From Escherichia coli (GTDB lineage Bacteria > Pseudomonadota > Gammaproteobacteria > Enterobacterales > Enterobacteriaceae): a stretch of DNA of 64,000 nucleotides. Under the pieces are notes generated by a model. That model made no database searches, had not been told where the DNA came from, and worked only from the letters and a program-made list of their open reading frames with translations. The number at the start of each line of letters is the position of its first letter. Within the stretch, counting starts at the first letter, position 1. This document shows positions 1 through 64,000 of this stretch, piece by piece. The stretch is taken from NCBI RefSeq assembly GCF_013315695.1, contig NZ_CP054353.1. One strand, given 5' to 3'. Made by a program: the position numbers and the translations under genes.

Positions 1-75
1 ATTGATCTGCATCAACTTAACGTAAAAACAACTTCAGACAATACAAATCAGCGACACTGAATACGGGGCAACCTC

Positions 76-309
76 ATGTCAACGAAGAACAGAACCCGCA
101 GAACAACAACCCGCAACATCCGCTTTCCTAACCAAATGATTGAACAAATTAACATCGCTCTTGAGCAAAAAGGGTCCGGGAATTTCTCAGCCTGGGTCAT
201 TGAAGCCTGCCGCCGGAGACTGTGCTCAGAAAAAAGAGTTTCTTCTGAAGCAAACAAAGAAAAGAGTGACATTACTGAATTGCTCAGAAAACAGGTCAGA
301 CCAGATTGA
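76..309 (+). CDS. ynfO: Qin-like prophage small protein YnfO
   Basis: 77-aa ORF (MSTKNRTRRTT...) directly upstream of the ydfO-like gene; assignment by position and recalled K-12 Qin gene order. Confidence 0.5.
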   Translation: MSTKNRTRRTTTRNIRFPNQMIEQINIALEQKGSGNFSAWVIEACRRRLCSEKRVSSEANKEKSDITELLRKQVRPD

Positions 310-351
310 AGCAATTTAGATAATCGTGCAGACTACGCCCCCTCATATCAC

Positions 352-777
352 ATGGAAGGTTTATCTATGGATCAGGTAGTCATTTTTAAACAAATATTTG
401 ATAAAGTTCGAAACGATTTAAACTATCAATGGTTTTATTCTGAGCTAAAACGTCACAATGTCTCACATTACATTTACTATTTAGCCACAGAGAATGTTCA
501 TATTGTATTAAAAAATGATAATACAGTGTTATTAAAGGGCCTAAAAAACATTGTGTCTGTCAAATTTTCAAAGGATAGGCATCTTATAGAAACGACCTCT
601 AATAAGCTGAAATCCAGAGAGATCACATTTCAGGAATACAGAAGAAACCTTGCTAAAGCAGGAGTTTTTCGGTGGGTTACAAATATCCACGAACAAAAAA
701 GATATTACTATACCTTTGATAATTCATTACTATTTACTGAAAGCATCCAGAAAACTACACAGATCTTACCACTCTAA
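352..777 (+). CDS. ydfO: Qin-like prophage protein YdfO (DUF1398-like)
   Basis: 141-aa ORF; position between ynfO and gnsB; true start may be the internal Met at 367. Confidence 0.6.
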
Positions 778-928
778 ACCATAACGTCCGGCTTCTCTCA
801 CTCCTGAGCCGGACTGCATTGGTTTAATAAAAACCATCAACAATTGTGATTTAGATATTCGGAACCATTCAAATATAACAAAACCCCGTAAAAACGAGGT
901 TTATGGATAAATTTTATTATTGAATACA

Positions 929-1102
929 TCAGATTAAATTAATCTTGACATCATAGCTTTCAAGACCCGTCATTTTTTCCCGTGCGGTAAACTGAATACT
1001 GGTAACTTCTTTCCCGGTCTTTTTCTTAAGTTCAATAATTTTTTTTGTTATATATTCAGAAATATCTGCTTCTGCTTTTGTTTTTAAGTTTTCAATATTC
1101 AT
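929..1102 (-). CDS. gnsB: GnsB-like small protein (57 aa)
   Basis: Manual translation of minus strand: atg aat att gaa aac tta aaa... (MNIENLK...), 57 codons to a TGA stop; below the ORF-track size cutoff. Confidence 0.7.
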   Translation of the reverse strand: MNIENLKTKAEADISEYITKKIIELKKKTGKEVTSIQFTAREKMTGLESYDVKINLI

Positions 1103-1273
1103 CATTTCCTCTTTTAGTCTGTTATGACTTTCCAGTTACACAGTAAGTCGATTATATGGTGCAAACGTGTAAAAGATAAGATGAAACATCGCAATAATCA
1201 ACATACGATAGTCTAAATTTTACACAAACAGACAAAGAGAATTTTCCTGAATTATCAATGCAATAGCATCAAA

Positions 1274-1429
1274 TCAACTCAAGAGCCTTATTGCTGCTTC
1301 CAGAATTTCTTCTGAAGTAACATGTCGATCCGCGGCTACATAAATGACTTTATGATCTCCGGTCAGAGATGGAAACCCTGCGGCCATTACAGTAAGGTGT
1401 GTTTTTTCGCCATTTGGATATTCACGCAT
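1274..1429 (-). CDS. ynfN: YnfN-like small prophage protein (51 aa from internal Met; ORF extends to 1546)
   Basis: ORF 1274..1546; the internal start MREYPNGEKTHL... gives the 51-aa length I recall for ynfN; start choice uncertain. Confidence 0.5.
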   Translation of the reverse strand: MREYPNGEKTHLTVMAAGFPSLTGDHKVIYVAADRHVTSEEILEAAIRLLS

Positions 1430-1775
1430 GATGGTGTTAACTCCAGTCATCGCTGGCACTACCACTGCTGGTTCAGAGTTAAAAAAAACTATGATTTTTT
1501 TCATGATGTTACCGTAGTATGTGAGTACCCATCGAATAGACACCAAGCAAAAAAGCTCCCGAAGGAGCCTTCATTTTCACTTTTTTAAATCCAACGACAG
1601 ACGGCTGGCATTTAAGTATTGTGAAATATTATCAAATGTAATCATCATTGATTTACAAAAGATACATTTTGCCCCGAAAGGATTCATGTCAGAAACATCA
1701 AAAGATGATGTTCTATACTGGGAACCATGACAACACGGGCATCTAAAGTGAATATGGTTTGTAATATTGTCTACC

Positions 1776-1988
1776 TCAAAGCGCCACTACATGAACAGCG
1801 GCAGGACCTTTAGGTCCGTTCTCAATACCAAATTCAACTTCCTGATTCTCAGTTAATGTTTTGAAATCGTTGCTCTGAATTGCTGAGAAATGGACAAACA
1901 CATCTTTGCTGCCATCTTTCGGCGTGATGAAACCAAAACCTTTTTCAGGGTTAAACCATTTCACTAAACCAGTCATTTTGTTAGACAT
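1776..1988 (-). CDS. cspI: Cold-shock protein CspI (CspA family)
   Basis: 70-aa [41 protein letters not shown]... with the RNP1/RNP2 motifs of the CspA family. Confidence 0.9.
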
Positions 1989-2353
1989 AATTATTACCTT
2001 TTGAAGAAATTAGCCCTTGGGCAGAATGGTCCGAAAAAAAATATCAGAGAGAAAAACCAACAAGGAAATCTCAAGAGGTACAAATAATAAAATTATAACA
2101 ATGACTGCTTCAGATAAATTTGTAACAAACCAGAACACCATTAACGCATGATTAACCACCCATAGCAAGGATTACTTTTGTAAAGAAAAACACAGCAATG
2201 AAAGAATAGCTTTATTTATTAATAAAACGTGTCATTCTGATTAAGACCTTTTATCTTACCCTTAAGATTTCAGGAATTTTGGCTCATGGAAGAGTCCTTT
2301 TTATTTAAATTTTACATTCCGCGATGTAAATGTTCCGATTTAATATTACCCTA

Positions 2354-3373
<1,020 letters not shown>

Positions 3374-3377
<4 letters not shown>

Positions 3378-3685
3378 AGATATTTATGATGAGGACGCTC
3401 GTGCTTATTGGCAGGATTTTCAATCTTAAAGGAGTACTGATGCTGCAGATAAGACTCAACTTTTTCTGACAATTTTTCTGCTACTTCCAGGAAGACTTGC
3501 CGGACGCTCCTTCTGGCTGCTGCCTCATAAAACTCCAGCGCAGCTCCTTCAACACGGTCCATGGCGACATCCAGGTCAAAAATTTCACCGTCAAAGCGTT
3601 CTTTGTCCTGTAAGGCTACAGTTACCGTAACTTTATTCTCAAAATTACGGACTCCTTTCACAACCAGTTCATAGTCTTGAGTCAT
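3374..3685 (-). CDS. ydfR: Prophage protein YdfR (function unknown)
   Basis: 103-aa ORF between the holin and lysozyme genes, overlapping the lysozyme start. Confidence 0.65.
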
Positions 3686-3689
3686 TGGA

Positions 3690-3905
3690 TTACTCTCCTC
3701 TCGCAGCCTTACGCCTGTCTTCTTTAATCTTGAAATAAAGATTTGTCAGATACGTCAGCAGGCCAAAAACCAGGCTACCCAGCACACCGATTGCAGCCCA
3801 CTGTGACGGAGTTACTTTATCGAGTAACTGCAATGCCCAGAAACCAGCATTACCCGCCGATGTGCCATAGGCAACACCTGTTGTTAACTTATCCATTGAT
3901 TTCAT
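3690..3905 (-). CDS. essQ: Class II holin/pinholin (S21-like), 71 aa
   Basis: ORF 3690..3980; internal start [71 protein letters not shown] matches the phage-21 pinholin pattern (two TM helices, charged C-tail). Confidence 0.8.
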
Positions 3906-4124
3906 ATCCTCACCCCGATGTACACGGATGGTGCAATATGTTTGAAAAGCTCGGAGTCTACGGGGTAGTTTTGACAGCACACGTTGTTCTCAACGGCGCT
4001 AAAAAAACATACACATTAAAAATGTGGGTAATTATTTTGAAAGAAAGTCATATATAAAATAATAATACGAGAAATGTTTTCATATTTAGTGTACTGTATA
4101 CGGCCATTTATACAGGAAAAGCCT

Positions 4125-4295
4125 ATGTCAGAACGTAAAAACTCAAAATCACGCCGTAATTATCTCGTTAAATGTTCCTGCCCAAACTGCACCCAAGAGT
4201 CAGAACACAGTTTTTCAAGAGTACAAAAAGGTGCCCTTTTGATCTGCCCTCATTGCAACAAAGTATTCCAGACAAATCTTAAAGCTGTAGCCTGA
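4125..4295 (+). CDS. Small zinc-ribbon protein (C-x2-C ... C-x2-C), hypothetical; possibly ynfU
   Basis: ORF 4074..4295; internal start MSERKNSKSRRNYLVKCSCPNCTQESEHSFSRVQKGALLICPHCNKVF preceded by AGGAAAA; two CxxC pairs. Confidence 0.35.
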   Translation: MSERKNSKSRRNYLVKCSCPNCTQESEHSFSRVQKGALLICPHCNKVFQTNLKAVA

Positions 4296-4350
4296 TTGAT
4301 TTTATTAGTAACAAGTATTTTTTATATTTTAATAATATATTTAAAGCAGA

Positions 4351-4377
4351 TAATAAAAAACCCGCCTGAGCGGGTTT
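4351..4377 (-). terminator. Rho-independent terminator (hairpin aaacccgc-ctga-gcgggttt plus T-run on minus strand) downstream of cspB
   Basis: Perfect 8-bp stem read directly; the minus strand continues with TTTTTTTATT. Confidence 0.6.
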
Positions 4378-4658
4378 GAGATTGTGGTGCTTTTTGTGGG
4401 AGTCATCCACTTACGCACTTTGTTTTGCCATGCCAGCAGTTAGCTTCTGCTGTAAAACTATTCATGCAGCAAACCTGCACTTCACCACAATGGTTAGCAT
4501 ACTTTTCCTGATTAAGATTTTGCCAAATATGCTAGCCATTGTTTCATGTATTGGACCTCCTTACTTTTTATTAAAGAGATCCAATATTCACTACTCTGTC
4601 CGTATCTCTACTCAGGCATCAGCCTTCTTCGTTATCGTATACAGACGAGCGATGAATT

Positions 4659-4874
4659 TTAATCAGTAATGATGACATTTGCTGCTGCAGGACCTTTAGC
4701 ACCACTCTCTATAGAGAAGGTAACCTTTTGACCTTCAAATAAGGTTCGATAATTATCATTCTGAATCGCAGAAAAATGCACAAACACATCTTTACTACCA
4801 TCAACAGGAGAAATAAAGCCGAAACCTTTATCAGCGTTAAACCATTTTACTAAACCAGTCATTTTATTTGACAT
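4659..4874 (-). CDS. cspB: Cold-shock protein CspB (CspA family)
   Basis: 71-aa [56 protein letters not shown]... Confidence 0.9.
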
Positions 4875-5174
4875 TCTACATTCCTTAACTTGAGCCTTTC
4901 GGCATAAATGGTTTGCATAACAGAAACGACTTCGTACTTAATTGGAGAGACTCAAAGAAGGAATAAGTGAATAACACCTGAAATGAGAACTGCTTTAGTA
5001 AACTACTTCGTATATCGTCTGTTCTTCAAACCGACGCAATCATTAACGCATAGTTGAACATATGAAGCAATGTTTATTTTAGACATCCAGCCATCTTCAA
5101 CCCCATCAAAAAACTATAGCTTTCTTCAGGAACGTGTGTATAGTGCGCCAAGTTATCAGTATTAAGGAATTTTT

Positions 5175-5387
5175 TTGTCCCGCAAAATGACAGGAATTGT
5201 CAAAACCTTTGACGGCAAAAGCGGCAAGGGTCTTATCACCCCATCCGATGGTCGTATCGATGTCCAGCTTCATGTTTCAGCGCTCAATCTCCGCGATGCA
5301 GAAGAAATTACCACCGGATTACGCGTGGAATTTTGCCGGATAAATGGTCTGCGTGGCCCTTCAGCTGCCAATGTTTACCTTTCATGA
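5175..5387 (+). CDS. cspF: Cold-shock-like protein CspF
   Basis: 70-aa [42 protein letters not shown]...; CspF/CspH subfamily, assigned cspF by position next to cspB. Confidence 0.8.
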
Positions 5388-5680
5388 GCTATATTAAAGC
5401 TTTAATTTCAGGCCCCATCGGATCACACATGGAGAGTTTTTATGAATAACCCCGTCTGTCTTGATGACTGGTTGATTGGCTTTAAAAGCTTATGCTGTAC
5501 TTTGGCCGTAATAGCTCTGCTAATAATATAATAAGCAGACTCATTGTGTTTAGGGACATTGTACTGGAAGAAAACATTTTAAACATCAGGCAAATAACCA
5601 AGTCACCAGCTAAATAATAAGTTAACAGACATGAGTCCCGGGATGAGATTCAACATTACCATTGCCCCATTTAAAGCACA

Positions 5681-5712
5681 AAACCCGCTCATCAGCGGGT
5701 TTTCTACTTTTT
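5681..5712. terminator. Hairpin terminator between cspF and the Q-like gene (aaacccgct-catc-agcgggttt followed by T-rich tract)
   Basis: Inverted repeat read directly; T-run on plus strand, weaker T-tract on minus strand; candidate late-operon tR-prime. Confidence 0.5.
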
Positions 5713-5808
5713 CTTAACGTCGGGTATACAAAGCCCATCGTTGAAAAAATTTTATCCATATTTTTTGAAAAATGCAAACATCATGTCGCCATCTTCAGCA
5801 AAAATCAT

Positions 5809-6561
5809 TTATCTCGTCACCTTCCTCAATTGCGCTTCCGCGTATGCTTCTTCCTGCCAGCACTTTGTTACCAGTTTACCAATGACGTCCGCATACCCCT
5901 TATACCACTGATAATCGGTCAGGTCTGGTACCAGCTTCTGGACATGACGTCGTGCCAGCGTGGTCGGTAAACGACTAAACCGGTTTCCATTACAACGCCC
6001 ACAAATCTTATATACCGGTACGCCATGAAACCGGGTTCTTTTTTCATCCAGAACAATCCCTTTACCCTTACACCCTCTGCACGCTGTGCTGGCTTCGCCC
6101 TTACCATGGCAATGCTGACATAGTTCCTTCACCCATTCTTCCTTGATTACAGATTCCCCGCGTCTGTAGTGTTTCACCACTTCGCGCAATACATTATAAA
6201 ATCCCGTACCTGAACAATGCTCACAGCGAGCCTTACTTGCCGCAGACCTGGAGTAATCAGCAAAGGCAAAACTCACGAGGTAAGGAATAATCTGTAACCG
6301 GATTTCTTCACTCAATTTGTTCAATGTCGGGTTATTCAGTGCCATCGCGTAATTTAGCAGGCCTTCAATCGCAAACTGAGGGTCCTGAACACCAACTTTT
6401 GCCAGAAATAAGGCCAACCCAAGTGGTGCTTTCGACTGCACCATCCCCTGCGCTGCCATTACATCCGTAATTGTTAAACAACCGGTGCCTGTCGCTGGAG
6501 CGTCATCGCTCAATTTTGGAGATTTTGGGGAGTAATATTTTGGTAAGGCTTCAAGGTTCAT
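5809..6561 (-). CDS. quuQ: Q-like late-gene antiterminator
   Basis: ORF 5809..6591; cysteine-rich zinc-binding region (CQHCHGKGEAS...CRGCKGKG...CGRCNGN) typical of lambdoid Q proteins; lies upstream of the lysis cassette on the same strand. Confidence 0.75.
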   Translation of the reverse strand: MNLEALPKYYSPKSPKLSDDAPATGTGCLTITDVMAAQGMVQSKAPLGLALFLAKVGVQDPQFAIEGLLNYAMALNNPTLNKLSEEIRLQIIPYLVSFAFADYSRSAASKARCEHCSGTGFYNVLREVVKHYRRGESVIKEEWVKELCQHCHGKGEASTACRGCKGKGIVLDEKRTRFHGVPVYKICGRCNGNRFSRLPTTLARRHVQKLVPDLTDYQWYKGYADVIGKLVTKCWQEEAYAEAQLRKVTR

Positions 6562-6574
6562 GCTCGTTCTCCAC

Positions 6575-7663
6575 TTACGCCAGTACGCCAATTGCCAGCG
6601 CGCGATCGATAAAACGAAATATCAGCTCCAGTTGGGAGCCATACTTATCTTCAAATGCCACTGTATCCGTATGCAGCTCGTTGTGATGCTTTCTGCACAA
6701 AGGCAACACAAAGAGATCATGTGCTTTTGTTCCCATTCCGCCCTGCCCGTGACCAATCAGATGATGCGGATCGTCGGCTGGCATACCGCAGCAAGCACAC
6801 GGCTGTGTCTTAACCCAACGTGTGTATTTCTCCTTAACCCAGCGGCGACGTTTAGGCAGCTTCATGAAAGATTCCGGAGACTCTGGATCAACGGTGATGC
6901 TTACCACCGTCTTTTCCTGTGGTGATTTTTGTTGCTGGTGGGCGTAAGGCAACGGTGCAAGATTTTTTGTGCGTTGTTTCAATATGCTGGTGGCGGTCTG
7001 CTCTCCCGGTACGATGTCGCTTTCGCGGTACACCGAGCAGATTTTTTCCGCTGGTAATCCCAGCGAACGACGCGATACAGCCTCAGGTAGTGCATCCACC
7101 ACCTGATTGCAGACCGCCCACCAGGATAATTCAGCCAAAGATAATTCCCGCTCCTGCGTACCGCTTATTGCGTGACGGATGACGTCAATCACCCATGCTG
7201 TCAGATTTTGTTGAGCAAGCAGCTCCAGTGATTCCGATGTCTGGTCACGCAGTTGGTTGTCGCAGTGCCAGCACAACACCATTGCGCCGGTACCATAACG
7301 GTGAATGACTGTTTCAGTGTGATGGTAATCGCCATTAGGCCACTGGCAGGATGTAACATGACGTAATAGCCAGTCGGACAATGCGCCAACGCCGCCAGCA
7401 GCACGAATCACCCGTTCGTTACTAAAAAACGGCAGCAATGTTTTGTCTTCCGCCAGCGGCTGGCGAACGGCAGGAACGACTCCGGATGGCAGATTACGCA
7501 TGCTTTTTGGTTCCGGTTCCACCAGCACTCGAGGATTATGAAATATCTGTATGGATTCACGGCCCGGCTTAAGGACCACCAGCCCAAGCTCAGGCACCAG
7601 AACAGGTCTAAGTAATACCCGCACGTTACCTCCAGATCCGTTGCTGGAAAGTGCGGGACGCAC
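6575..7663 (-). CDS. ydfU: Prophage protein YdfU (DUF968-like, His/Cys-rich motif)
   Basis: 362-aa ORF containing ...CCGMPADDPHHLIGHGQGGMGTKAHDLFVLPLCRKHHNELH...; position before the Q-like gene. Confidence 0.6.
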   Translation of the reverse strand: MRPALSSNGSGGNVRVLLRPVLVPELGLVVLKPGRESIQIFHNPRVLVEPEPKSMRNLPSGVVPAVRQPLAEDKTLLPFFSNERVIRAAGGVGALSDWLLRHVTSCQWPNGDYHHTETVIHRYGTGAMVLCWHCDNQLRDQTSESLELLAQQNLTAWVIDVIRHAISGTQERELSLAELSWWAVCNQVVDALPEAVSRRSLGLPAEKICSVYRESDIVPGEQTATSILKQRTKNLAPLPYAHQQQKSPQEKTVVSITVDPESPESFMKLPKRRRWVKEKYTRWVKTQPCACCGMPADDPHHLIGHGQGGMGTKAHDLFVLPLCRKHHNELHTDTVAFEDKYGSQLELIFRFIDRALAIGVLA

Positions 7664-7904
7664 GTGGTGGGCGTTCGGAATAAGGCAGCCTGACAGAGAT
7701 TATCCAGTGCCGATAGTCGAGACTGAGAGCTTTCTTAACCTCGAACCCGCGCCTGCGGTAAGAATGAATCAGCCATTCGGCCTGTTCTGCAGTGCATGGA
7801 GGGTGCCGGAACCATTCAGACTTGAATGCGTGAGAATACCGCCCGTGCGTGCAGGCAAGAACGGGCGAATTATCAGAATTGTAATATTTTGCGTTGCGTG
7901 CCAT
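7626..7904 (-). CDS. Hypothetical prophage protein (92 aa), overlaps the ydfU start in another frame
   Basis: ORF MARNAKYYNSDNSPVLACTHGRYSHAFKSEWF...; no family recognised. Confidence 0.35.
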   Translation of the reverse strand: MARNAKYYNSDNSPVLACTHGRYSHAFKSEWFRHPPCTAEQAEWLIHSYRRRGFEVKKALSLDYRHWIISVRLPYSERPPRASRTFQQRIWR

Positions 7905-7970
7905 CGGTTTTCTCCGGTGGCACGGTGTTACTCAGCGGGAGTTCAGCCCCGCGCAAGATTGTAGATGAGT

Positions 7971-8222
7971 TTATTCTTCTGAAAAAGCAGAAAAGCCAGC
8001 TTTTATTCCGATCTCTTTCAATACCTGTAATGAAGTGACAAACTCACCGTCGCGCAAGATAAATCCGTCCGTCACTCGGGCATCCACAAAATTAATTAAC
8101 GCAGCCCCATTTTTTTGCAAACACACAATGCGGTAATGACTAACAATATTTCCATTTTCAACGCACACAGCATAGAGGCCATCTTCACAAAAAATTTTAC
8201 GCAGTTCTTCGATGTTCATCAT
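7971..8222 (-). CDS. rem: Hypothetical 83-aa prophage protein; possibly Rem
   Basis: 83-aa ORF located between ydfU and hokD; length and position match my recollection of rem; weak assignment. Confidence 0.4.
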   Translation of the reverse strand: MMNIEELRKIFCEDGLYAVCVENGNIVSHYRIVCLQKNGAALINFVDARVTDGFILRDGEFVTSLQVLKEIGIKAGFSAFSEE

Positions 8223-8340
8223 CAGAATCCTTCCGGATAATTAGCTCTCCCCTTTAAGGGACCATCCCTCTTATCCCTGCGCGCTACTTAAGTATTTTTG
8301 ATTCTATTCCGGCACCGTCCAGAACTTCAAATGCGTTGAA

Positions 8341-8370
8341 AATAAAAACAAAAACCCGCCGAAGCGGGTT
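8341..8370 (-). terminator. Rho-independent terminator of the relB-relE-hokD operon
   Basis: Hairpin aacccgc-cgaa-gcgggtt with a T-run on the minus strand, ~70 bp downstream of the hokD stop. Confidence 0.65.
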
Positions 8371-8438
8371 AAGTGCGGGTGCGTTGAGAATGCCTGCCAC
8401 ATCAGAGGTGGCGAGGGATTTCTCCCTCGCCGGGTCTC

Positions 8439-8594
8439 TTACTCCTCAGGTTCGTAAGCTGTGAAGACAGCGACCTCCGTCTGGCCGGTTCGGATTCGTA
8501 CCTCGCAGAGGTCTTTCCTCGTTACCAGTGCCGTCACTATGACGGTTAAACAGATGACGATCAGGGCGATTAACATCGCCTTTTGCTGCTTCAT
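8439..8594 (-). CDS. hokD: Hok-family type I toxin HokD/RelF (51 aa)
   Basis: Manual translation: MKQQK... at 8594 and ...EPEE-stop at 8439; 52 codons; below the ORF-track cutoff. Confidence 0.8.
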   Translation of the reverse strand: MKQQKAMLIALIVICLTVIVTALVTRKDLCEVRIRTGQTEVAVFTAYEPEE

Positions 8595-8665
8595 AGCCTG
8601 CTTCTCCTGTCAACGCAAAGCAGAAGTGTCACCTTCGGTGCGAAACAGAGATGTCATGCTTTGGT

Positions 8666-8953
8666 TCAGAGAATGCGTTTGACCGCCTCGCTATATACTT
8701 CCGAGCGTTCTCTTTTCCCAACAGAAATCACGAAAACGACAACTTTCTCGTCTATAACCTGGTATACAAGGCGATAGCCTGAAGACCGGAGCTTAATCTT
8801 GTAACAATCAGGCATACCACGGAGCTTGTTTGCTTCAATCCGGGGTGACTCAAGTACTTCAACCAGCTTCTTTTTCAACTGTTCACGTACCGTCGAGCCC
8901 AGCTTTCGCCATTCCTTTAGTGCCCGCTCGTCAAAATCCAGAAAATACGCCAT
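8666..8953 (-). CDS. relE: RelE mRNA interferase toxin
   Basis: 95-aa ORF MAYFLDFDERALKEWRKLGSTVREQLKKKL...; start overlaps the relB stop. Confidence 0.9.
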   Translation of the reverse strand: MAYFLDFDERALKEWRKLGSTVREQLKKKLVEVLESPRIEANKLRGMPDCYKIKLRSSGYRLVYQVIDEKVVVFVISVGKRERSEVYSEAVKRIL

Positions 8954-9192
8954 CAGAGTTCATCCAGCGTCACACGTACTGGCTTAGGATTACGAAGCCG
9001 TTCTTTCACTATCTCCACAAGTTCAGCATCTTCATCACTCAGGAGTGTCTGTTTGAACGGCAAGCGTTCATTGTCAGCGATATACTCGAGCATGAGACGA
9101 AGCGCTTCAGAAGGAGTTACACCCATTTTTTCAAGCGCGGCGTAAGAACGCGCTTTAAGTTCATCGTCAATACGCAGGTTAATGCTACCCAT
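8953..9192 (-). CDS. relB: RelB antitoxin
   Basis: 79-aa ORF MGSINLRIDDELKARSYAALEKMGVTPSEALRLML... (ribbon-helix-helix type). Confidence 0.9.
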   Translation of the reverse strand: MGSINLRIDDELKARSYAALEKMGVTPSEALRLMLEYIADNERLPFKQTLLSDEDAELVEIVKERLRNPKPVRVTLDEL

Positions 9193-9203
9193 GTCTTACA
9201 CCT

Positions 9204-9229
9204 CTTGTAATTACAAATGTCATTACAAG
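9204..9229 (-). promoter_or_regulatory. relBE operator region: two adjacent palindromes TTGTAATTACAA and TTGTAATGACAT just upstream of relB
   Basis: Inverted repeats read directly, 12 bp upstream of the relB start codon. Confidence 0.6.
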
Positions 9230-9522
9230 TATCGCACTACAACATGCTTAGGGCAAGTCACGAAGGAAGTCAGAAAGTAGTCGTAAGAACGGTGATCACT
9301 GTCCGCTTTGTGCCAGGAGCAGCCATTGCTAAGTCCATCCTGTATTGTGCAGGTCAGCTCGTTTTTAAAGAGTCCGGCCATCATCTTACTGGTACAGACA
9401 CCATATACTTTGTGACGGTCAGGCTACATATGCACAACTCAACTTATTCATCTATTTTTTGCTTTAGCATGTCAGTGTTGCTTTCTCGTCGGCGGGTGAG
9501 CGGTGACCTGACCTGTCGATAA
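9217..9522 (+). CDS. ydfV: Prophage protein YdfV (hypothetical)
   Basis: 101-aa ORF divergent from relB; positional assignment. Confidence 0.45.
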   Translation: MSLQVSHYNMLRASHEGSQKVVVRTVITVRFVPGAAIAKSILYCAGQLVFKESGHHLTGTDTIYFVTVRLHMHNSTYSSIFCFSMSVLLSRRRVSGDLTCR

Positions 9523-9674
9523 AGGAACGTAACACGTTTTATGCAACACCCGCATGCGGCAGAAAATTATTGCCGAACGTTTACCCCTGTCAACAAGCTT
9601 TACTTTCTGAGGCGCGCCAGCCCGCGAGGAAAACAATCTGAACATCAAACAATTAATGACACAAGAAATACGAT

Positions 9675-9701
9675 TAAAGATTTTTTTGTGCATGCCGATA
9701 G
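9675..9701 (+). promoter_or_regulatory. Sigma-28 (FliA) type promoter: TAAAGATT-N11-GCCGATAG upstream of flxA
   Basis: Match to the class 3 flagellar promoter consensus TAAAGTTT-N11-GCCGATAA read directly; ~25 bp upstream of the flxA start. Confidence 0.6.
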
Positions 9702-9724
9702 TGCTTTTTTAAAAGGAGAAATCT

Positions 9725-10057
9725 ATGTCTGTCACAATTCAGGGAAATACCTCAACCGTTATTTCAAACAACTCCGCCCCGGAAGGAACATCAGAAATAG
9801 CCAAAATCACAAGACAAATTCAGGTGCTGACTGAAAAGCTTGGGAAAATCTCATCGGAAGAGGGGATGACGACACAGCAGAAAAAAGAAATGGCTGCATT
9901 GGTACAGAAGCAAATTGAAAGCCTCTGGGCTCAACTGGAGCAGTTGTTAAGGCAGCAGGCAGAGAAAAAGAATGAAGACGCGACAGTTCAGCCTGATAAA
10001 AAAGAAGAGAAAAAAGACGATACAAATACCGCTGGCACCATTGATATTTACGTCTAA
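9725..10057 (+). CDS. flxA: FlxA (FliA-regulated protein)
   Basis: 110-aa ORF MSVTIQGNTSTVISNNSAPEG... with a coiled-coil-like middle and Lys/Glu-rich tail. Confidence 0.8.
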   Translation: MSVTIQGNTSTVISNNSAPEGTSEIAKITRQIQVLTEKLGKISSEEGMTTQQKKEMAALVQKQIESLWAQLEQLLRQQAEKKNEDATVQPDKKEEKKDDTNTAGTIDIYV

Positions 10058-10429
10058 GTGACAGCCGTATTGTGGCCCTCATCGGGCCACTTTTCGCCAT
10101 CAGCCTTTTCTTTAAAGACATATTATCTTTGTATCATTTCTGATAGTTAACATTACAAGATATAAGTAATGGACGCACTCCCAATTAGTCTATTTAAATC
10201 GCCACGAGTTTAACTGACAACCCATGATCAATTATGAATTGCAACTATTTCTGTAGTCACTTTTGTGGGGACAGTCCACAAAACTGCCAACTTCCGCTTC
10301 TTGCTCTTAGCGGACATTAGCATAGGCTATTTACCATAACGCCTCATTACGCGCACCGCCCAGACTGACTCAGCGCGTTTCTGGCATATCCCCGGTAAAA
10401 CAAGTAACAAACCACCCGAAAATGAACAC

Positions 10430-11900
10430 CAGAAACGCGACTTAAGAATCTACCCTATGAATGGATATGCACTCAACCGAATCGATCTTGGTTTCAATCT
10501 TTTTTATCGGGATCAGGCTTCTTTTTAGGTAACTTCGGGGGCTTAACTTGCTGATGACTTTGCGTTCGGCGCGTAAGCCAGGGATGGTCAGCTTTAGGTT
10601 TAACATAGTATTTTGAGCGTAAATCAATACGGGCATTATCCACTCGTTCATGGACACTCTTTTCATCATCCAGTGGTATAGGCTCCGGGCCATCAACATA
10701 CTTTTCCCAGCCCAGCGCTTTCCCGTCATACAGAACGTTAATTTCACCGTCAAAGTTCTCGCATACAGTAACAACCGAATGCCTAAGTCGATATCCCCGG
10801 CCCTCACTGCGTACCTGAAACGCACTGCTTTTGTACTGGAAAGTGAGATTTTTAGACAGAACGCGCTTCGCCTGTAGGCTGAAGATATAACCCAGTTCCT
10901 CTTCAGAATGGTGCACATCAAGATGAGCATTATCAGTAGTACGAGGCGACGTAGCGAACCGGTTGTTATAGGCTTCAATAAAGGTCGGCAACCATGCATT
11001 TGCTGTTTCAATATCACTGATATTCTGAAGCCGCATTTCTTTGACCAGCCTGTCCTGTAGTGTCTGATTGGCGCGCTCTACCCGCCCTTTTGCCTGCGGG
11101 CTGTTGGCATGGATTGGCTCGATGCCCAGTGTCTTTATCGCACGAGTGAACTGGGTCAGCTCACCTTCCCGCTCTGGGTTATTTACCCTGAATATACTGT
11201 GTCTATCAGAGTAGAGAGCGAGCGGTACGCCATGATCATTAAGGTAACCCCGGAGGGTTTCCATGTAAGCCCGGGTTGTTTCAGCAGGCACAAAACGCAA
11301 CGCCATCAACGCACTGGTGGCATCATCAATGAAAACGATCAGTGTACATCTGGGGCCTCGATTTTCAAACCAGTCATGAGGTGAGCCATCAATCTGGATC
11401 AGTTCACCGTAAGATGGTCGTCGCATGCGGCGTTGATATATACGGGCAATTTTACGACGGCGTTCACGCCATAACCCCTCTTCTATCATCCACTTTCTGA
11501 GAGTTTCAACGGATAAAGATAAACCGTGTATCTCGCGCAATTTTTCGCACGCAAACGTAGGTCCAAAATCAGCGTAACGGCCTTTGAGGAGTGAAATTAC
11601 TGTTGCTCTGAATTCAGTAGAAAAGGAATTATTAGGACGCTTTCCACGTCGGTGGGAAACCAGAGCAGAAGGCCCTTCATTTCTATACCGTTGCACCAGA
11701 CGTTTAACCTGCCGAATAGAAATGCCAATGCGTGCCGCAGCTTGTTCCTGAATAATCTGAAGTCGGTGGAGTTCCTTATGACTCATCGTAACAGTCTCTT
11801 TGATCATGAAAAATCCCCCAGAGAATTGTCTGGGGACATTTTAGAATGGTTCAAAGGGGACATTACAGCTTGGTGTTAACAATAGCCTGCTTCTCCGTGC
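10430..11900 (-). mobile_element. Probable insertion sequence carrying a single DDE (rve-type) transposase; boundaries approximate
   Basis: Single 437-aa transposase ORF flanked by non-coding DNA with GGGGACA-type repeats and a candidate imperfect terminal repeat (AGGCTATT... at ~10330 and ~11885); ends not resolved. Confidence 0.4.
10494..11807 (-). CDS. DDE transposase, integrase-core (rve) type with N-terminal HTH (IS481/ISNCY-like)
   Basis: 437-aa ORF with N-terminal HTH (AARIGISIRQVKRLVQRY) and core ...IDGSPHDWF...FIDDATS...YSDRHSIF...SPQAKGRVERANQTLQDRL... Confidence 0.6.
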   Translation of the reverse strand: MIKETVTMSHKELHRLQIIQEQAAARIGISIRQVKRLVQRYRNEGPSALVSHRRGKRPNNSFSTEFRATVISLLKGRYADFGPTFACEKLREIHGLSLSVETLRKWMIEEGLWRERRRKIARIYQRRMRRPSYGELIQIDGSPHDWFENRGPRCTLIVFIDDATSALMALRFVPAETTRAYMETLRGYLNDHGVPLALYSDRHSIFRVNNPEREGELTQFTRAIKTLGIEPIHANSPQAKGRVERANQTLQDRLVKEMRLQNISDIETANAWLPTFIEAYNNRFATSPRTTDNAHLDVHHSEEELGYIFSLQAKRVLSKNLTFQYKSSAFQVRSEGRGYRLRHSVVTVCENFDGEINVLYDGKALGWEKYVDGPEPIPLDDEKSVHERVDNARIDLRSKYYVKPKADHPWLTRRTQSHQQVKPPKLPKKKPDPDKKD

Positions 11901-12141
11901 CTTTCGGCACGTAAGAGGCTAACCTACATGTGTCTAGCATGAAATTGGCCTCAGATTAATGTTAAGCGTCTTGCAGGACGCGTAATGTTAACTGGGGCTT
12001 TTCTCTATCTGCCGTTGGTGTCCATGCCCGAGGCAGATAGCCTCAAGCACCCGCAGTCATTCTACTTAACTAAGATTTCCCCGCAAACCGTTTTTGTCCA
12101 GCACAGTAAATATCCAACTAAACCAATGGAGTTCGCTGTAT

Positions 12142-12321
12142 TTACCGCCAGTATTCAATGCACATGACCGCCATGAACACCCCTAAAAAAAGGGCATTTA
12201 TATATCCAAATATTAATATCAAAACATCAACTTTTTCCATATACCTTGCTGTGAAGATGATGGGCATACATGATGCGAACAACCAGAACGCAACAAACAA
12301 AAACTGCAATGCGTTTTTCAT
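12142..12321 (-). CDS. Small hydrophobic two-TM protein (59 aa), hypothetical
   Basis: ORF 12142..12360; internal start MKNALQFLFVAFWLFASCMPIIFTARYMEKVDVLILIFGYINALFLGVFMAVMCIEYWR preceded by a strong AGGAGG Shine-Dalgarno. Confidence 0.4.
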   Translation of the reverse strand: MKNALQFLFVAFWLFASCMPIIFTARYMEKVDVLILIFGYINALFLGVFMAVMCIEYWR

Positions 12322-13473
12322 TATTCCTCCTACAATCAATGTGCAATTACATTTAAACACACCTCAATTTGGCCGGACATATAAATATCTAAACCAGAAA
12401 AAATCACTTACATAGCGTTACAAACTCTTTAGTCTAAAGGTTCATCGTAAAACATTCCCCATACTTATCAGTCCGTTCCGCGCCAGGTAGCTCATTGCCT
12501 TATCTGGCAACCTGTAATCAGGTTTCCGCTTTTTCAGTTGGCTGGTCGTTTAACCGACATAGTTAATCCATTAATCTAGTTGCCGGATGTTGGTGGATTT
12601 TCGCGTTTTAGTTGTTCATAAAAGTGCACAGCTTTAACCAGTTCTTCTGATGTAACTGGGACTGGTGAGGCAGTGAATAAGGCCTGAATTTGATAGTTCG
12701 GCCTGTCGTTACAATCCTCTTTTTTCGGTACATATTTCCAGTCACCAGACCACTACTTCCCCTGAAAGTCCGTAACGCCTTTTTTTACGTAGCGATATCG
12801 CCATGCCACTGGTTTTGCTTGCCCCGCCGTTTCATGCCCTTCCTGATAATTAATCTCGCTCATTCATCGCCCCACTCATCACAATATGCTTCGACCGGAG
12901 TTTTTCCCGCTTCATAGTCATCACGCTAGGATTCGACATCAGCAGCACTTCCACCGCGTAACTCACCATAGTCCATTAATAGTTCATCCCGCTCTTCAAA
13001 ACTGATGTTATATTTAGCTGAACAAAAATCAGCCACTTTGTTCTTCCTCATCGTCTTTTATTTCGTGGTATGAGTAATTGCAGTAGTTAAAGAAAATTTC
13101 TTATGCTCCGTCATGAATTTCCTCAGGTGTTGCGTCATCGTCCACTTCGAATACATCCTCAAAATCTCCACCAGCTATTCCCGTTTCAATAATAATTTTG
13201 AACTTTCGCATTTCACTACCGCCCTTTCGGGCGGCCTCCTGATGTTCTGAGGGTGCAGAAATCCATCCGGTTAAGGATTAAATTTTATTTACAGAACTGA
13301 ATTTAATTATTCAGATATACGTATCTGTAGCCTTACGAATCTACTCACTGGATGCCTCTTTCATAAAAATAATCCAGTGGGTTTTATCGTTTTTTCCCTG
13401 TTCGTTGACAGATAACAGGTTTTCTGTCTGTCAGTGCCAGAATCTGGCTTACCGGTATTTGCGTTTCATTCCA

Positions 13474-13830
13474 TTAAAAAATCAGAACGCCGTGCGGCCT
13501 CAACACCCGAAAGGCTTCTTTAAATCTCTGTCGCGAATCATCACGCCAGGCATCTTTATTCAGCCGTCCATATTTCTTTCCCATCCAGGCGTTATCACCA
13601 ACACTCTCAAGATGCGGAGGGTCTAATACAACCATCGAAAAAGATGCGTCTGCAAATGATAATGCACGAAAATCTGCGATAATGTCAGGGCTGATAATCA
13701 AGCGTCTCCCATTGCGTAATGTGTATCCTTCTTTTCTGATATCGCTGAATATCGCCCGTTCGTCAGACTTATCGAACCAGAACATGCGGCTGCCACAGCA
13801 CATATCAAGAATGGTTGCCGGTGCACTCAC
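13474..13830 (-). CDS. DNA methyltransferase-like protein, probably C-terminally truncated
   Basis: 118-aa ORF with SAM-binding-like motif ILDMCCGS and catalytic-like motif VVLDPPH; ends abruptly after PHGVLIF. Confidence 0.4.
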   Translation of the reverse strand: MSAPATILDMCCGSRMFWFDKSDERAIFSDIRKEGYTLRNGRRLIISPDIIADFRALSFADASFSMVVLDPPHLESVGDNAWMGKKYGRLNKDAWRDDSRQRFKEAFRVLRPHGVLIF

Positions 13831-14249
13831 TGCGCCACGTCCTGAAAATTACCCTGATAGAAAGCCAGTATGCGCTGCATAACTTCGCTCTTCCGGCACT
13901 CGCGACAGATTATGTTTAGGCGACTGTCGTAGCGACGTATTTCTCCGTCAGGTGATGACCAGATAAGGTCCGGATCAACCACAGCAGGTTTCTTCACCTT
14001 TGCCCTCGAGAGTTTTTTGCGGGCGTTTTGCCAGTCCTTACGCGCCTGTTCAGAGGGGAATAACCCGTAGCCGGAGTTGTATACATCGCCACTGGCTACC
14101 AGCTCTCTGGCAAGAACGCTCATCAGATATCTAGTCGCACCTGTTTTAGCTTCCAGTTGCCGTAACGTCTCACGGCCGCTCTGGCGCACGAGTTCCACCA
14201 CCTGCCATTTAATTTTTTCCCGCTCTTCTTGTGTAAAAACTTTTGCCAC
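13827..14249 (-). CDS. Hypothetical phage early-region protein (140 aa)
   Basis: ORF between the replication-initiator-like gene and the methyltransferase-like gene, overlapping start/stop; no family recognised. Confidence 0.35.
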   Translation of the reverse strand: MAKVFTQEEREKIKWQVVELVRQSGRETLRQLEAKTGATRYLMSVLARELVASGDVYNSGYGLFPSEQARKDWQNARKKLSRAKVKKPAVVDPDLIWSSPDGEIRRYDSRLNIICRECRKSEVMQRILAFYQGNFQDVAQ

Positions 14250-14289
14250 AAGTCCCCCTTAAAATTACCTCATGACCTGAAATCAACAC

Positions 14290-15255
14290 TTATCCTCTGA
14301 AACCAGGCGGAATTTCTGTATCCGGTTCAGAAATATGATTAACACAACGCTGTACAGGTGAACGTCCCAGGCGGATGACCAGTTCGTCCCATTTTTCGCG
14401 GAGCTTTGACGGGCTCATGATGTTTTTTACCCAGAATGGATCTCGCTGAACCCGACCAAACATTTCGCAAATTTGTCTGTGGCTTCTGCCATCCAGCATC
14501 CGCATTGTGCGCACGTCATTGGCCCAGGCAGTCCAGTTAGGCTCTTTTGGTCGCATGATCTCGCCATCATCACTGGCTGCCTGTTCGTAGAGACCCACGA
14601 TCCGCCCCCAGATCCACTGCGCACACGCCAAATCCTCCCTGCTACCCCACTGGCGTTTTTTCGCACTAAACACAACCGCGTCGGAGTTCCGGGTTAAAAA
14701 ATCCTGTTCAGTCGTCTGCGGGTCCGGTTGCGAAGCTTCCGGACGAAAAGTGTTTTTATTCTCTGTAGTAATCTCTGTTGTATTCTCTGTAAGATCATCA
14801 GGCCATTTTGACCCGATGACATTGGGTCGTTTTGAACCAATGGAGCGTTTCATTTTGACCTCTTCCATCGTGTCATTTTGACCTGATGGAGCGGCGCATT
14901 TTGAACCGATGGATTCGCTCAATTTGCCACCATCTAAAAGCTCGCTCCCATAGTTGATCGTGTAGAAATTGGTCATATCGCGCTTTGATTTATTGAGCTT
15001 TTCACAACGCAAAAGCCCCAGCGTTTTCAGACTTGCAAACGCGCGCTTTAACGTTGACTCTGACCAGAATGGGAACTGTTCCAGCCATTGTTCCGTTGTG
15101 TTATAAATCCAGCGAACACCATCACATTCCATGCCGGAGTTGGTATCTCTCAACCAGTAGTGCAGTTGTTGCAAAACAATGGCTTCGTTTAAGCCAATTT
15201 TCATTGCCAGCTGCGTGTTTATAACCAGTGGGCGTTCAGCAAAAAGAAGGCTCAT
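14290..15255 (-). CDS. Phage replication initiator-like protein (lambda O-like), iterons inside the coding sequence
   Basis: ORF 14290..15309 (likely start MSLLFAERPL at 15255); the SIGSK...SIGSK...VIGSK peptide repeats are encoded by a DNA iteron array. Confidence 0.5.
   Translation of the reverse strand: MSLLFAERPLVINTQLAMKIGLNEAIVLQQLHYWLRDTNSGMECDGVRWIYNTTEQWLEQFPFWSESTLKRAFASLKTLGLLRCEKLNKSKRDMTNFYTINYGSELLDGGKLSESIGSKCAAPSGQNDTMEEVKMKRSIGSKRPNVIGSKWPDDLTENTTEITTENKNTFRPEASQPDPQTTEQDFLTRNSDAVVFSAKKRQWGSREDLACAQWIWGRIVGLYEQAASDDGEIMRPKEPNWTAWANDVRTMRMLDGRSHRQICEMFGRVQRDPFWVKNIMSPSKLREKWDELVIRLGRSPVQRCVNHISEPDTEIPPGFRG
14803..14935. repeat. Iteron array (~6 copies of CATTTTGA(A/C)C(C/T)GATGG at ~23-bp spacing); candidate prophage replication origin
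   Basis: Repeats read directly at ~14803, 14827, 14850, 14873, 14896 and 14919. Confidence 0.6.
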
Positions 15256-15757
15256 AATTCCATCCAGCTTTTTGTTGGTATTGCTGTCGATACGCAAGTT
15301 TGAAAGCAATTGCTTTTTCTATAAGTTCGTCAGTTTCACGATCCACTACGGCAGGATCAGCAAAAAGCAGTCCGGACTCCACCACATCGCCATATTCTTT
15401 GTTTAACCCGGCGATCATGCACGTGATGCTTTTTCCGTCAGTAATTTCACGATACAACCTGAAATCATTAATCCGGATAGCCTCCATAATTGCAGGCACT
15501 AGCGCCGTGAACTTTTCACGCTTATCCCTAGTGTCGATAGCCTTCCAGCGTTCAAATATCTTCACTCGATTAACGCCAAGCGCTCGCTGATCAATCGCGC
15601 CACCTTCATATGTGACACGCTGAACATCGATGTTCGGGCGCTCTTTCAAAGCCCAGAATGCTTCAGTGATTAATATCGTCGCCTGCTCCTGTGTCATTCC
15701 TGGTCGACATATCCAGGCATCCAGAGCCTCACGAGCCTGTTCAGGAGTGATTTTCAT
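15236..15757 (-). CDS. Hypothetical phage early protein downstream of the Cro-like gene (173 aa)
   Basis: ORF overlapping the dicC stop; no family recognised. Confidence 0.4.
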   Translation of the reverse strand: MKITPEQAREALDAWICRPGMTQEQATILITEAFWALKERPNIDVQRVTYEGGAIDQRALGVNRVKIFERWKAIDTRDKREKFTALVPAIMEAIRINDFRLYREITDGKSITCMIAGLNKEYGDVVESGLLFADPAVVDRETDELIEKAIAFKLAYRQQYQQKAGWNYEPSFC

Positions 15758-15971
15758 TGTTCAACCGCCCCGCCCGCTTCGTCTTACGATATTCATCATA
15801 AACTTTGGGATCATACTGAAGCTCCCCGCCAGATGCCTCCTGTAGACGCATCGCGCGACCTTCGGGAACTAAATCCCCTTTCCAGCTATAAAGCGAAGCC
15901 AAACGAATACCTGCTGCTTGTGCAAGTTTTGTTTTTGAACCGAAATACAAAAGAGCGTCAGTTTTAAGCAT
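15741..15971 (-). CDS. dicC: DicC, Cro-like regulator of dicB
   Basis: 76-aa ORF MLKTDALLYFGSKTKLAQAAGIRLASLYSWKGD... (HTH), divergent from dicA. Confidence 0.8.
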   Translation of the reverse strand: MLKTDALLYFGSKTKLAQAAGIRLASLYSWKGDLVPEGRAMRLQEASGGELQYDPKVYDEYRKTKRAGRLNNENHS

Positions 15972-15988
15972 TTAAAACACCTTTATTG

Positions 15989-16052
15989 TTAGTCATAACT
16001 AACAAGATAGATGTTAACAAAAACATAGTCAATACGATTTAGCATTAGCTAA
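15989..16052. promoter_or_regulatory. dicA-dicC intergenic operator region with palindromes TTAGTCATAACTAA and TTAGCATTAGCTAA
   Basis: Inverted repeats read at 15989-16002 and 16039-16052 between divergent HTH regulator genes. Confidence 0.55.
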
Positions 16053-16054
16053 CT

Positions 16055-16462
16055 ATGGAAACAAAAAATTTAACTATCGGCGAACGCATCAGGTATCGTC
16101 GGAAAAACCTCAAACACACCCAAAGGTCTCTTGCTAAAGCCCTGAAAATCTCCCATGTGTCTGTATCACAATGGGAACGGGGTGATAGTGAACCTACAGG
16201 GAAGAACCTTTTTGCCCTCAGCAAAGTATTGCAATGCTCACCAACATGGATTCTATTTGGCGATGAAGACAAGCAACCAACACCACCTGTTGAGAAGCCA
16301 GTTGCCTTATCCCCCAAAGAACTAGAGCTCCTTGAGCTGTTTAATGCACTGCCAGAATCAGAACAGGATACCCAGCTCGCCGAAATGCGAGCTCGAGTAA
16401 AAAACTTCAATAAACTCTTTGAAGAATTACTAAAAGCCCGTCAGCGGACAAATAAAAGATAA
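16055..16462 (+). CDS. dicA: DicA, HTH repressor of the dicB operon
   Basis: 135-aa ORF METKNLTIGERIRYRRKNLKHTQRSLAKALKISHVSVSQWERG... (Xre-type HTH). Confidence 0.9.
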   Translation: METKNLTIGERIRYRRKNLKHTQRSLAKALKISHVSVSQWERGDSEPTGKNLFALSKVLQCSPTWILFGDEDKQPTPPVEKPVALSPKELELLELFNALPESEQDTQLAEMRARVKNFNKLFEELLKARQRTNKR

Positions 16463-16534
16463 CATCATCAATGAGTTATCTTTTACCACATCAATTATGT
16501 TAGCTATAGCATACAAAATCACTTGACCGATATG

Positions 16535-16548
16535 TTAGTCATGGCTAA
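16535..16548. promoter_or_regulatory. Third copy of the DicA-operator-like palindrome (TTAGTCATGGCTAA) upstream of ydfA/dicB operon
   Basis: Same palindrome family as in the dicA-dicC intergenic region. Confidence 0.5.
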
Positions 16549-16628
16549 TCTTGTTTGCATCAACACACCGCACGGTGTTCTCAGCAAACAGTTCCGCTAC
16601 CCCAGCGTTAAGGGGAAATGAGGTCAGC

Positions 16629-16784
16629 ATGGATACTATCGATCTTGGCAACAACGAATCTCTGGTGTACGGCGTGTTTCCAAACCAGGACGGCACGTTC
16701 ACCGCAATGACGTATACCAAAAGCAAAACGTTTAAAACCGAAAATGGTGCCCGTCGCTGGCTGGAAAGAAACTCAGGTGAGTGA
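16629..16784 (+). CDS. ydfA: YdfA (51 aa)
   Basis: Internal start MDTIDLGNNESLVYGVFPNQDGTFTAMTYTKSK... within ORF 16551..16784. Confidence 0.7.
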   Translation: MDTIDLGNNESLVYGVFPNQDGTFTAMTYTKSKTFKTENGARRWLERNSGE

Positions 16785-16785
16785 T

Positions 16786-16914
16786 ATGGATTTCGACACA
16801 ATCATGGAAAAGGCTTACGAAGAATACTTCGAAGGCCTTGCCGAAGGCGAAGAAGCTCTCAGCTTCAGTGAGTTTAAACAGGCGCTTTCCAGTTCGGCAA
16901 AATCTAACGGCTGA
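16786..16914 (+). CDS. ydfB: YdfB (42 aa)
   Basis: Manual translation MDFDTIMEKAYEEYFEGLAEGEEALSFSEFKQALSSSAKSNG-stop. Confidence 0.65.
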   Translation: MDFDTIMEKAYEEYFEGLAEGEEALSFSEFKQALSSSAKSNG

Positions 16915-16943
16915 TAAGCGAAACAGCACCGCGAGGAATCAGT

Positions 16944-17162
16944 ATGCAGAAACGAGAACCCGTCATCATCGCGCCAGACTATACCGATGATGAACTTTAT
17001 GAGTGGATGCGCCAGAAAATTAATGCAGCGCAGGATCTGAAATGGGCTAATGAAGCCAGGGCTAAGCAGGCTGAAAATCTGTTCTCTCTGGAGCAGGATA
17101 TCACCAGGCTGGAAAAAGCAGCGGCATTAAGCATTGCCAGAATGATTACATACCCGCGTTAA
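16944..17162 (+). CDS. ydfC: YdfC (72 aa)
   Basis: ORF MQKREPVIIAPDYTDDELYEWMRQKINAAQDLKWANEARAK... Confidence 0.75.
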   Translation: MQKREPVIIAPDYTDDELYEWMRQKINAAQDLKWANEARAKQAENLFSLEQDITRLEKAAALSIARMITYPR

Positions 17163-17502
17163 TAGCTAACCAACGAAGCTAAGGTTGGTAATTAAGGAGT
17201 TCTCCACGGGTGAGGTGGAGTGCGTGCGCCGGACACGGGTGAGCATCCGGCACTGACAGTTTACTGAAAGGATATTTCCATGAAAAGTCAGACCATAACG
17301 CGAAAGCGCACGGCGAGGTAGCTGGTTCATAGATAGCCTGTCGTTAAATTTTCGTCGACCGTGCGCTTCCGGTTGTGGCAACCCGCGAAATGGCGCGGCG
17401 GTAAGTATGGCGGGGTTATTCCTTCCCCGTTGAGGACACCGGGTTGTCAGGTTGACCATACGCTTAAGTGACAACCCCGCTGCAACGCCCTCTGTTATCA
17501 AT

Positions 17503-17557
17503 TTTCTGGTGACGTTTGGCGGTATCAGTTTTACTCCGTGACTGCTCTGCCGCCCTT
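17503..17557 (+). ncRNA. dicF: DicF small regulatory RNA (anti-ftsZ)
   Basis: Sequence TTTCTGGTGACGTTTGGCGGTATCAGTTTTACTCCGTGACTGCTCTGCCGCCC followed by TTTTT matches DicF as I remember it; directly upstream of dicB. Confidence 0.8.
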
Positions 17558-17729
17558 TTTAAAGTGAATTTTGTGATGTGGTGAATGCGGCTGAGCGCAC
17601 GCGGAACAGTTAAAACCAAAAACAGTGTTATGGGTGGATTCTCTGTATCCGGCGTTAATTGTTAACTGGTTAACGTCACCTGGAGGCACCAGGCACTGCA
17701 TCACAAAATTCATTGTTGAGGACGCGATA

Positions 17730-17918
17730 ATGAAAACGTTATTACCAAACGTTAATACGTCTGAAGGTTGTTTTGAAATTGGTGTCACTATCAGTAACCC
17801 AGTATTTACTGAAGATGCCATTAACAAGAGAAAACAAGAACGGGAGCTATTAAATAAAATATGCATTGTTTCAATGCTGGCTCGTTTACGTCTGATGCCA
17901 AAAGGATGTGCACAATGA
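17730..17918 (+). CDS. dicB: DicB cell-division inhibitor (62 aa)
   Basis: Internal start MKTLLPNVNTSEGCFEIGVTISNPVFTEDAINKRKQERELLNKICIVSMLARLRLMPKGCAQ in ORF 17625..17918. Confidence 0.85.
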   Translation: MKTLLPNVNTSEGCFEIGVTISNPVFTEDAINKRKQERELLNKICIVSMLARLRLMPKGCAQ

Positions 17919-18106
17919 ATTCAGCATTTGTGCTTGTTCTGACAGTTTTTCTTGTTTCCGGAGAGCCAGTTGATATTGCAGTCAGTGTTCACAGGACAAT
18001 GCAGGAGTGTATGACTGCAGCAACCGAACAGAAAATTCCCGGTAACTGTTACCCGGTCGATAAAGTTATTCACCAGGATAATATCGAAATCCCGGCAGGT
18101 CTTTAA
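17915..18106 (+). CDS. ydfD: YdfD (63 aa)
   Basis: Internal start MNSAFVLVLTVFLVSGEPVDIAVSVHRTMQECMTAA... in ORF 17861..18106; start overlaps the dicB stop. Confidence 0.75.
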   Translation: MNSAFVLVLTVFLVSGEPVDIAVSVHRTMQECMTAATEQKIPGNCYPVDKVIHQDNIEIPAGL

Positions 18107-18162
18107 AACAGTTCCGTAATAAATATCCGGTTTCATTCTTATATGCCAACAATGGCAGGGAT

Positions 18163-19326
18163 TTGTTCATCCTTAAATCTGTCATGAGGTTAAAACAAAT
18201 GAGTAAAGTCTTTATTTGCGCCGCTATTCCTGACGAACTGGCAACAAGGGAAGAAGGCGCTGTGGCTGTAGCCACAGCCATTGAAGCTGGCGACGAACGC
18301 CGTGCTCGAGCAAAATTTCACTGGCAATTCCTGGAACATTATCCGGCTGCTCAGGACTGCGCTTATAAATTTATTGTCTGCGAGGATAAACCTGGCATAC
18401 CCCGCCCTGCCCTCGATTCATGGGATGCTGAATATATGCAGGAAAACCGCTGGGATGAGGAGTCTGCTTCTTTTGTCCCGGTTGAGACTGAATCCGATCC
18501 GATGAACGTCACTTTTGACAAGCTGGCCCCTGAAGTACAGAACGCTGTCATGGTTAAGTTCGACACATGTGAAAACATCACCGTTGATATGGTTATTAGC
18601 GCACAGGAATTGTTGCAGGAAGACATGGCAACATTCGACGGACATATCGTTGAAGCGTTGATGAAAATGCCAGAAGTTAACGCCATGTATCCGGAGCTTA
18701 AGCTGCATGCCATCGGGTGGGTTAAGCATAAATGTAAGCCTGGTGCCAAATGGCCCGAAATTCAGGCAGAGATGCGCATCTGGAAAAAACGTCGCGAAGG
18801 TGAACGTAAGGAAACCGGAAAATACACGTCTGTTATTGATCTCGCCCGCGCCAGAACCAATCAACAGCACAGTGAAAATTCAACAGGAAAAATCAGCCCG
18901 GTCATTGCTGCCATTCATCGCGAATACAAGCAGACATGGAAAACACTGGATGACGAACTGGCCTACGCTCTCTGGCCTGGTGATGTGGATGCCGGAAACA
19001 TTGACGGCAGCATCCATCGCTGGGCAAAAAATGAAGTTATCGACAACGACCGCGAAGACTGGAAGCGTATCTCGGCATCAATGCGCAAACAGCCTGATGC
19101 CCTTCGCTACGACCGCCAAACTATTTTTGGCCTTGTCCGTGAGCGTCCGATCGACATTCACAAAGATCCCGTAGCACTGAACAAATATATCTGCGAATAC
19201 CTGACGACAAAGGGCGTGTTTGAGAATGAAGAAACAGACCTGGGCACTGTTGATGTTCTCCAGTCATCAGAAACACAAACTGATGCAGTGGAAACTGAGT
19301 ATTTCCAGACATCTGTTATCACTTAA
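18163..19326 (+). pseudogene. ydfE: ydfE-like prophage gene whose 3-prime end runs into IS2 (C-terminus replaced by IS-derived codons)
   Basis: ORF continues 27 bp past the IS2 boundary at 19300 before stopping; true start uncertain (candidates at 18199 or 18403). Confidence 0.55.
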
Positions 19327-20202
19327 CCCATTACAAGCCCGCTGCCGCAGATATTCCCGTGGCGAGCGATAACCCAGCGCACTATGCGGATGCCATTCGT
19401 TATAATGCTCGAACGCCTCTGCAAGGTTCTTTGCTGCCGTTAACCCGTCTGGTTTGGGCATGATACTGATGTAGTCACGCTTTATCGTTTTCACGAAGCT
19501 CTCTGCTATTCCGTTACTCTCCGGACTCCGCACCGCCGTGTTCTTCGGTTCAAGTCCCAACATCCGGGCGAACTGGCGTGTTTCATTAGCCCGGTAGCAT
19601 GAACCATTATCCGTCAGCCACTCCACTGGAGACGACGGAAGATCGTTGCCGAAGCGGCGTTCCACCGCTCCCAGCATGACGTCCTGTACTGTTTCACTGT
19701 TGAAGCCGCCGGTAGTGACCGCCCAGTGCAGTGCCTCACGATCACTGCAGTCCAGCGCGAACGTGACACGCAGTCTCTCTCCGTTATCACAGCAGAACTC
19801 GAACCCGTCAGAGCACCATCGCTGATTGCTTTCTTTCACGGCCACTCTGCCTGTATGTGCCCGTTTCGATGGCGGTACAGCAGGTTTTCGCTCAAGCAAC
19901 AGCGCATTCTGGCGCATGATCCGGTAAACACGTTTGGCATTGATCGCAGGCATACCATCAAGTTCTGCCTGTCTGCGAAGCAGCGCCCATACCCGACGAT
20001 AACCATACGTGGGCAGCTCTCCGATAACATGGTGTATACGGAGAAGCACATCCGTATCATCAGTGTGACGACTGCGGCGGCCATCCATCCAGTCATCGGT
20101 TCGTCTGAGAATGACGTGCAACTGCGCACGCGACACCCGGAGACAACGGCTGACTAAGCTTACTCCCCATCCCCGGGCAATAAGGGCGCGTGCGCTATCC
20201 AC
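19267..20202 (-). CDS. insD: IS2 transposase OrfB (InsD) with ~10-codon C-terminal extension into flanking DNA
   Basis: 311-aa ORF; body matches InsD through ...[11 protein letters not shown], then continues [10 protein letters not shown] because the normal stop lies in the missing IS2 terminus. Confidence 0.85.
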
Positions 20203-20616
20203 TTTTTTGCCCGTCCATATTCAACGGCTTCTTTGAGGAGTTCATTTTCCATCGTTTTCTTGCCGAGCAGGCGCTGGAGTTCTTTAATCTGCTTCATGGC
20301 GGCAGCAAGTTCAGAGGCAGGAACAACCTGTTCTCCGGCGGCGACAGCAGTAAGACTTCCTTCCTGGTATTGCTTACGCCAGAGAAATAACTGGCTGGCT
20401 GCTACACCATGTTGCCGGGCAACGAGGGAGACCGTCATCCCCGGTTCAAAGCTCTGCTGAACAATTGCGATCTTTTCCTGTGTGGTACGCCGTCTGCGTT
20501 TCTCCGGTCCTAAGACATCAATCATCTGCTCTCCAATGACTAGTCTAAAAACTAGTATTAAGACTATCACTTAAATAAGTGATACTGGTTGTCTGGAGAT
20601 TCAGGGGGCCAGTCTA
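19300..20616 (-). mobile_element. IS2 copy (1317 bp), missing ~14 bp of one terminus
   Basis: insC/insD ORF pair; one end GGTTGTCTGGAGATTCAGGGGGCCAGTCTA intact at 20587-20616; the other end matches IS2 only from TATTTCCAGACATCTG inward. Confidence 0.8.
20160..20525 (-). CDS. insC: IS2 OrfA (InsC)
   Basis: ORF 20160..20570 with internal start [41 protein letters not shown]... Confidence 0.85.
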
Positions 20617-21991
20617 TGAGGTATCTGATATCCCAAAAAATGAAACCGCGCCGGAAGCTGAACCATCTGTAGAGCGTGAGGGGCCGTTCTATTTCCTCTT
20701 CGCAGATAAGGACGGAGAAAAATGCGGTCGCGCAAACAAACTTTCTGGTCTGGATAAGGCACTGGCTGCTGGCGCCACTGAAATCACAAAAGAAGAATAT
20801 TTTGCCCGAAAAAATGGCACATACACGGGCTTACCGCAAAATGTAGATACCGCTGAAGATTCAGAACAACCAGAGCCGATAAAAGTTACCGCTGACGAAG
20901 TAAACAAAATTATGCAGGCAGCCAATATCAGCCAGCCTGACGCCGATAAGTTGCTTGCTGCATCACGTGGTGAATTTGTTGAAGGGATTAGTGACCCGAA
21001 TGATCCGAAATGGGTTAAGGGGATCCAGACCCGCGATTCTGTGAACCAGAACCAGCATGAATCGGAACGGAACTACCAAAAAGCGGAACAAAACAGCCCA
21101 AATGCGTTACAAAACGAGCCAGAAACGAAACAGCCTGAACCAGTGGCGCAACAGGAAGTGGAAAAAGTCTGCACCGCCTGCGGTCAGACCGGCGGCGGCA
21201 ACTGCCCTGATTGTGGCGCGGTGATGGGCGACGCAACATACCAGGAAACATTCGATGAAGAGTATCAGGTTGAAGTTCAGGAAGATGATCCGGAGGAAAT
21301 GGAAGGCGCTGAACATCCACACAAGGAGAACACTGGCGGCAATCAGCATCACGATAGCGATAATGAAACTGGCGAGACGGCAGATCGCTCAATTAAGGTG
21401 AACGGTCATCACGAAATCACATCCACCAGCAGGACGTGTGACCATCTAATGATCGACCTTGAAACCATGGGAAAAAATCCTGATGCCCCGATCATCTCAA
21501 TAGGTGCAATATTTTTCGATCCGCAAACCGGAGATATGGGACCGGAATTTAGTAAGACTATCGATCTGGAAACTGCTGGCGGAGTCATTGATCGGGACAC
21601 CATTAAATGGTGGCTTAAGCAATCACGCGAAGCGCAATCTGCCATTATGACCGATGAAATCCCGTTAGATGATGCACTGTTACAATTGCGGGAATTTATC
21701 GACGAAAACTCCGGTGAATTTTTTGTTCAGGTTTGGGGAAATGGAGCCAACTTCGACAACACGATTTTGCGCCGTTCATACGAACGGCAGGGGATCCCCT
21801 GCCCGTGGCGTTACTACAACGATCGCGATGTACGCACAATCGTTGAGCTGGGGAAAGCCATAGACTTCGATGCCAGAACGGCTATTCCATTCGAAGGTGA
21901 GCGCCATAATGCACTTGATGACGCCCGTTACCAGGCAAAATACGTTTCAGTTATCTGGCAAAAACTGATCCCGAGTCAGGCTGATTCTTAA
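20617..21991 (+). pseudogene. Prophage exonuclease-like gene, 5-prime truncated by IS2: zinc-ribbon motif plus C-terminal DEDDh 3-prime-5-prime exonuclease domain
   Basis: Reading frame is open from the IS2 edge with no start codon in host DNA; [16 protein letters not shown] motif; DEDDh motifs [27 protein letters not shown]. Confidence 0.5.
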
Positions 21992-22063
21992 TGTTCAACT
22001 GTCGCCGGTTGTGACTGGTATTCTGCAACCGGCGCTCGTCTGATGTAAGAGATAAAGAAATCG

Positions 22064-22315
22064 ATGAGCGAAGTAATCATGATTGTCTCTCCCGGCAAAT
22101 GGGTATCCGAAGAGCAGTTAATTGCGCTGAAAGGAATAAAAAAAGGTACGTTAAAAAAGGCCCGGGAAAAATCGTTTATGGAAGGAAGGGAATATAAGCA
22201 TGTCGCTCATGACGGTATGCCATGGGATAACAGTCCATGCTTTTACAACCTGGAAGAAATTGATCGCTGGATTGAGCGCCAGGCATCAGCGAGACCAAGA
22301 CGTCATCTTACTTGA
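22064..22315 (+). CDS. Putative excisionase-like small protein
   Basis: 83-aa ORF immediately upstream of the integrase gene on the same strand; assignment positional. Confidence 0.45.
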   Translation: MSEVIMIVSPGKWVSEEQLIALKGIKKGTLKKAREKSFMEGREYKHVAHDGMPWDNSPCFYNLEEIDRWIERQASARPRRHLT

Positions 22316-22349
22316 CTAAAAACCACACTAACTAATGAGAGAAGTTGAA

Positions 22350-23630
22350 ATGAAATATCCGACAGGCGTGGAAAACCATGGAGGGAAATTACGTATCTGG
22401 TTTGTTTATAAAGACGTAAGAGTCAGGGAAAATCTGGGGGTTCCTGACACAGCAAAAAACAGGCGCGTTGCAGGTGAACTACGCTCCTCTGTTTGTTACG
22501 CAATAAAAACTGGTGTTTTCGACTATGCAAAACAGTTTCCCTCCTCACGCAATCTGGAAAAATTTGGTGAGGCCCGACAAGATTTAACCATAAAAGAACT
22601 GGCTGAAAAATTTCTGGCACTGAAAGAAACTGAAGTCGCCAAAACATCACTCAACACATACCGTGCCGTCATCAAAAATATCCTGAGCATAATCGGTGAA
22701 AAAAATCTTGCCTCATCGATTAATAAAGAAAAATTACTGGAGGTTCGTAAAGAGTTACTGACTGGATACCAGATCCCCAAAAGTAACTATATTGTTACAC
22801 AACCAGGGAGATCGGCTGTAACTGTAAATAATTACATGACAAATCTTAACGCCGTGTTCCAGTTTGGTGTTGATAACGGTTACCTGGCAGATAATCCGTT
22901 TAAGGGGATCTCGCCATTAAAGGAATCAAGAACCATTCCGGATCCTCTTTCGCGGGAAGAATTTATCCGTCTTATCGATGCGTGCAGAAATCAGCAAGCA
23001 AAAAATTTATGGTGTGTTTCTGTTTATACTGGAGTTCGCCCTGGTGAGCTGTGTGCACTTGGATGGGAGGACATAGATCTGAAAAATGGAACAATGATGA
23101 TCAGGAGAAATTTAGCAAAAGACCGTTTCACGGTACCAAAAACACAGGCGGGAACCAATCGGGTCATTCATCTTATTAAGCCAGCAATCGACGCTCTCCG
23201 GAGTCAGATGACATTAACGAGACTGAGCAAAGAGCATATCATTGATGTTCACCTCAGAGAGTATGGCAGAACAGAAAAACAAAAATGCACCTTTGTTTTT
23301 CAACCTGAAATGTCAGCGAGAGTAAAAAATTATGGTGACCATTTTACCGTTGACTCAATAAGGCAGATGTGGGACGCAGCGATAAAACGTGCCGGACTCC
23401 GCCATCGAAAATCATATCAGTCGAGACATACTTATGCCTGCTGGTCGCTGACAGCTGGTGCTAACCCGGCATTTATAGCAAACCAGATGGGCCATGCAGA
23501 TGCGCAAATGGTATTTCAGGTATACGGAAAATGGATGTCTGAAAACAATAATGCACAGGTAGCTTTGTTAAATACACAGTTAAGCGAGTTTGCCCCAACC
23601 ATGCCCCATAACGAAGCAATGAAAAATTAA
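22350..23630 (+). CDS. intQ: Phage tyrosine integrase
   Basis: ORF 22335..23630; C-terminal catalytic region with ...HSQRHTYACWSLTAGANPAFIANQMGHADAQMVFQVYGKWM... (R..H..R..Y-type integrase features). Confidence 0.8.
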   Translation: MKYPTGVENHGGKLRIWFVYKDVRVRENLGVPDTAKNRRVAGELRSSVCYAIKTGVFDYAKQFPSSRNLEKFGEARQDLTIKELAEKFLALKETEVAKTSLNTYRAVIKNILSIIGEKNLASSINKEKLLEVRKELLTGYQIPKSNYIVTQPGRSAVTVNNYMTNLNAVFQFGVDNGYLADNPFKGISPLKESRTIPDPLSREEFIRLIDACRNQQAKNLWCVSVYTGVRPGELCALGWEDIDLKNGTMMIRRNLAKDRFTVPKTQAGTNRVIHLIKPAIDALRSQMTLTRLSKEHIIDVHLREYGRTEKQKCTFVFQPEMSARVKNYGDHFTVDSIRQMWDAAIKRAGLRHRKSYQSRHTYACWSLTAGANPAFIANQMGHADAQMVFQVYGKWMSENNNAQVALLNTQLSEFAPTMPHNEAMKN

Positions 23631-23818
23631 TTTAATATTTATCAAATAGTTAACACGCATGACTCTTGAAATCCATAAAATTCAAGCGCAGTGCCCAGCC
23701 ATCCCGATACTGCTGCTTTCACCAAATCCTTAGTGCTTCTTTCGTGTTTTTCTATTGTCATAATGGTTATCTCTAAAAAAGAGGTAAGATGCGTACTACT
23801 TACTCGCCGTTATTGGTA

Positions 23819-24838
23819 TTATTCAGAAAAAGTGAGTAAGACTTTGCAGCAATGCTTTTGATCCTGTTCAAATAAACTAATGGCATCAGCAACATGCTGG
23901 AAATCAAACGTATGGGTAATTAGTTTTTCTGGTTTAATTAACCCTTTACTTAACCAGTCGATAACGACCGGGAATTTATTTGCATTTAAGCGTGAAGAGA
24001 AAATAGAGAGTTCTTTTCCGGTAATTCCTTGCTGAATCACTTCAGACGGTTCACTGGAGAAGCCCATCAATACAATACGTGCCGCTGGAGAAGCCAGCGT
24101 TACGGCTTCTTTCAGGATTGAAGGATGACAAGCCGCATCGATAATTAATGTCGGCTTTATGCCTTTTTCAGCGAAAATCTCGCCAAGCGGTGTCTGGCTG
24201 TTATTAATCGCCCAGTCTGCCCCGCTCTCTTTCGCTTTTTCCAGTCGTTCATCAATGCGATCGGCAACAATCACATTCTTAACGTTATAGACGCCTTTTA
24301 ATACCTGAACGATCGTCAGGCCGATTGGACCTGCACCGTAAACCAGAACGGTATCATTTTCAGTCGGTTGACCATGACCGGTTACGTTCGCCGCAATGGT
24401 AAAAGGTTCGATCATCACCGCATATTGATCGGCCACTGCTTCAGGAATTTTCCACGCATTTTTTGCCGGCACCACGGCATATTCACTGAAACCACCGTCA
24501 GCGTGCACACCTAATACAGCCAGTGTCGTACAAACGTTCGGCTTACCTATAGAGCACGGATAGCAATGCCCACAGCTGACCACCGGATCGACAGCAACGC
24601 GTTCACCGACTCTGTCGCTTTCCACGCCTTCACCCACTGCATCAATGACGCCAAAGAATTCATGTCCAATGACGCGCGGATATTTCGCAAAAGGATTATG
24701 CCCACGATAAATATGGCTATCTGAACCACAAATTCCGGCAAGTTTCACTTTTACTCGTACTTCACCAGCTGACGGGGTGGGTATTTCGCGTTCGATAATT
24801 GCCAGTTGATTCGGTTTTTCAATTAAAATGCTTTTCAT
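23819..24838 (-). CDS. rspB: Zinc-dependent alcohol dehydrogenase family protein RspB
   Basis: ORF 23819..24862 with start MKSILIEKPNQ...; GHEFFG and CGHCYPC zinc-ADH motifs. Confidence 0.9.
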   Translation of the reverse strand: MKSILIEKPNQLAIIEREIPTPSAGEVRVKVKLAGICGSDSHIYRGHNPFAKYPRVIGHEFFGVIDAVGEGVESDRVGERVAVDPVVSCGHCYPCSIGKPNVCTTLAVLGVHADGGFSEYAVVPAKNAWKIPEAVADQYAVMIEPFTIAANVTGHGQPTENDTVLVYGAGPIGLTIVQVLKGVYNVKNVIVADRIDERLEKAKESGADWAINNSQTPLGEIFAEKGIKPTLIIDAACHPSILKEAVTLASPAARIVLMGFSSEPSEVIQQGITGKELSIFSSRLNANKFPVVIDWLSKGLIKPEKLITHTFDFQHVADAISLFEQDQKHCCKVLLTFSE

Positions 24839-24849
24839 TATCTTACTCC

Positions 24850-25860
24850 TTACCAGTTCCACAGCGTGCCATCTTCCAGACGTGCGACTGGCAGATAAGC
24901 AGGTTCATAGGGATATTTCGCCGCCAGCTTTTCATCGAATTCGATGCCAAGACCCGGTTTGTCTCCCGGATGCATATAGCCGTTATCAAAAGTCCAGTTG
25001 TGCGGGAAGACTTCAAGCATTTGTTCGGAATAACCCATGTATTCCTGGACACCGAAATTGGGGACCCACAGATCAAAGTGCAGCGCCGCAGCCATGCAGA
25101 CTGGCGACAAATCGGAAGGACCGTGTGAGCCAGTACGTACCTGATACAGCGAAGCAAAATCGGCAATCCGGCGCATACCGGTAATCCCCCCCGCGTGAGT
25201 CAGCGTGGTGCGGATATAGTCGATAAGTTGTTCTTCAATCAGCTGTTTGCAGTCCCAGATGCTGTTGAAGACTTCACCCACTGCAATTGGCGTGACGGTG
25301 TGTTGGCGAATCAGGCGGAAACACTCCTGGTTTTCCGCAGGCGTCGGGTCTTCCATCCAGAACATGCGATAATCTTCAATGCTTTTACCAAAGCGCGCCG
25401 CTTCAATAGGCGTTAAGCGATGGTGCATGTCATGCAGCAAATGTTCATTAAAACCAAACTTGTTACGTACCGCGTCAAACAATTTCGGCATGAAATCGAG
25501 GTATTTCTCCGTCGACCACAGCTGCTCTTCCGGCCACTGTCCTTTGGTTGCGGGTTCATAAGCCAGACCTTTACCTTTCGACATGCCATAGGTGGTTTTC
25601 ATACCAGGGATTCCGCACTGCACGCGGATGGCTTTGAATCCCAGCTCCTGATGACGGGCATAATCATCCAGAGCTTCATCAATACTGTGACCGGTGAGCT
25701 GCGGACAAAGGTGATCCTGCAAATAAGAGGCCACGGAAAGCTCACGTCCATTTAGGGTGGCATCCCCAAGGCCCGTAATACCGTCCTCAGTGGTGATTTT
25801 TAATGTGACGAAATTACGCCCCGGACAGGTAACAAAAACTTCAGCCTTTACGATCTTCAT
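24850..25860 (-). CDS. rspA: Mannonate-dehydratase-type enolase-superfamily protein RspA, apparently lacking an internal ~68-aa segment
   Basis: 336 aa from [17 protein letters not shown]...; N- and C-terminal parts match the ManD family but the conserved IGRD...WRRGPV...LWDIKAK...YQLLGG block is absent. Confidence 0.8.
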
Positions 25861-26065
25861 GTTCGATTCCTTGCATCGCTTGTCGTGATGCATGAAATCT
25901 ACGCAACTGAGCTACTACCATACAAGTATGAAGATCAAAAAAAGCCGGAGTGATCACAAAAAAAGGCGTATATTTGCGCCGTGAATGGTTGACAAAAGAT
26001 GAAATAGAATACCTTTTGTCAGCTGACACTTCCTCGTATCTTATTGATAAAGTGGATTTATGTTC

Positions 26066-26392
26066 CTACGTGCGCCCCCAGCCCGCAACAATGATCAACA
26101 TGCCGCAAAGCGCAATCAACGCCCCCGTCCAGTCATAAAGAGTCAGTTTCACTCCATCCACAACGCGCAGCCAAATCAACGCCGTGCAGACATAAACGCC
26201 ACCATAAGCCGCGTAAACACGCCCACTCGCCGCAGGATGCAACGTTAACAACCAGACAAACAGCGCCAGTGAAATCCCTGCCGGAAGCAACAGCCAGATA
26301 CTGGCGTTTCGCTTCAACCACAGCCAGGGCAAAAAGCACCCAATAATTTCACACAGCGCAGTAGCAAAAAATAGTAACGTTGTTTTAATCAT
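26066..26392 (-). CDS. ynfA: UPF0060 family inner-membrane protein YnfA
   Basis: ORF 26066..26401, start [23 protein letters not shown]...; four hydrophobic segments. Confidence 0.85.
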
Positions 26393-26526
26393 CTTTGTCA
26401 CTTATTGACATCATGTATAGTTATAGGACGACATAATATCATCAATATAAACACCCTCCTTGAACGTTTTGCGTTCGCAGTGGATGGTGTAGAATCAGCT
26501 TTAATCATTCATACAGGGAATGAATT

Positions 26527-26868
26527 ATGAAAATCACTCTCAGCAAACGAATCGGCCTGCTCGCTTTTCTGCTGCCTTGCGCACTGGCATTGAGCACAAC
26601 TGTTCGTGCCGAAACTAACAAACTGGTGATTGAGTCTGGCGACAGTGCACAAAGCCGCCAGCACGCCGCTATGGAAAAAGAGCAATGGAATGACACGCGC
26701 AATCTGCGCCAGAAAGTGAATAAACGCACTGAAAAAGAGTGGGATAAAGCCGACGCCGCTTTTGATAACCGCGATAAATGTGAGCAAAGCGCCAACATCA
26801 ATGCCTACTGGGAGCCAAATACTTTGCGCTGCCTGGACCGTCGAACTGGCCGCGTTATTACCCCCTAA
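26527..26868 (+). CDS. ynfB: Secreted protein YnfB (UPF0482)
   Basis: 113-aa ORF with signal peptide [28 protein letters not shown]. Confidence 0.85.
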
Positions 26869-26902
26869 CCTGTTATTGATTTAAGGAATGTAAGGACACG
26901 TT

Positions 26903-27463
26903 ATGCCAAGCGCCCACAGTGTTAAGCTACGCCCGCTGGAGCGTGAAGATTTACGCTATGTACATCAACTCGACAATAACGCCAGTGTGATGCGTTACTG
27001 GTTTGAGGAACCCTACGAAGCCTTTGTTGAACTCTCTGATCTGTACGATAAGCATATTCACGATCAGAGCGAACGGCGCTTTGTGGTGGAATGTGACGGC
27101 GAAAAAGCCGGTCTGGTGGAGCTGGTGGAAATTAACCATGTTCATCGCCGCGCAGAATTTCAGATAATTATCTCCCCGGAATATCAGGGGAAAGGTCTGG
27201 CAACGCGTGCCGCAAAATTAGCAATGGACTATGGCTTCACCGTTCTCAATCTCTATAAGCTGTATCTGATCGTCGATAAAGAGAATGAAAAAGCGATTCA
27301 CATTTACCGCAAGCTTGGCTTTACGGTTGAAGGTGAATTGATGCATGAGTTCTTTATTAATGGTCAATATCGGAATGCCATTCGCATGTGCATATTCCAG
27401 CATCAGTATCTGGCAGAGCACAAAACACCGGGTCAGACTCTCCTGAAGCCGACCGCACAATAG
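26903..27463 (+). CDS. speG: Spermidine N1-acetyltransferase SpeG
   Basis: 186-aa [44 protein letters not shown]... (GNAT fold). Confidence 0.95.
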
Positions 27464-27465
27464 CA

Positions 27466-28176
27466 TTAATAATAATCGATAGTATTTTTGATGGTGTAAA
27501 CCCGTTCGACGGCGGGTTTTACTCCTTCATCAACAATGATTAGCTGACAGTCTACCGGATTGGCGTAACTGTCATATTCACAGCTCTGTTTTACATTACC
27601 AACCCGTTGATTATTCAGTAAAGTAACCGCTGTGTAATCTAATTTTTTGATCGGATCCGTTGATGGCGTAGCGCTAACAGATAATGTTTTGTCGTTACTT
27701 TTCGTGGTTTTACCCAGCGGATAACCCTGATCATCATAGCGATATTCCATCTGCATCTGTTTGCTGCTGGCTTTAATCACAAAGCCATTATCATCGGTTT
27801 CCCAACTCACCCCGGCAGAAGGTAATTCTGCTAGCTGGCATTTTCCCTGCAAACGAACTCTTTTCTCCAATGTCTGGGCATCACGGTAATAATTGGCGTC
27901 CAGTACCAGGGCAACCACGGTATTATTTTCCAGATCCAGTAATTCGAGAGAATCAAAACAGCCTTCTTCCGACAAAGTCCCCGAAACACGTTTCGTCACT
28001 TCACCTTGCTCATCCATTAATGTCTGAGTGAAATCTTTTACGGGACCACGCAGCGGATCAAAATCGAATTCATTAGAGAAACTGGCCATCTCCGGGGTAA
28101 ATGAAAGTGTTACCTCTGTGCGGTCACATCCTGTGAGGAATATCGCGAGTAAGCATGGCAGTAATTTGTATTTCAC
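27466..28176 (-). CDS. ynfC: Lipoprotein YnfC (UPF0257)
   Basis: ORF 27466..28212; probable GTG start giving MKYKLLPCLLAIFLTGC lipoprotein signal. Confidence 0.8.
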   Translation of the reverse strand: MKYKLLPCLLAIFLTGCDRTEVTLSFTPEMASFSNEFDFDPLRGPVKDFTQTLMDEQGEVTKRVSGTLSEEGCFDSLELLDLENNTVVALVLDANYYRDAQTLEKRVRLQGKCQLAELPSAGVSWETDDNGFVIKASSKQMQMEYRYDDQGYPLGKTTKSNDKTLSVSATPSTDPIKKLDYTAVTLLNNQRVGNVKQSCEYDSYANPVDCQLIIVDEGVKPAVERVYTIKNTIDYY

Positions 28177-28283
28177 AACAGTCACATGAGAGTAGAGATG
28201 ATTCTCAATCATAGTAGCAAATACAGTACTTTACACGTTAAATGCTATGCTTAAAGAAGTTATCTTCGCGTAAGGAGCTTATG

Positions 28284-28589
28284 ATGAAACTCTCAACCTG
28301 CTGTGCCGCGCTTCTGCTCGCCCTCGCCTCACCCGCGGTACTCGCCGCGCCGGGATCCTGTGAGCGCATACAGACCGATATATCACAGCGCATTATCAAT
28401 AATGGCGTACCCGAAAGCAGCTTCACGTTAAGTATTGTACCCAATGACCAGGTTGATCAGCCTGATTCCCAGGTCGTCGGGCATTGCGCTAATGATACGC
28501 ATAAAATTCTCTACACCCGCACCACCAGCGGTAACGTCTCTGCTCCCGCGCAGTCTACCCAGGATGGCGCGCCTGCCGAACCGCAGTAA
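28284..28589 (+). CDS. ynfD: Secreted protein YnfD (DUF1161)
   Basis: ORF 28242..28589 with start MKLSTCCAALLLALASPAVLA (signal peptide). Confidence 0.8.
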   Translation: MKLSTCCAALLLALASPAVLAAPGSCERIQTDISQRIINNGVPESSFTLSIVPNDQVDQPDSQVVGHCANDTHKILYTRTTSGNVSAPAQSTQDGAPAEPQ

Positions 28590-28787
28590 CACATTATCGA
28601 CTGAACGCCGGATACGACACATCCGGCGATTTGAACATACAACATAATCCCACCTTATTACTCATACCCTTCTATTGATATGGATTAATAATTCTTAACC
28701 CAAAATAGGTAGACTCCCTCTATTGTTAGCGCGCTAAATATTCAATATATAAACTTTTATATAACGATAAAGAACAGGGAGTGAGTT

Positions 28788-31214
28788 ATGTCCAAAAATG
28801 AACAAATGGTGGGCATCAGCCGCAGAACACTCGTTAAATCTACCGCGATAGGTTCTCTGGCGCTGGCTGCAGGCGGTTTTTCTTTACCGTTCACCCTGCG
28901 CAGTGCAGCGGCAGCGGTACAACAGGCCAGCGAGAAAGTGGTCTGGGGTGCCTGTTCCGTCAACTGTGGTAGCCGCTGTGCACTTCGTCTGCATGTTAAA
29001 GATAATGAAGTGACCTGGGTGGAAACTGACAACACCGGCAACGACGAGTATGGCAATCATCAAGTACGTGCCTGTTTGCGCGGTCGCTCCATCCGTCGGC
29101 GTATTAATCATCCCGATCGCTTGAATTACCCAATGAAACGCGTGGGCAAACGCGGCGAAGGCAAATTCGAACGGATTAGCTGGGATGAAGCCCTGGATAC
29201 TATCGCCAGTAGCCTGAAAAAAACCGTCGAACAATATGGCAATGAGGCTGTATATATTCAGTACTCTTCAGGGATCGTTGGCGGCAATATGACCCGCTCT
29301 TCACCATCAGCCTCGGCGGTCAAACGCCTGATGAACTGCTACGGCGGTTCACTCAATCAGTATGGCTCCTACAGCACCGCGCAAATTTCCTGTGCCATGC
29401 CCTACACCTACGGCAGTAATGATGGCAACAGCACCACGGATATTGAAAACAGCAAGCTGGTCGTGATGTTTGGTAACAACCCGGCAGAAACCCGCATGAG
29501 CGGCGGTGGCATCACTTATCTTCTTGAAAAAGCGCGCGAGAAATCGAACGCAAAAATGATTGTTATCGATCCGCGATATACCGATACGGCTGCTGGTCGT
29601 GAAGACGAATGGCTACCTATTCGCCCGGGCACCGATGCCGCGCTGGTTGCGGGTATTGCCTGGGTATTGATTAACGAAAATCTCGTTGATCAACCTTTTC
29701 TCGATAAATACTGCGTCGGCTATGACGAAAAAACCTTACCCGCAGATGCACCAAAAAATGGTCACTATAAAGCCTATATTCTTGGTGAAGGTGATGATAA
29801 AACAGCGAAAACGCCGCAGTGGGCTTCGCAAATTACCGGTATCCCGGTGGACCGTATCATCAAGCTGGCGCGTGAAATTGGCACAGCAAAACCCGCTTAT
29901 ATCTGCCAGGGCTGGGGACCGCAACGCCAGGCAAACGGCGAGCTGACTGCACGCGCTATTGCGATGTTGCCTATTCTGACGGGCAATGTCGGCATCAGCG
30001 GCGGGAATAGTGGCGCGCGTGAATCGACCTATACCATTACCATAGAACGCCTGCCGGTGCTGGATAATCCGGTCAAAACGTCAATCTCCTGCTTCAGCTG
30101 GACAGATGCTATCGATCATGGCCCGCAAATGACGGCAATCCGCGACGGTGTCCGGGGCAAAGATAAACTGGATGTGCCCATTAAGTTCATCTGGAACTAC
30201 GCGGGAAATACCCTGGTTAATCAGCATTCTGACATCAACAAAACGCATGAAATTCTGCAGGACGAATCGAAATGCGAAATGATTGTGGTCATCGAAAACT
30301 TTATGACCTCATCGGCAAAATATGCCGACATTCTGCTGCCAGACCTGATGACCGTTGAGCAGGAAGATATTATTCCTAACGACTACGCCGGTAACATGGG
30401 ATATCTCATTTTCCTTCAGCCAGTCACCAGCGAAAAATTCGAACGCAAACCGATTTACTGGATCCTGAGTGAAGTCGCGAAACGTCTTGGACCTGACGTC
30501 TATCAAAAGTTCACTGAAGGTCGCACCCAGGAACAATGGTTACAACATCTGTACGCCAAAATGCTTGCCAAAGATCCGGCGTTACCGTCTTACGACGAAC
30601 TGAAAAAAATGGGTATCTATAAGCGTAAAGATCCCAATGGTCATTTTGTCGCCTACAAAGCATTTCGTGACGACCCCGAGGCAAATCCACTTAAAACGCC
30701 TTCCGGTAAGATTGAAATTTATTCCAGCAAGCTGGCGGAAATTGCCCGTACCTGGGAACTGGAAAAAGATGAAGTGATAAGCCCACTGCCGGTTTATGCC
30801 TCAACCTTTGAAGGCTGGGACTCCCCTGAACGTAGTACCTTCCCACTGCAACTGTTTGGTTTCCATTACAAATCCCGTACGCACTCGACCTACGGCAACA
30901 TTGATGTCCTGAAGGCAGCCTGCCGTCAGGAAGTGTGGATCAACCCTATAGATGCACAGAAACGTGGGATTGCCAACGGCGATATGGTGCGGGTGTTTAA
31001 CCATCGTGGCGAAGTTCGGCTACCAGCCAAAGTGACACCACGCATTCTCCCTGGAGTTAGTGCTATGGGCCAGGGAGCCTGGCACGAGGCCAATATGTCT
31101 GGCGATAAAATCGACCACGGCGGCTGTGTGAATACGCTAACCACTCTGCGCCCTTCACCACTGGCGAAGGGAAACCCGCAGCACACTAATCTGGTCGAGA
31201 TCGAAAAAATATAA
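28788..31214 (+). CDS. ynfE: Molybdopterin oxidoreductase catalytic subunit YnfE (DmsA paralog, Tat signal)
   Basis: 808-aa ORF; twin-arginine motif SRRTLVK; Fe-S cysteine cluster CSVNCGSRCALR. Confidence 0.9.
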   Translation: MSKNEQMVGISRRTLVKSTAIGSLALAAGGFSLPFTLRSAAAAVQQASEKVVWGACSVNCGSRCALRLHVKDNEVTWVETDNTGNDEYGNHQVRACLRGRSIRRRINHPDRLNYPMKRVGKRGEGKFERISWDEALDTIASSLKKTVEQYGNEAVYIQYSSGIVGGNMTRSSPSASAVKRLMNCYGGSLNQYGSYSTAQISCAMPYTYGSNDGNSTTDIENSKLVVMFGNNPAETRMSGGGITYLLEKAREKSNAKMIVIDPRYTDTAAGREDEWLPIRPGTDAALVAGIAWVLINENLVDQPFLDKYCVGYDEKTLPADAPKNGHYKAYILGEGDDKTAKTPQWASQITGIPVDRIIKLAREIGTAKPAYICQGWGPQRQANGELTARAIAMLPILTGNVGISGGNSGARESTYTITIERLPVLDNPVKTSISCFSWTDAIDHGPQMTAIRDGVRGKDKLDVPIKFIWNYAGNTLVNQHSDINKTHEILQDESKCEMIVVIENFMTSSAKYADILLPDLMTVEQEDIIPNDYAGNMGYLIFLQPVTSEKFERKPIYWILSEVAKRLGPDVYQKFTEGRTQEQWLQHLYAKMLAKDPALPSYDELKKMGIYKRKDPNGHFVAYKAFRDDPEANPLKTPSGKIEIYSSKLAEIARTWELEKDEVISPLPVYASTFEGWDSPERSTFPLQLFGFHYKSRTHSTYGNIDVLKAACRQEVWINPIDAQKRGIANGDMVRVFNHRGEVRLPAKVTPRILPGVSAMGQGAWHEANMSGDKIDHGGCVNTLTTLRPSPLAKGNPQHTNLVEIEKI

Positions 31215-31274
31215 CCCACTACGACCATAAATTTTGACATGACATTTTGTTTGAAAAGCAATAAGTGAGTAATG

Positions 31275-33698
31275 ATGAAAATCCATACCACAGAGGCGCT
31301 CATGAAGGCTGAAATCAGCCGTAGAAGTCTGATGAAAACCTCCGCACTTGGCAGTCTTGCGCTGGCAAGCAGTGCTTTCACTCTGCCATTTTCCCAAATG
31401 GTCCGAGCGGCAGAGACACCGGTAGAAGAGAAAGCGGTCTGGAGTTCCTGCACCGTTAACTGCGGGAGCCGCTGTCTGTTACGTTTGCATGTGAAAGATG
31501 ACACCGTGTACTGGGTGGAGTCTGATACGACAGGAGACGACGTTTACGGTAATCATCAGGTTCGGGCATGTTTACGCGGGCGCTCTATCCGCCGACGGAT
31601 GAATCATCCTGACAGGTTGAAATATCCCATGAAGCGCGTCGGCAAGCGCGGTGAAGGTAAATTTGAACGGATAAGTTGGGATGAAGCCCTGGATACCATC
31701 AGTGATAATCTTCGGCGGATCCTGAAAGATTACGGCAATGAGGCTGTACATGTCCTGTACGGAACAGGCGTAGATGGCGGAAACATCACCAACTCGAACG
31801 TCCCGTACCGTCTGATGAACTCTTGCGGTGGTTTTCTCAGTCGCTATGGCAGCTACAGTACCGCACAGATCAGTGCCGCGATGAGTTATATGTTCGGTGC
31901 CAATGATGGCAACAGCCCGGATGATATCGCCAATACGAAACTGGTCGTTATGTTCGGAAATAACCCGGCAGAAACCCGGATGAGCGGCGGTGGTGTCACT
32001 TACTACGTCGAGCAAGCCCGCGAACGTTCAAACGCACGCATGATCGTCATTGATCCACGTTATAACGACACTGCTGCCGGGCGTGAAGATGAATGGCTGC
32101 CCATTCGCCCTGGCACCGATGGCGCACTGGCCTGTGCGATTGCCTGGGTACTGATTACTGAAAACATGGTCGATCAGCCATTTCTCGACAAATATTGTGT
32201 TGGTTACGATGAAAAAACGCTGCCCGCCAACGCACCACGTAACGCGCATTATAAAGCCTATATTCTGGGCGAAGGGCCTGACGGCATAGCTAAAACGCCG
32301 GAATGGGCAGCAAAAATCACCAGCATCCCGGCAGAAAAAATTATCCAGTTGGCACGAGAGATCGGTTCAGCAAAACCGGCTTATATTTGTCAGGGTTGGG
32401 GGCCACAACGACATTCCAACGGCGAGCAAACATCCCGCGCTATTGCCATGCTTTCCGTTCTCACCGGTAACGTCGGCATAAACGGCGGCAACTCAGGTGT
32501 ACGCGAAGGTAGCTGGGATCTGGGAGTAGAATGGTTCCCGATGCTCGAGAATCCTGTTAAAACGCAGATTTCCGTCTTTACATGGACAGATGCCATCGAC
32601 CATGGTACGGAAATGACCGCGACCCGTGATGGTGTTCGTGGAAAAGAAAAACTGGATGTCCCCATCAAGTTTTTATGGTGCTACGCCAGTAACACATTGA
32701 TCAATCAACATGGCGACATCAATCACACCCATGAGGTGCTTCAGGATGACAGCAAGTGCGAGATGATTGTTGGCATTGACCACTTCATGACTGCCTCGGC
32801 TAAGTATTGCGATATCCTGTTGCCCGACCTGATGCCAACAGAGCAAGAAGACCTTATCTCTCACGAATCTGCCGGGAATATGGGCTATGTGATCCTCGCC
32901 CAACCCGCAACCTCAGCAAAATTTGAACGCAAACCCATCTACTGGATTCTGAGTGAAGTTGCCAAACGCTTAGGACCAGACGTTTATCAAACCTTTACTG
33001 AAGGTCGCAGTCAGCATGAATGGATCAAATATCTCCATGCGAAAACGAAGGAACGTAACCCTGAGATGCCCGACTACGAGGAGATGAAAACGACCGGGAT
33101 CTTTAAGAAAAAATGCCCGGAAGAACACTACGTCGCTTTCCGCGCATTCCGTGAAGATCCACAGGCAAACCCGTTGAAAACACCTTCGGGGAAAATCGAA
33201 ATTTATTCTGAACGACTGGCGACGATTGCGGATACCTGGGAATTGAAAAAAGATGAAATTATTCATCCCCTTCCTGCATATACCCCAGGTTTTGATGGCT
33301 GGGACGATCCCCTGCGGAAAACCTATCCACTGCAGCTAACGGGCTTCCACTACAAAGCACGTACCCACTCCAGCTACGGCAATATTGATGTGTTACAGCA
33401 GGCCTGCCCACAAGAGGTGTGGATCAACCCCATTGATGCTCAGGCACGCGGTATCCGTCATGGCGATACCGTGCGGGTATTTAACACTAATGGAGAAATG
33501 CTGATTGCCGCAAAAGTGACTCCGCGTATTCTGCCTGGCGTTACCGCCATCGGGCAAGGTGCGTGGCTTAAAGCGGATATGTTTGGTGACCGGGTCGATC
33601 ACGGCGGCAGTATCAATATTCTGACCTCTCACCGCCCTTCACCGCTGGCAAAGGGAAACCCGTCGCACAGCAATCTAGTCCAGATCGAAAAGGTTTAA
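31275..33698 (+). CDS. ynfF: Molybdopterin oxidoreductase catalytic subunit YnfF (DmsA paralog, Tat signal)
   Basis: 807/808-aa ORF, close paralog of the preceding gene (SRRSLMK Tat motif, CTVNCGSRCLLR). Confidence 0.9.
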   Translation: MKIHTTEALMKAEISRRSLMKTSALGSLALASSAFTLPFSQMVRAAETPVEEKAVWSSCTVNCGSRCLLRLHVKDDTVYWVESDTTGDDVYGNHQVRACLRGRSIRRRMNHPDRLKYPMKRVGKRGEGKFERISWDEALDTISDNLRRILKDYGNEAVHVLYGTGVDGGNITNSNVPYRLMNSCGGFLSRYGSYSTAQISAAMSYMFGANDGNSPDDIANTKLVVMFGNNPAETRMSGGGVTYYVEQARERSNARMIVIDPRYNDTAAGREDEWLPIRPGTDGALACAIAWVLITENMVDQPFLDKYCVGYDEKTLPANAPRNAHYKAYILGEGPDGIAKTPEWAAKITSIPAEKIIQLAREIGSAKPAYICQGWGPQRHSNGEQTSRAIAMLSVLTGNVGINGGNSGVREGSWDLGVEWFPMLENPVKTQISVFTWTDAIDHGTEMTATRDGVRGKEKLDVPIKFLWCYASNTLINQHGDINHTHEVLQDDSKCEMIVGIDHFMTASAKYCDILLPDLMPTEQEDLISHESAGNMGYVILAQPATSAKFERKPIYWILSEVAKRLGPDVYQTFTEGRSQHEWIKYLHAKTKERNPEMPDYEEMKTTGIFKKKCPEEHYVAFRAFREDPQANPLKTPSGKIEIYSERLATIADTWELKKDEIIHPLPAYTPGFDGWDDPLRKTYPLQLTGFHYKARTHSSYGNIDVLQQACPQEVWINPIDAQARGIRHGDTVRVFNTNGEMLIAAKVTPRILPGVTAIGQGAWLKADMFGDRVDHGGSINILTSHRPSPLAKGNPSHSNLVQIEKV

Positions 33699-33708
33699 GG
33701 AGTAGCCC

Positions 33709-34326
33709 ATGACCACACAATATGGATTTTTTATCGATTCCAGCCGCTGTACTGGCTGTAAAACCTGCGAACTGGCGTGCAAAGATTTTAAAGATCTTGG
33801 CCCGGAAGTCAGTTTCCGCCGTATTTATGAATATGCTGGCGGCGACTGGCAGGAAGATAATGGCGTCTGGCACCAGAACGTGTTCGCTTATTATCTCTCC
33901 ATCTCCTGTAACCATTGCGATGACCCCGCATGTACAAAAGTCTGCCCCAGCGGCGCAATGCATAAGCGTGAAGATGGCTTTGTGGTGGTTGATGAAGATG
34001 TTTGTATCGGCTGCCGCTACTGCCACATGGCTTGTCCGTACGGCGCACCACAGTACAATGCTGAAAAAGGGCACATGACGAAGTGCGATGGTTGTTATTC
34101 GCGCGTCGCCGAGGGGAAACAACCCATATGTGTCGAATCCTGCCCGCTGCGTGCACTTGAATTCGGTCCAATTGAAGAGCTGCGCCAGAAGCACGGCACT
34201 CTGGCTGCCGTTGCGCCACTGCCGCGCGCGCATTTCACAAAACCCAATATCGTTATCAAACCTAACGCCAACAGCCGCCCGACCGGCGATACCACTGGTT
34301 ATCTGGCTAATCCGGAGGAAGTGTAA
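33709..34326 (+). CDS. ynfG: Fe-S subunit YnfG (DmsB-like, four-cluster ferredoxin)
   Basis: 205-aa ORF with CxxCxxCxxxC motifs. Confidence 0.9.
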   Translation: MTTQYGFFIDSSRCTGCKTCELACKDFKDLGPEVSFRRIYEYAGGDWQEDNGVWHQNVFAYYLSISCNHCDDPACTKVCPSGAMHKREDGFVVVDEDVCIGCRYCHMACPYGAPQYNAEKGHMTKCDGCYSRVAEGKQPICVESCPLRALEFGPIEELRQKHGTLAAVAPLPRAHFTKPNIVIKPNANSRPTGDTTGYLANPEEV

Positions 34327-34327
34327 A

Positions 34328-35182
34328 ATGGGAAATGGATGGCATGAATGGCCACTGGTTATCTTTACCGTATTGGGTCAATGCGTAGTAGGCGCGCTGA
34401 TTGTTAGCGGAATTGGCTGGTTCGCCGCCAAAAATGACGCAGACCGTCAGCGTATTGTCCGTGGCATGTTTTTCCTCTGGCTGTTGATGGGCATCGGGTT
34501 TATTGCCTCTGTCATGCACCTGGGGTCGCCACTGCGGGCGTTTAACTCGCTGAATCGAATCGGAGATTCTGGTCTGAGTAACGAGATTGCTGCCGGTTCC
34601 ATATTTTTTGCCGTTGGCGGATTATGGTGGCTGGTGGCAGTCATCGGTAAAATGCCGCAAGCGTTGGGGAAACTCTGGTTACTTGTCAGCATGGCGCTCG
34701 GCGTCATTTTCGTCTGGATGATGACCTGCGTGTATCAAATCGACACAGTGCCAACCTGGCATAACGGTTACACTACGCTGGCTTTCTTCCTGACAGTATT
34801 GTTGAGCGGTCCAATACTTGCTGCCGCAATTCTGCGGGCAGCCCGCGTTACATTTAATACCACACCATTTGCCATCATTAGCGTTCTGGCGCTGATCGCT
34901 TGTGCCGGGGTGATTGTGCTGCAAGGTTTGTCTCTGGCGTCTATTCACTCATCCGTACAACAAGCCAGCGCACTGGTACCAGATTATGCCTCCTTACAGG
35001 TCTGGCGTGTGGTATTGTTATGCGCAGGTCTAGGATGCTGGCTTTGTCCGCTCATTCGTCGCCGTGAACCTCACGTTGCCGGACTTGTTCTGGGGTTAAT
35101 CCTCATTCTTGGCGGTGAAATGATCGGGCGTGTGCTCTTTTATGGCCTGCACATGACGGTAGGAATGGCTATTGCAGGTTAA
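34328..35182 (+). CDS. ynfH: Membrane anchor subunit YnfH (DmsC-like)
   Basis: Start MGNGWHEWPLVIFTVLGQ... inside ORF 34088..35182; polytopic hydrophobic protein. Confidence 0.85.
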   Translation: MGNGWHEWPLVIFTVLGQCVVGALIVSGIGWFAAKNDADRQRIVRGMFFLWLLMGIGFIASVMHLGSPLRAFNSLNRIGDSGLSNEIAAGSIFFAVGGLWWLVAVIGKMPQALGKLWLLVSMALGVIFVWMMTCVYQIDTVPTWHNGYTTLAFFLTVLLSGPILAAAILRAARVTFNTTPFAIISVLALIACAGVIVLQGLSLASIHSSVQQASALVPDYASLQVWRVVLLCAGLGCWLCPLIRRREPHVAGLVLGLILILGGEMIGRVLFYGLHMTVGMAIAG

Positions 35183-35224
35183 CAAATTGGTGCGGGGCAA
35201 CCCGCACATTTCAGGATGTTAGGA

Positions 35225-35839
35225 ATGACCCATTTTTCACAGCAAGATAATTTTTCTGTTGCGGCGCGCGTGTTGGGCGCGCTGTTTTATTACGCTCCAG
35301 AGAGTGCGGAAGCCGCCCCCCTGGTTGCGGCACTCACCCGTGACGGCTGGGAAACTCAGTGGCCTCTACCAGAAGAGTCATTAGCGCCGCTGGTGACTGC
35401 TTTTCAGACACAGAGTGAAGAGACTCACGCCCAGGCTTGGCAGCGTTTGTTTGTCGGCCCGTGGGCACTGCCGTCACCGCCGTGGGGATCGGTCTGGCTG
35501 GATCGCGAATCTGTGCTGTTTGGCGATTCAACATTGGCACTTCGTCAGTGGATGCGCGAGAAAGGCATTCAGTTTGAAATGCAGCAAAACGAACCGGAAG
35601 ATCATTTTGGTTCACTGCTGTTGATGGCTGCGTGGTTGGCGGAGAATGGTCGCCAGACAGAATGCGAAGAATTGCTGGCATGGCACCTTTTTCCGTGGTC
35701 AACACGTTTTCTTGACGTTTTTATCGAAAAAGCAGAACACCCTTTCTACTGTGCACTGGGTGAACTGGCTCGCTTAACGCTGGCGCAATGGCAATCACAA
35801 CTGTTGATTCCTGTCGCGGTTAAACCACTCTTTCGATAG
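35225..35839 (+). CDS. dmsD: Tat proofreading chaperone DmsD
   Basis: Start MTHFSQQDNFSVAARVLGALFYYAPES... in ORF 35216..35839. Confidence 0.85.
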   Translation: MTHFSQQDNFSVAARVLGALFYYAPESAEAAPLVAALTRDGWETQWPLPEESLAPLVTAFQTQSEETHAQAWQRLFVGPWALPSPPWGSVWLDRESVLFGDSTLALRQWMREKGIQFEMQQNEPEDHFGSLLLMAAWLAENGRQTECEELLAWHLFPWSTRFLDVFIEKAEHPFYCALGELARLTLAQWQSQLLIPVAVKPLFR

Positions 35840-36033
35840 GATCACCGTAATATTGCCGGATGGTGACGATTACGCGCGATTCGGCAATAATACGTTACAG
35901 TGTCACGTTTTTTTATCTCTTAAAGCACGCACTGCTTTTGCGGCTGGCCTCTTTTGCCGCAAAATAGTCGCCCGTGTTTCATTGCCCATTTCTGCTCATG
36001 CATCATCTACACATCTATCCGGATCTGCGCACT

Positions 36034-37290
36034 ATGTTCCGCCGTCTGCTTATCGCAACAGTCGTCGGTATTCTTGCGGCCTTTGCCGTTGCCGGGTTTC
36101 GTCATGCAATGCTGCTACTGGAGTGGTTGTTCCTCAATAATGACTCCGGCAGTCTGGTCAATGCAGCGACAAATCTTTCCCCATGGCGACGGTTGCTAAC
36201 TCCGGCGCTCGGCGGACTGGCGGCGGGTTTGTTGCTGATGGGCTGGCAGAAATTTACCCAGCAACGCCCTCATGCGCCGACCGATTACATGGAAGCGTTG
36301 CAAACCGATGGTCAGTTCGATTACGCAGCAAGCCTGGTTAAATCGCTTGCCTCTCTGCTGGTAGTAACCAGCGGCAGTGCAATTGGTCGCGAAGGTGCGA
36401 TGATTCTTTTAGCTGCCCTTGCCGCCTCCTGTTTTGCCCAACGTTTTACGCCACGCCAGGAGTGGAAATTATGGATCGCCTGTGGAGCTGCGGCGGGAAT
36501 GGCTGCGGCCTATCGAGCCCCGCTTGCTGGCAGTTTATTTATAGCCGAAGTGCTGTTTGGCACTATGATGTTGGCCTCTCTCGGCCCGGTGATTATTTCC
36601 GCCGTCGTGGCGTTGCTGGTTAGCAATCTGATTAATCATAGCGACGCGTTACTCTACAGCGTACAACTCTCAGTGACGGTTCAGGCTCGTGACTATGCGC
36701 TGATTATCAGTACAGGTGTGCTGGCAGGTCTGTGCGGACCACTGTTGTTAACGTTAATGAACGCCTGTCATCGTGGATTTGTAAGTCTCAAACTTGCGCC
36801 GCCCTGGCAACTGGCACTGGGCGGGTTGATCGTGGGTCTGCTTTCCCTGTTCACACCTGCAGTGTGGGGCAACGGCTATAGCACCGTACAATCCTTTTTA
36901 ACCGCCCCGCCACTGTTAATGATCATTGCCGGGATCTTCCTCTGTAAACTGTTTGCCGTGCTGGCGAGTAGTGGTTCTGGCGCGCCCGGTGGTGTCTTTA
37001 CACCGACGCTATTTATCGGTCTTGCCATTGGCATGTTGTATGGTCGTAGCCTGGGATTATGGTTCCCTGATGGCGAAGAAATTACGCTTTTACTCGGATT
37101 GACCGGGATGGCGACACTATTGGCGGCAACCACGCACGCGCCGATTATGTCGACGTTGATGATATGTGAAATGACCGGGGAGTATCAGCTACTCCCCGGT
37201 TTATTGATTGCCTGCGTAATTGCGTCGGTAATTTCGCGGACGTTACACCGTGACTCTATCTACCGCCAGCACACTGCGAAGCATAGCTAA
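36034..37290 (+). CDS. clcB: CLC-family chloride/proton antiporter ClcB
   Basis: Start [17 protein letters not shown]... in ORF 35974..37290; GSGIP-like and GREGA motifs. Confidence 0.85.
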
Positions 37291-37938
37291 GCGGATGTAT
37301 TGCCCCAGTTCACGCTGTTCGGCGCGCGGCAGATAAGGCAGTTCACCAATGAGCGGTGCCGGAAGTTTTTTACCGAGCACATCAATGATTTCCGCATAAT
37401 GCGCAAGTCCTGGGTTGATTCGGTTAGCCACCCAGCCAATGAGCGGCAGCCCGTCGTTGGCAATCGCCTGAGCTGTTAGCAGTGCATGGTTAATGCAACC
37501 TTCCTGAATACCGACAACCATCAACACCGGCAGTTGTTCCTGCACCACCCATTCAGAGAGCGGACGCAAATCATTCATCAGACTGCGCCAGCCGCCAGTC
37601 CCTTCTACCACGACATGATCGACTTTATCGGTCAGGTTTGCCAGGCCGTTTGAAATGAGGGTGTAATTGATTGGGCAACTGTGCGCCACGCTACTTTCTT
37701 CTTCGCTTAACGCGATAGGATTAACTGCTTCATAAGGCAGTTCGATGGTTGAAACACTCTGCAACACCAGGGCATCTTTATTACGCAGCCCTTCGGGTGT
37801 CTCTTTGCTCCCCTTCGCTACGGGTTTATATCCCGCAACCGTTTTTCCCTGGGAGGCTAACGCTTGTAGCAATGCGCGGGAAACCACCGTTTTCCCTACA
37901 GAAGTGTCTGTACCGGTAATAAAGAAACGCTTCAGCAT
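37243..37938 (-). CDS. ynfK: Dethiobiotin synthetase paralog YnfK (BioD-like)
   Basis: Start [27 protein letters not shown]... (P-loop) in ORF 37243..37950. Confidence 0.85.
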
Positions 37939-38062
37939 CACTAACTCCACCGTTATGCTTCACAAATATAAACCAGGAAAATAATTAACCTTGAAAGTCT
38001 AAGTTATGCTTTCCTGGCCCAAATTGAGATAGCGCAAATTTTGGTAGAACAGTTAAAAAATG

Positions 38063-39283
38063 TTAACCCTGCAACAGACGAATCAACAAAGAACCGTTAT
38101 ACATCGCGTCTTTTACTAGCGCAGCCCCTGCCATCGTACCCTGGTTAGAAAATTGAGTACTCTCAACGCTAATGTGCTGACTATACGCAGGAAGGGCCTG
38201 CTGACGGATGCTGTCCGAGATGACCGGGAAGAGGATATCTGCCGCTTTACTTAACGGTGAGCCAATCAGTATTTTTTGTGGGTTAAATAAATTCACCATG
38301 ATGGCAAGAATGCGCCCGACATGCGCGCCCACCCCGGTAATGATGTCTTTTGCCAGTAGATCGCCGCGCAATGCCGCCTGACACAATGAGTCCACGGTTA
38401 ACGGCTGTCCATGTAACATCGAGCTCATGGATTGATTGAGACGCAGCTGTGCCAGCTCAAGAATACTGTCCACACTGGCGATGGTTTCGAGGCAGCCGTG
38501 ATTCCCGCAATAACAGCGTTTCCCATACGGGTCGACCTGCGTGTGACCTATTTCCACGAGGCTACTGCTGCCGGCGTGTAGCAGATGACCATCGGTAATG
38601 ACGCCCGCCCCCACGTTGTGATCGATAACCACCTGAATCACATCGCGCGCCCCGCGTGAGGCACCAAACAAGGCCTCTGCCATCGTCCATGCGCTGATAT
38701 CATGCTGGATATAAACCGGTACGCCGGTATGCTGCTCCAGCGCCTCGCCGAGCGGCATCTCTTTTACATCCTCGTAGAACGGCATGCGATGTACAATGCC
38801 ATTTTCCGTATCAATAATTCCCGGCAAGGTTATGGCAATCGAAGTTAGACGCTCAAGTTTTTTCTGGTGGCGGATAAAAAACTGATCGATATGGGAAATG
38901 ATACGATCCAGCAATGGTGAGTCATCTTTTAACGCCAGTTCCTGCGCCTCCTCCACCACCAGTTTGCTGCTCAGATCGCGCAGAGCAAGGAAAATCTCCC
39001 CGCGACTAATGCGCAGAGAAAGATAGTGCCAGGCTTCAGTTTCAACCACCAGACCCACCGCCGGACGGCCACGGTTCCCCGCTTCTTTGATTTCCAGCTC
39101 TTGCACCAGGTGTGCTTCGAGCATCTCACGGACAATTTTAGTGATACTGGCAGGAGCCAGTTGCGCCAGACGGGAAAGATCGATACGCGAGACTGGACCA
39201 AGCTGATCAATCAGGCGATAAACCGCGCCCGCGTTGGTCTGCTTTATTTGATCAATGTGCCCAGGCTGATTTTCAGCAACCAC
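38063..39283 (-). CDS. mlc: ROK-family global regulator Mlc (DgsA)
   Basis: 406-aa ORF MVAENQPGHIDQIKQTNAGAVYRLIDQLGPVSRIDLSRLAQLAPASITKIVREM... Confidence 0.9.
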   Translation of the reverse strand: MVAENQPGHIDQIKQTNAGAVYRLIDQLGPVSRIDLSRLAQLAPASITKIVREMLEAHLVQELEIKEAGNRGRPAVGLVVETEAWHYLSLRISRGEIFLALRDLSSKLVVEEAQELALKDDSPLLDRIISHIDQFFIRHQKKLERLTSIAITLPGIIDTENGIVHRMPFYEDVKEMPLGEALEQHTGVPVYIQHDISAWTMAEALFGASRGARDVIQVVIDHNVGAGVITDGHLLHAGSSSLVEIGHTQVDPYGKRCYCGNHGCLETIASVDSILELAQLRLNQSMSSMLHGQPLTVDSLCQAALRGDLLAKDIITGVGAHVGRILAIMVNLFNPQKILIGSPLSKAADILFPVISDSIRQQALPAYSQHISVESTQFSNQGTMAGAALVKDAMYNGSLLIRLLQG

Positions 39284-39417
39284 CGCATACTCCCTATATT
39301 TTCGCGCTCCGAAATAATCTGTAGGCTATGGTGAAGCACTTCAATACGTGTCGTCAAATTTTTACTTAGGCATGTGATTAACAGCACATTTTTCGGGCTT
39401 TTTCGCTGAAATTTCCC

Positions 39418-40311
39418 TCACCTGAGAGCATTCAGCAGATGAATACGAAAGTTTCGCGCAGCTGGACTTTGTTCATGATGTTTCGGCCAGACCAACCACA
39501 TTTCAGAAACCGCATCCTCTTCAGCAATCGGCACCCAGCGCATTTCGTTGAGCTGAACACGTTTAAATGACGCAGGCAAAATTGAAACGCCCAGACCGGC
39601 GGAAACCAGACCGATGATGGTCATTGCCTCGCCCACCTCCTGAGTGATGACGGGCGTCAAATGGTAACGTCGCATCAGTCCGAGAATATCGTCATACAGC
39701 CCTGTCCCGACGTGCGGATCAAAAAAGACAAAGGGTTCTTTCGCCAGTTCAGCCAGCGTTACATTCGGGTTATTTGCCAGGGGATGATCGTGCGGGATCA
39801 TCGCCATAAGCGGTTCATGGACGATGACTGTGTGTTCAAGCGTCTCCGGTAACGCTGTGTTACGCAGCAATCCCATATCCAGCGTTCCTTCAATGAGCGG
39901 AGCGATTTGCTCGCGAGTGTTCATTTCGCGGGTTTGTAAATGGACATCAGGATAATCACGGCGAAACAGCGATAACGTATCGGACACCGCCCGAATAAAA
40001 GGAGCGGACGAAGTAAAACCAATACGCAACTCCCCCGCTTCACCCTGATGCAGTCTTTCAGCGCGAGCGGCAGCGTCATCCACCATAGACAGGATTTGCC
40101 GACTATCTGCAAGAAACTGTTTTCCTGCTGCCGTCAGCAATACACTGCGATTGGTTCGTGCCAGCAGTCGGGCACCAATTTGTTGCTCCAGCGCCTGAAT
40201 CTGCTGACTTAGCGGCGGTTGCGAAATATTCAGGCGGGCAGCGGCGCGCCCGAAATGCAGCTCTTCTGCAACAGCAACAAAGTAACGCAGATGACGAAGT
40301 TCAATATTCAT
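39418..40311 (-). CDS. ynfL: LysR-family transcriptional regulator YnfL
   Basis: 297-aa ORF MNIELRHLRYFVAVAEELHFGRAAARLNISQPPLSQQIQALE..., divergent from ynfM. Confidence 0.85.
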   Translation of the reverse strand: MNIELRHLRYFVAVAEELHFGRAAARLNISQPPLSQQIQALEQQIGARLLARTNRSVLLTAAGKQFLADSRQILSMVDDAAARAERLHQGEAGELRIGFTSSAPFIRAVSDTLSLFRRDYPDVHLQTREMNTREQIAPLIEGTLDMGLLRNTALPETLEHTVIVHEPLMAMIPHDHPLANNPNVTLAELAKEPFVFFDPHVGTGLYDDILGLMRRYHLTPVITQEVGEAMTIIGLVSAGLGVSILPASFKRVQLNEMRWVPIAEEDAVSEMWLVWPKHHEQSPAARNFRIHLLNALR

Positions 40312-40417
40312 ATTTAAAACATCTTATTTGAGATTATTAATATATTAGACAGAACAATTCCATTTTCCTAATCTATTCATAAGCCTGATCCACAGGCATA
40401 TTTAGCAAGGATTTCAA

Positions 40418-41671
40418 GTGAGCCGTACTACAACTGTTGATGGCGCTCCGGCAAGCGACACTGACAAGCAAAGCATTTCTCAGCCAAATCAATTTATTAA
40501 ACGCGGTACGCCGCAATTTATGCGCGTCACCCTGGCGCTGTTCTCTGCCGGACTGGCAACCTTCGCACTTCTCTATTGTGTGCAACCTATCCTTCCGGTG
40601 CTTTCACAAGAGTTTGGCTTAACGCCCGCGAACAGTAGTATTTCACTGTCCATTTCCACGGCGATGTTGGCTATCGGTTTGCTGTTTACTGGCCCGTTAT
40701 CCGATGCCATTGGTCGCAAACCAGTGATGGTCACGGCGCTACTGTTGGCCTCCATTTGTACGTTACTTTCGACAATGATGACCAGCTGGCACGGCATTTT
40801 GATTATGCGCGCCTTGATTGGGCTTTCGTTAAGTGGCGTAGCAGCTGTTGGCATGACTTATCTTAGCGAGGAAATCCACCCCAGTTTCGTGGCCTTTTCA
40901 ATGGGGTTGTATATCAGCGGCAACTCAATTGGCGGCATGAGCGGACGCTTAATTAGCGGTGTCTTCACGGACTTTTTCAACTGGCGAATTGCTCTGGCGG
41001 CAATCGGTTGTTTCGCGCTGGCCTCGGCGTTGATGTTCTGGAAAATCCTCCCTGAATCACGCCATTTTCGCCCGACTTCGCTGCGCCCTAAGACGTTATT
41101 TATCAACTTTCGTCTGCACTGGCGTGACCGGGGATTACCGTTATTGTTCGCAGAAGGCTTTTTGCTGATGGGGTCGTTCGTCACGCTGTTTAATTACATC
41201 GGCTATCGGTTGATGCTTTCCCCCTGGCATGTCAGTCAGGCCGTGGTTGGCTTATTATCGCTGGCCTATTTGACCGGTACATGGAGCTCACCCAAAGCCG
41301 GAACCATGACCACGCGCTATGGGCGCGGTCCGGTGATGTTGTTTTCGACGGGGGTTATGCTGTTTGGTTTACTGATGACCTTATTTAGCTCGCTATGGCT
41401 GATCTTTGCCGGAATGTTACTCTTCTCAGCCGGATTCTTCGCAGCCCACTCAGTAGCCAGCAGCTGGATCGGCCCCCGCGCAAAACGCGCTAAAGGCCAG
41501 GCCTCCTCGCTGTATCTGTTCAGTTACTATCTGGGGTCGAGTATTGCCGGGACGCTGGGTGGTGTTTTCTGGCATAACTATGGCTGGAACGGCGTCGGCG
41601 CATTTATTGCTCTGATGCTGGTCATTGCTCTGCTGGTCGGGACGCGTTTGCATCGTCGTCTGCACGCCTGA
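40418..41671 (+). CDS. ynfM: MFS transporter YnfM
   Basis: 417-aa polytopic membrane ORF. Confidence 0.85.
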   Translation: MSRTTTVDGAPASDTDKQSISQPNQFIKRGTPQFMRVTLALFSAGLATFALLYCVQPILPVLSQEFGLTPANSSISLSISTAMLAIGLLFTGPLSDAIGRKPVMVTALLLASICTLLSTMMTSWHGILIMRALIGLSLSGVAAVGMTYLSEEIHPSFVAFSMGLYISGNSIGGMSGRLISGVFTDFFNWRIALAAIGCFALASALMFWKILPESRHFRPTSLRPKTLFINFRLHWRDRGLPLLFAEGFLLMGSFVTLFNYIGYRLMLSPWHVSQAVVGLLSLAYLTGTWSSPKAGTMTTRYGRGPVMLFSTGVMLFGLLMTLFSSLWLIFAGMLLFSAGFFAAHSVASSWIGPRAKRAKGQASSLYLFSYYLGSSIAGTLGGVFWHNYGWNGVGAFIALMLVIALLVGTRLHRRLHA

Positions 41672-42094
41672 AAAATAAGTCCGGACTGCGGTAAATACCC
41701 ATCCGGACTTATTGCCTGCTCAAACCAACGTTAATAGCCATCCTAAAATAGACGAAGCGCCAGCCAATTCCCGCAGCGCATCTAGCGTCATCAGGATTAT
41801 AAGTACCCAAATAAACGGATTCATTTTGCTGTGTGTCATTTATTACTGATGCGCAGTTATTCTACCGCTTTGTAAGTAGTAAAATAGTTAACCCGATCAA
41901 GACTACTATTATTGGTAGCTAAATTTCCCTTAAGTCACAATACGTTATTATCAACGCTGTAATTTATTCAGCGTTTGTACATATCGTTACACGCTGAAAC
42001 CAACCACTCACGGAAGTCTGCCATTCCCAGGGATATAGTTATTTCAACGGCCCCGCAGTGGGGTTAAATGAAAAAACAAATTGAGGGTATGACA

Positions 42095-42403
42095 ATGAAA
42101 AAAGTATTAGCTCTGGTTGTTGCCGCTGCTATGGGTCTGTCTTCTGCCGCCTTTGCTGCAGAAACTGTGACCACACCTGCTCCGACTGCGACGACCACCA
42201 AAGCAGCGCCGGCGAAAACTACACATCATAAAAAACAGCATAAAGCAGCACCTGCCCAGAAAGCGCAGGCGGCTAAAAAGCATCATAAAAATGCGAAAGC
42301 TGAACAGAAAGCTCCTGAACAAAAAGCGCAGGCAGCGAAGAAACACGCCAAGAAACACAGCCATCAGCAACCGGCAAAACCTGCTGCACAACCCGCAGCG
42401 TAA
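42095..42403 (+). CDS. asr: Acid shock protein Asr
   Basis: Start [21 protein letters not shown] (signal peptide) followed by a low-complexity Lys/Ala/His/Gln-rich region. Confidence 0.85.
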
Positions 42404-42495
42404 GTTTTCAACAGTAATGCTGGCGCGCCCCCTCGCGCCTGAAAATTACGGTGCTAAGCGGGTAACGTTTAGCACCGCCTTTAGCGGAGGGTAGT

Positions 42496-42579
42496 ATGGT
42501 GGGCCGTTATCGCTTTGAGTTCATTCTTATCATCCTTATTTTATGCGCACTGATTGCCGCCCGTTTTTATCTTTCCTGA
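42496..42579 (+). CDS. ydgU: Small membrane protein YdgU (27 aa)
   Basis: Manual translation MVGRYRFEFILIILILCALIAARFYLS-stop; position between asr and ydgD. Confidence 0.5.
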   Translation: MVGRYRFEFILIILILCALIAARFYLS

Positions 42580-42678
42580 TCGTAGTTATCTGATTTTACT
42601 CCCACTTTCATCCCGTCCCGTCTATAGTATTTATGAGGGTTTGCTTTTAATAATCATAATTACCCACCAGAGTGTGAT

Positions 42679-43500
42679 ATGCGTACAACCATTGCTGTAG
42701 TGTTGGGTGCAATTAGTTTGACGTCTGCTTTTGTGTTTGCAGATAAACCAGACGTTGCCAAATCGGCAAACGATGAGGTCAGCACCCTGTTTTTTGGTCA
42801 TGATGATCGTGTGCCAGTGAATGACACGACCCAATCACCGTGGGATGCGGTTGGCCAACTGGAAACGGCCAGCGGCAATTTATGTACGGCGACGCTGATT
42901 GCACCCAATCTGGCATTAACGGCAGGACACTGTTTATTGACGCCGCCAAAGGGTAAAGCCGATAAAGCGGTAGCGCTGCGTTTCGTGTCAAATAAAGGTC
43001 TTTGGCGCTATGAGATCCACGACATAGAAGGCCGCGTTGATCCGACACTGGGAAAGCGGTTAAAAGCAGATGGGGATGGCTGGATTGTACCTCCCGCAGC
43101 TGCGCCGTGGGACTTCGGTTTGATTGTGCTACGTAATCCCCCTTCTGGCATTACACCGTTGCCGTTATTTGAGGGAGATAAAGCCGCGCTTACCGCCGCA
43201 TTAAAAGCGGCTGGTCGTAAAGTGACTCAGGCGGGCTATCCTGAAGATCATCTCGATACGTTGTACAGTCATCAAAACTGTGAAGTGACTGGCTGGGCAC
43301 AAACGTCTGTGATGTCACATCAGTGCGATACCTTGCCGGGTGACAGCGGTTCGCCTCTGATGTTGCATACCAATGACGGCTGGCAATTAATTGGGGTGCA
43401 AAGTTCGGCTCCTGCCGCGAAAGATCGCTGGCGCGCCGATAACCGGGCCATTTCTGTTACCGGTTTTCGCGACAAGCTGGATCAACTGTCGCAAAAATAA
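42679..43500 (+). CDS. ydgD: Secreted trypsin-like serine protease YdgD
   Basis: 273-aa ORF with signal peptide, TAGHC and GDSGSP catalytic motifs. Confidence 0.85.
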
Positions 43501-43538
43501 TGTTCAAACGCTGCCCGACAGTGCGGGCAGCGTGTTCA

Positions 43539-43868
43539 TCAGGCAAGTTTCACCATGATCATTCCAGCCAACAGCAAGACCAGGCCAATCCAGCCTTTAC
43601 GATTTAACCGTTGACCAAACAAGATCCAACCTGCGGCTAACGTGGCGGCAATACCAAACCCGCCCCACAATGCATAAGCGACAGACAAGTCGATCCCTTT
43701 AACGGCCTGAGAAAGCGCACTAAAGGCAGCCAGCACCGCCGCCAGGGAGAGCAAGCCAAATATTTTGCGACGAAAGCCGTCAGAAAATTTCAAAAAGACG
43801 TTAGCAACGATTTCCAGCACGATTGCCAATGCCAGCCAGGCGGCGTGAACCCATTCAAACTGCGCCAT
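43539..43868 (-). CDS. mdtI: SMR-family spermidine exporter subunit MdtI
   Basis: 109-aa [35 protein letters not shown]... Confidence 0.9.
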
Positions 43869-44220
43869 GGTTCACCTCCAGTTCGGGTTTATGCGCTTTA
43901 CGAGTACCTGATTTGATCAACACAATCCCGGCGACCAGGGTGGTTAACCCGGCAATTTTCATCAGCGATAAACTTTCGTCGAATAACAAAACGCTAAACA
44001 AGGTAATAAATAAAATACCGATACCTTCCCACAGCGCATAAGCCACGCCTAAGGCGATCTTTTTAACGGCGAAAGAGAGAAATATATACGACAGAGAAAT
44101 CATCACCAGCATTAAAATAAAGCCGCCATTTCCCTCACTGACGCTCGCCCATTTCATAGACAGCGTACCGGTAATTTCTGTAGCAATAGCCAGACCTAAT
44201 AAAATCCAATAAATATACAT
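43855..44220 (-). CDS. mdtJ: SMR-family spermidine exporter subunit MdtJ
   Basis: 121-aa [30 protein letters not shown]...; start overlaps the mdtI end. Confidence 0.9.
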
Positions 44221-44631
44221 TGTCCTTCTCCTGCAAGAGAATTATTTTAATTTTCGCTTAATTCAGCGAAACCAAAGTAAAGTGGTCAAGCCCCGCGCAT
44301 AGCGCAAGCTTAAGCAGGAGAAAGGACTAAAGCGCGTTGCGCCAGTGCTGCTCACCTACGAGCAAGATAGTGGATGAGGTACGAAGATGGGTAAATGTAG
44401 AAAATAACGTCCTGAACAAATTGTCCATAATATTACAATTATCCGCAGTGTTGCTTCTCGTCATCGCGGATGATAATTGTCCTCGGTAGTTGAACACGCC
44501 TGATTTGTATCATAGCTTAAGAATTAACTCAAAATATTTTCACTTCTTTACCTGAGCGGTTTGATTTTCGTTATGATGACGGAGCGAAAAAGACATTATT
44601 ATTAGCAAAGGAAGAAAAAACGGGGACAAGC

Positions 44632-45666
44632 ATGGCAAAGCCGATCATCACGCTCAATGGCCTAAAAATCGTCATTATGTTGGGAATGTTGGTCATTATT
44701 CTCTGCGGTATCCGTTTTGCCGCCGAGATCATCGTGCCGTTTATTCTCGCATTATTTATTGCTGTTATTCTTAACCCGCTGGTGCAACACATGGTCCGCT
44801 GGCGAGTGCCGCGTGTACTGGCGGTGTCGATTTTGATGACCATCATCGTGATGGCGATGGTGTTGCTGTTAGCTTATCTGGGTTCCGCGCTCAACGAGTT
44901 GACGCGGACGTTACCGCAATATCGCAACTCTATTATGACGCCGCTGCAAGCGATTGAACCGTTGTTGCAACGCGTAGGGATTGATGTCTCAGTTGACCAA
45001 CTGGCGCATTACATTGATCCGAACTCGGCAATGACGTTGCTCACCAACTTATTGACGCAGTTATCTAATGCCATGTCATCAATCTTTTTATTGCTGCTGA
45101 CGGTGCTGTTTATGTTGCTCGAAGTGCCACAATTGCCCGGAAAATTTCAGCAAATGATGGTGCGTCCGGTTGAAGGGATGGCGGCGATTCAGCGTGCGAT
45201 TGACAGTGTGTCTCATTATCTGGTGCTGAAAACAGCCATCAGCATCATCACCGGCCTGGTCGCCTGGGCGATGCTCGCCGCACTCGATGTTCGCTTCGCT
45301 TTTGTCTGGGGATTGCTGGCCTTTGCGCTTAATTACATCCCTAATATTGGTTCAGTTCTCGCGGCAATCCCCCCTATCGCTCAGGTACTGGTGTTTAATG
45401 GCTTCTACGAAGCGTTGCTGGTGCTGGCGGGATATCTGCTAATTAATCTGGTCTTCGGCAATATTCTGGAGCCGCGCATCATGGGACGTGGGCTGGGGCT
45501 TTCCACATTGGTGGTATTTTTGTCGTTGATTTTTTGGGGATGGTTGTTAGGGCCGGTGGGTATGCTGCTTTCCGTGCCGTTAACAATTATTGTCAAAATT
45601 GCGCTTGAACAAACAGCGGGAGGTCAAAGCATCGCCGTTCTGTTAAGCGATCTCAATAAAGAGTGA
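44632..45666 (+). CDS. tqsA: AI-2 exporter family membrane protein TqsA
   Basis: 344-aa polytopic ORF. Confidence 0.85.
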
Positions 45667-45688
45667 CGGCCTCCGCAGAGGCCGTCAG
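45665..45688. terminator. Bidirectional hairpin terminator between convergent tqsA and pntB (tgacggcctc-cgcag-aggccgtca)
   Basis: Perfect 10-bp inverted repeat read directly. Confidence 0.55.
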
Positions 45689-45690
45689 GG

Positions 45691-47082
<1,392 letters not shown>

Positions 47083-47089
47083 TTACCCC

Positions 47090-48685
<1,596 letters not shown>

Positions 48686-49146
48686 TCATGTACGAGCTAA
48701 ATGTTACTCCGTTAAAATAAATTAGTAACAAACGCCCTATAACGTACTGAAAATTATGCCTGTGATCTAGCGCCAAAAATCAGTATTTCGGCGTGAACTC
48801 GCAAAATATTAACGATTCAGCCGTGATAGTGGGATAAACACCTTAGAACGCCGGATAAAGACTGATAATTGTCTTCGACGGTCAGGTAAAACGAGACATC
48901 GCCCCGGTACGAATCACTACTTAACATTAAATTAACTTATACAATTCAGTTGCTTCAGTAGTATTGATGCTGATACGGCTGTTTTTTTAAGCATAGACGG
49001 TCATTTGAGCAGGATTAAAATTGTCTTAAGGAATGTGATATGAAAAATGACGCAGACAGTTACACCGTTTAAATGCAATAATCAGCCACGTTTCTCGTTA
49101 ATAACAATACCAGTACCTGGTTTGCGCAAGGCGAAGGATTATTTTT

Positions 49147-50091
49147 ATGAAGCTTAAGAACACCCTCCTGGCGTCGGCACTGCTTTCTGCTACGGCATTC
49201 TCCGTTAACGCAGCAACAGAACTGACACCGGAGCAAGCGGCAGCGGTTAAACCTTTTGACCGTGTAGTGGTTACCGGTCGTTTTAATGCTATTGGCGAAG
49301 CGGTGAAAGCCGTTTCTCGTCGCGCAGATAAAGAAGGTGCCGCCTCTTTTTATGTTGTCGACACTTCTGATTTTGGTAACAGCGGTAACTGGCGTGTGGT
49401 CGCTGACCTCTATAAAGCCGATGCTGAAAAAGCAGAAGAAACAAGTAATCGCGTAATTAACGGAGTTGTCGAACTGCCGAAAGATCAGGCCGTTCTGATT
49501 GAACCGTTTGACACGGTCACCGTCCAGGGCTTCTATCGTAGCCAGCCAGAAGTCAATGATGCCATCACCAAAGCAGCAAAAGCGAAAGGTGCCTACTCTT
49601 TCTACATCGTTCGTCAAATCGATGCCAACCAGGGCGGCAACCAGCGTATTACTGCATTCATCTATAAAAAAGATGCTAAGAAACGTATCGTCCAGAGCCC
49701 GGATGTGATCCCGGCAGATTCCGAAGCAGGACGTGCAGCTCTGGCTGCCGGTGGCGAAGCTGCGAAGAAAGTTGAGATCCCGGGTGTTGCGACTACCGCA
49801 TCACCAAGTTCTGAAGTCGGTCGCTTCTTTGAAACCCAGTCATCAAAAGGCGGGCGTTACACCGTCACGCTCCCGGATGGCACTAAAGTCGAAGAACTGA
49901 ACAAAGCGACCGCAGCGATGATGGTCCCGTTCGACAGCATCAAATTCTCTGGCAACTACGGCAACATGACCGAAGTCTCCTATCAGGTTGCGAAACGTGC
50001 CGCGAAGAAAGGTGCTAAGTATTACCACATCACCCGCCAGTGGCAGGAACGTGGTAATAACCTGACCGTCAGCGCAGATCTGTATAAATAA
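49147..50091 (+). CDS. ydgH: Periplasmic protein YdgH (DUF1471 repeats)
   Basis: 314-aa ORF with signal peptide MKLKNTLLASALLSATAFSVNA and three internal repeats. Confidence 0.85.
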   Translation: MKLKNTLLASALLSATAFSVNAATELTPEQAAAVKPFDRVVVTGRFNAIGEAVKAVSRRADKEGAASFYVVDTSDFGNSGNWRVVADLYKADAEKAEETSNRVINGVVELPKDQAVLIEPFDTVTVQGFYRSQPEVNDAITKAAKAKGAYSFYIVRQIDANQGGNQRITAFIYKKDAKKRIVQSPDVIPADSEAGRAALAAGGEAAKKVEIPGVATTASPSSEVGRFFETQSSKGGRYTVTLPDGTKVEELNKATAAMMVPFDSIKFSGNYGNMTEVSYQVAKRAAKKGAKYYHITRQWQERGNNLTVSADLYK

Positions 50092-50109
50092 CTATTCAGT
50101 TACTCCTAT

Positions 50110-50140
50110 AAGGCGGCTTGATGCCGCCTTTCGCATTTTT
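50110..50140 (+). terminator. Rho-independent terminator after ydgH (aaggcggc-ttgat-gccgcctt then T-rich tract)
   Basis: Hairpin followed by TCGCATTTTT read directly. Confidence 0.6.
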
Positions 50141-50276
50141 AGTCACAAATTTCCCCGCGACCATTGCATGCAGACACATCTCTTCGTAAAATCCCGCGCT
50201 TCAGTGGCAAACTCCATTTTTATGCGTTTTGCCCTAATATTTATTCTTCTTATCACGTTTTAATCACTGGATATCG

Positions 50277-51659
50277 ATGGAAAAGAAACTGGGACTGAGC
50301 GCACTCACCGCGCTGGTATTAAGCTCAATGCTGGGCGCGGGTGTTTTCAGTCTGCCGCAAAATATGGCGGCAGTTGCCAGCCCGGCAGCACTGCTCATCG
50401 GCTGGGGTATTACTGGCGCTGGCATTTTATTGCTGGCCTTTGCCATGCTGATCCTCACGCGCATTCGTCCCGAACTTGACGGCGGTATCTTTACCTATGC
50501 CCGCGAAGGGTTTGGCGAGCTAATCGGCTTTTGTTCCGCATGGGGATACTGGCTGTGCGCGGTCATCGCCAACGTCTCCTATCTGGTGATCGTTTTTTCC
50601 GCGTTAAGCTTTTTTACGGACACGCCGGAATTGCGCCTGTTTGGCGATGGTAATACCTGGCAATCGATCGTCGGTGCATCGGCTTTATTGTGGATTGTTC
50701 ACTTTTTGATCCTGCGCGGGGTGCAAACCGCTGCCAGCATTAACCTGGTGGCAACACTGGCAAAACTGTTGCCGCTGGGTCTGTTTGTTGTACTGGCGAT
50801 GATGATGTTCAAACTGGATACCTTCAAGCTCGACTTCACCGGACTTGCACTTGGCGTACCCGTGTGGGAACAGGTGAAAAACACCATGCTGATCACCCTG
50901 TGGGTTTTCATTGGTGTGGAAGGTGCCGTGGTTGTTTCTGCGCGTGCGCGTAATAAACGTGATGTTGGCAAAGCGACACTGCTGGCGGTTCTCTCCGCTC
51001 TGGGCGTTTACTTGCTGGTAACGCTGCTTTCGCTGGGCGTGGTGGCACGTCCTGAACTGGCTGAAATTCGTAACCCGTCAATGGCCGGTCTGATGGTGGA
51101 AATGATGGGACCGTGGGGCGAAATCATCATCGCTGCCGGTTTGATCGTTTCCGTTTGCGGCGCGTACTTAAGCTGGACCATCATGGCGGCAGAAGTTCCG
51201 TTCCTGGCCGCCACTCATAAAGCATTCCCGCGCATTTTTGCGCGCCAGAACGCACAAGCTGCGCCATCCGCTTCACTGTGGCTGACCAACATCTGCGTGC
51301 AAATTTGTCTGGTGCTCATCTGGCTGACCGGTTCCGATTACAACACATTGCTGACCATCGCCTCAGAAATGATTCTGGTGCCCTATTTCCTGGTCGGCGC
51401 GTTCTTGCTAAAAATCGCAACCCGTCCACTGCATAAAGCGGTAGGTGTCGGTGCCTGCATTTATGGCTTATGGTTATTGTACGCCTCTGGTCCAATGCAC
51501 TTGCTGTTATCCGTTGTTCTGTATGCACCGGGGCTGCTGGTTTTCCTGTACGCGCGTAAAACGCATACCCATGATAATGTACTGAATCGTCAGGAAATGG
51601 TGCTGATTGGCATGCTGTTAATTGCCTCAGTTCCGGCGACCTGGATGCTGGTGGGATAA
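50277..51659 (+). CDS. ydgI: Amino-acid antiporter family protein YdgI (ArcD-like)
   Basis: 460-aa polytopic ORF MEKKLGLSALTALVLSSMLGAGVFSLPQNMA... Confidence 0.85.
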   Translation: MEKKLGLSALTALVLSSMLGAGVFSLPQNMAAVASPAALLIGWGITGAGILLLAFAMLILTRIRPELDGGIFTYAREGFGELIGFCSAWGYWLCAVIANVSYLVIVFSALSFFTDTPELRLFGDGNTWQSIVGASALLWIVHFLILRGVQTAASINLVATLAKLLPLGLFVVLAMMMFKLDTFKLDFTGLALGVPVWEQVKNTMLITLWVFIGVEGAVVVSARARNKRDVGKATLLAVLSALGVYLLVTLLSLGVVARPELAEIRNPSMAGLMVEMMGPWGEIIIAAGLIVSVCGAYLSWTIMAAEVPFLAATHKAFPRIFARQNAQAAPSASLWLTNICVQICLVLIWLTGSDYNTLLTIASEMILVPYFLVGAFLLKIATRPLHKAVGVGACIYGLWLLYASGPMHLLLSVVLYAPGLLVFLYARKTHTHDNVLNRQEMVLIGMLLIASVPATWMLVG

Positions 51660-51695
51660 CGTTCATCCCATCGTTGGATAGCAAAGGAGATAACG

Positions 51696-52418
51696 ATGGG
51701 TAAAGCCCAACCCTTGCCAATATTAATTACTGGCGGTGGTCGTCGCATCGGCCTCGCCCTCGCATGGCATTTCATTAATCAAAAGCAACCGGTGATTATC
51801 AGCTATCGGACGCACTATCCAGCCATTGATGGACTTATTAACGCAGGTGCGCAGTGTATTCAGGCTGATTTTTCGACCAACGACGGTGTGATGGCGTTTG
51901 CCGATGAAGTACTAAAAAGCACCCATGGCCTGCGTGCTATTTTGCATAACGCCAGCGCGTGGATGGCAGAAAAATCAGGTACATCACTGACCGACGTACT
52001 GGCTTGCATGATGCAGATCCACGTTAATACCCCATACCTACTCAACCATGCACTGGAAAGATTACTGCGTGGGCACGGACACGCCGCCAGCGATATCATT
52101 CACTTTACCGATTATGTGGTGGAGCGCGGTAGCGACAAACATATTGCCTATGCTGCAAGCAAAGCGGCACTGGATAATATGACTCGCTCGTTTGCCCGCA
52201 AGCTGGCACCGGAAGTGAAAGTGAATTCTATTGCGCCATCGCTGATCCTGTTTAATGAGCATGATGATGCCGAATATCGACAACAGGCGCTGAATAAATC
52301 ACTGATGAAAACCGCGCCTGGCGAGAAAGAAGTAATCGACCTGGTCGATTACTTACTTACCAGTTGCTTTGTCACCGGACGCAGTTTCCCTCTTGATGGC
52401 GGTCGTCATCTGCGTTAA
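51696..52418 (+). CDS. folM: Dihydromonapterin/dihydrofolate reductase FolM (SDR family)
   Basis: 240-aa ORF with ITGGGRRIGLAL Rossmann motif. Confidence 0.9.
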   Translation: MGKAQPLPILITGGGRRIGLALAWHFINQKQPVIISYRTHYPAIDGLINAGAQCIQADFSTNDGVMAFADEVLKSTHGLRAILHNASAWMAEKSGTSLTDVLACMMQIHVNTPYLLNHALERLLRGHGHAASDIIHFTDYVVERGSDKHIAYAASKAALDNMTRSFARKLAPEVKVNSIAPSLILFNEHDDAEYRQQALNKSLMKTAPGEKEVIDLVDYLLTSCFVTGRSFPLDGGRHLR

Positions 52419-52750
52419 TGCAGCTTAATCCAGCATATAATCAACACCCATGCGCTTATCCCCCAACACGCAACAGAACCAACAAAAGCAGCGGGTAAGC
52501 GCATCATTCCGGTGAAATACCACAGCGACACCAGGTAAACAAAATAGGGAATAATCGACCACATGCTAAAAATGATGGTTGCGCGTAAGGCTTCAATGCC
52601 GCGTTCGCTGGCAACAATATAATGCGCGATGAGCGCAAAGGTCGGGAAAAGTGGGATCAGCCCGGCGATATAATAATTTTTCGTTTTTGCTAAAACACCA
52701 ATCAACAGCACTACCAGCGCACCGAGCGCGGCTTTGATTACCAGCCCCAT
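52415..52750 (-). CDS. ydgC: GlpM-family inner-membrane protein YdgC
   Basis: 111-aa hydrophobic ORF convergent with folM. Confidence 0.8.
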   Translation of the reverse strand: MGLVIKAALGALVVLLIGVLAKTKNYYIAGLIPLFPTFALIAHYIVASERGIEALRATIIFSMWSIIPYFVYLVSLWYFTGMMRLPAAFVGSVACWGISAWVLIICWIKLH

Positions 52751-52878
52751 CTTTTTACCTTAACACTTCCATAACAAGTCATCAGTAGAATACCTGATGA
52801 AACCTTGTTTAGAAACGATTGATAGTAAGTAAAAACAGCGCGGTGTATTGTGACGTTTTTATATCTACCGTGAATGTT

Positions 52879-53598
52879 ATGAACACTATCGTATTTGTGG
52901 AAGATGATGCGGAAGTCGGTTCACTGATTGCTGCGTACCTGGCAAAACATGATATGCAGGTTACCGTGGAACCGCGCGGCGACCGGGCCGAAGAAACTAT
53001 TTTGCGAGAAAATCCGGATTTGGTGTTACTCGACATCATGCTACCAGGCAAGGACGGCATGACCATTTGTCGTGATTTATGCGCAAAGTGGTCCGGACCG
53101 ATTGTTCTTCTAACCTCTCTCGATAGCGATATGAACCACATCCTGGCACTGGAAATGGGTGCCTGCGATTATATTCTCAAAACGACGCCCCCTGCTGTTT
53201 TGTTAGCGCGTTTACGTTTGCATTTGCGTCAAAATGAGCAAGCCGCACTGAGCAAAGGTCTTCAGGAAACGTCTCTGACTCCCTACAAAGCCCTGCATTT
53301 CGGCACGTTGACCATCGATCCTATCAACCGCGTAGTCACCCTGGCTAACACTGAAAGCTCGCTCTCGACAGCTGATTTCGAATTATTGTGGGAATTAGCT
53401 ACCCATGCCGGGCAAATCATGGACCGCGATGCATTGCTGAAAAATTTACGCGGCGTCAGTTATGACGGCCTGGATCGTAGCGTGGACGTGGCTATTTCGC
53501 GGTTAAGAAAAAAACTGCTCGATAACGCCGCAGAACCTTATCGCATTAAAACTGTGCGTAACAAAGGCTATCTTTTTGCGCCTCATGCATGGGAATAA
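52879..53598 (+). CDS. rstA: Response regulator RstA (OmpR family)
   Basis: Start MNTIVFVEDDAEVGSLIAAYLAKHDMQVTVEPRGD... in ORF 52819..53598. Confidence 0.9.
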   Translation: MNTIVFVEDDAEVGSLIAAYLAKHDMQVTVEPRGDRAEETILRENPDLVLLDIMLPGKDGMTICRDLCAKWSGPIVLLTSLDSDMNHILALEMGACDYILKTTPPAVLLARLRLHLRQNEQAALSKGLQETSLTPYKALHFGTLTIDPINRVVTLANTESSLSTADFELLWELATHAGQIMDRDALLKNLRGVSYDGLDRSVDVAISRLRKKLLDNAAEPYRIKTVRNKGYLFAPHAWE

Positions 53599-53601
53599 GC
53601 G

Positions 53602-54903
53602 ATGAAAAAACTGTTTATCCAGTTTTACCTGTTATTGTTTGTCTGCTTCCTTGTGATGTCTCTGCTGGTCGGGCTGGTGTACAAATTTACCGCCGAACGC
53701 GCGGGCAAACAGTCGCTGGATGATTTGATGAACAGTTCGCTGTATCTGATGCGTAGCGAATTGCGTGAGATCCCCCCACACGACTGGGGTAAGACGCTGA
53801 AAGAGATGGATTTAAATCTCTCTTTCGATCTGCGTGTCGAGCCACTGAGTAAATACCATCTGGATGATATTTCCATGCACCGGCTGCGTGGCGGCGAAAT
53901 TGTCGCTCTGGACGATCAGTACACCTTTTTGCAACGTATCCCGCGCAGCCACTACGTGCTGGCAGTTGGTCCTGTTCCTTATCTTTATTACCTCCATCAG
54001 ATGCGATTACTGGATATCGCCCTGATCGCTTTTATTGCCATTTCCCTCGCCTTTCCGGTGTTTATCTGGATGCGTCCGCACTGGCAGGATATGTTAAAAC
54101 TGGAAGCAGCGGCGCAACGATTTGGCGATGGGCATCTCAATGAACGTATCCACTTTGATGAGGGTTCGAGCTTTGAACGCCTTGGCGTCGCATTTAACCA
54201 GATGGCGGACAATATCAACGCCTTGATTGCCAGCAAAAAACAGCTTATTGACGGTATCGCTCACGAACTGCGAACACCGTTAGTGCGCCTGCGTTATCGA
54301 CTGGAGATGAGCGATAACCTGAGCGCCGCCGAATCCCAGGCGTTGAATCGCGATATCAGTCAACTTGAAGCTTTAATTGAAGAGCTGCTGACTTATGCCC
54401 GACTCGATCGCCCACAAAATGAGCTTCATCTTAGCGAGCCAGACCTGCCGTTGTGGCTGTCAACGCATCTGGCAGATATTCAGGCAGTAACGCCCGATAA
54501 AACGGTACGGATAAAAACGCTCATGCAAGACCATTATGCGGCGTTGGATATGCGCTTAATGGAGCGCGTGCTGGATAATTTGCTCAATAACGCCCTGCGC
54601 TACTGTCACTCAACGGTTGAAACCAGCCTGCTACTGTCGGGGAATAGAGCGACATTAATTGTTGAGGATGATGGCCCAGGGATTGCCCCTGAAAACCGCG
54701 AACATATCTTTGAACCTTTTGTTCGACTCGATCCCAGCCGGGATCGCTCAACCGGCGGCTGCGGGCTGGGGTTGGCAATTGTCCACTCTATAGCACTGGC
54801 AATGGGCGGTACGGTTAATTGTGACACCAGCGAACTGGGTGGTGCCCGCTTCTCGTTTAGCTGGCCGTTATGGCATAACATCCCGCAATTTACCTCTGCT
54901 TGA
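53602..54903 (+). CDS. rstB: Sensor histidine kinase RstB
   Basis: 433-aa ORF with two N-terminal TM segments, H-box AHELRTPL, G-box GLGLAIV. Confidence 0.9.
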   Translation: MKKLFIQFYLLLFVCFLVMSLLVGLVYKFTAERAGKQSLDDLMNSSLYLMRSELREIPPHDWGKTLKEMDLNLSFDLRVEPLSKYHLDDISMHRLRGGEIVALDDQYTFLQRIPRSHYVLAVGPVPYLYYLHQMRLLDIALIAFIAISLAFPVFIWMRPHWQDMLKLEAAAQRFGDGHLNERIHFDEGSSFERLGVAFNQMADNINALIASKKQLIDGIAHELRTPLVRLRYRLEMSDNLSAAESQALNRDISQLEALIEELLTYARLDRPQNELHLSEPDLPLWLSTHLADIQAVTPDKTVRIKTLMQDHYAALDMRLMERVLDNLLNNALRYCHSTVETSLLLSGNRATLIVEDDGPGIAPENREHIFEPFVRLDPSRDRSTGGCGLGLAIVHSIALAMGGTVNCDTSELGGARFSFSWPLWHNIPQFTSA

Positions 54904-54945
54904 CATTACGCGCACGGTGGTCAAGTCACCACCACTGTGCTATAA

Positions 54946-57308
<2,363 letters not shown>

Positions 57309-57444
57309 GGCCTGCTCCTCACCTGATTAATTTTTTCTTTCTGTTTTGCTTTCGTTAAGCAACTTTTAGCTCACTTATTATTTACTATTTGATAACAAAT
57401 GTTTGGTCTTTCGTGCCATGTAAAAAAACCGCCCCGAAGGGCGG

Positions 57445-58870
57445 TAATGCCAGTCAGTTAAGCAACTGACTGGCTCTTTTTCGGGGCTGTGGGGTATTTC
57501 CAGGGCCTCTCCTTTACCACTCTCGGGAAGGCCCTTTCCCTTCTTGTCGGTAATTTCACAAGTTGTCCCATACTTGCAAGATCGCGCATCAGCTCCGGTA
57601 TACGTCCCGGTGAAGCGCCCTGCAATGTCATCAGCATTCTCATCACCATTCCGCATGATTCTGAGAAACTCAGTTGATTCGGCCAGTAACCTTTCAGATG
57701 TTCCGCCATTTTAATCATCTGATATCTCACCAGATTATAAGCCAGTAAGACACCCCACAGCTCTTGCTCCACAAGCTCCGGTTTTTTACTTCTCAGCGTC
57801 AGCCTGCTCAGTTGCATCGTCTGTTTTATCTCCCTGTATCCCAGTTCGATTTCCCAGCGATGACTGTACAGATCCGCCATTTCTCCTCCGGGGAAGCGCA
57901 TGGCGTCCGTCATCGACGTCAGCAGATGGCAGACTTTTCCTTTGCGCGTCACGGTCAGCAGGCGGGCTGTCACTTCATTTCCCAGTCCCGGCCACTTTTT
58001 TCGTGCCTGCGGGCTGGTTTTCAGCTTCACCAGATGATCGCCTTTACCCAGTTTTCTGATCTCTTCATATTGCGCTCCCTTTCTGAGAGGTATCATCCAG
58101 TGGCGGTGTTCTCCCGCCAGGCTCCAGGCATTTAACAGTCCCAGTGAGTAATAACCTTTATCCATTAACGTCAGAGTGTTATCGCCGGTTTGTTCTATAA
58201 GTTGCTCAGCAAGCTCATTTTCGCTGTTCTTCATCGTGCCGAAGGCTGCAGCCGTCAGCAGATGGCTGGTCAGTTCCATCTGGCAGACCATTTTGACCTG
58301 CGGGTAGAGCGCCGGGTTCCCGGCATGTGTCTGGCGGGGGAAGGCTGCATCGTTCTCTGGTGTATCCGGTGTGCGCCAGAACACACCATCGATGGCCAGC
58401 AGGGTCAGGCCGCACCAGTGCGGATGCGGCGTGGCGTTATGCCAGAGCTGCGCTGTTTTCGTGAACACGCGGCGGACAGCCTCACTTCCCAGGCGCTGGC
58501 GGGCCTGAATAACGGCACTGGGGGCAACGAAGGGGCGATTGCCCGGCAGCATGATGTCCAGGCGATTCACAATCTGGTGAAGAGGTTCTTTACGCTCAAG
58601 CGCCATGCCAACAATACACCAGACCATCATTTCGAGGGGAAGACGGCGCTTGCGTAGCGTTACAGTACCTGATTCGGCAAGGCAACGAGAGATGAGTTCG
58701 GGGTCGAGGTAATCCCCCAGAGAAGTCAGTGGGTTACGCAGAGAATCGTAACGGGATACCAGATCAAGAGCCTGTCCAATGTGCATAAAAAAATCCGGAA
58801 ACAAGTGAGCGTTTCCGGATTCTTACACAGCCACTGGATCGGTCAACTGATCCTTAACTGATCGGCATTA
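57445..58870 (-). mobile_element. IS4 (1426 bp) with intact terminal inverted repeats and no flanking direct repeat
   Basis: Ends TAATGCCAGTCAGTTAAG at 57445 and CCTTAACTGATCGGCATTA at 58852-58870; 442-aa IS4 transposase inside; flanking 12-mers differ. Confidence 0.9.
57458..58786 (-). CDS. insG: IS4 transposase (InsG)
   Basis: ORF 57458..58804 with start [31 protein letters not shown]... Confidence 0.9.
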
Positions 58871-59335
58871 CTCCCTGGGGACAGTAAATAAAAGCAAAGT
58901 ACCTCTGGGTTTAAGCGCAACCTATGGACAAACAGGAAACAAGGTTGCAGCCGGAACCGTCCAGTCAGTCATTGGTGTCACTTTTATCTATGAATAATTG
59001 TGATTTTGACCTTAGTCTATGCGCTCCATTCGCGAAAATTGCGCGGATAATTATTTTGTGAAGGCTATTATCCTACACCTGTAAGAAAATCCGCGCACAA
59101 TTAACGCCAGAGTCTTATTTTTTATATTGAAAAACATGTTAATTTAAACACTATGAGAGATGATGCTTAACTTATCGTATTTATACCATTCTATTATTTA
59201 ACGATAATAGATTAAAAATAGAAAGAGAGTAGTCCCCTACTCTTATATATCCATATTGACGATAATCCCTTTGTATATACTGTGCATCATCGCTATTTCA
59301 AATCCTAATAATTCATTTCCACACAGGATAAGTAG

Positions 59336-61615
59336 ATGAAGAAAAAAATTGAATCCTACCAGGGGGCTGCCGGAGGTTGGGGTGCTGTTAAATCCGTAGC
59401 GAATGCAGTACGTAAGCAGATGGATATACGCCAGGATGTTATTGCCATGTTTGACATGAATAAGCCAGAGGGCTTTGACTGTCCGGGTTGTGCATGGCCA
59501 GATCCTAAGCACAGTGCGTCATTCGACATTTGTGAAAACGGCGCAAAAGCAATCGCCTGGGAAGTCACGGATAAGCAGGTAAACGCCTCTTTCTTTGCTG
59601 AGAATACGGTTCAATCATTACTTACCTGGGGAGACCACGAGCTTGAGGCTGCGGGGCGTCTCACCCAGCCTTTGAAATATGATGCCGTCAGCGACTGTTA
59701 CAAGCCATTAAGCTGGCAACAAGCTTTCGACGAAATTGGCGAACGCCTTCAAAGCTATAGTGATCCCAATCAGGTTGAATTCTATACTTCAGGCCGCACT
59801 TCCAATGAAGCTGCCTTTCTTTATCAGCTTTTTGCCCGTGAATACGGGAGCAATAACTTCCCCGACTGCTCCAACATGTGCCATGAACCGACCAGTGTGG
59901 GTTTGGCAGCGAGTATCGGTGTAGGTAAAGGGACCGTGTTGCTGGAAGACTTTGAGAAATGCGATTTAGTCATTTGCATTGGGCATAACCCTGGTACAAA
60001 CCACCCTCGCATGTTGACTTCGTTGCGCGCTTTAGTGAAACGGGGAGCGAAAATGATCGCCATCAATCCTCTACAGGAACGTGGCCTGGAGCGATTTACC
60101 GCACCGCAAAACCCGTTTGAAATGCTGACGAACTCTGAGACTCAGTTGGCCAGTGCCTACTACAACGTGCGCATTGGTGGTGATATGGCGTTGCTCAAGG
60201 GGATGATGCGCCTGTTAATTGAGCGCGATGATGCTGCAAGCGCCGCAGGTCGGCCCTCATTGCTGGATGACGAATTTATTCAAACGCATACCGTCGGCTT
60301 TGACGAGCTACGCCGTGATGTTCTCAATTCCGAGTGGAAAGATATCGAGCGTATTTCTGGACTAAGTCAGACTCAAATCGCCGAACTGGCTGATGCATAT
60401 GCCGCTGCCGAACGCACCATTATCTGTTACGGGATGGGGATCACTCAGCACGAACATGGTACCCAGAATGTACAGCAACTGGTCAATCTGCTGTTGATGA
60501 AAGGTAACATTGGCAAGCCTGGTGCGGGTATCTGCCCACTACGAGGTCACTCTAATGTACAGGGCGACCGAACCGTCGGTATCACCGAGAAACCGTCTGC
60601 AGAGTTTCTGGATCGCCTGGGTGAGCGCTATGGCTTCACCCCACCTCATTCACCTGGACATGCTGCAATCGCCAGCATGCAAGCTATATGTACGGGGCAA
60701 GCTCGAGCATTGATCTGCATGGGGGGCAACTTTGCGCTGGCAATGCCAGATCGGGAAGCGAGCGCTGTACCGTTAACGCAATTAGATCTGGCGGTACACG
60801 TAGCCACTAAGCTTAACCGCTCTCATCTGCTGACCGCACGGCATAGCTATATTCTGCCGGTTCTGGGACGTAGCGAGATTGACATGCAAAAAAGCGGTGC
60901 GCAGGCGGTAACCGTTGAGGATTCAATGTCGATGATTCATGCCTCGCGTGGCGTGTTAAAACCCGCCGGTGTAATGCTGAAATCAGAGTGTGCAGTGGTC
61001 GCAGGTATCGCGCAGGCGGCACTACCCCAGAGCGTGGTAGCCTGGGAGTATCTGGTGGAAGATTATGATCGCATTCGCAATGACATTGAAGCTGTGCTGC
61101 CAGAGTTCGCCGACTATAACCAGCGCATCCGACATCCTGGAGGTTTTCACCTGATAAACGCAGCTGCTGAAAGGCGCTGGAGGACGTCGTCAGGTAAGGC
61201 TAATTTCATTACCAGTAAAGGGCTGTTAGAAGATCCCTCTTCAGCGTTTAACAGTAAGCTAGTCATGGCGACAGTACGCAGTCACGATCAGTACAACACG
61301 ACGATTTATGGTATGGATGATCGCTATCGAGGGGTATTCGGTCAACGAGATGTGGTCTTTATGAGTGCTAAACAAGCTAAAATTTGCCGTGTAAAAAACG
61401 GCGAAAGAGTTAATCTTATTGCGCTTACGCCAGACGGTAAGCGAAGCTCACGCCGCATGGATAGATTAAAAGTGGTCATTTACCCTATGGCTGACCGCTC
61501 ACTGGTGACCTATTTTCCAGAATCGAATCACATGCTAACACTTGATAACCACGATCCATTAAGTGGCATTCCTGGCTATAAAAGTATTCCGGTTGAATTA
61601 GAACCATCAAATTAA
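59336..61615 (+). CDS. ydeP: Molybdopterin-dependent oxidoreductase YdeP (acid-resistance, formate dehydrogenase-like)
   Basis: 759-aa [28 protein letters not shown]... Confidence 0.9.
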
Positions 61616-61862
61616 TGCCTCTTCTCATTTCTTCTGCTGTCATCCGCACAGCAGAAGAATTCCTCATTGACTATTATCGCGCAATTTGCTCACATGGATT
61701 AAATTAAACTACATACTATAAGATATAAACTTCTGCCTACAGATGTAAGAAACTCCGCTCAGTACTGAAGCGCCAGTCCTATTTCCTCTATTCTCCAGCC
61801 TGTTATATTAAGCATACTGATTAACGATGCTTAACGTCATTCGTTTAATAAACACATTTGAA

Positions 61863-62060
61863 ATGCATGCGACCATAGTGAAAAATAAAATCACGCAAAG
61901 AGACAACTATAAAGGGATCATGTCTGTAATTGTGGTTGTCTTATTACTGACCCTTACATTGATAGCCATTTTTTCGGCAATTGATCAGCTGGGTATTTCA
62001 GAAATGGGTCGCATTGCAAGGGATCTTACACATTTCATTATCAATAGTTTGCAAGACTGA
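61863..62060 (+). CDS. safA: SafA small membrane connector protein
   Basis: Internal start MHATIVKNKITQRDNYKGIMSVIVVVLLLTLTLIAIFSAIDQLGISEMGRIARDL... in ORF 61827..62060. Confidence 0.7.
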   Translation: MHATIVKNKITQRDNYKGIMSVIVVVLLLTLTLIAIFSAIDQLGISEMGRIARDLTHFIINSLQD

Positions 62061-62134
62061 AAATAAACAGCAAATTATAAATATGAAATGTTAAAAAAGT
62101 ATCGATAAAAACTTTATTGTTTTAAGGAGATAAA

Positions 62135-62896
62135 ATGTCGCTCGTTTGTTCTGTTATATTTATTCATCATGCCTTCAACGCTAACATTTTAGATAAAGAT
62201 TACGCCTTCTCTGACGGCGAGATCCTGATGGTAGATAACGCTGTTCGTACGCATTTTGAACCTTATGAGCGGCATTTCAAAGAAATCGGATTTAATGAAA
62301 ACACCATTAAAAAATATCTACAATGCACTAACATCCAGACAGTGACGGTGCCTGTTCCTGCGAAGTTTTTACGTGCTTCAAATGTACCGACGGGATTGCT
62401 TAATGAAATGATTGCTTATCTCAACTCGGAAGAACGCAATCATCATAACTTTTCAGAACTTTTGCTTTTTTCTTGCCTGTCTATTTTTGCCACATGCAAA
62501 GGTTTCATTACACTATTAACTAACGGTGTGCTATCCGTTTCCGGGAAAGTGAGAAATATTGTCAACATGAAGCTGGCGCACCCATGGAAGCTGAAAGATA
62601 TTTGTGACTGCCTGTACATCAGTGAAAGCCTGTTGAAGAAAAAACTTAAGCAAGAGCAAACGACATTCTCACAGATTCTTTTAGATGCCAGAATGCAGCA
62701 CGCAAAAAATTTGATACGCGTAGAAGGTTCAGTCAATAAAATTGCCGAACAATGTGGTTATGCCAGCACATCTTATTTTATTTATGCGTTCCGCAAACAT
62801 TTCGGCAACAGTCCGAAGAGAGTTTCTAAGGAGTACCGTTGTCAAAGGCACACCGGTATGAACACGGACAACACGATGAGTGCTTTAGCTATTTGA
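62135..62896 (+). CDS. ydeO: AraC-family acid-resistance regulator YdeO
   Basis: 253-aa ORF with C-terminal AraC HTH (ISESLLKKKLKQEQTTFSQ...YFIYAFRKHFGNSP). Confidence 0.85.
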   Translation: MSLVCSVIFIHHAFNANILDKDYAFSDGEILMVDNAVRTHFEPYERHFKEIGFNENTIKKYLQCTNIQTVTVPVPAKFLRASNVPTGLLNEMIAYLNSEERNHHNFSELLLFSCLSIFATCKGFITLLTNGVLSVSGKVRNIVNMKLAHPWKLKDICDCLYISESLLKKKLKQEQTTFSQILLDARMQHAKNLIRVEGSVNKIAEQCGYASTSYFIYAFRKHFGNSPKRVSKEYRCQRHTGMNTDNTMSALAI

Positions 62897-63298
62897 TTAT
62901 TTGCTAACGAGTAGTCAACCACGCACGCTACGTAAAAATTAAAATGGGGCAGCCATTCCCTGCCCCGCGTTGTTTTTAGGCAATATATTTATTGAAATAA
63001 ATAAGTGACATCCATCACATATTTATGCACTTGCATAACCTGTTGCATAATTATTTATGATCTCAATTAGGTATTTTGTCAGTAAAATACAATAATTTAT
63101 TAAATATCAATAGATTAGTTGTTTATCGGCGAGAAATTACTTAGTAGAACAGAAAGTAATGTCAACGCTTTATGGACTGTTATTTCCCTTTTTTTAGCTA
63201 AATCTGCTATCTCTTTATGTGACTCACTTCACTTACATCCACTTATTTCTCTTCGTAAAATTACTTTGGAATTAAGTACAATAAGAAGAGGAACATTT

Positions 63299-64000
63299 AT
63301 GAAGTCTGCATTAAAGAAAAGTGTCGTAAGTACCTCGATATCTTTGATACTGGCATCTGGTATGGCTGCATTTGCTGCTCATGCGGCAGATGATGTAAAG
63401 CTGAAAGCAACCAAAACAAACGTTGCTTTCTCAGACTTTACGCCGACTGAATACAGTACCAAAGGAAAGCCAAATATTATCGTACTGACCATGGATGATC
63501 TTGGTTATGGACAACTTCCTTTTGATAAGGGATCTTTTGACCCAAAAACAATGGAAAATCGTGAAGTTGTCGATACCTACAAAATAGGGATAGATAAAGC
63601 CATTGAAGCTGCGCAAAAATCAACGCCGACGCTCCTTTCATTAATGGATGAAGGCGTACGTTTTACTAACGGCTATGTGGCGCACGGTGTTTCCGGCCCC
63701 TCCCGCGCCGCAATAATGACCGGTCGAGCGCCCGCCCGCTTTGGTGTCTATTCCAATACCGATGCTCAGGATGGTATTCCGCTAACAGAAACTTTCTTGC
63801 CTGAATTATTCCAGAATCATGGTTATTACACTGCAGCAGTAGGTAAATGGCACTTGTCAAAAATCAGTAATGTGCCGGTACCGGAAGATAAACAAACGCG
63901 TGACTATCATGACAACTTCACCACATTTTCTGCGGAAGAATGGCAACCTCAAAACCGTGGCTTTGATTACTTTATGGGATTCCACGCTGCAGGAACGGCA
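63299..64000 (+). CDS. ydeN: Sulfatase family protein YdeN (5-prime part; continues beyond window end)
   Basis: Manual translation from ATG at 63299: MKSALKKSVVSTSISLILASGMAAFAAHAADD... with sulfatase motif region ...HGVSGPSRAAIMTGR...; open to the window edge. Confidence 0.8.
   Translation, partial: MKSALKKSVVSTSISLILASGMAAFAAHAADDVKLKATKTNVAFSDFTPTEYSTKGKPNIIVLTMDDLGYGQLPFDKGSFDPKTMENREVVDTYKIGIDKAIEAAQKSTPTLLSLMDEGVRFTNGYVAHGVSGPSRAAIMTGRAPARFGVYSNTDAQDGIPLTETFLPELFQNHGYYTAAVGKWHLSKISNVPVPEDKQTRDYHDNFTTFSAEEWQPQNRGFDYFMGFHAAGTA

Follow-up and report, generated by a model that had tools for sequence, protein, structure and literature searches.

An IS2 copy in a Qin-like prophage of Escherichia coli with a 15-bp deletion across its IRR junction

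Canonical IS2, a member of the IS3 family, is 1331 bp long, has a 42-bp IRL (PMC3299598) and a 41-bp IRR, and generates a 5-bp target duplication. Its two frames, orfA and orfB, are connected by an A6G frameshift window, whose role has been described (PMC3299598). Transposition proceeds in two steps. In step one, cleavage takes place only at the 3' end of IRR, which is then linked beside IRL to give a figure-of-eight that host replication turns into a minicircle; in step two, the abutted ends are cleaved and integrated (PMC3299598). IRR is the sole donor end of IS2, the outer 11 bp forming its cleavage domain, and mutations in this domain or in the adjacent B-element abolish minicircle formation (PMC3299598). 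IRL is unable to act as donor, and elements with two left ends give no minicircles (PMC3299598). Fusing the whole of GFP to the C-terminus of OrfAB leaves in vivo transposition at the level of the native protein (PMC3219604).

Lesions at IS boundaries are known in several forms. Classical IS-adjacent deletions, produced by intramolecular transposition, start at an intact IS terminus, keeping the IS end and removing flank. With IS629 (with IEE), ISApl1 and IS30, all of which move by a copy-out-paste-in route, deletions start from a bridged figure-of-eight at the IS ends (bioRxiv 10.1101/2023.06.07.543989). In such cases either the entire IS is lost or the deletion reaches outward, and the ends usually join at 2-4 bp microhomologies. 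In the Qin left arm of strain MG1655, a ydfE-type exonuclease gene is truncated by IS2E/insD7, a 706-bp IRR-proximal fragment whose intact IRR tip adjoins intQ and whose IRL half has been lost, along with the 3' end of the exonuclease gene, xis and part of int.

The DNA analysed here, referred to as the window, is a stretch of 64,000 nucleotides from E. coli (contig NZ_CP054353.1), to which all coordinates refer. It contains an IS2 copy homologous to 1317 of the 1331 bp of the canonical element and inserted in the exonuclease gene of a Qin-like prophage (Table 1). The body of this copy shares more than 99% identity with thousands of others, and all of its 1317 bp are identical to a complete IS2 found at the same site in strain AF3 and to both copies examined in strain MSB1_4I. 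The IRL terminus, which reads TAGACTGGCCCCC... on the minus strand (in the window, TAGACTGGCCCCCTGAATCTCC...), stops exactly at 20616 and is an exact match to the 5'-TAGACTGG... that begins an IRL. At the opposite end the element is incomplete. A functional IRR is a 41-bp donor end that carries the cleavage domain and finishes in ...GGGGCAAATCCA-3'; here 27 inner bp are left, the cleavage domain (bp 1-11, according to the domain map in PMC3299598) being deleted together with bp 12-14. The window element is therefore a defective derivative rather than a functional member of IS2. A search of the entire window for a full IRR terminus, tolerating up to 3 mismatches, gave no match. On the minus strand the element finishes ...GATGTCTGGAAATA, with host sequence CTCAGTTTCC... 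directly after it.

Table 1. Features of the IS2 copy and of the interrupted exonuclease gene in the window.
Feature	Coordinates	Strand	Basis
Defective IS2, without outer 14 bp of IRR	19300..20616	-	identity to complete copies
IRL, 42 bp, intact, recipient end	20575..20616	-	exact match to TAGACTGGCCCCCTGAATCTCCAGACAACC, ending at 20616
IRR remnant, inner 27 bp of 41 bp	19300..19326	-	alignment with complete copies in L002 and L004
Deletion junction, ancestral 15 bp GTGGATTTGCCCCTA absent	19299..19300	.	comparison with AF3
TGAG, remaining 4 bp of left TGAGG duplication copy	19296..19299	.	comparison with AF3 and MS 21-1
TGAGG, right duplication copy, intact	20617..20621	.	comparison with AF3 and MS 21-1
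insC/orfA, 121 aa, intact	20160..20525	-	translation; Pfam HTH_Tnp_1, E = 1.8e-19
A6G (AAAAAAG) programmed -1 frameshift window, intact	20202..20208	-	located in sequence
insD/orfB frame, lengthened to 311 aa	19267..20202	-	ORF list
10 new insD codons and TGA stop	19267..19299	-	encoded antisense by exonuclease-gene DNA
Exonuclease gene 5' fragment (ydfE in K-12), 367 native and 8 IS2-encoded codons and stop	18199..19326	+	mapped onto MS 21-1 gene
Exonuclease gene 3' fragment, 456 codons, Rv2179c-like 3'-5' exonuclease domain	20621..21991	+	Pfam PF16473

Relatives of the locus were sought in 5426 complete E. coli genomes, three of which proved informative. Strain AF3 (NZ_OZ547117.1) carries a complete, 1331-bp IS2 that shares the exact insertion nucleotide and the orientation of the window copy and is bordered by TGAGG at each end. 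Its junctions (a slash marking each boundary) read ...GGAAAC TGAGG/TGGATTTGCCCCTATATTTCC...CCAGTCTA/TGAGG TATCTG..., a textbook 5-bp duplication. Strain MS 21-1 (NZ_CP146670.1) has the empty site, ...GGAAACTGAGGTATCTG..., with a single TGAGG. Strain MSB1_4I (NZ_LR898874.1) has the truncated junction exactly as in the window. The only difference between the window and AF3 at the junctions is the absence of the 15 bp GTGGATTTGCCCCTA, the sequence ...AAACTGAGG/TGGATTTGCCCCTATATTTCC... of AF3 being replaced by ...AAACTGAG/TATTTCC... in the window. These 15 bp comprise the 14 outer bp of IRR (TAGGGGCAAATCCA on the minus strand) and the final G of the left duplication copy, so that the full TGAGG pair of the ancestral-type allele in AF3 is represented in the window by TGAG on the left and TGAGG on the right. 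Alignment of the window to AF3 places the deletion unambiguously and reveals no microhomology at its edges. In MS 21-1, where the gene is uninterrupted, the two flanks otherwise adjoin directly, indicating that no other prophage DNA was lost.

A preliminary description of this DNA, made from the window's letters without database searches, had recognised the intact end at 20616, the lack of about 14 bp of the other terminus and the absence of a clean 5-bp duplication in the flanks, all of which the comparison bears out, with the refinements that the total lesion is 15 bp and that four of the five bp of the left duplication copy survive. It had placed the start of the feature at 19267; this position is indeed the stop codon of the extended insD frame, whereas the first IS2 base is 19300. 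It had also proposed a comparison with IS-free prophages to reconstruct what was deleted; the contiguous flanks of MS 21-1 leave nothing further to reconstruct.

The window copy has the overlapping orfA (HTH) and orfB (DDE/rve) frames with the A6G -1 frameshift window that characterise IS2, and the identical copy in MSB1_4I is annotated by RefSeq as a transposase with a programmed frameshift. The normal insD stop codon lies inside the lost 14 bp (...TGT CTG GAA ATA TAG, specifying CLEI*). As a result of its loss, translation of insD, and of OrfAB, continues for 10 codons into exonuclease-gene DNA, read antisense. This lengthening, and the reading of ydfE into the IS, had both been noticed in the preliminary description and are confirmed here; the latter, which adds the codons YFQTSVIT* to the 5' fragment of the exonuclease gene, is a trivial consequence of any insertion within a gene. 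The Pfam domains of InsD/OrfB (HTH_21, rve and rve_3) end at residue 281, and the new tail is outside all three. The transposase coding sequence of MSB1_4I is 30 nt longer than usual in RefSeq (1259 versus 1229 nt), the extended InsD is already recorded there as WP_174183236.1, and the exact 311-aa protein is present in six other public contigs.

The interrupted gene can be reassembled. Joining 18199-19299 to 20621-21991 restores 823 codons in frame, in agreement with the uninterrupted gene of MS 21-1, whose product is 823 aa long (WP_000048342.1). Precomputed Pfam matches to YdfE_N and YdfE_C fall on the fragment equivalent to the 5' part of the exonuclease, and PF16473 matches residues 642-813 of the joined protein (E = 2.3e-67).

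The order of events was examined by comparing 43 kb of sequence shared by the window, AF3, MSB1_4I and MS 21-1. Twenty-five scattered SNPs are private to MS 21-1, making it the outgroup. Two SNPs unite the window with MSB1_4I and none favours either alternative grouping; in addition, a 204-bp in-frame deletion in rspA is common to these two sequences. The window and MSB1_4I thus appear to pair to the exclusion of AF3, a grouping drawn from only two SNPs and one shared indel. Taken together, the SNP grouping and the rspA deletion suggest that the truncated junction is a shared derived state and that AF3 branched off before the deletion. In the simplest history, the exonuclease gene of the Qin-like prophage would have been empty to begin with; a 1331-bp IS2 would then have inserted, duplicating TGAGG, in an ancestor shared by all three IS2-bearing strains (AF3, MSB1_4I and that of the window); and the 15-bp deletion would have come next, in the lineage leading to MSB1_4I and the window strain after AF3 had diverged. 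Recombination between IS2 copies came last, in some strains. The ydeT usher gene of MSB1_4I contains a second IS2, in inverted orientation, and recombination between this element and the truncated copy has swapped their flanks and inverted about 89 kb; the IRL/TGAGG junction is now found on the second copy, and the CATTT duplication of ydeT is split between both copies. We consider it highly probable that the locus as a whole is explained by an ordinary IS2 insertion with TGAGG duplication, followed by a single 15-bp junction deletion in a descendant lineage.

Among the 5426 complete genomes the truncated junction occurs once, in MSB1_4I; three more NCBI assemblies and three metagenome contigs carry it as well. 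The six other contigs that encode the 311-aa InsD, three of which are metagenomic, differ in what adjoins their IRL: GCA_900448625.1 has the arrangement of the window, one has a ydeT junction, another has a third flank, and one of the metagenomic contigs has a fourth. The truncated allele is thus genuine and inherited, its range being limited to a small lineage, and it is already present in annotated public genomes, although not discussed there. A literature search found no specific description of the truncated allele or of microdeletions in the IRR of IS2. The exact junction was not found in IMG/VR. Terminal truncations were also surveyed for an asymmetry between IRR and IRL. None was seen among the distinct IS2 ends in IMG/VR loci (0/98 IRR and 0/116 IRL), where truncation is accordingly rare. 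In PLSDB plasmids, searches with 60-mers gave partial matches for IRR in 19 of 1357 records and for IRL in 21 of 4390, in plasmid lineages that are not independent of one another. When genome contigs were scanned with a 28-mer from the inner IRR, the only matches were two tiny contigs belonging to Sulfoacidibacillus and Lamprocystis assemblies, probably contaminants.

Like canonical IS2, the window copy keeps IRL, orfA, the frameshift window and the orfB domains, and its original TGAGG can still be traced. Unlike canonical IS2, it lacks bp 1-14 of IRR and one bp of the duplication, has a 10-residue tail on InsD/OrfAB and is predicted to be unable to start transposition. The window copy resembles IS2E of MG1655 in being an IS2 lesion, in the left arm of a Qin prophage, that truncates a ydfE-type exonuclease gene. 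The orientation of IS2E is opposite, however, and its internal breakpoint meets ydfE at the equivalent of window position 18965, not 19299, about 335 bp upstream of the window site. On alignment, these differences in orientation and junctions, together with the intact IRR tip of IS2E, rule out a common event. IS2E is an independent event, a different insertion followed by a large deletion, and the MG1655 copy, which the preliminary description had proposed as a guide, is therefore unrelated.

The same description had suggested an IS2-adjacent deletion. That the terminus was deleted after insertion is supported by the comparisons above; the lesion differs, however, from the classical type. Both lie at an IS boundary, but the window lesion does not start at an intact IS terminus: it is a microdeletion across the junction, in which the IS end has been removed and the flank kept, minus one base. 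The process described for IS629, ISApl1 and IS30 is of the kind that could yield a lesion centred on the cleaved end, as seen here. In contrast to those events, the window lost just 15 bp, with the IS left in place and no microhomology.

Two candidate routes of loss were considered on the intact junction. Slippage between direct repeats is rejected, as the sole such repeat in the vicinity, GTGGA, would on inspection predict a different deletion, of 12 bp. Hairpin-mediated loss is disfavoured, as folding is only marginally above that of shuffled sequences and the hairpin boundaries do not match the deletion.

As to how the 15 bp were lost, our tentative preference, to which we give somewhat less than an even chance, is for an error at a nick made by the transposase at the donor end, either in its repair or in the completion of replication there. 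This origin is preferred because the deletion straddles exactly the phosphodiester bond that the transposase cleaves; by our own calculation, if 15-bp deletions that touch IS2 were placed at random, only about 1% of them would span the IRR junction (14 of about 1345 positions). The loss might also be a spontaneous error of replication or repair in which the transposase took no part, such as polymerase bypass of a hairpin apex, its location at the IS end being due to chance and harmlessness. To this we attach a nearly equal probability, again short of one half, and little to the remaining options. Decaying prophage DNA often loses small segments, this lineage has also suffered the deletion in rspA, and the intact junction can form a hairpin (stem TGGAAA/TTTCCA) with the deleted bases at its apex, whose folding energy is -7.9 to -8.0 kcal/mol as compared with a shuffle mean of about -4.6. 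The signal is nonetheless marginal (z about -1.8 to -1.9, 7-8 of 200 shuffles folding as well), the deletion coincides neither with the boundaries of the hairpin nor with any direct repeat, and its position astride the single cleaved bond has the low prior just given. A fuller version of the nick hypothesis, which we regard as doubtful, would make the microdeletion the scar of an abortive IS2 transposition, the donor end having been nicked and its cleavage domain lost during faulty repair or faulty completion of the copy-out step.

Two further explanations concern the reality of the deletion itself. The element could have been truncated already on arrival, inserting by an imprecise or pseudo right end with a 4-bp duplication, TGAG, in which case the IS2 of AF3 would be a separate insertion at the same position. 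Recurrent insertion has some precedent: IS2 is found repeatedly in the exonuclease gene, in the same orientation, at a site 43 bp away in GmM062 and elsewhere in the gene in WP2-S18-ESBL-08 and EcPNK006, suggesting that the region is a preferred target. These known independent insertions are, however, all at different nucleotides, whereas that of AF3 is at exactly the same nucleotide, in the same orientation and with an identical IS2 sequence, and the SNPs flanking it identify AF3 as the nearest relative of the truncated clade. Furthermore, integration needs cleavage at both of the abutted termini of the minicircle junction (PMC3299598), which an end devoid of the cleavage domain could not supply. 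We consider this sequence of events very improbable. Still more remote is the chance that the truncation is an artefact of sequencing or assembly at a repeat boundary. IS copies are classic trouble spots for assembly, and GCA_900448625.1 does show a 1-bp length difference inside IS2; against this, the identical junction recurs across different projects, in three metagenome assemblies and no fewer than five independent genome assemblies, and it tracks phylogeny.

The loss of bp 1-14 of IRR, and with them of the whole cleavage domain, implies that the window copy should be immobile in cis. By the published biochemistry of IS2, it is very probably incapable of forming a figure-of-eight or a minicircle and fixed in place; the preliminary description, too, had judged it probably immobile, a view to which the status of IRR as sole donor end, with a cleavage domain in its outer 11 bp (PMC3299598), lends support. 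Its transposase, on the other hand, probably remains functional, since orfA, the frameshift window and the catalytic domains of orfB are intact and the tail lies beyond the Pfam domains; from the performance of the GFP fusion, a 10-residue C-terminal addition seems unlikely to matter. Finally, the truncated copy clearly still provides homology for recombination with other IS2 copies, as evidenced by the inversion in MSB1_4I and by the multiple flanks found beside IRL.

The IS2 of the window represents the routine decay of a known mobile element and not a new system. It offers a clean, fully reconstructed series of IS decay, whose stages are the empty site, the complete insertion, the terminal 15-bp loss and recombination between copies. 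In annotation, it should appear as a defective IS2 with a read-through transposase rather than as a functional element, and the truncated junction can serve as a convenient lineage marker for a small clade of E. coli. Beyond annotation the finding has little importance, save for the broader idea that donor-end microdeletions might be the footprint of failed transposition. If this were general, elements of the IS3 family would have a self-inflicted route to permanent immobilisation; copies fixed in this way would still provide transposase, as well as homology for inversions, and lesions of this kind should be enriched at donor ends.

The truncated IS2 element is not confined to a single context: across assemblies, four distinct sequences adjoin its IRL end (see table), a diversity of flanks that recurrent recombination among IS2 copies could explain.

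The two ends of IS2 are unequally represented on plasmids. A 60-mer from the IRL end matches 4390 PLSDB plasmid records, mostly at ~95% identity and with 1345 of them from Klebsiella, whereas the corresponding 60-mer from the IRR end matches only 1357. Plasmids seem to carry a widespread IRL-containing remnant or relative of IS2. Two tiny contigs of 394 and 1543 bp, belonging to assemblies of Sulfoacidibacillus thermotolerans and Lamprocystis purpurea, also contain exact IS2 sequence and probably represent E. coli contamination. In five IS2 copies from IMG/VR the IRL tip contains a run of four Cs rather than five (TAGACTGGCCCCT), which would give an IRL of 41 bp, the same length as IRR. The shortened run could reflect a sequencing error in the homopolymer or could be a genuine variant. 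Its potential relevance lies in the additional base pair of IRL, which contributes to the recipient, rather than donor, role of this end (PMC3299598).

Most SNPs private to the window (44 of 47) are packed into four tight clusters, all within the Qin-like prophage and two of them on either side of IS2 inside the exonuclease gene. Sequence comparison found none of these clustered SNPs in AF3 (complete IS2 at the same site), MSB1_4I (same truncated junction) or MS 21-1 (empty site), and GCA_900448625.1, which shares the truncated arrangement, lacks those compared, its sequence spanning only 16267-23202. The clusters look like patches of gene conversion or recombination, the donor possibly being another lambdoid prophage. 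Elsewhere in the window, rspA has lost 204 bp in frame relative to AF3 and MS 21-1. The deletion is common to MSB1_4I, whose shortened product bears the RefSeq name "D-galactonate dehydratase family protein".

Coordinates and flanks of features in the window and of related IS2 insertions
Feature	Position	Flank or duplication	Context
Private-SNP cluster	7978-8427
Private-SNP cluster	17083-17280
Private-SNP cluster	18703-19032
Private-SNP cluster	20724-21389
Predicted ORF	20579-21991 (+)
rspA deletion	25696/25697 (rspA on - strand)
Truncated IS2, IRL flank		TGAGG	original site
Truncated IS2, IRL flank		CATTT	ydeT usher; inversion ~89 kb (MSB1_4I)
Truncated IS2, IRL flank		TAAAC	phage region encoding Dit-like protein
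Truncated IS2, IRL flank		CACT	metagenome contig
IS2 in exonuclease gene	43 bp downstream of window site	GAACC (duplication)	GmM062
IS2 in exonuclease gene	near nt 924		WP2-S18-ESBL-08 and MLI105
IS2 in exonuclease gene	near nt 198		EcPNK006, M23917 and 2 HS-C

An ORF predicted to initiate at a GTG codon within IRL is in frame with the 3' fragment of the interrupted exonuclease gene and includes the whole 3'-5' exonuclease domain. This prophage gene has been the target of at least three additional, independent IS2 insertions among other E. coli strains, and DAX4-type strains carry an IS2-like element immediately downstream of it. In every one of these cases, the transposase is antisense to the exonuclease gene. 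The recurrence of antisense insertions suggests that the region is a hot spot for IS2 or that the gene is subject to selection for its inactivation.

Follow-up and report, generated by a model that had tools for sequence, protein, structure and literature searches.

In the 64,000-nucleotide stretch of Escherichia coli DNA analysed here (the window), an IS2 element lies within an early gene of a Qin-type lambdoid prophage, between the dicB operon genes on one side and the excisionase and integrase genes on the other. The features of the locus are:

17504-18106, plus strand: upstream genes of the same operon, comprising the DicF small RNA (17504-17555), dicB (17730-17918), and ydfD (17915-18106)
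18199-19299, plus strand: 5' part of the gene (the 'ydfE-like' ORF), codons 1-367, with the YdfE_N head and a helical central domain common to RecE
19296-19299, no strand: TGAG, remaining from the left copy of the IS2 target duplication (5 bp, TGAGG), from comparison with isolate AF3
19300-20616, minus strand: IS2, 1317 bp, its insC/insD genes antisense to the exonuclease gene
20617-20621, no strand: right copy of the target duplication, TGAGG, from junction comparison
20618-21991, plus strand: 3' part of the gene, comprising codons 368-823 and the stop, preceded by a second copy of codon 367
22064-22315, plus strand: excisionase (PF06806, E 1.6e-31), directly 3' of the exonuclease gene with no recT or bet between
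22335-23630, plus strand: full-length prophage integrase with Arm-DNA-bind_2 and Phage_integrase domains

The region 17504-18106 is collinear with the Qin prophage of K-12 at 99.3%, and DicF is matched in Rfam at 76.7 bits. Downstream, the K-12 alignment resumes at window position 22471, K-12 intQ being a truncated remnant of the integrase. The order of exonuclease gene and excisionase gene recurs in L001, L002, L009, and phage Tritos.

A prophage gene interrupted by IS2

The two flanking fragments are accounted for by a single intact gene of 2472 nt that encodes 823 residues. In an intact, IS-free copy (L001:3904-6375), nucleotides 1-1105 align to 18199-19302 and nucleotides 1098-2472 align to 20617-21991; identity between 18199-19299 and nucleotides 1-1101 of that copy is 96.8%, and the 3' fragment matches intact genes annotated as 'exonuclease' or '3'-5' exonuclease' at 99.9% identity over 1375 nt. 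Joining 18199-19299 to 20621-21991, with IS2 and the 4-bp duplicate removed, restores a 2472-nt open frame, the 823-residue product of which differs from WP_016236065.1 by nine substitutions. As it stands, the 5' ORF reads eight codons into IS2 and stops at 19324-19326. The 3' frame is open from 20618 to the TAA at 21989-21991, and the sole start codon assigned mechanically, GTG 20579, lies within IS2 and gives a 470-residue ORF. The fragment downstream of IS2 is thus very probably the 3' 55% of one Qin-type prophage early gene that was inactivated by IS2 at codon 367, the point at which the element would have entered, within an acidic disordered linker.

An earlier note, made from the letters of this DNA, had called the gene IS2-truncated, with no start codon in host DNA. 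The IS2 disruption and the position of the sole start, inside the element, bear this out, but the gene is interrupted and not truncated, as both halves are still there. The note had also left it undecided whether the upstream ydfE-like ORF was the N-terminal part of the same gene or of a neighbor; the two-part alignment to the intact copy and the rejoined frame identify it as the N-terminal part of the same gene. All elements described in that note are present at the coordinates given there, and its interpretation is essentially borne out.

The element itself is incomplete. Its ORFs lie at 20160-20570 and 19267-20202 on the minus strand. Its left inverted repeat (...GGGGGCCAGTCTA) is complete and ends at 20616, so that the first host base is 20617. 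At the opposite junction, comparison with isolate AF3 and with K-12 indicates that the right inverted repeat has lost its outer 14 bp and the left duplicate 1 bp. Isolate AF3 carries a complete IS2 at the same site, with TGAGG on both flanks, and relative to it the window is short of 15 bp at the left junction (G + TGGATTTGCCCCTA). Judged by the requirement for two terminal inverted repeats and a target duplication of 5 bp, the window copy therefore falls short of a full IS2, although RefSeq siblings label the element 'IS3-like element IS2 family transposase'. The stretch 19300-19991 matches K-12 IS2E at 99.9% identity; a common insertion event with IS2E was rejected, since orientation and both junctions differ.

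K-12 bears the mark of that separate event. Its ydfE pseudogene corresponds to window positions 18199-18965, next to an IS2 that is oriented the other way, and a deletion extends from nucleotide 768 of the gene through to the integrase. By this sequence comparison, K-12 ydfE is the stump of the 823-residue exonuclease gene, and a minor value of the locus described here lies in revealing the former nature of that pseudogene.

The gene family is otherwise well represented. A copy was found in 4740 of the 5426 complete E. coli genomes, as well as in isolated phages; Escherichia phage Tritos carries a full-length, 98% identical gene (TRITO_27) in the same gene order. The PHROG 2082 profile is matched end to end. 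The reconstructed protein shares with WP_016236065.1 and PHROG 2082 (YdfE_N, YdfE_C, and Rv2179c-like parts) its length and the neighborhood dicF-dicB-ydfD-exo-xis-int, and differs from them in that IS2 divides the window gene at codon 367. RefSeq annotates the same IS2 insertion as pseudogene halves, labeled 'exonuclease, missing C-terminus' and '3'-5' exonuclease, missing N-terminus'. Standard annotation already covers the gene family and the IS2-broken allele, both of them ordinary. In sibling genomes, automatic annotation labels the two halves correctly, and the window case, another gene of a Qin-type prophage in decay that an IS has inactivated, matters little in itself. The searched literature on ydfE contained no functional study and no biochemical or genetic data on the protein, and a search for Rv2179c together with prophage returned nothing.

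The exonuclease domain and its likely substrate

The C-terminal part of the protein, which the earlier note had assigned to the DnaQ-like exonucleases, is occupied by this domain:

21443-21958, plus strand: DEDDh 3'-5' exonuclease domain, Rv2179c-like and T4 DexA-like, supported by PF16473, the DexA match, motif conservation, and the structural model

Domain searches with the translated fragment sustain this assignment. PF16473 (Rv2179c-like) is matched with an E value of 1e-67 and 227.7 bits against a cut-off of 27, over profile positions 2-177 of 177, a score well in excess of chance. The motifs IDLET (21452), NGANFD (21740), and HNALDD (21905) supply the D-x-E of Exo I, the aspartate of Exo II, and the H-x4-D of Exo III, and they align with D7, E9, D119, and the H-x4-D region of DexA. 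The catalytic residues, with their window positions, are D646 (21455), E648 (21461), D746 (21755), H796 (21905), and D801 (21920), each of which is at least 90% conserved in an alignment of 83 homologues. In an AlphaFold2 (AF2) model, fragment residues 271-450 have pLDDT values above 90 and take up an RNase H-like alpha/beta fold; in a Foldseek search of the PDB, DexA ranks first (E 1.8e-11), followed by RNase T, 3'hExo, CRN-4, and Orn/REXO2, all with probability 1.00. The DexA structures 8KEL/8KEN are also matched by sequence (E 1.5e-6), which makes DexA the best match of solved structure by both sequence and fold.

Based on these homologues, the intact protein would be a two-metal-ion (Mg2+ or Mn2+) 3'-to-5' exonuclease, and it would most likely act on DNA ends. 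Alternatively, its substrate could be RNA or short oligoribonucleotides, as for Rv2179c, Orn, and RNase T; examples would be host or phage RNA 3' ends or nucleotide second messengers. Names favor this alternative: the Pfam title of PF16473 is '3'-5' exoribonuclease Rv2179c-like', and PGAP often labels the protein '3'-5' exoribonuclease'. The namesake, Rv2179c of Mycobacterium tuberculosis, a bacterial enzyme that is free-standing, has been described as an exoribonuclease; by Pfam profile, it belongs to the same family. The fold matches that follow DexA, namely RNase T, 3'hExo, REXO2, and Orn, point the same way, but RNase T trims DNA too. In addition, the scaffold that bears this domain can bear a RecE-type DNase or a Rad52-related annealase domain in its place (see below). 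The nearest solved relative by sequence and fold, T4 DexA, is a DNA exonuclease (PMC12153337). Taken together, an RNA substrate appears unlikely, and action on DNA ends is the preferred reading for the intact enzyme.

The domain is nevertheless distinct from DexA (exonuclease A) and from its known E. coli relative. It shares with DexA the DEDDh fold and catalytic residues, as well as an aspartate at the position of DexA D90, but only ~20-32% of residues are identical, W152 is replaced by tyrosine, and DexA-specific loops, one of which contains D169, are missing. DexA is a free-standing, 227-residue protein of a lytic phage, whereas the domain here forms the C-terminus of an 823-residue protein of a temperate phage. 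EcD, or 'HREX' (HAK9828821.1), is an E. coli DexA homologue reported to be an anti-T4 nuclease specific for 5hmC-DNA (NAR 2025, PMC12153337). An EcD-like protein of 189 residues was recovered from viral contigs by means of the forward primer given in the supplement to PMC12153337; the forward 17-mer primer itself is absent from the window. Both EcD and the domain described here are short-form DexA-like DEDDh domains and occur in E. coli and prophage-type contigs. In contrast to the domain here, EcD is free-standing and has alanine at the D90 position (A78 in EcD) and tryptophan at the W152 position. Of the features that mark HREX/EcD, namely retention of W152 and D169 and loss of the tetramerization residue D90, none is found in the domain, which has Tyr at the W152 position, lacks the DexA-only insertion that includes D169, and keeps Asp at the D90 position. 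Identity with EcD was rejected on these diagnostic residues and on a sequence identity of only 37% (E 2e-36). Membership in a known anti-phage defense system was likewise rejected: in PADLOC-DB 2.0, no system-specific protein model matched, and the one match was to the generic 'DEDDh, Cas-associated' model at E 1.6e-5.

Expression of the separated halves

In K-12, the dicB promoter transcribes ydfD-ydfE (PMC11430063). The intact gene would be made from the corresponding dicB-ydfD early leftward transcript upon prophage derepression. In the interrupted gene, the 3' piece would have lost promoter, ribosome-binding site, and start codon and become a silent pseudogene fragment; at most a 375-residue N-terminal stump (367 residues plus 8 encoded by IS2) could be made.

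An independent promoter and start codon downstream of IS2, which the earlier note had named as evidence that would overturn its reading, were sought by consensus scans. A promoter scan found no promoter-like site on the plus strand in 17800-22400, and no in-frame ATG, GTG, or TTG after IS2 has a Shine-Dalgarno match at a distance of 4-12 nt. The ATG at 21299 is preceded by GGAGG at a distance of only 2 nt; the ATG at 21449 is also in frame. Judging from these consensus scans, the 3' fragment is most likely silent. The other ground for refutation named in the note, lack of an exonuclease-family match, is contradicted by the strong PF16473 match.

According to a competing view, the 3' fragment continues to yield a DexA-like exonuclease that stands alone and is comparable to EcD, with a start at GTG 20579 in IS2, at ATG 21299, or at ATG 21449, and with transcription by read-through or from within IS2. 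Several observations make such a product conceivable. Homologues of ~180-250 residues are abundant, and some (for example P0166, P0167, and P0262) align from the equivalent of M644; the EcD-like 189-residue protein is 37% identical to the domain. EcD protects against T4 even at leaky expression (PMC12153337). The near-complete identity of the fragment to intact copies implies an undamaged catalytic domain, and read-through from the upstream operon across IS2 could occur. The results of the promoter and Shine-Dalgarno scans weigh against it, as does the antisense orientation of IS2 relative to the gene. So do the differences from EcD: the positions replaced or missing in the domain (W152 and D169) are residues reported to be needed for 5hmC recognition, the aspartate that EcD has lost is kept, and the PADLOC match is generic for DEDDh proteins and weak. 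Free-standing expression is accordingly held to be highly improbable, and independent expression was rejected as the likely state on the promoter and Shine-Dalgarno scans; a silent 3' fragment remains the favored description.

A scaffold shared with RecE

Upstream of the exonuclease domain, the 3' part of the gene encodes three further features:

20678-20827, plus strand: small conserved alpha/beta mini-domain (residues 387-436; PFYFLF...GRANK), pLDDT 88-94 in two independent models
20944-21386, plus strand: mosaic segment common to Rac recE, comprising a linker with WVKGIQTRD, the Cys knuckle, and an acidic tail, from nucleotide and protein alignment
21170-21214, plus strand: C-x2-C-x7-C-x2-C, a putative zinc knuckle or mini zinc ribbon (CTACG...NCPDCG; C551, C554, C562, C565)

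Homologues of the 5' part have precomputed Pfam assignments to PF27430 (YdfE_N) and PF27432 (YdfE_C). The AF2 model of this part has pLDDT above 90 for residues 1-205 and 245-340; for residues 1-475, modeled as the N-terminal scaffold, mean pLDDT is 83.4, and a Foldseek search of the PDB with that model gave no match at E <= 0.001. The mini-domain is kept in YdfE-type relatives whatever the C-terminal effector. The mosaic segment that follows is modeled mostly with low confidence or as disordered. Within it, the four cysteines form two CxxC pairs and are kept in RecE and in P0123, P0142, and P0204, whereas the entire module is missing from P0122, P0126, and P0133; the cysteines are conserved wherever the module exists, and the module is optional. 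Of the zinc ribbon proposed in the earlier note, the conserved Cys motif stands, but the ribbon fold is of moderate confidence only: the model shows isolated beta-bridges with pLDDT ~62-69 and no metal modeled, and zinc binding is putative. The acidic linker recognized at the same time is borne out in two stretches, with aspartate and glutamate making up 27% of residues 568-640 and 28% of residues 337-386.

The resemblance to Rac RecE suggested in the earlier note proved substantial. BLASTP against K-12 RecE gives an E value of 4e-62, aligning residues 262-625 with RecE 278-591. Near-identity extends over residues 477-625 (RecE 456-591), residue 477 lying at 20948, and the alignment ends at RecE residue 591. 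At the nucleotide level, the mosaic segment is 78.6% identical to K-12 recE nucleotides 1365-1765 over 443 nt. The protein thus resembles RecE in a homologous central region, in a near-identical pre-nuclease linker with the four-Cys motif and acidic tail, and in its slot in the early leftward operon. RecE itself (exonuclease VIII, b1350) consists of a PF06630 head and a PD-(D/E)XK 5'-3' nuclease (PF12684; RecE 606-866), and its gene is followed by recT; the protein here combines a YdfE_N head with a DEDDh 3'-5' nuclease and lacks an annealase partner. By sequence, it is a RecE paralogue and not RecE.

A rival reading would make the gene an orthologue of RecE (exonuclease VIII), supplying 5'-3' resection in a RecET-type pair. 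In its favor, full-length copies are called 'exonuclease VIII' or 'exodeoxyribonuclease VIII' in phage records, the protein is similar to RecE in its central region, and the gene fills the exo/bet position, with the kil/dicB genes on one side and xis-int on the other. The reading can nevertheless be dismissed as exceedingly improbable, because the NCBIfam RecE equivalog NF007259 scores 285.2 bits, far under its cut-off of 1269, over model positions 271-602 only; a Pfam search finds no PF06630 N-terminal domain in the protein and no PF12684 (DUF3799/PD-(D/E)XK) match in either half (RecE itself, E 4e-28); the DEDDh nuclease domain has the opposite polarity; and no recT, bet, or erf gene occurs from dicA to int in the window or after the gene at five other loci (L001, L002, L008, L009, and L011). 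The 'Exonuclease VIII' labels attached to DEDDh-type copies in phage records consequently name the wrong mechanism.

Comparison of full-length relatives places this paralogue in a wider family. Natural hybrids exist in both directions: P0123 combines RecE_N with the DEDDh domain, and P0139 combines YdfE_N with PD-(D/E)XK and is followed by a RecT gene. The DEDDh domain thus occurs on either head, and DEDDh forms adjoin xis-int directly. In the P0137 type, the same scaffold carries a Rad52/22-related C-terminal domain; this name is indirect, in that free-standing homologues bear it, some with PF04098, and the domain itself gave no Pfam match and no PDB sequence match with a single sequence or a profile. 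These relationships show that one scaffold, a YdfE_N or RecE_N head plus the shared central domain, bears interchangeable DNA-end effectors: PD-(D/E)XK with a RecT neighbor, Rad52/22-related, DexA-like without an annealase, and at least one further type. The DEDDh nuclease would share its N-terminal and central scaffold with the 5'-3' nuclease of RecE, which provides a lead for studies of why full-length RecE differs in behavior from its nuclease domain.

More speculatively, the DexA-like version could have an undescribed role, for example as a prophage-encoded nuclease that attacks the DNA of superinfecting phages or in 3'-end trimming during RecA-independent recombination; we regard this as doubtful. 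As an anti-superinfection nuclease, it would be a relative of EcD/HREX with a different specificity; the IS2-split copy in the window would be inactive regardless.

One gene in two pieces

The fragment at 20617-21991 belongs to a frame that is open from 20618 to a TAA at 21989-21991, and the sole mechanical start of its ORF, a GTG at 20579, lies within IS2, in line with the earlier note's description of an IS2-disrupted frame with no start in host DNA. Genes annotated "exonuclease" or "3'-5' exonuclease" match all 1375 nt of the fragment at 99.9% identity. Of 5426 complete E. coli genomes, 4740 contain a match, and 4037 of those have at least 80% of the fragment. At intact loci, a gene of 2472 nt encoding 823 aa (WP_016236065.1) is flanked by dicB and a DUF1482/ydfD gene on one side and by an excisionase-integrase pair on the other. 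Nucleotides 1-1105 of this IS-free homologue align to window 18199-19302 and nucleotides 1098-2472 to 20617-21991, and joining 18199-19299 to 20621-21991 rebuilds a continuous open frame of 823 codons that differs from it at 9 amino acids. The "ydfE-like" ORF upstream of IS2, which had been offered as the N-terminal part of the same or a neighbouring gene, therefore belongs to this gene as its 5' part. All motifs quoted earlier are present.

Features of the split gene (residues numbered on the 823-aa protein)
19300-20616, transposase genes on the minus strand: IS2 insert, 1317 bp (ORFs and K-12 alignment)
20948: 10-residue motif, from aa 477
21170-21214: four-Cys motif (C551, C554, C562, C565)
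21452: IDLET (D646, E648)
21740: NGANFD (D746)
21905: HNALDD (H796, D801)

The earlier observation is thus confirmed and its interpretation supported. The gene family is already recognised by current databases (Pfam, PHROG, PGAP): precomputed Pfam labels on homologues are YdfE_N (PF27430) and YdfE_C (PF27432), and the PHROG 2082 profile spans the protein end to end. The very same allele is also already annotated as pseudogene halves in sibling genomes.

The exonuclease domain and its relation to DexA

Fragment residues 276-447 match Pfam PF16473 (Rv2179c-like 3'-5' exoribonuclease domain; E 1e-67), D646, E648, D746, H796 and D801 are each at least 90% conserved in an 83-sequence alignment, and AlphaFold2, run on the fragment, models the domain with pLDDT >90 throughout. 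The PDB folds closest to the modelled domain are DexA, the T4 exonuclease A (E 1.8e-11), then RNase T, 3'hExo, CRN-4 and Orn/REXO2; the only PDB sequence matches of the fragment, 8KEL and 8KEN, are also T4 DexA (identity also from PMC12153337). These data support the C-terminal DnaQ-like exonuclease domain assigned earlier from the sequence alone. Ahead of it, AlphaFold2 places a confident 50-residue alpha/beta mini-domain at aa 387-436 and, after it, a stretch that is mostly disordered (aa 446-636). As described, the linker regions are acidic (D+E 27-28% vs K+R 5-6%). As for the proposed zinc ribbon, its four cysteines are present within the disordered stretch, and the model there reaches a pLDDT of only ~62-69.

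DexA is reported to cut unmodified DNA as a tetramer and 5hmC DNA as a dimer, with switching between the two, and an E. coli homologue, EcD (HREX), to cleave only 5hmC DNA and protect against T4 (PMC12153337, 2025). Use of the published EcD forward primer retrieved from viral contigs a free-standing, 189-aa EcD-like protein that starts MIDTET and carries Ala at position 78; the 3' end of its gene equals the reverse primer, save one extra base in the printed primer. The agreement with the primers and the reported Ala78 places EcD-type genes on contigs of prophage or viral type, here IMG/VR contigs L022, L023, L026, L029, L036 and L037. This protein is 37% identical to the prophage exonuclease domain. 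In the latter, the DexA W152 position is Tyr, D169 falls within a DexA-only insertion and D90 is retained. Because the residues that the paper treats as diagnostic differ, the gene was kept out of HREX; PADLOC returned a generic DEDDh match only.

Kinship with RecE and a modular family

The segment noted earlier as RecE-like proved to be so: in BLASTP against K-12 RecE, aa 262-625 align to RecE 278-591 (E 4e-62), with very high identity over aa 477-625, and the alignment ends where the nuclease domain starts in each protein. The block in common with recE (78.6% nucleotide identity over 443 nt) has the character of a typical lambdoid mosaic module. The protein is not itself RecE, as the NCBIfam equivalog score is 285 against a cut-off of 1269, neither a PD-(D/E)XK nor a PF06630 domain is present, and recT is missing downstream. 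In phage records including OV696610.1 (Tritos), ON470619.1 and EU570103.1, copies of the DEDDh type go by the name "exonuclease VIII" or "exodeoxyribonuclease VIII". The label was transferred from the shared RecE central region and misstates nuclease type and polarity. The function of the RecE N-terminal region was unknown according to a 2023 review (PMC11611040).

When 50% representatives were searched exhaustively with HMMER and compared by BLAST one module at a time, they revealed a combinatorial family with varying heads, linker and effectors.

Modules of the family
Head: RecE_N (PF06630) or YdfE_N
Central domain: homologous across the family
Cys-knuckle linker: optional
C-terminal effector: DEDDh, PD-(D/E)XK, "P0137-type" or "P0130-type" (after representative proteins)

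The representative P0123 consists of the N-terminal 460 residues of RecE fused to a DEDDh domain, in a Rac-like context (sieB-kilR-ydaE) with an excisionase-like gene and an integrase directly 3', and P0139 joins YdfE_N to a PD-(D/E)XK domain, with a RecT-family gene following it. The effector of P0137 (L012 5001-7337) has free-standing homologues, some named Rad52/Rad22 family or carrying PF04098. In P0137 and the related representatives P0153, P0154, P0181 and P0225, this C-terminal domain takes the place of a nuclease behind a YdfE_N head; these proteins look like scaffold-annealase fusions, and they lie between a Gam-like gene, which precedes them, and a Sipho_Gp157 gene. The scaffold thus serves recombination-type DNA-end enzymes, among which it is the DEDDh form that lacks an annealase partner. 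This lends support, short of proof, to a DNA-end substrate for the intact protein.

IS2 insertion and the K-12 allele

The IS2 left inverted repeat (...CTGGAGATTCAGGGGGCCAGTCTA) ends at 20616, and the element is antisense to the exonuclease gene. At exactly the same site, isolate AF3 (NZ_OZ547117.1) has an IS2 whose ends are complete and whose target duplication is TGAGG. Compared with AF3, the IS2 of the window and of strain MSB1_4I lacks 15 bp at the right-inverted-repeat junction, namely one base of the target duplication plus TGGATTTGCCCCTA. This deletion, at the 19296-19300 junction, removes the outer 14 bp of the right inverted repeat, and because that terminus is gone the window copy is probably immobile. 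Among the 5426 complete E. coli genomes, just 3-5 show the IS2-split allele. The fragment is nearly identical to intact alleles, with 1 of 1375 nt different, which suggests that the insertion is recent. Both gene halves are annotated by PGAP as incomplete pseudogenes in the AF3 and MSB1_4I genomes.

An independent promoter and start downstream of IS2, named earlier as evidence against a truncated gene, did not turn up in the scans: there was no plus-strand promoter-like site in 17800-22400, and none of the in-frame start codons of the fragment lies 4-12 nt after a Shine-Dalgarno match. ATG 21299 comes closest, with GGAGG just 2 nt upstream. The fragment is most likely a silent 3' pseudogene piece, and a 375-aa N-terminal stump ending in the IS2-encoded YFQTSVIT is possible.

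Upstream of the split gene, and in the same operon as it, dicB and ydfD are intact, as is the antisense sRNA that precedes them.

17504-17555: DicF (Rfam RF00039, 76.7 bits)

The K-12 genes dicB-ydfD-ydfE are transcribed from a promoter that lies ahead of dicB (PMC11430063). The window and K-12 Qin are collinear, with 98-99.6% identity. K-12 ydfE corresponds to 18199-18965 only; after it comes a partial IS2 (IS2E), opposite in orientation to the window IS2, with a complete right end that abuts the integrase at window-equivalent 22471 (K-12 locus L004 7844-8549). The K-12 ydfE-insD7-intQ arrangement comes from a separate, independent IS2-associated event that struck the same gene and deleted all of its sequence from gene nucleotide 768 onward, together with xis and the 5' portion of int. 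The window still has xis and int at full length.

E. coli MSB1_4I has the same deleted IS2 allele, with the exonuclease halves at two loci (L006 and L007; NZ_LR898874.1, ~2.58 Mb and ~2.67 Mb), ~89 kb apart on opposite strands, each adjoining half of a fimbrial usher gene, which indicates an inversion between two IS2 copies. Window 10600-15550 matches this strain at 100% identity. About 4.8 kb of the window (10678-15478) is absent from K-12 Qin; identical stretches in other genomes are annotated with an ISNCY family transposase, a DUF977 protein, a class I SAM-dependent methyltransferase, a YdaT-family toxin and hypothetical proteins.

Follow-up and report, generated by a model that had tools for sequence, protein, structure and literature searches.

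The locus examined here raises the question of why an Escherichia coli gene in the position of rspA encodes a protein of 336 amino acids, and whether this short form reflects an error of assembly, a variant that still works, or the decay of the gene. The window, which is the whole 64,000-nucleotide stretch of E. coli DNA that was analyzed, carries the gene and its neighbors in the following arrangement, in which AF3 is the closest complete genome.

22335 to 23630, plus strand: integrase of a Qin-like lambdoid prophage, adjoining rspB; the prophage covers approximately 1-23700.
23819 to 24838, minus strand: rspB, a Zn-dependent oxidoreductase of 339 aa and the downstream gene of the operon, 11 nt past the rspA stop; 100% identical to AF3.
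24850 to 25860, minus strand: rspA, deletion allele of 336 codons and a stop codon; orthologous to RspA, the 404-aa starvation-sensing protein / D-mannonate dehydratase.
25861 to 26065, minus strand: spacer between ynfA and rspA, with the rspAB promoter region, an RspR box (ATACnnGTAT) at 25920-25929 and a private SNP at 26052.
26066 to 26392, minus strand: ynfA, the intact upstream neighbor of rspA.

The open reading frame of rspA begins with an ATG at 25860 and ends with a stop codon at 24850-24852 on the minus strand, and its translation of 336 aa begins with MKIVKAEV, the start that is used by RefSeq. The longest reading frame begins at an upstream in-frame ATG at 25893 and gives 347 aa. 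The preliminary description, made from the sequence alone, had named the gene rspA, and this was borne out: megablast against 5426 complete E. coli genomes mapped the region to ynfA-rspA-rspB, and the RefSeq name agrees. The status of the gene as the RspA ortholog is given by this synteny and by 100% identity outside the gap. Intact rspA is 1215 nt long and encodes the 404-aa protein WP_001295394.1, annotated by RefSeq as 'starvation-sensing protein RspA'. In nearly all of the genomes, the two pieces matched by a 1401-bp query from the window spanned 1605 bp, an excess of 204 bp over the window. A structure search gave the same picture. The product matched E. coli RspA (PDB 4il2, 426 residues, in which the RspA match begins at chain residue 23) in two stretches: residues 1-61 of the query aligned with 23-83 of the chain, and residues 54-336 with 144-426. 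Approximately 60-68 chain residues between them were left unmatched. The length of the reference protein had been given as 404 aa rather than 336, and both the RefSeq protein and the match to 4il2 agree with this.

To place the breakpoints, all possible positions were scanned against the intact rspA of AF3 (OZ547117), which is 100% identical to the window outside the gap. A single unique solution was obtained, in which 204 bp are absent and the remaining coding sequence has 0 mismatches. The deletion and the palindrome next to it are located as follows.

25696 to 25697, minus strand: deletion junction, at which codons 56-123 (204 bp) of intact rspA are missing; blunt, with 0 bp of microhomology.
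25690 to 25695, no strand assigned: ACCGGT palindrome, native 3' flank of the deletion (locus L001, 3610-3615) and Thr-Gly codons of intact rspA, one base away from the breakpoint.

On the coding strand the junction joins CAGCT to CACCGGT, so that CCGCAGCT is directly followed by CACCGGTCAC. In intact rspA, CCGCAGCT is followed by the deleted block, which begins with TATTGGTCGC and ends with TTGCCATAC, and then by CACCGGTCAC. The deletion begins at the third base of codon 55, changing CTT to CTC with the leucine kept, and the residues lost from RspA are I56-T123 (68 aa). The estimate of about 68 codons missing in frame, with a junction somewhere in 25680-25710, was thus exact in its number and correct in its position. 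The missing block is also the one that had been proposed, namely the conserved segment IGRD...WRRGPV...ALWDIK...PLYQLLGG, which is present in every full-length homolog aligned. The palindrome had been placed at the junction itself. It is indeed close to the breakpoint, one base off, but it is native 3'-flank sequence rather than a product of the junction, and no mechanistic meaning was shown for it.

The distribution of the allele was determined with a 50-mer centered on the junction. Because each half of this query is only 25 nt, it is unable to seed on intact alleles. The 50-mer matched 1 of the 5426 complete genomes, that of strain MSB1_4I (LR898874; human rectal swab, Australia), in which PGAP annotates rspA as a 336-aa 'D-galactonate dehydratase family protein', WP_201555644.1. 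The exact 336-aa protein of the window was found on at least 29 contigs (NCBI and ENA assemblies; 53 index blocks) in a collection of 15 billion proteins; the MSB1_4I variant of the protein was on a further 2 contigs, and the reading frame called as 347 aa was on 3. The database entry identical to the window protein is EFH5286889.1, and WP_201555644.1 differs from it by one residue, G247S. Six loci from isolate and metagenome assemblies (NCBI, ENA) had an identical junction in six of six cases, and differed from the window by one base, at 26052. The 204 bp are not restored in independent assemblies, as the same junction was met in MSB1_4I, in these six further loci and through the exact protein on the contigs. 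Since the junction is common to many independent assemblies, the deletion is a real, vertically inherited allele and not an assembly artifact.

Only five complete genomes were at least 99.9% identical to the window across 16 kb of core genes in the flanks, and the following ones reached 99.4% at best. In four of these five (AF3, OZ546925, OZ546911 and MS 21-1) rspA is intact, which indicates that the deletion is the mark of a small sub-clade within an uncommon lineage. Its origin is recent, because the flanks are identical to those of AF3.

The window is not strain MSB1_4I, from which it is separated by 14 SNPs over approximately 44.7 kb, an IS1 insertion and a rearrangement. At 26052 the window has G on the plus strand, where AF3, MSB1_4I and all six other deletion loci have A; this private SNP, 14 nt beyond the ynfA stop and 192 nt upstream of the rspA start codon, is not in the RspR box. 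The substitution in the MSB1_4I allele, G247S in the 336-aa numbering and G315S in the full-length protein, corresponds to window position 25122 and adjoins the invariant His314 in the SHGPSD motif. It may represent further decay and is compatible with relaxed constraint, as a single event. Eight of the 14 SNPs cluster within 666 bp at 20724-21389, in a prophage exonuclease pseudogene, which suggests a small recombination patch or an exchange between prophages. An IS1A copy lies beside asr in MSB1_4I and is absent from the window at 42147-42155, where the alignments overlap by 9 bp, typical of an IS1 target duplication. The window has an IS4 copy at 57443-58874, between a remnant of a fimbrial gene (adjoining ydeP) and fumC, and this juxtaposition points to an IS-associated deletion or rearrangement relative to the K-12 gene order; MSB1_4I has a second IS4 copy. 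Window 1-19400 is part of the Qin-like lambdoid prophage, with ydfU, a ydfT/Q antiterminator and an ISNCY transposase. In the window and in AF3 it is contiguous with the integrase beside rspB. An inversion is implied in MSB1_4I, where this half of the prophage is located approximately 75 kb away and an IS2 lies at the break.

A ManD paralog able to make up for the loss was considered and rejected. Megablast also reported a second place for rspA nt 369-1215 (window 24850-25696) in approximately 700 complete genomes, including AF3, MSB1_4I and strain 536. A second rspA-like place was absent from the window and from 66 kb around rspA in MSB1_4I. One ManD candidate, P0044, was rejected as a paralog, as it is the same rspA locus in a frameshift-ridden assembly. 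A Klebsiella pneumoniae plasmid, the IncF conjugative NZ_CP031793.1, carries at 12618-25832 an rspAB-like operon whose ManD gene has 82.5% DNA identity. The operon also has a Zn-dependent oxidoreductase, an MFS transporter, yiaK, a yiaL-like gene, a fructuronate reductase and a GntR regulator, and looks like a mobile sugar-acid catabolic cluster. The second rspA-like place is unlike the ManD gene of this plasmid.

How the deletion arose was addressed by comparing the intact and the deleted alleles. The comparison showed no direct repeat at the endpoints and no microhomology (0 bp) at the junction, and slipped-strand or direct-repeat mechanisms were rejected on these grounds. The sole resemblance between the ends is a match of 6 of 10 bases between TATTGGTCGC and CACCGGTCAC, which is out of register with the junction. 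A hairpin-mediated deletion was likewise rejected: the 244-nt intact region, folded as single-stranded DNA, had z = -0.87 relative to shuffled sequences, and the endpoints were not juxtaposed. Weak inverted repeats near the deletion ends (I1 and I5) interleave, and both cannot form. No displaced copy of the missing 204-bp block was found in the window by blastn or tblastn. In its form, the event resembles a blunt deletion by illegitimate recombination or end joining. The in-frame outcome has a one-in-three chance and therefore needs no special explanation.

To determine what the protein has lost, the deleted block was compared across genomes, homologs and models. Of the 5426 complete E. coli genomes, 5073 contain the 204-bp block, and 4932 records show it with an identity of at least 99%. 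When 32 homologs with 76-95% identity, from Salmonella to Marinomonas, were aligned, the invariant positions within the block were Y75, W76, R78, G79, L93, W94, K99, P104, L108-R114, Y120 and H122. RspA homologs are almost uniformly 401-405 aa long; the small number of shorter ones are rare variants with deletions or truncations at other positions, most of them on single contigs, and the window protein, at 336 aa, is short of the ManD length of approximately 400 aa. In the profile searches, Pfam MR_MLE_N (PF02746) scored 121.4 bits (model 24-117) with the intact protein and 41.2 bits (model 24-73 of 117) with the truncated one, leaving the capping domain incomplete, while MR_MLE_C (PF13378) scored 157.0 bits (model 26-218 of 219) equally in both. 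The NCBIfam ManD equivalog model NF043051 gave 744 bits in one stretch for the intact protein and 566.2 bits in two stretches for the truncated one, against a curated cut-off of 550, with profile positions of approximately 56-123 unmatched.

In the AlphaFold2 model of the intact protein, the deleted block holds helices 63-73, 80-100 and 105-108 and strand 117-123. This strand is the first after the capping domain, and thus the first barrel strand, and it runs into helix 128-141 and strand 145-148. The pLDDT of blocks in the N-terminal third of the intact model was mostly 76-98, with one block near 55. With an identical set of homologs, the truncated protein had a mean pLDDT of 42 and a pTM of 0.35, compared to 67.5 and 0.72 for the full-length protein, although such confidence values do not measure stability, and the alignment behind them was shallow, with only moderate confidence even for the full-length model. 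The retained N-terminal sheet of the truncated model had a pLDDT of 33-54. Outside the deletion lie R147, Y159, D212, H214, E238 and E264 (full-length numbering), which we take to be the metal ligands and acid/base catalysts of ManD. They are kept as R79, Y91, D144, H146, E170 and E196, and their columns are invariant in the 32 homologs. The allele is a member of the ManD subgroup by descent, and its product has, in structure, neither a complete capping domain nor the length of the subgroup. The 336-aa product very likely has lost enzyme activity and would be unable to form the capped barrel, as judged from the sequence and the models. An earlier reading of the product as probably inactive is thus backed by the domain and structure evidence, and still stands as a prediction.

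The lesion leaves the rest of the operon as it was. Because it is in frame, the normal stop is kept 11 nt before rspB, and the operon, the RspR operator and rspB are untouched; the lesion should therefore be non-polar on rspB, going by the sequence. The operator of RspR (YdfH) has been defined as ATACnnGTAT (Shimada et al., PMC8249747), and it is intact at window 25920-25929, which suggests that the truncated rspA is probably still transcribed.

E. coli can do without RspA. Its efficient mannonate dehydratase is UxuA, and RspA has the same activity at low efficiency. Of the 5426 complete E. coli genomes, 352 (6.5%) have less than 80% of rspA. The rspA-poor genomes that were sampled (O157:H7 and relatives) keep nt 1-86 only, beside a prophage integrase, as in NZ_AP046301.1 at 2393975-2394060, and in the O157:H7 genomes sampled rspB was lost as well. 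Knockout of rspAB in K-12 has only a small effect (PMC13034041). A literature search found no published mention of the 204-bp rspA deletion.

Taken as a whole, these observations are very probably explained by a single deletion, inherited vertically, with a dead product and a tolerated loss. In the ancestor of the sub-clade, one illegitimate-recombination event would have cut 204 bp out of rspA, within the 5' third of the gene, and the allele would since then have been passed on vertically. The 336-aa product, without the three capping helices and the first barrel strand, most likely fails to adopt the enolase-superfamily fold and would be catalytically dead, and the allele would then be a pseudogene in everything except its annotation. 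Such a loss would be tolerated, as E. coli can dispense with RspA. The deletion, its limits, its spread and the elements that it removed are direct observations, and from these we infer that the product is inactive and that its loss was neutral.

Several other explanations have to be set against this one. That an assembler collapsed the 204 bp is extremely improbable. Only the general prior that a single assembly may contain errors speaks for it. The same junction stands in the complete MSB1_4I genome and in six further loci, the exact protein occurs on 29 or more contigs, and the site has no repeat near it on which an assembly could collapse. No weight at all can be given to the opposite polarity, in which 336 aa would be the ancestral length and the 404-aa form would have gained an insertion, as the block is found in 5073 of 5426 E. 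coli genomes, in Salmonella, Rahnella, Dickeya, Vibrio, Marinomonas and other homologs, and in all of the solved ManD structures that match in two stretches. A more serious proposal, though still an improbable one, is that the short RspA is a functional variant that folds and keeps its dehydratase activity or another role, such as the reported influence on stationary-phase signaling. The reading frame is open in every copy seen, the barrel residues taken to be catalytic and metal-binding are kept, the NCBIfam ManD score is just above the cut-off (566 vs 550), and the promoter and RspR box are intact. Yet three capping helices and barrel strand 1 are gone together with invariant residues, full-length homologs are nearly all of 401-405 aa with the few shorter ones rare and cut elsewhere, the AlphaFold confidence collapses in the truncated protein, and G315S in MSB1_4I, a single event, is consistent with relaxed constraint.

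Adaptive loss has about the same low probability as a functional variant. It supposes that losing RspA is of advantage, so that the deletion came under positive selection in a human-associated sub-clade, and that the in-frame form was favored as sparing the expression of rspB. The persistence of the allele in dozens of assemblies from several countries and sources is in line with this, as are the independent loss of rspA in O157:H7 and the other sporadic in-frame rspA deletions on record. However, one event in one clade is indistinguishable from hitch-hiking or drift, one third of random deletions are in frame, no phenotype is known, and of the five complete genomes in the lineage, four have an intact rspA. 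There is a slim chance, slightly smaller again, that the deletion was selected in the human-associated sub-clade because the removal or remodeling of RspA changes stationary-phase/RpoS physiology with rspB spared, or that a capless barrel has a non-catalytic role. The neutral loss of a dead product from a single deletion is accordingly the reading that we prefer.

The allele can be compared with several known forms of the gene. With E. coli RspA (4il2, WP_001295394.1), a member of the ManD subgroup of the enolase superfamily, it has the ynfA-rspA-rspB-prophage locus, the promoter and the RspR box in common. The window protein matches that protein over residues 1-55 and 124-404 but is without 56-123, the three capping helices and the first barrel strand. 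From the 336-aa proteins WP_201555644.1 and EFH5286889.1 it differs in nothing of substance, apart from the private spacer SNP at 26052. The remnant in O157:H7 is likewise a natural loss of RspA, at the same locus and with the same type of integrase alongside, but O157:H7 keeps nt 1-86 and has no rspB, while the window has a small internal in-frame deletion and an intact rspB. Five further proteins, P0041 (E. coli, 357 aa), P0032, P0033, P0034 and P0038, are products of the same gene with internal in-frame deletions of 29-47 codons. Their deletions have different positions (residues approximately 97-138, 196-224, 212-258 and others) and each occurs on a single contig, in contrast to the dozens of contigs with the window allele; they may be real sporadic alleles or assembly errors.

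In summary, the rspA deletion is ordinary gene decay in a dispensable gene rather than a novel feature, and the allele has already been deposited under several NCBI accessions. The deposited 'D-galactonate dehydratase family protein' is almost certainly a dead rspA allele, for which a flag of probable pseudogene would be more fitting. The junction of CCGCAGCT with CACCGGTCAC provides a clean clade marker for a small sub-lineage, and the 18-mer CCGCAGCTCACCGGTCAC could serve as a probe for carriers of the deletion. Beside O157:H7, this allele is one more natural case of an expendable rspA in E. coli.

Follow-up and report, generated by a model that had tools for sequence, protein, structure and literature searches.

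Genes and features on both sides of an IS4 element

Toward its right end, the 64,000-nucleotide stretch of Escherichia coli DNA that we analyzed (the window) contains a complete IS4 element with fumC, tus, and the replication terminator terB on one side and the acid-resistance genes ydeP, safA, ydeO, and ydeN on the other (Table 1). In K-12, ydeP and safA-ydeO reportedly belong to the EvgA regulon, a finding that is said to go back to Masuda and Church in 2002/2003. An initial annotation of this DNA held that the acid-resistance block has the gene content and order of K-12, which is correct: the block is intact and collinear with K-12 over 5130 bp (97.6% identity), with matching intergenic spacings (247, 74, and 402 bp in the window versus 247, 74, and 401 bp in K-12).

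The element has the ~1426-bp length and the imperfect 18-bp terminal inverted repeats of IS4 (TAATGCCAGTCAGTTAAG at one end versus TAATGCCGATCAGTTAAG, the reverse complement of the other). A - strand gene (called at 57458-58804, or 57458-58786 if counted from the ATG) encodes its single IS4-type DDE transposase (NF033592 equivalog, 304 bits versus a cut-off of 115; the RefSeq name is “IS4-like element IS4 family transposase”). The transposase-proximal end of the element faces ydeP, and the transposase itself reads away from ydeP. On the other side, the element adjoins the native 136-bp fumC upstream region (57309-57444). IS4 insertions have direct target duplications of 11–13 bp, and the unrearranged copies described below have 12 bp (in ydeQ, in the strains AF3 and SW070919) or 13 bp (in the fumA terminator, in AF3). 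In the window, IS4 lacks a matching duplication, having CCCCGAAGGGCGG to its left and CTCCCTGGGGAC to its right; this copy has half of each of the two duplications instead.

Table 1. Features around the IS4 junction, with positions in the window.
Feature	Position	Strand	Remarks
terB, AATAAGGATGTTGTAACTAAAGT	54946..54968	+	In the tus promoter; pattern search gave 1 match versus 0 expected; sequence read directly
tus, terminus-site-binding protein	54979..55908	+	RefSeq annotation, identical stretch in MSB1_4I
fumC	55905..57308	-	
CCCCGAAGGGCGG	57432..57444	.	13-bp target duplication (one copy) from the IS4 insertion in the fumA terminator
IS4, complete, 1426 bp	57445..58870	-	Ends TAATGCCAGTCAGTTAAG... 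and ...CTTAACTGATCGGCATTA
CTCCCTGGGGAC	58871..58882	.	12-bp target duplication (one copy) from the IS4 insertion in ydeQ
ydeQ 3' remnant (fimbrial gene)	58871..58997	+	Last 41 codons and stop; pseudogene fragment without a start codon; 44.9% GC
ydeQ-ydeP intergenic region	58998..59335	+	Native and complete, 338 bp (K-12: 333 bp); 32.2% GC; from alignment
EvgA-box-like inverted repeat, ATCCTACACCTGTAAGAA	59070..59087	+	1 mismatch to consensus
ydeP promoter region	59101..59153	+	Promoter-like hexamers at 59101-59128
ydeP	59336..61615	+	Intact, 759 aa; NF007406, 1828 bits; 753/759 residues identical to K-12
Second EvgA-box-like repeat, TGCCTACAGATGTAAGAA	61734..61751	+	Upstream of safA-ydeO; 1 mismatch to consensus
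safA	61863..62060	+	65 aa; links the EvgS/EvgA and PhoQ/PhoP two-component systems
ydeO	62135..62896	+	253 aa; AraC-family acid-response regulator; NF007407, 605 bits
ydeN (sulfatase)	63299..64000	+	First 234 codons; cut by the window end, not by biology

Related genomes and the origin of the junction

Among 5426 complete E. coli genomes, the whole 9-kb span from fumC through IS4 to ydeP was found in just one, MSB1_4I, with 100% identity. The window's genome is close to MSB1_4I but distinct from it, with scattered SNPs and without an IS1 and an IS2 inversion that MSB1_4I has. Because these are distinct genomes, the junction is common to two genomes. A second IS4 in MSB1_4I lies between the 5' part of ydeQ and fumA, with CTCCCTGGGGAC on its left and CCCCGAAGGGCGG on its right, and is the reciprocal junction. 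The outer flanks, gadBC through ydeN and, at the opposite end, fumA-manA, are in the K-12 orientation.

The unrearranged arrangement was found in AF3, which is collinear with K-12. AF3 has two IS4 copies on opposite strands, ~129 kb apart. The copy in ydeQ is flanked on both sides by CTCCCTGGGGAC, and the copy between fumC and fumA is flanked on both sides by CCCCGAAGGGCGG. In SW070919, too, CTCCCTGGGGAC is present at both ends of the ydeQ copy. All four 200-bp IS4 flanks in MSB1_4I are identical to the corresponding flanks in AF3, with no loss of sequence. So, both a parental state with two inverted copies (AF3) and reciprocal junctions with swapped flanks (MSB1_4I) are represented among these genomes.

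We consider it highly probable that ydeP-safA-ydeO-ydeN borders tus and fumC because of an inversion of ~130 kb of the terminus, by homologous recombination between two inverted copies of IS4. One IS4 would have inserted into ydeQ, 127 bp before the end of the gene, giving the 12-bp duplication CTCCCTGGGGAC, and the fumA terminator would have received an oppositely oriented IS4 at a point 136 bp upstream of fumC, with the 13-bp duplication CCCCGAAGGGCGG as the result. Homologous recombination of these copies would then have flipped the segment that runs from the 5' part of ydeQ through dif, terC, and a Qin-like prophage to terB-tus-fumC. The expected products are the fumC-IS4-ydeQ3'-ydeP junction, which we see in the window, and its reciprocal, ydeQ5'-IS4-fumA, at a place beyond the limits of the window; from MSB1_4I, we infer that the window's own genome has this second junction as well.

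Could the junction be an assembly artefact instead, with fumC-IS4-ydeP mis-joined across identical IS4 sequences and a true genome that is collinear with K-12, like AF3? This lineage has ~17–18 nearly identical copies of the 1.4-kb IS4, and a junction found in a single complete genome might raise suspicion. Such an error is very improbable, however, given that the identical junction is present in both the window and MSB1_4I, which differ by SNPs, the IS1, and the IS2 inversion. Furthermore, the MSB1_4I chromosome is closed and has the exact reciprocal junction with perfectly swapped duplications, as a real recombination would produce, and long reads easily span a 1.4-kb repeat. Inversions bounded by inverted IS copies can also, in general, be made by intramolecular transposition of one IS4 copy, rather than by recombination of pre-existing copies. 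We give this explanation almost no weight: AF3, a close relative, has both copies at these exact sites with their own 12- and 13-bp duplications; the fumA-terminator insertion occurs alone in 13 other genomes; and each rearranged copy pairs half of one duplication with half of the other, a combination characteristic of recombination between copies already in place.

Under the favored reading of recombination between two existing copies, the IS4 in the window is a recombinant copy at an inversion endpoint. This also bears on the proposal in the initial annotation that the acid-resistance block is reversed relative to tus-fumC. The relative orientation was described correctly, as ydeP and fumC share the - strand in K-12 but are divergent in the window. 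However, with the remainder of the chromosome as the reference, the flipped part is the terminus side, not the acid-resistance block. In MSB1_4I, the ydeP block has its K-12 orientation and its K-12 neighbors on the far side (ydeM, yddA, yddB, pqqL, and gadBC). The block is at its normal chromosomal place, just outside one endpoint of the inversion, and it is the terminus segment that has been turned around.

The DNA upstream of ydeP

The distance from the end of IS4 to the ATG of ydeP is exactly 465 bp, and this interval is AT-rich (35.7% GC versus 47.8% for the window). The length and AT-richness are as first described, but the interval is not all ydeP upstream sequence: it comprises 127 bp of ydeQ coding remnant, which has a higher GC content (Table 1), and the 338-bp native intergenic region. 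By alignment, the DNA upstream of ydeP is collinear with K-12 and with the IS-free strain TCM3e1 up to the end of IS4. Relative to K-12, the intergenic region has one 5-bp indel and ~12 SNPs, all of which are shared with the IS4-carrying AF3. The indel is also present in TCM3e1, which matches the intergenic region of the window except at one position. The suggestion that regulatory DNA of ydeP might have been lost is not supported by the alignments to K-12 and to an IS-free strain: the whole native intergenic region is present, along with 127 bp of ydeQ. The insertion is within the coding part of ydeQ, and IS4 has neither replaced nor cut the native promoter/operator region. In essence, this is the outcome that the initial annotation named as refuting its proposal, with the full native upstream region kept and the neighboring gene displaced; the one qualification is that ydeQ is split and its 5' part is ~130 kb away.

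The EvgA consensus is reportedly an 18-bp inverted repeat (TTCYTACA-N2-TGTARGAA) upstream of the promoter, and is said to be from Masuda and Church in 2003. With up to one mismatch allowed, this pattern has two matches in the 64 kb, upstream of ydeP and of safA, versus 0 in 100 shuffles. The repeat near ydeP starts 200 bp into native DNA and ends 248 bp before the ATG. It differs from K-12 at one base (T for G at 59071), which is a natural allele that is found in IS-free strains too. In K-12, EvgA-dependent, acid-induced transcription of ydeP has been demonstrated (PMC4283999, PMC11210196). The promoter region also includes the leader's 5' end as used by Gorelik et al., whose primer (ATGAGAGATGATGC..., in the supplement of PMC11210196) starts at 59153 here. 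Note that a pH-responsive ydeP'-'lacZ fusion carried ~500 nt upstream of the promoter, while only ~280 bp of native DNA is kept upstream of the start that was used in that paper.

IS4 might change the expression of ydeP, either by an outward or hybrid promoter or by the removal of more distant DNA with a regulatory or silencing role. Its end is 465 bp from the ATG of ydeP and ~200 bp from the EvgA-box-like site. AT-rich fimbrial DNA (ydeQRST) that was once upstream has been replaced by IS4, and the spreading of H-NS into the ydeP promoter may change as a result. The end that faces ydeP is the transposase-proximal one, which is where pOUT, the outward promoter of the related IS10 in the IS4 family, is located. 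Complete outward promoters are known for several other members of the family (ISAba1, IS1999, and ISPa12; PMC9330008), but that review lists none for IS4 itself.

We nevertheless consider an effect on ydeP expression to be unlikely. In the last 270 bp of IS4 and the junction (+ strand, 58600-58930), there is no sigma-70-like site at 9/12 or even at 8/12, in a consensus scan of a kind that weak or non-sigma-70 outward promoters may escape; the transposase and its promoter-like site point away from ydeP. This runs against the IS-borne outward promoter that the initial annotation had raised. Any outward transcript from IS4 would also meet two hairpins, a stable one within the ydeP-facing end of the element (58792-58821) and a terminator-like one between IS4 and ydeP (59028-59048). 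The native intergenic region is complete, and all promoter-like sites, like the EvgA-box-like repeat, are at least 200 bp inside native DNA. Finally, the IS4-ydeQ junction is older than the inversion, and AF3 and an unrelated background have it without the rearrangement. Because this junction is present in uninverted genomes, the inversion left the 1.9 kb upstream of ydeP as it was.

EvgA control of ydeP should be unchanged, since the known cis elements are all kept, transcription of IS4 is outbound from ydeP, and the insertion predates the inversion. Judging from the sequence, acid resistance is probably unaffected, as the EvgA-controlled promoters of ydeP and safA-ydeO and the genes themselves are untouched, so their odd neighborhood should not be taken as regulatory rewiring. 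What we see here is a commonplace rearrangement by insertion sequences, not a promoter that has been rewired.

The replication terminus and comparison with known systems

The relevant consequence of the inversion seems to be not for acid resistance but for the polarity and position of terB relative to dif (and of terC, with a single inversion). terB is inside the inverted segment, and it is now oriented to stop forks that are heading toward the ydeP block, as judged against terC and dif in MSB1_4I. In the window's genome, terB and terC would be flipped onto the terA side of dif, and the clockwise fork would be without a nearby barrier. MSB1_4I has an additional, nested 88-kb IS2 inversion that turns dif and terC back. 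This leaves a trap of ~55 kb, with the inverted terB (38 kb from dif), dif, and the native terC (17 kb from dif). The IS2 inversion could have been selected for restoring close barriers on both sides of dif. Such a natural compensatory rearrangement is a long shot. If true, it would bear on the debate as to whether fitness depends on the Tus/ter trap and on where dif sits in it. The fork trap is reportedly highly conserved across E. coli (PMC8347550), so isolates with terB across dif are also ready material for studying fork-fusion sites and any fitness effect of trap geometry.

Otherwise, the value of this locus is modest. It is a base-resolved, natural case in which IS4-by-IS4 recombination flips the core of the E. 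coli terminus (dif/terC/terB-tus), and in the sister genome MSB1_4I there is a second, nested IS2 inversion alongside it. Annotators should also beware that ydeQ is a pseudogene split into two halves, 130 kb apart.

The acid-resistance block resembles the EvgA locus of K-12 (PMC4283999; PMC11210196) in its genes, their order and spacings, and the 18-bp box-like repeats before ydeP and safA; it differs in the truncation of ydeQ by IS4 and in the T for G in the ydeP box. As in the cases of activation by ISAba1, IS1999, ISPa12, and the pOUT of IS10, the transposase-proximal end of an IS faces a nearby stress-resistance gene. Unlike in those cases, IS4 has no outward promoter-like match, and 465 bp of native DNA that include ydeP's own promoter lie in between.

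The inversion is similar to IS-mediated inversions from long-term evolution (PMC4173774) and mutation-accumulation lines (PMC5009759) of E. coli, which also have inverted copies, reciprocal junctions, swapped duplications, and sizes of ~100 kb. In contrast to those lines, the lineage here is a natural one, clinical or commensal; the element involved, IS4, has ~17–18 copies here but is usually at single or low copy in E. coli; and the inverted interval holds dif, terC, and terB/tus.

Goodall et al. 2021 (PMC8347550) described natural fork-trap rearrangements in E. coli and Shigella, including terminus inversions in EDL933 and SMS-3-5, a swap of terB/tus and terE in IAI39, and Shigella strains with dif between flipped terC and terB. 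We did not find the arrangement of MSB1_4I (dif between inverted terB and native terC) described in that paper. As in those cases, an inversion that contains dif flips ter sites but a working trap stays, terB travels with tus, and dif remains in the innermost trap. What sets our case apart is that the endpoints are resolved to the base and are both IS4, and that terB (along with terC, in the single-inversion state) has moved to the terA side of dif.

The acid-resistance block and the IS4 inversion

Features were called from the RefSeq annotation of the matching stretch of Escherichia coli MSB1_4I (NZ_LR898874.1) and from our own ORF and family checks. The initial annotation described an acid-resistance block (ydeP-safA-ydeO-ydeN) with the content and order of K-12, reversed relative to tus-fumC across IS4. 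This description is correct, because ydeP and fumC share the - strand in K-12 and are divergent across IS4 in the window, and because 58871-64000 is collinear with K-12 MG1655 through all 5130 bp (97.6% identity), with intact genes and with intergenic spacings equal to those in K-12. A 9-kb query around the junction has piecewise matches in every one of 5426 complete E. coli genomes, and it matches in one piece in just one of them, MSB1_4I (100% identity). RefSeq's "fimbrial protein" pseudogene fragment (58857-58997, or 15858-15998 in the MSB1_4I stretch L001) overlaps the end of IS4 by 14 bp, whereas the real ydeQ remnant starts at 58871. An Rfam scan of the window gave no matches in 57000-64000 and found prophage RNAs elsewhere only.

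Features in the window and in related genomes
Feature	Coordinates	Strand	Remark
cspA-type thermoregulator leaders	1749-2134, 4643-5035	-	Qin-like prophage; Rfam
sok antitoxin RNA of hok/sok locus	11881-12052	-	Qin-like prophage; Rfam
DicF sRNA	17504-17555	+	Qin-like prophage; Rfam
IS2	~19303-20616		L005 ~20137-21452, L006 ~30150-31467 (relative loci); L003 (AF3) ~3960-5285
terB	54946-54968		
tus	54979-55908	+	
fumC	55905-57308	-	
IS4 duplication half	57432-57444		fumC side
IS4	57445-58870	-	strand of transposase; complete, 1426 bp
IS4 duplication half	58871-58882		ydeP side
ydeQ 3' remnant	58871-58997		fimbrial gene, 127 bp
EvgA-box-like repeat	59070-59087		upstream of ydeP
ydeP	59336-61615	+	
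EvgA-box-like repeat	61734-61751		upstream of safA
safA	61863-62060		
ydeO	62135-62896		
ydeN	63299 to window end		
terB in MSB1_4I	2,546,039		inverted; record position
dif in MSB1_4I	2,583,938-2,583,965		native orientation
terC in MSB1_4I	~2,600,997		native orientation

IS4 in the window has no target duplication: its flanks differ (fumC side, CCCCGAAGGGCGG; ydeP side, CTCCCTGGGGAC). The blood isolate AF3 (NZ_OZ547117.1), a close relative, shares its gene order with K-12 and contains two oppositely oriented IS4 copies ~129 kb apart. One is inside ydeQ, with CTCCCTGGGGAC on either side. The other is located 136 bp upstream of fumC, within the terminator of fumA, and has CCCCGAAGGGCGG on either side. 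In MSB1_4I, a second IS4 separates the 5' portion of ydeQ from fumA and has CTCCCTGGGGAC and CCCCGAAGGGCGG as its flanks; the two halves of ydeQ are ~130 kb apart. The four 200-bp flanks of the rearranged state are all identical to the corresponding flanks in AF3. Such a reciprocal exchange is the pattern left by homologous recombination between a pair of inverted IS copies, and it corresponds to an inversion of the segment that separates them (130,626 bp; 129,309 bp in AF3). Outside this segment, gadBC-pqqL-yddBA-ydeMN at one end and fumA-manA at the other retain their K-12 orientation, and therefore it was the terminus segment that flipped and not the acid-resistance block. The inverted placement was thus correctly noted as a structure, but attributed to the wrong block.

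A simple deletion between the two sites is ruled out by the reversed relative orientation of the flanks and the inverted arrangement of the parental copies. Two distinct genome sequences (the window and MSB1_4I) have the fumC-IS4-ydeP junction in common, which speaks against a mis-assembly. The junction is an ordinary endpoint of an IS-mediated inversion that adjoins an intact acid-resistance locus, and the window's genome presumably carries the reciprocal junction outside the window. The parental insertions are each uncommon: the IS4-ydeQ junction is present in 5 of the 5426 genomes and the fumC-IS4 junction in 15, and only AF3 and MSB1_4I have both.

The 15 genomes with the fumC-IS4 junction belong to diverse lineages, and some carry just one or two copies of IS4. 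(The MSB1_4I/AF3 lineage has ~17-18 copies, versus a median of 1 place per genome among complete E. coli genomes.) The IS4 of SW070919 (1725-3150 of stretch L009) and that of AF3 (8001-9426 of L003) occupy the identical ydeQ nucleotide, share one orientation and have the 12-bp duplication CTCCCTGGGGAC in common. SW070919 has an unrelated allelic background, with K-12-like upstream alleles and an IS4 that differs at 4 nt, which suggests either recurrent target-specific insertion or recombinational transfer at one ydeQ nucleotide. At the other site, IS4 has inserted into the hairpin of the fumA terminator (duplication CCCCGAAGGGCGG; 57309-57444 in the window and 4151-5576 in the AF3 stretch L007). 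We rejected the hairpin to the left of IS4 as a terminator for fumC, as the gene orientation shows that it is the terminator of fumA and lies upstream of fumC. The transposase gene of IS4 and fumC point the same way, and IS4 stands between fumC and read-through from fumA.

The ydeP upstream region

We aligned the region upstream of ydeP from the window, K-12, AF3, and the IS-free strain TCM3e1. Native sequence runs uninterrupted from the ydeP start codon to the IS4 end. The 465 bp comprise the complete intergenic DNA (338 bp, versus 333 bp in K-12) and the last 127 bp of ydeQ. The initial annotation called all of this AT-rich, which holds for the intergenic part (32.2% GC); the remainder is a coding remnant of ydeQ (44.9% GC). 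The intergenic region differs from K-12 by one 5-bp indel and about 12 SNPs. All of these differences are also found in AF3, and TCM3e1 has the indel and equals the window at all but one position, so these are natural alleles.

The EvgA recognition repeat, which we take to be TTCYTACA-N2-TGTARGAA and which was reportedly described by Masuda and Church in 2003, matches the 64-kb window at just two places when up to one mismatch is allowed, versus none in 100 shuffles. At 59071, within the repeat upstream of ydeP, the window has T and K-12 has G (ATCCTACA versus AGCCTACA); the T is a natural allele that is also present in TCM3e1, and it is one step nearer to the assumed consensus. Promoter-like hexamers occur at 59101-59128 and also beyond, on the downstream side, and the in-vitro-transcribed ydeP leader begins with sequence that maps to 59153 (PMC11210196). 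All of these known or candidate cis elements are thus at least 200 bp inside native DNA.

It had been proposed that an outward promoter in the IS, or the loss of distal regulatory sequence, could change ydeP expression. The initial annotation named the presence of the full native ydeP upstream region as evidence that would refute this proposal, and the alignment shows that region to be present. We consider it unlikely that IS4 drives or disturbs ydeP. Replacement of the AT-rich fimbrial DNA might still affect H-NS silencing. Outward promoters are documented in other IS4-family elements, but our literature search found them only in those members and none for IS4 itself. It is the transposase-proximal end that faces ydeP, with the transposase gene directed away from ydeP. 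The sole promoter-like site in this end (58846 to 58819, - strand) is directed inward, and a consensus scan of the outward (+) strand from 58600 to 58930, which is blind to weak transcription, gave no sigma-70-like match at 9/12 or 8/12. Any outward transcript would also have two hairpins in its path, one within IS4 (58792-58821, 11-bp stem) and a terminator-like one after ydeQ (59028-59048). Furthermore, the IS4-ydeQ junction predates the inversion: it is found unrearranged in AF3 and also, at the same nucleotide and with the same duplication, in the unrelated background of SW070919. The DNA altered by the inversion is therefore all on the far side of IS4, over 1.9 kb from the ydeP start codon. 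The junction is of low interest for acid resistance.

Within IS4, 58786-58826 holds a hairpin with an 11-bp stem, then U7 (- strand), and then directly the start codon of the transposase (ATG at 58786). This terminator-like structure, which sits between the promoter-like site and the start codon, may limit transposase expression or read-in transcription.

Three chromosomal states and the fork trap

The window does not match MSB1_4I throughout, as shown by the absence of dif and by BLAST. Our search of the window found no dif, although dif would be expected there from MSB1_4I. By BLAST, the window runs from a Qin-like prophage through exo5'-IS2-exo3' to rspB...tus-fumC. The exo5'-IS2-exo3' arrangement is ancestral and is present in AF3 too. 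MSB1_4I instead has exo5'-IS2-usher3' and usher5'-IS2-exo3', with the flanks of the two IS2 copies swapped exactly like those of IS4, and so it has a second, nested inversion (~88 kb). In MSB1_4I, the IS2 in the prophage exonuclease gene has recombined with the IS2 in the ydeT-like usher gene, so that dif and terC regained their native orientation. Three states can thus be distinguished: AF3 is collinear with K-12, the window's genome has the IS4 inversion, and MSB1_4I has the IS4 inversion and the nested IS2 inversion.

The expected IS2 end sequences did not match the exonuclease copy because it lacks the first 14 bp of the left inverted repeat. No complete genome searched contains the entire window; among them, AF3 is closest to the prophage and IS2 part of the window (99.6%). 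The IS1 at asr (acid shock protein) in MSB1_4I is absent from the window, where the empty site, near or in asr, is at ~42147-42155 (a 9-bp overlap of BLAST segments). Other differences from MSB1_4I are scattered SNPs and clustered substitutions in short stretches of the prophage (7978-8427, 17083-17280, 18703-19032, and 20724-21389). These clusters look like gene conversion between prophage paralogues rather than point mutation.

The inverted interval includes terB and tus and, in the full genome, dif and terC as well. The window's terB shares its strand with the ydeP block and is oriented to stop forks that come from the rst side and head for ydeP; relative to ydeP, this polarity is opposite to that in K-12. 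With the IS4 inversion only, terB and terC would both be flipped onto the terA side of dif, which would leave the next barrier to clockwise forks far away. In MSB1_4I, dif lies between two opposed barriers, with terB 38 kb and terC 17 kb away, and this fork trap of ~55 kb is far tighter than the terA-terC interval of K-12. Both inversions include dif, so gene orientation relative to replication and replichore polarity around dif are preserved; inversions of this class are known to be tolerated. The rearrangement has modest side value for the biology of replication termination.

The fork trap is highly conserved in E. coli, with few exceptions (Goodall et al., PMC8347550). These are the terminus inversions of EDL933 and SMS-3-5, the swap of terB/tus with terE in IAI39, and Shigella strains in which dif lies between a flipped terC and terB (PMC8347550). 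We did not find the arrangement of MSB1_4I (inverted terB, dif, native terC) among those listed there. The present case belongs to the same class as these exceptions, and its own endpoints are resolved to copies of IS4 and IS2.
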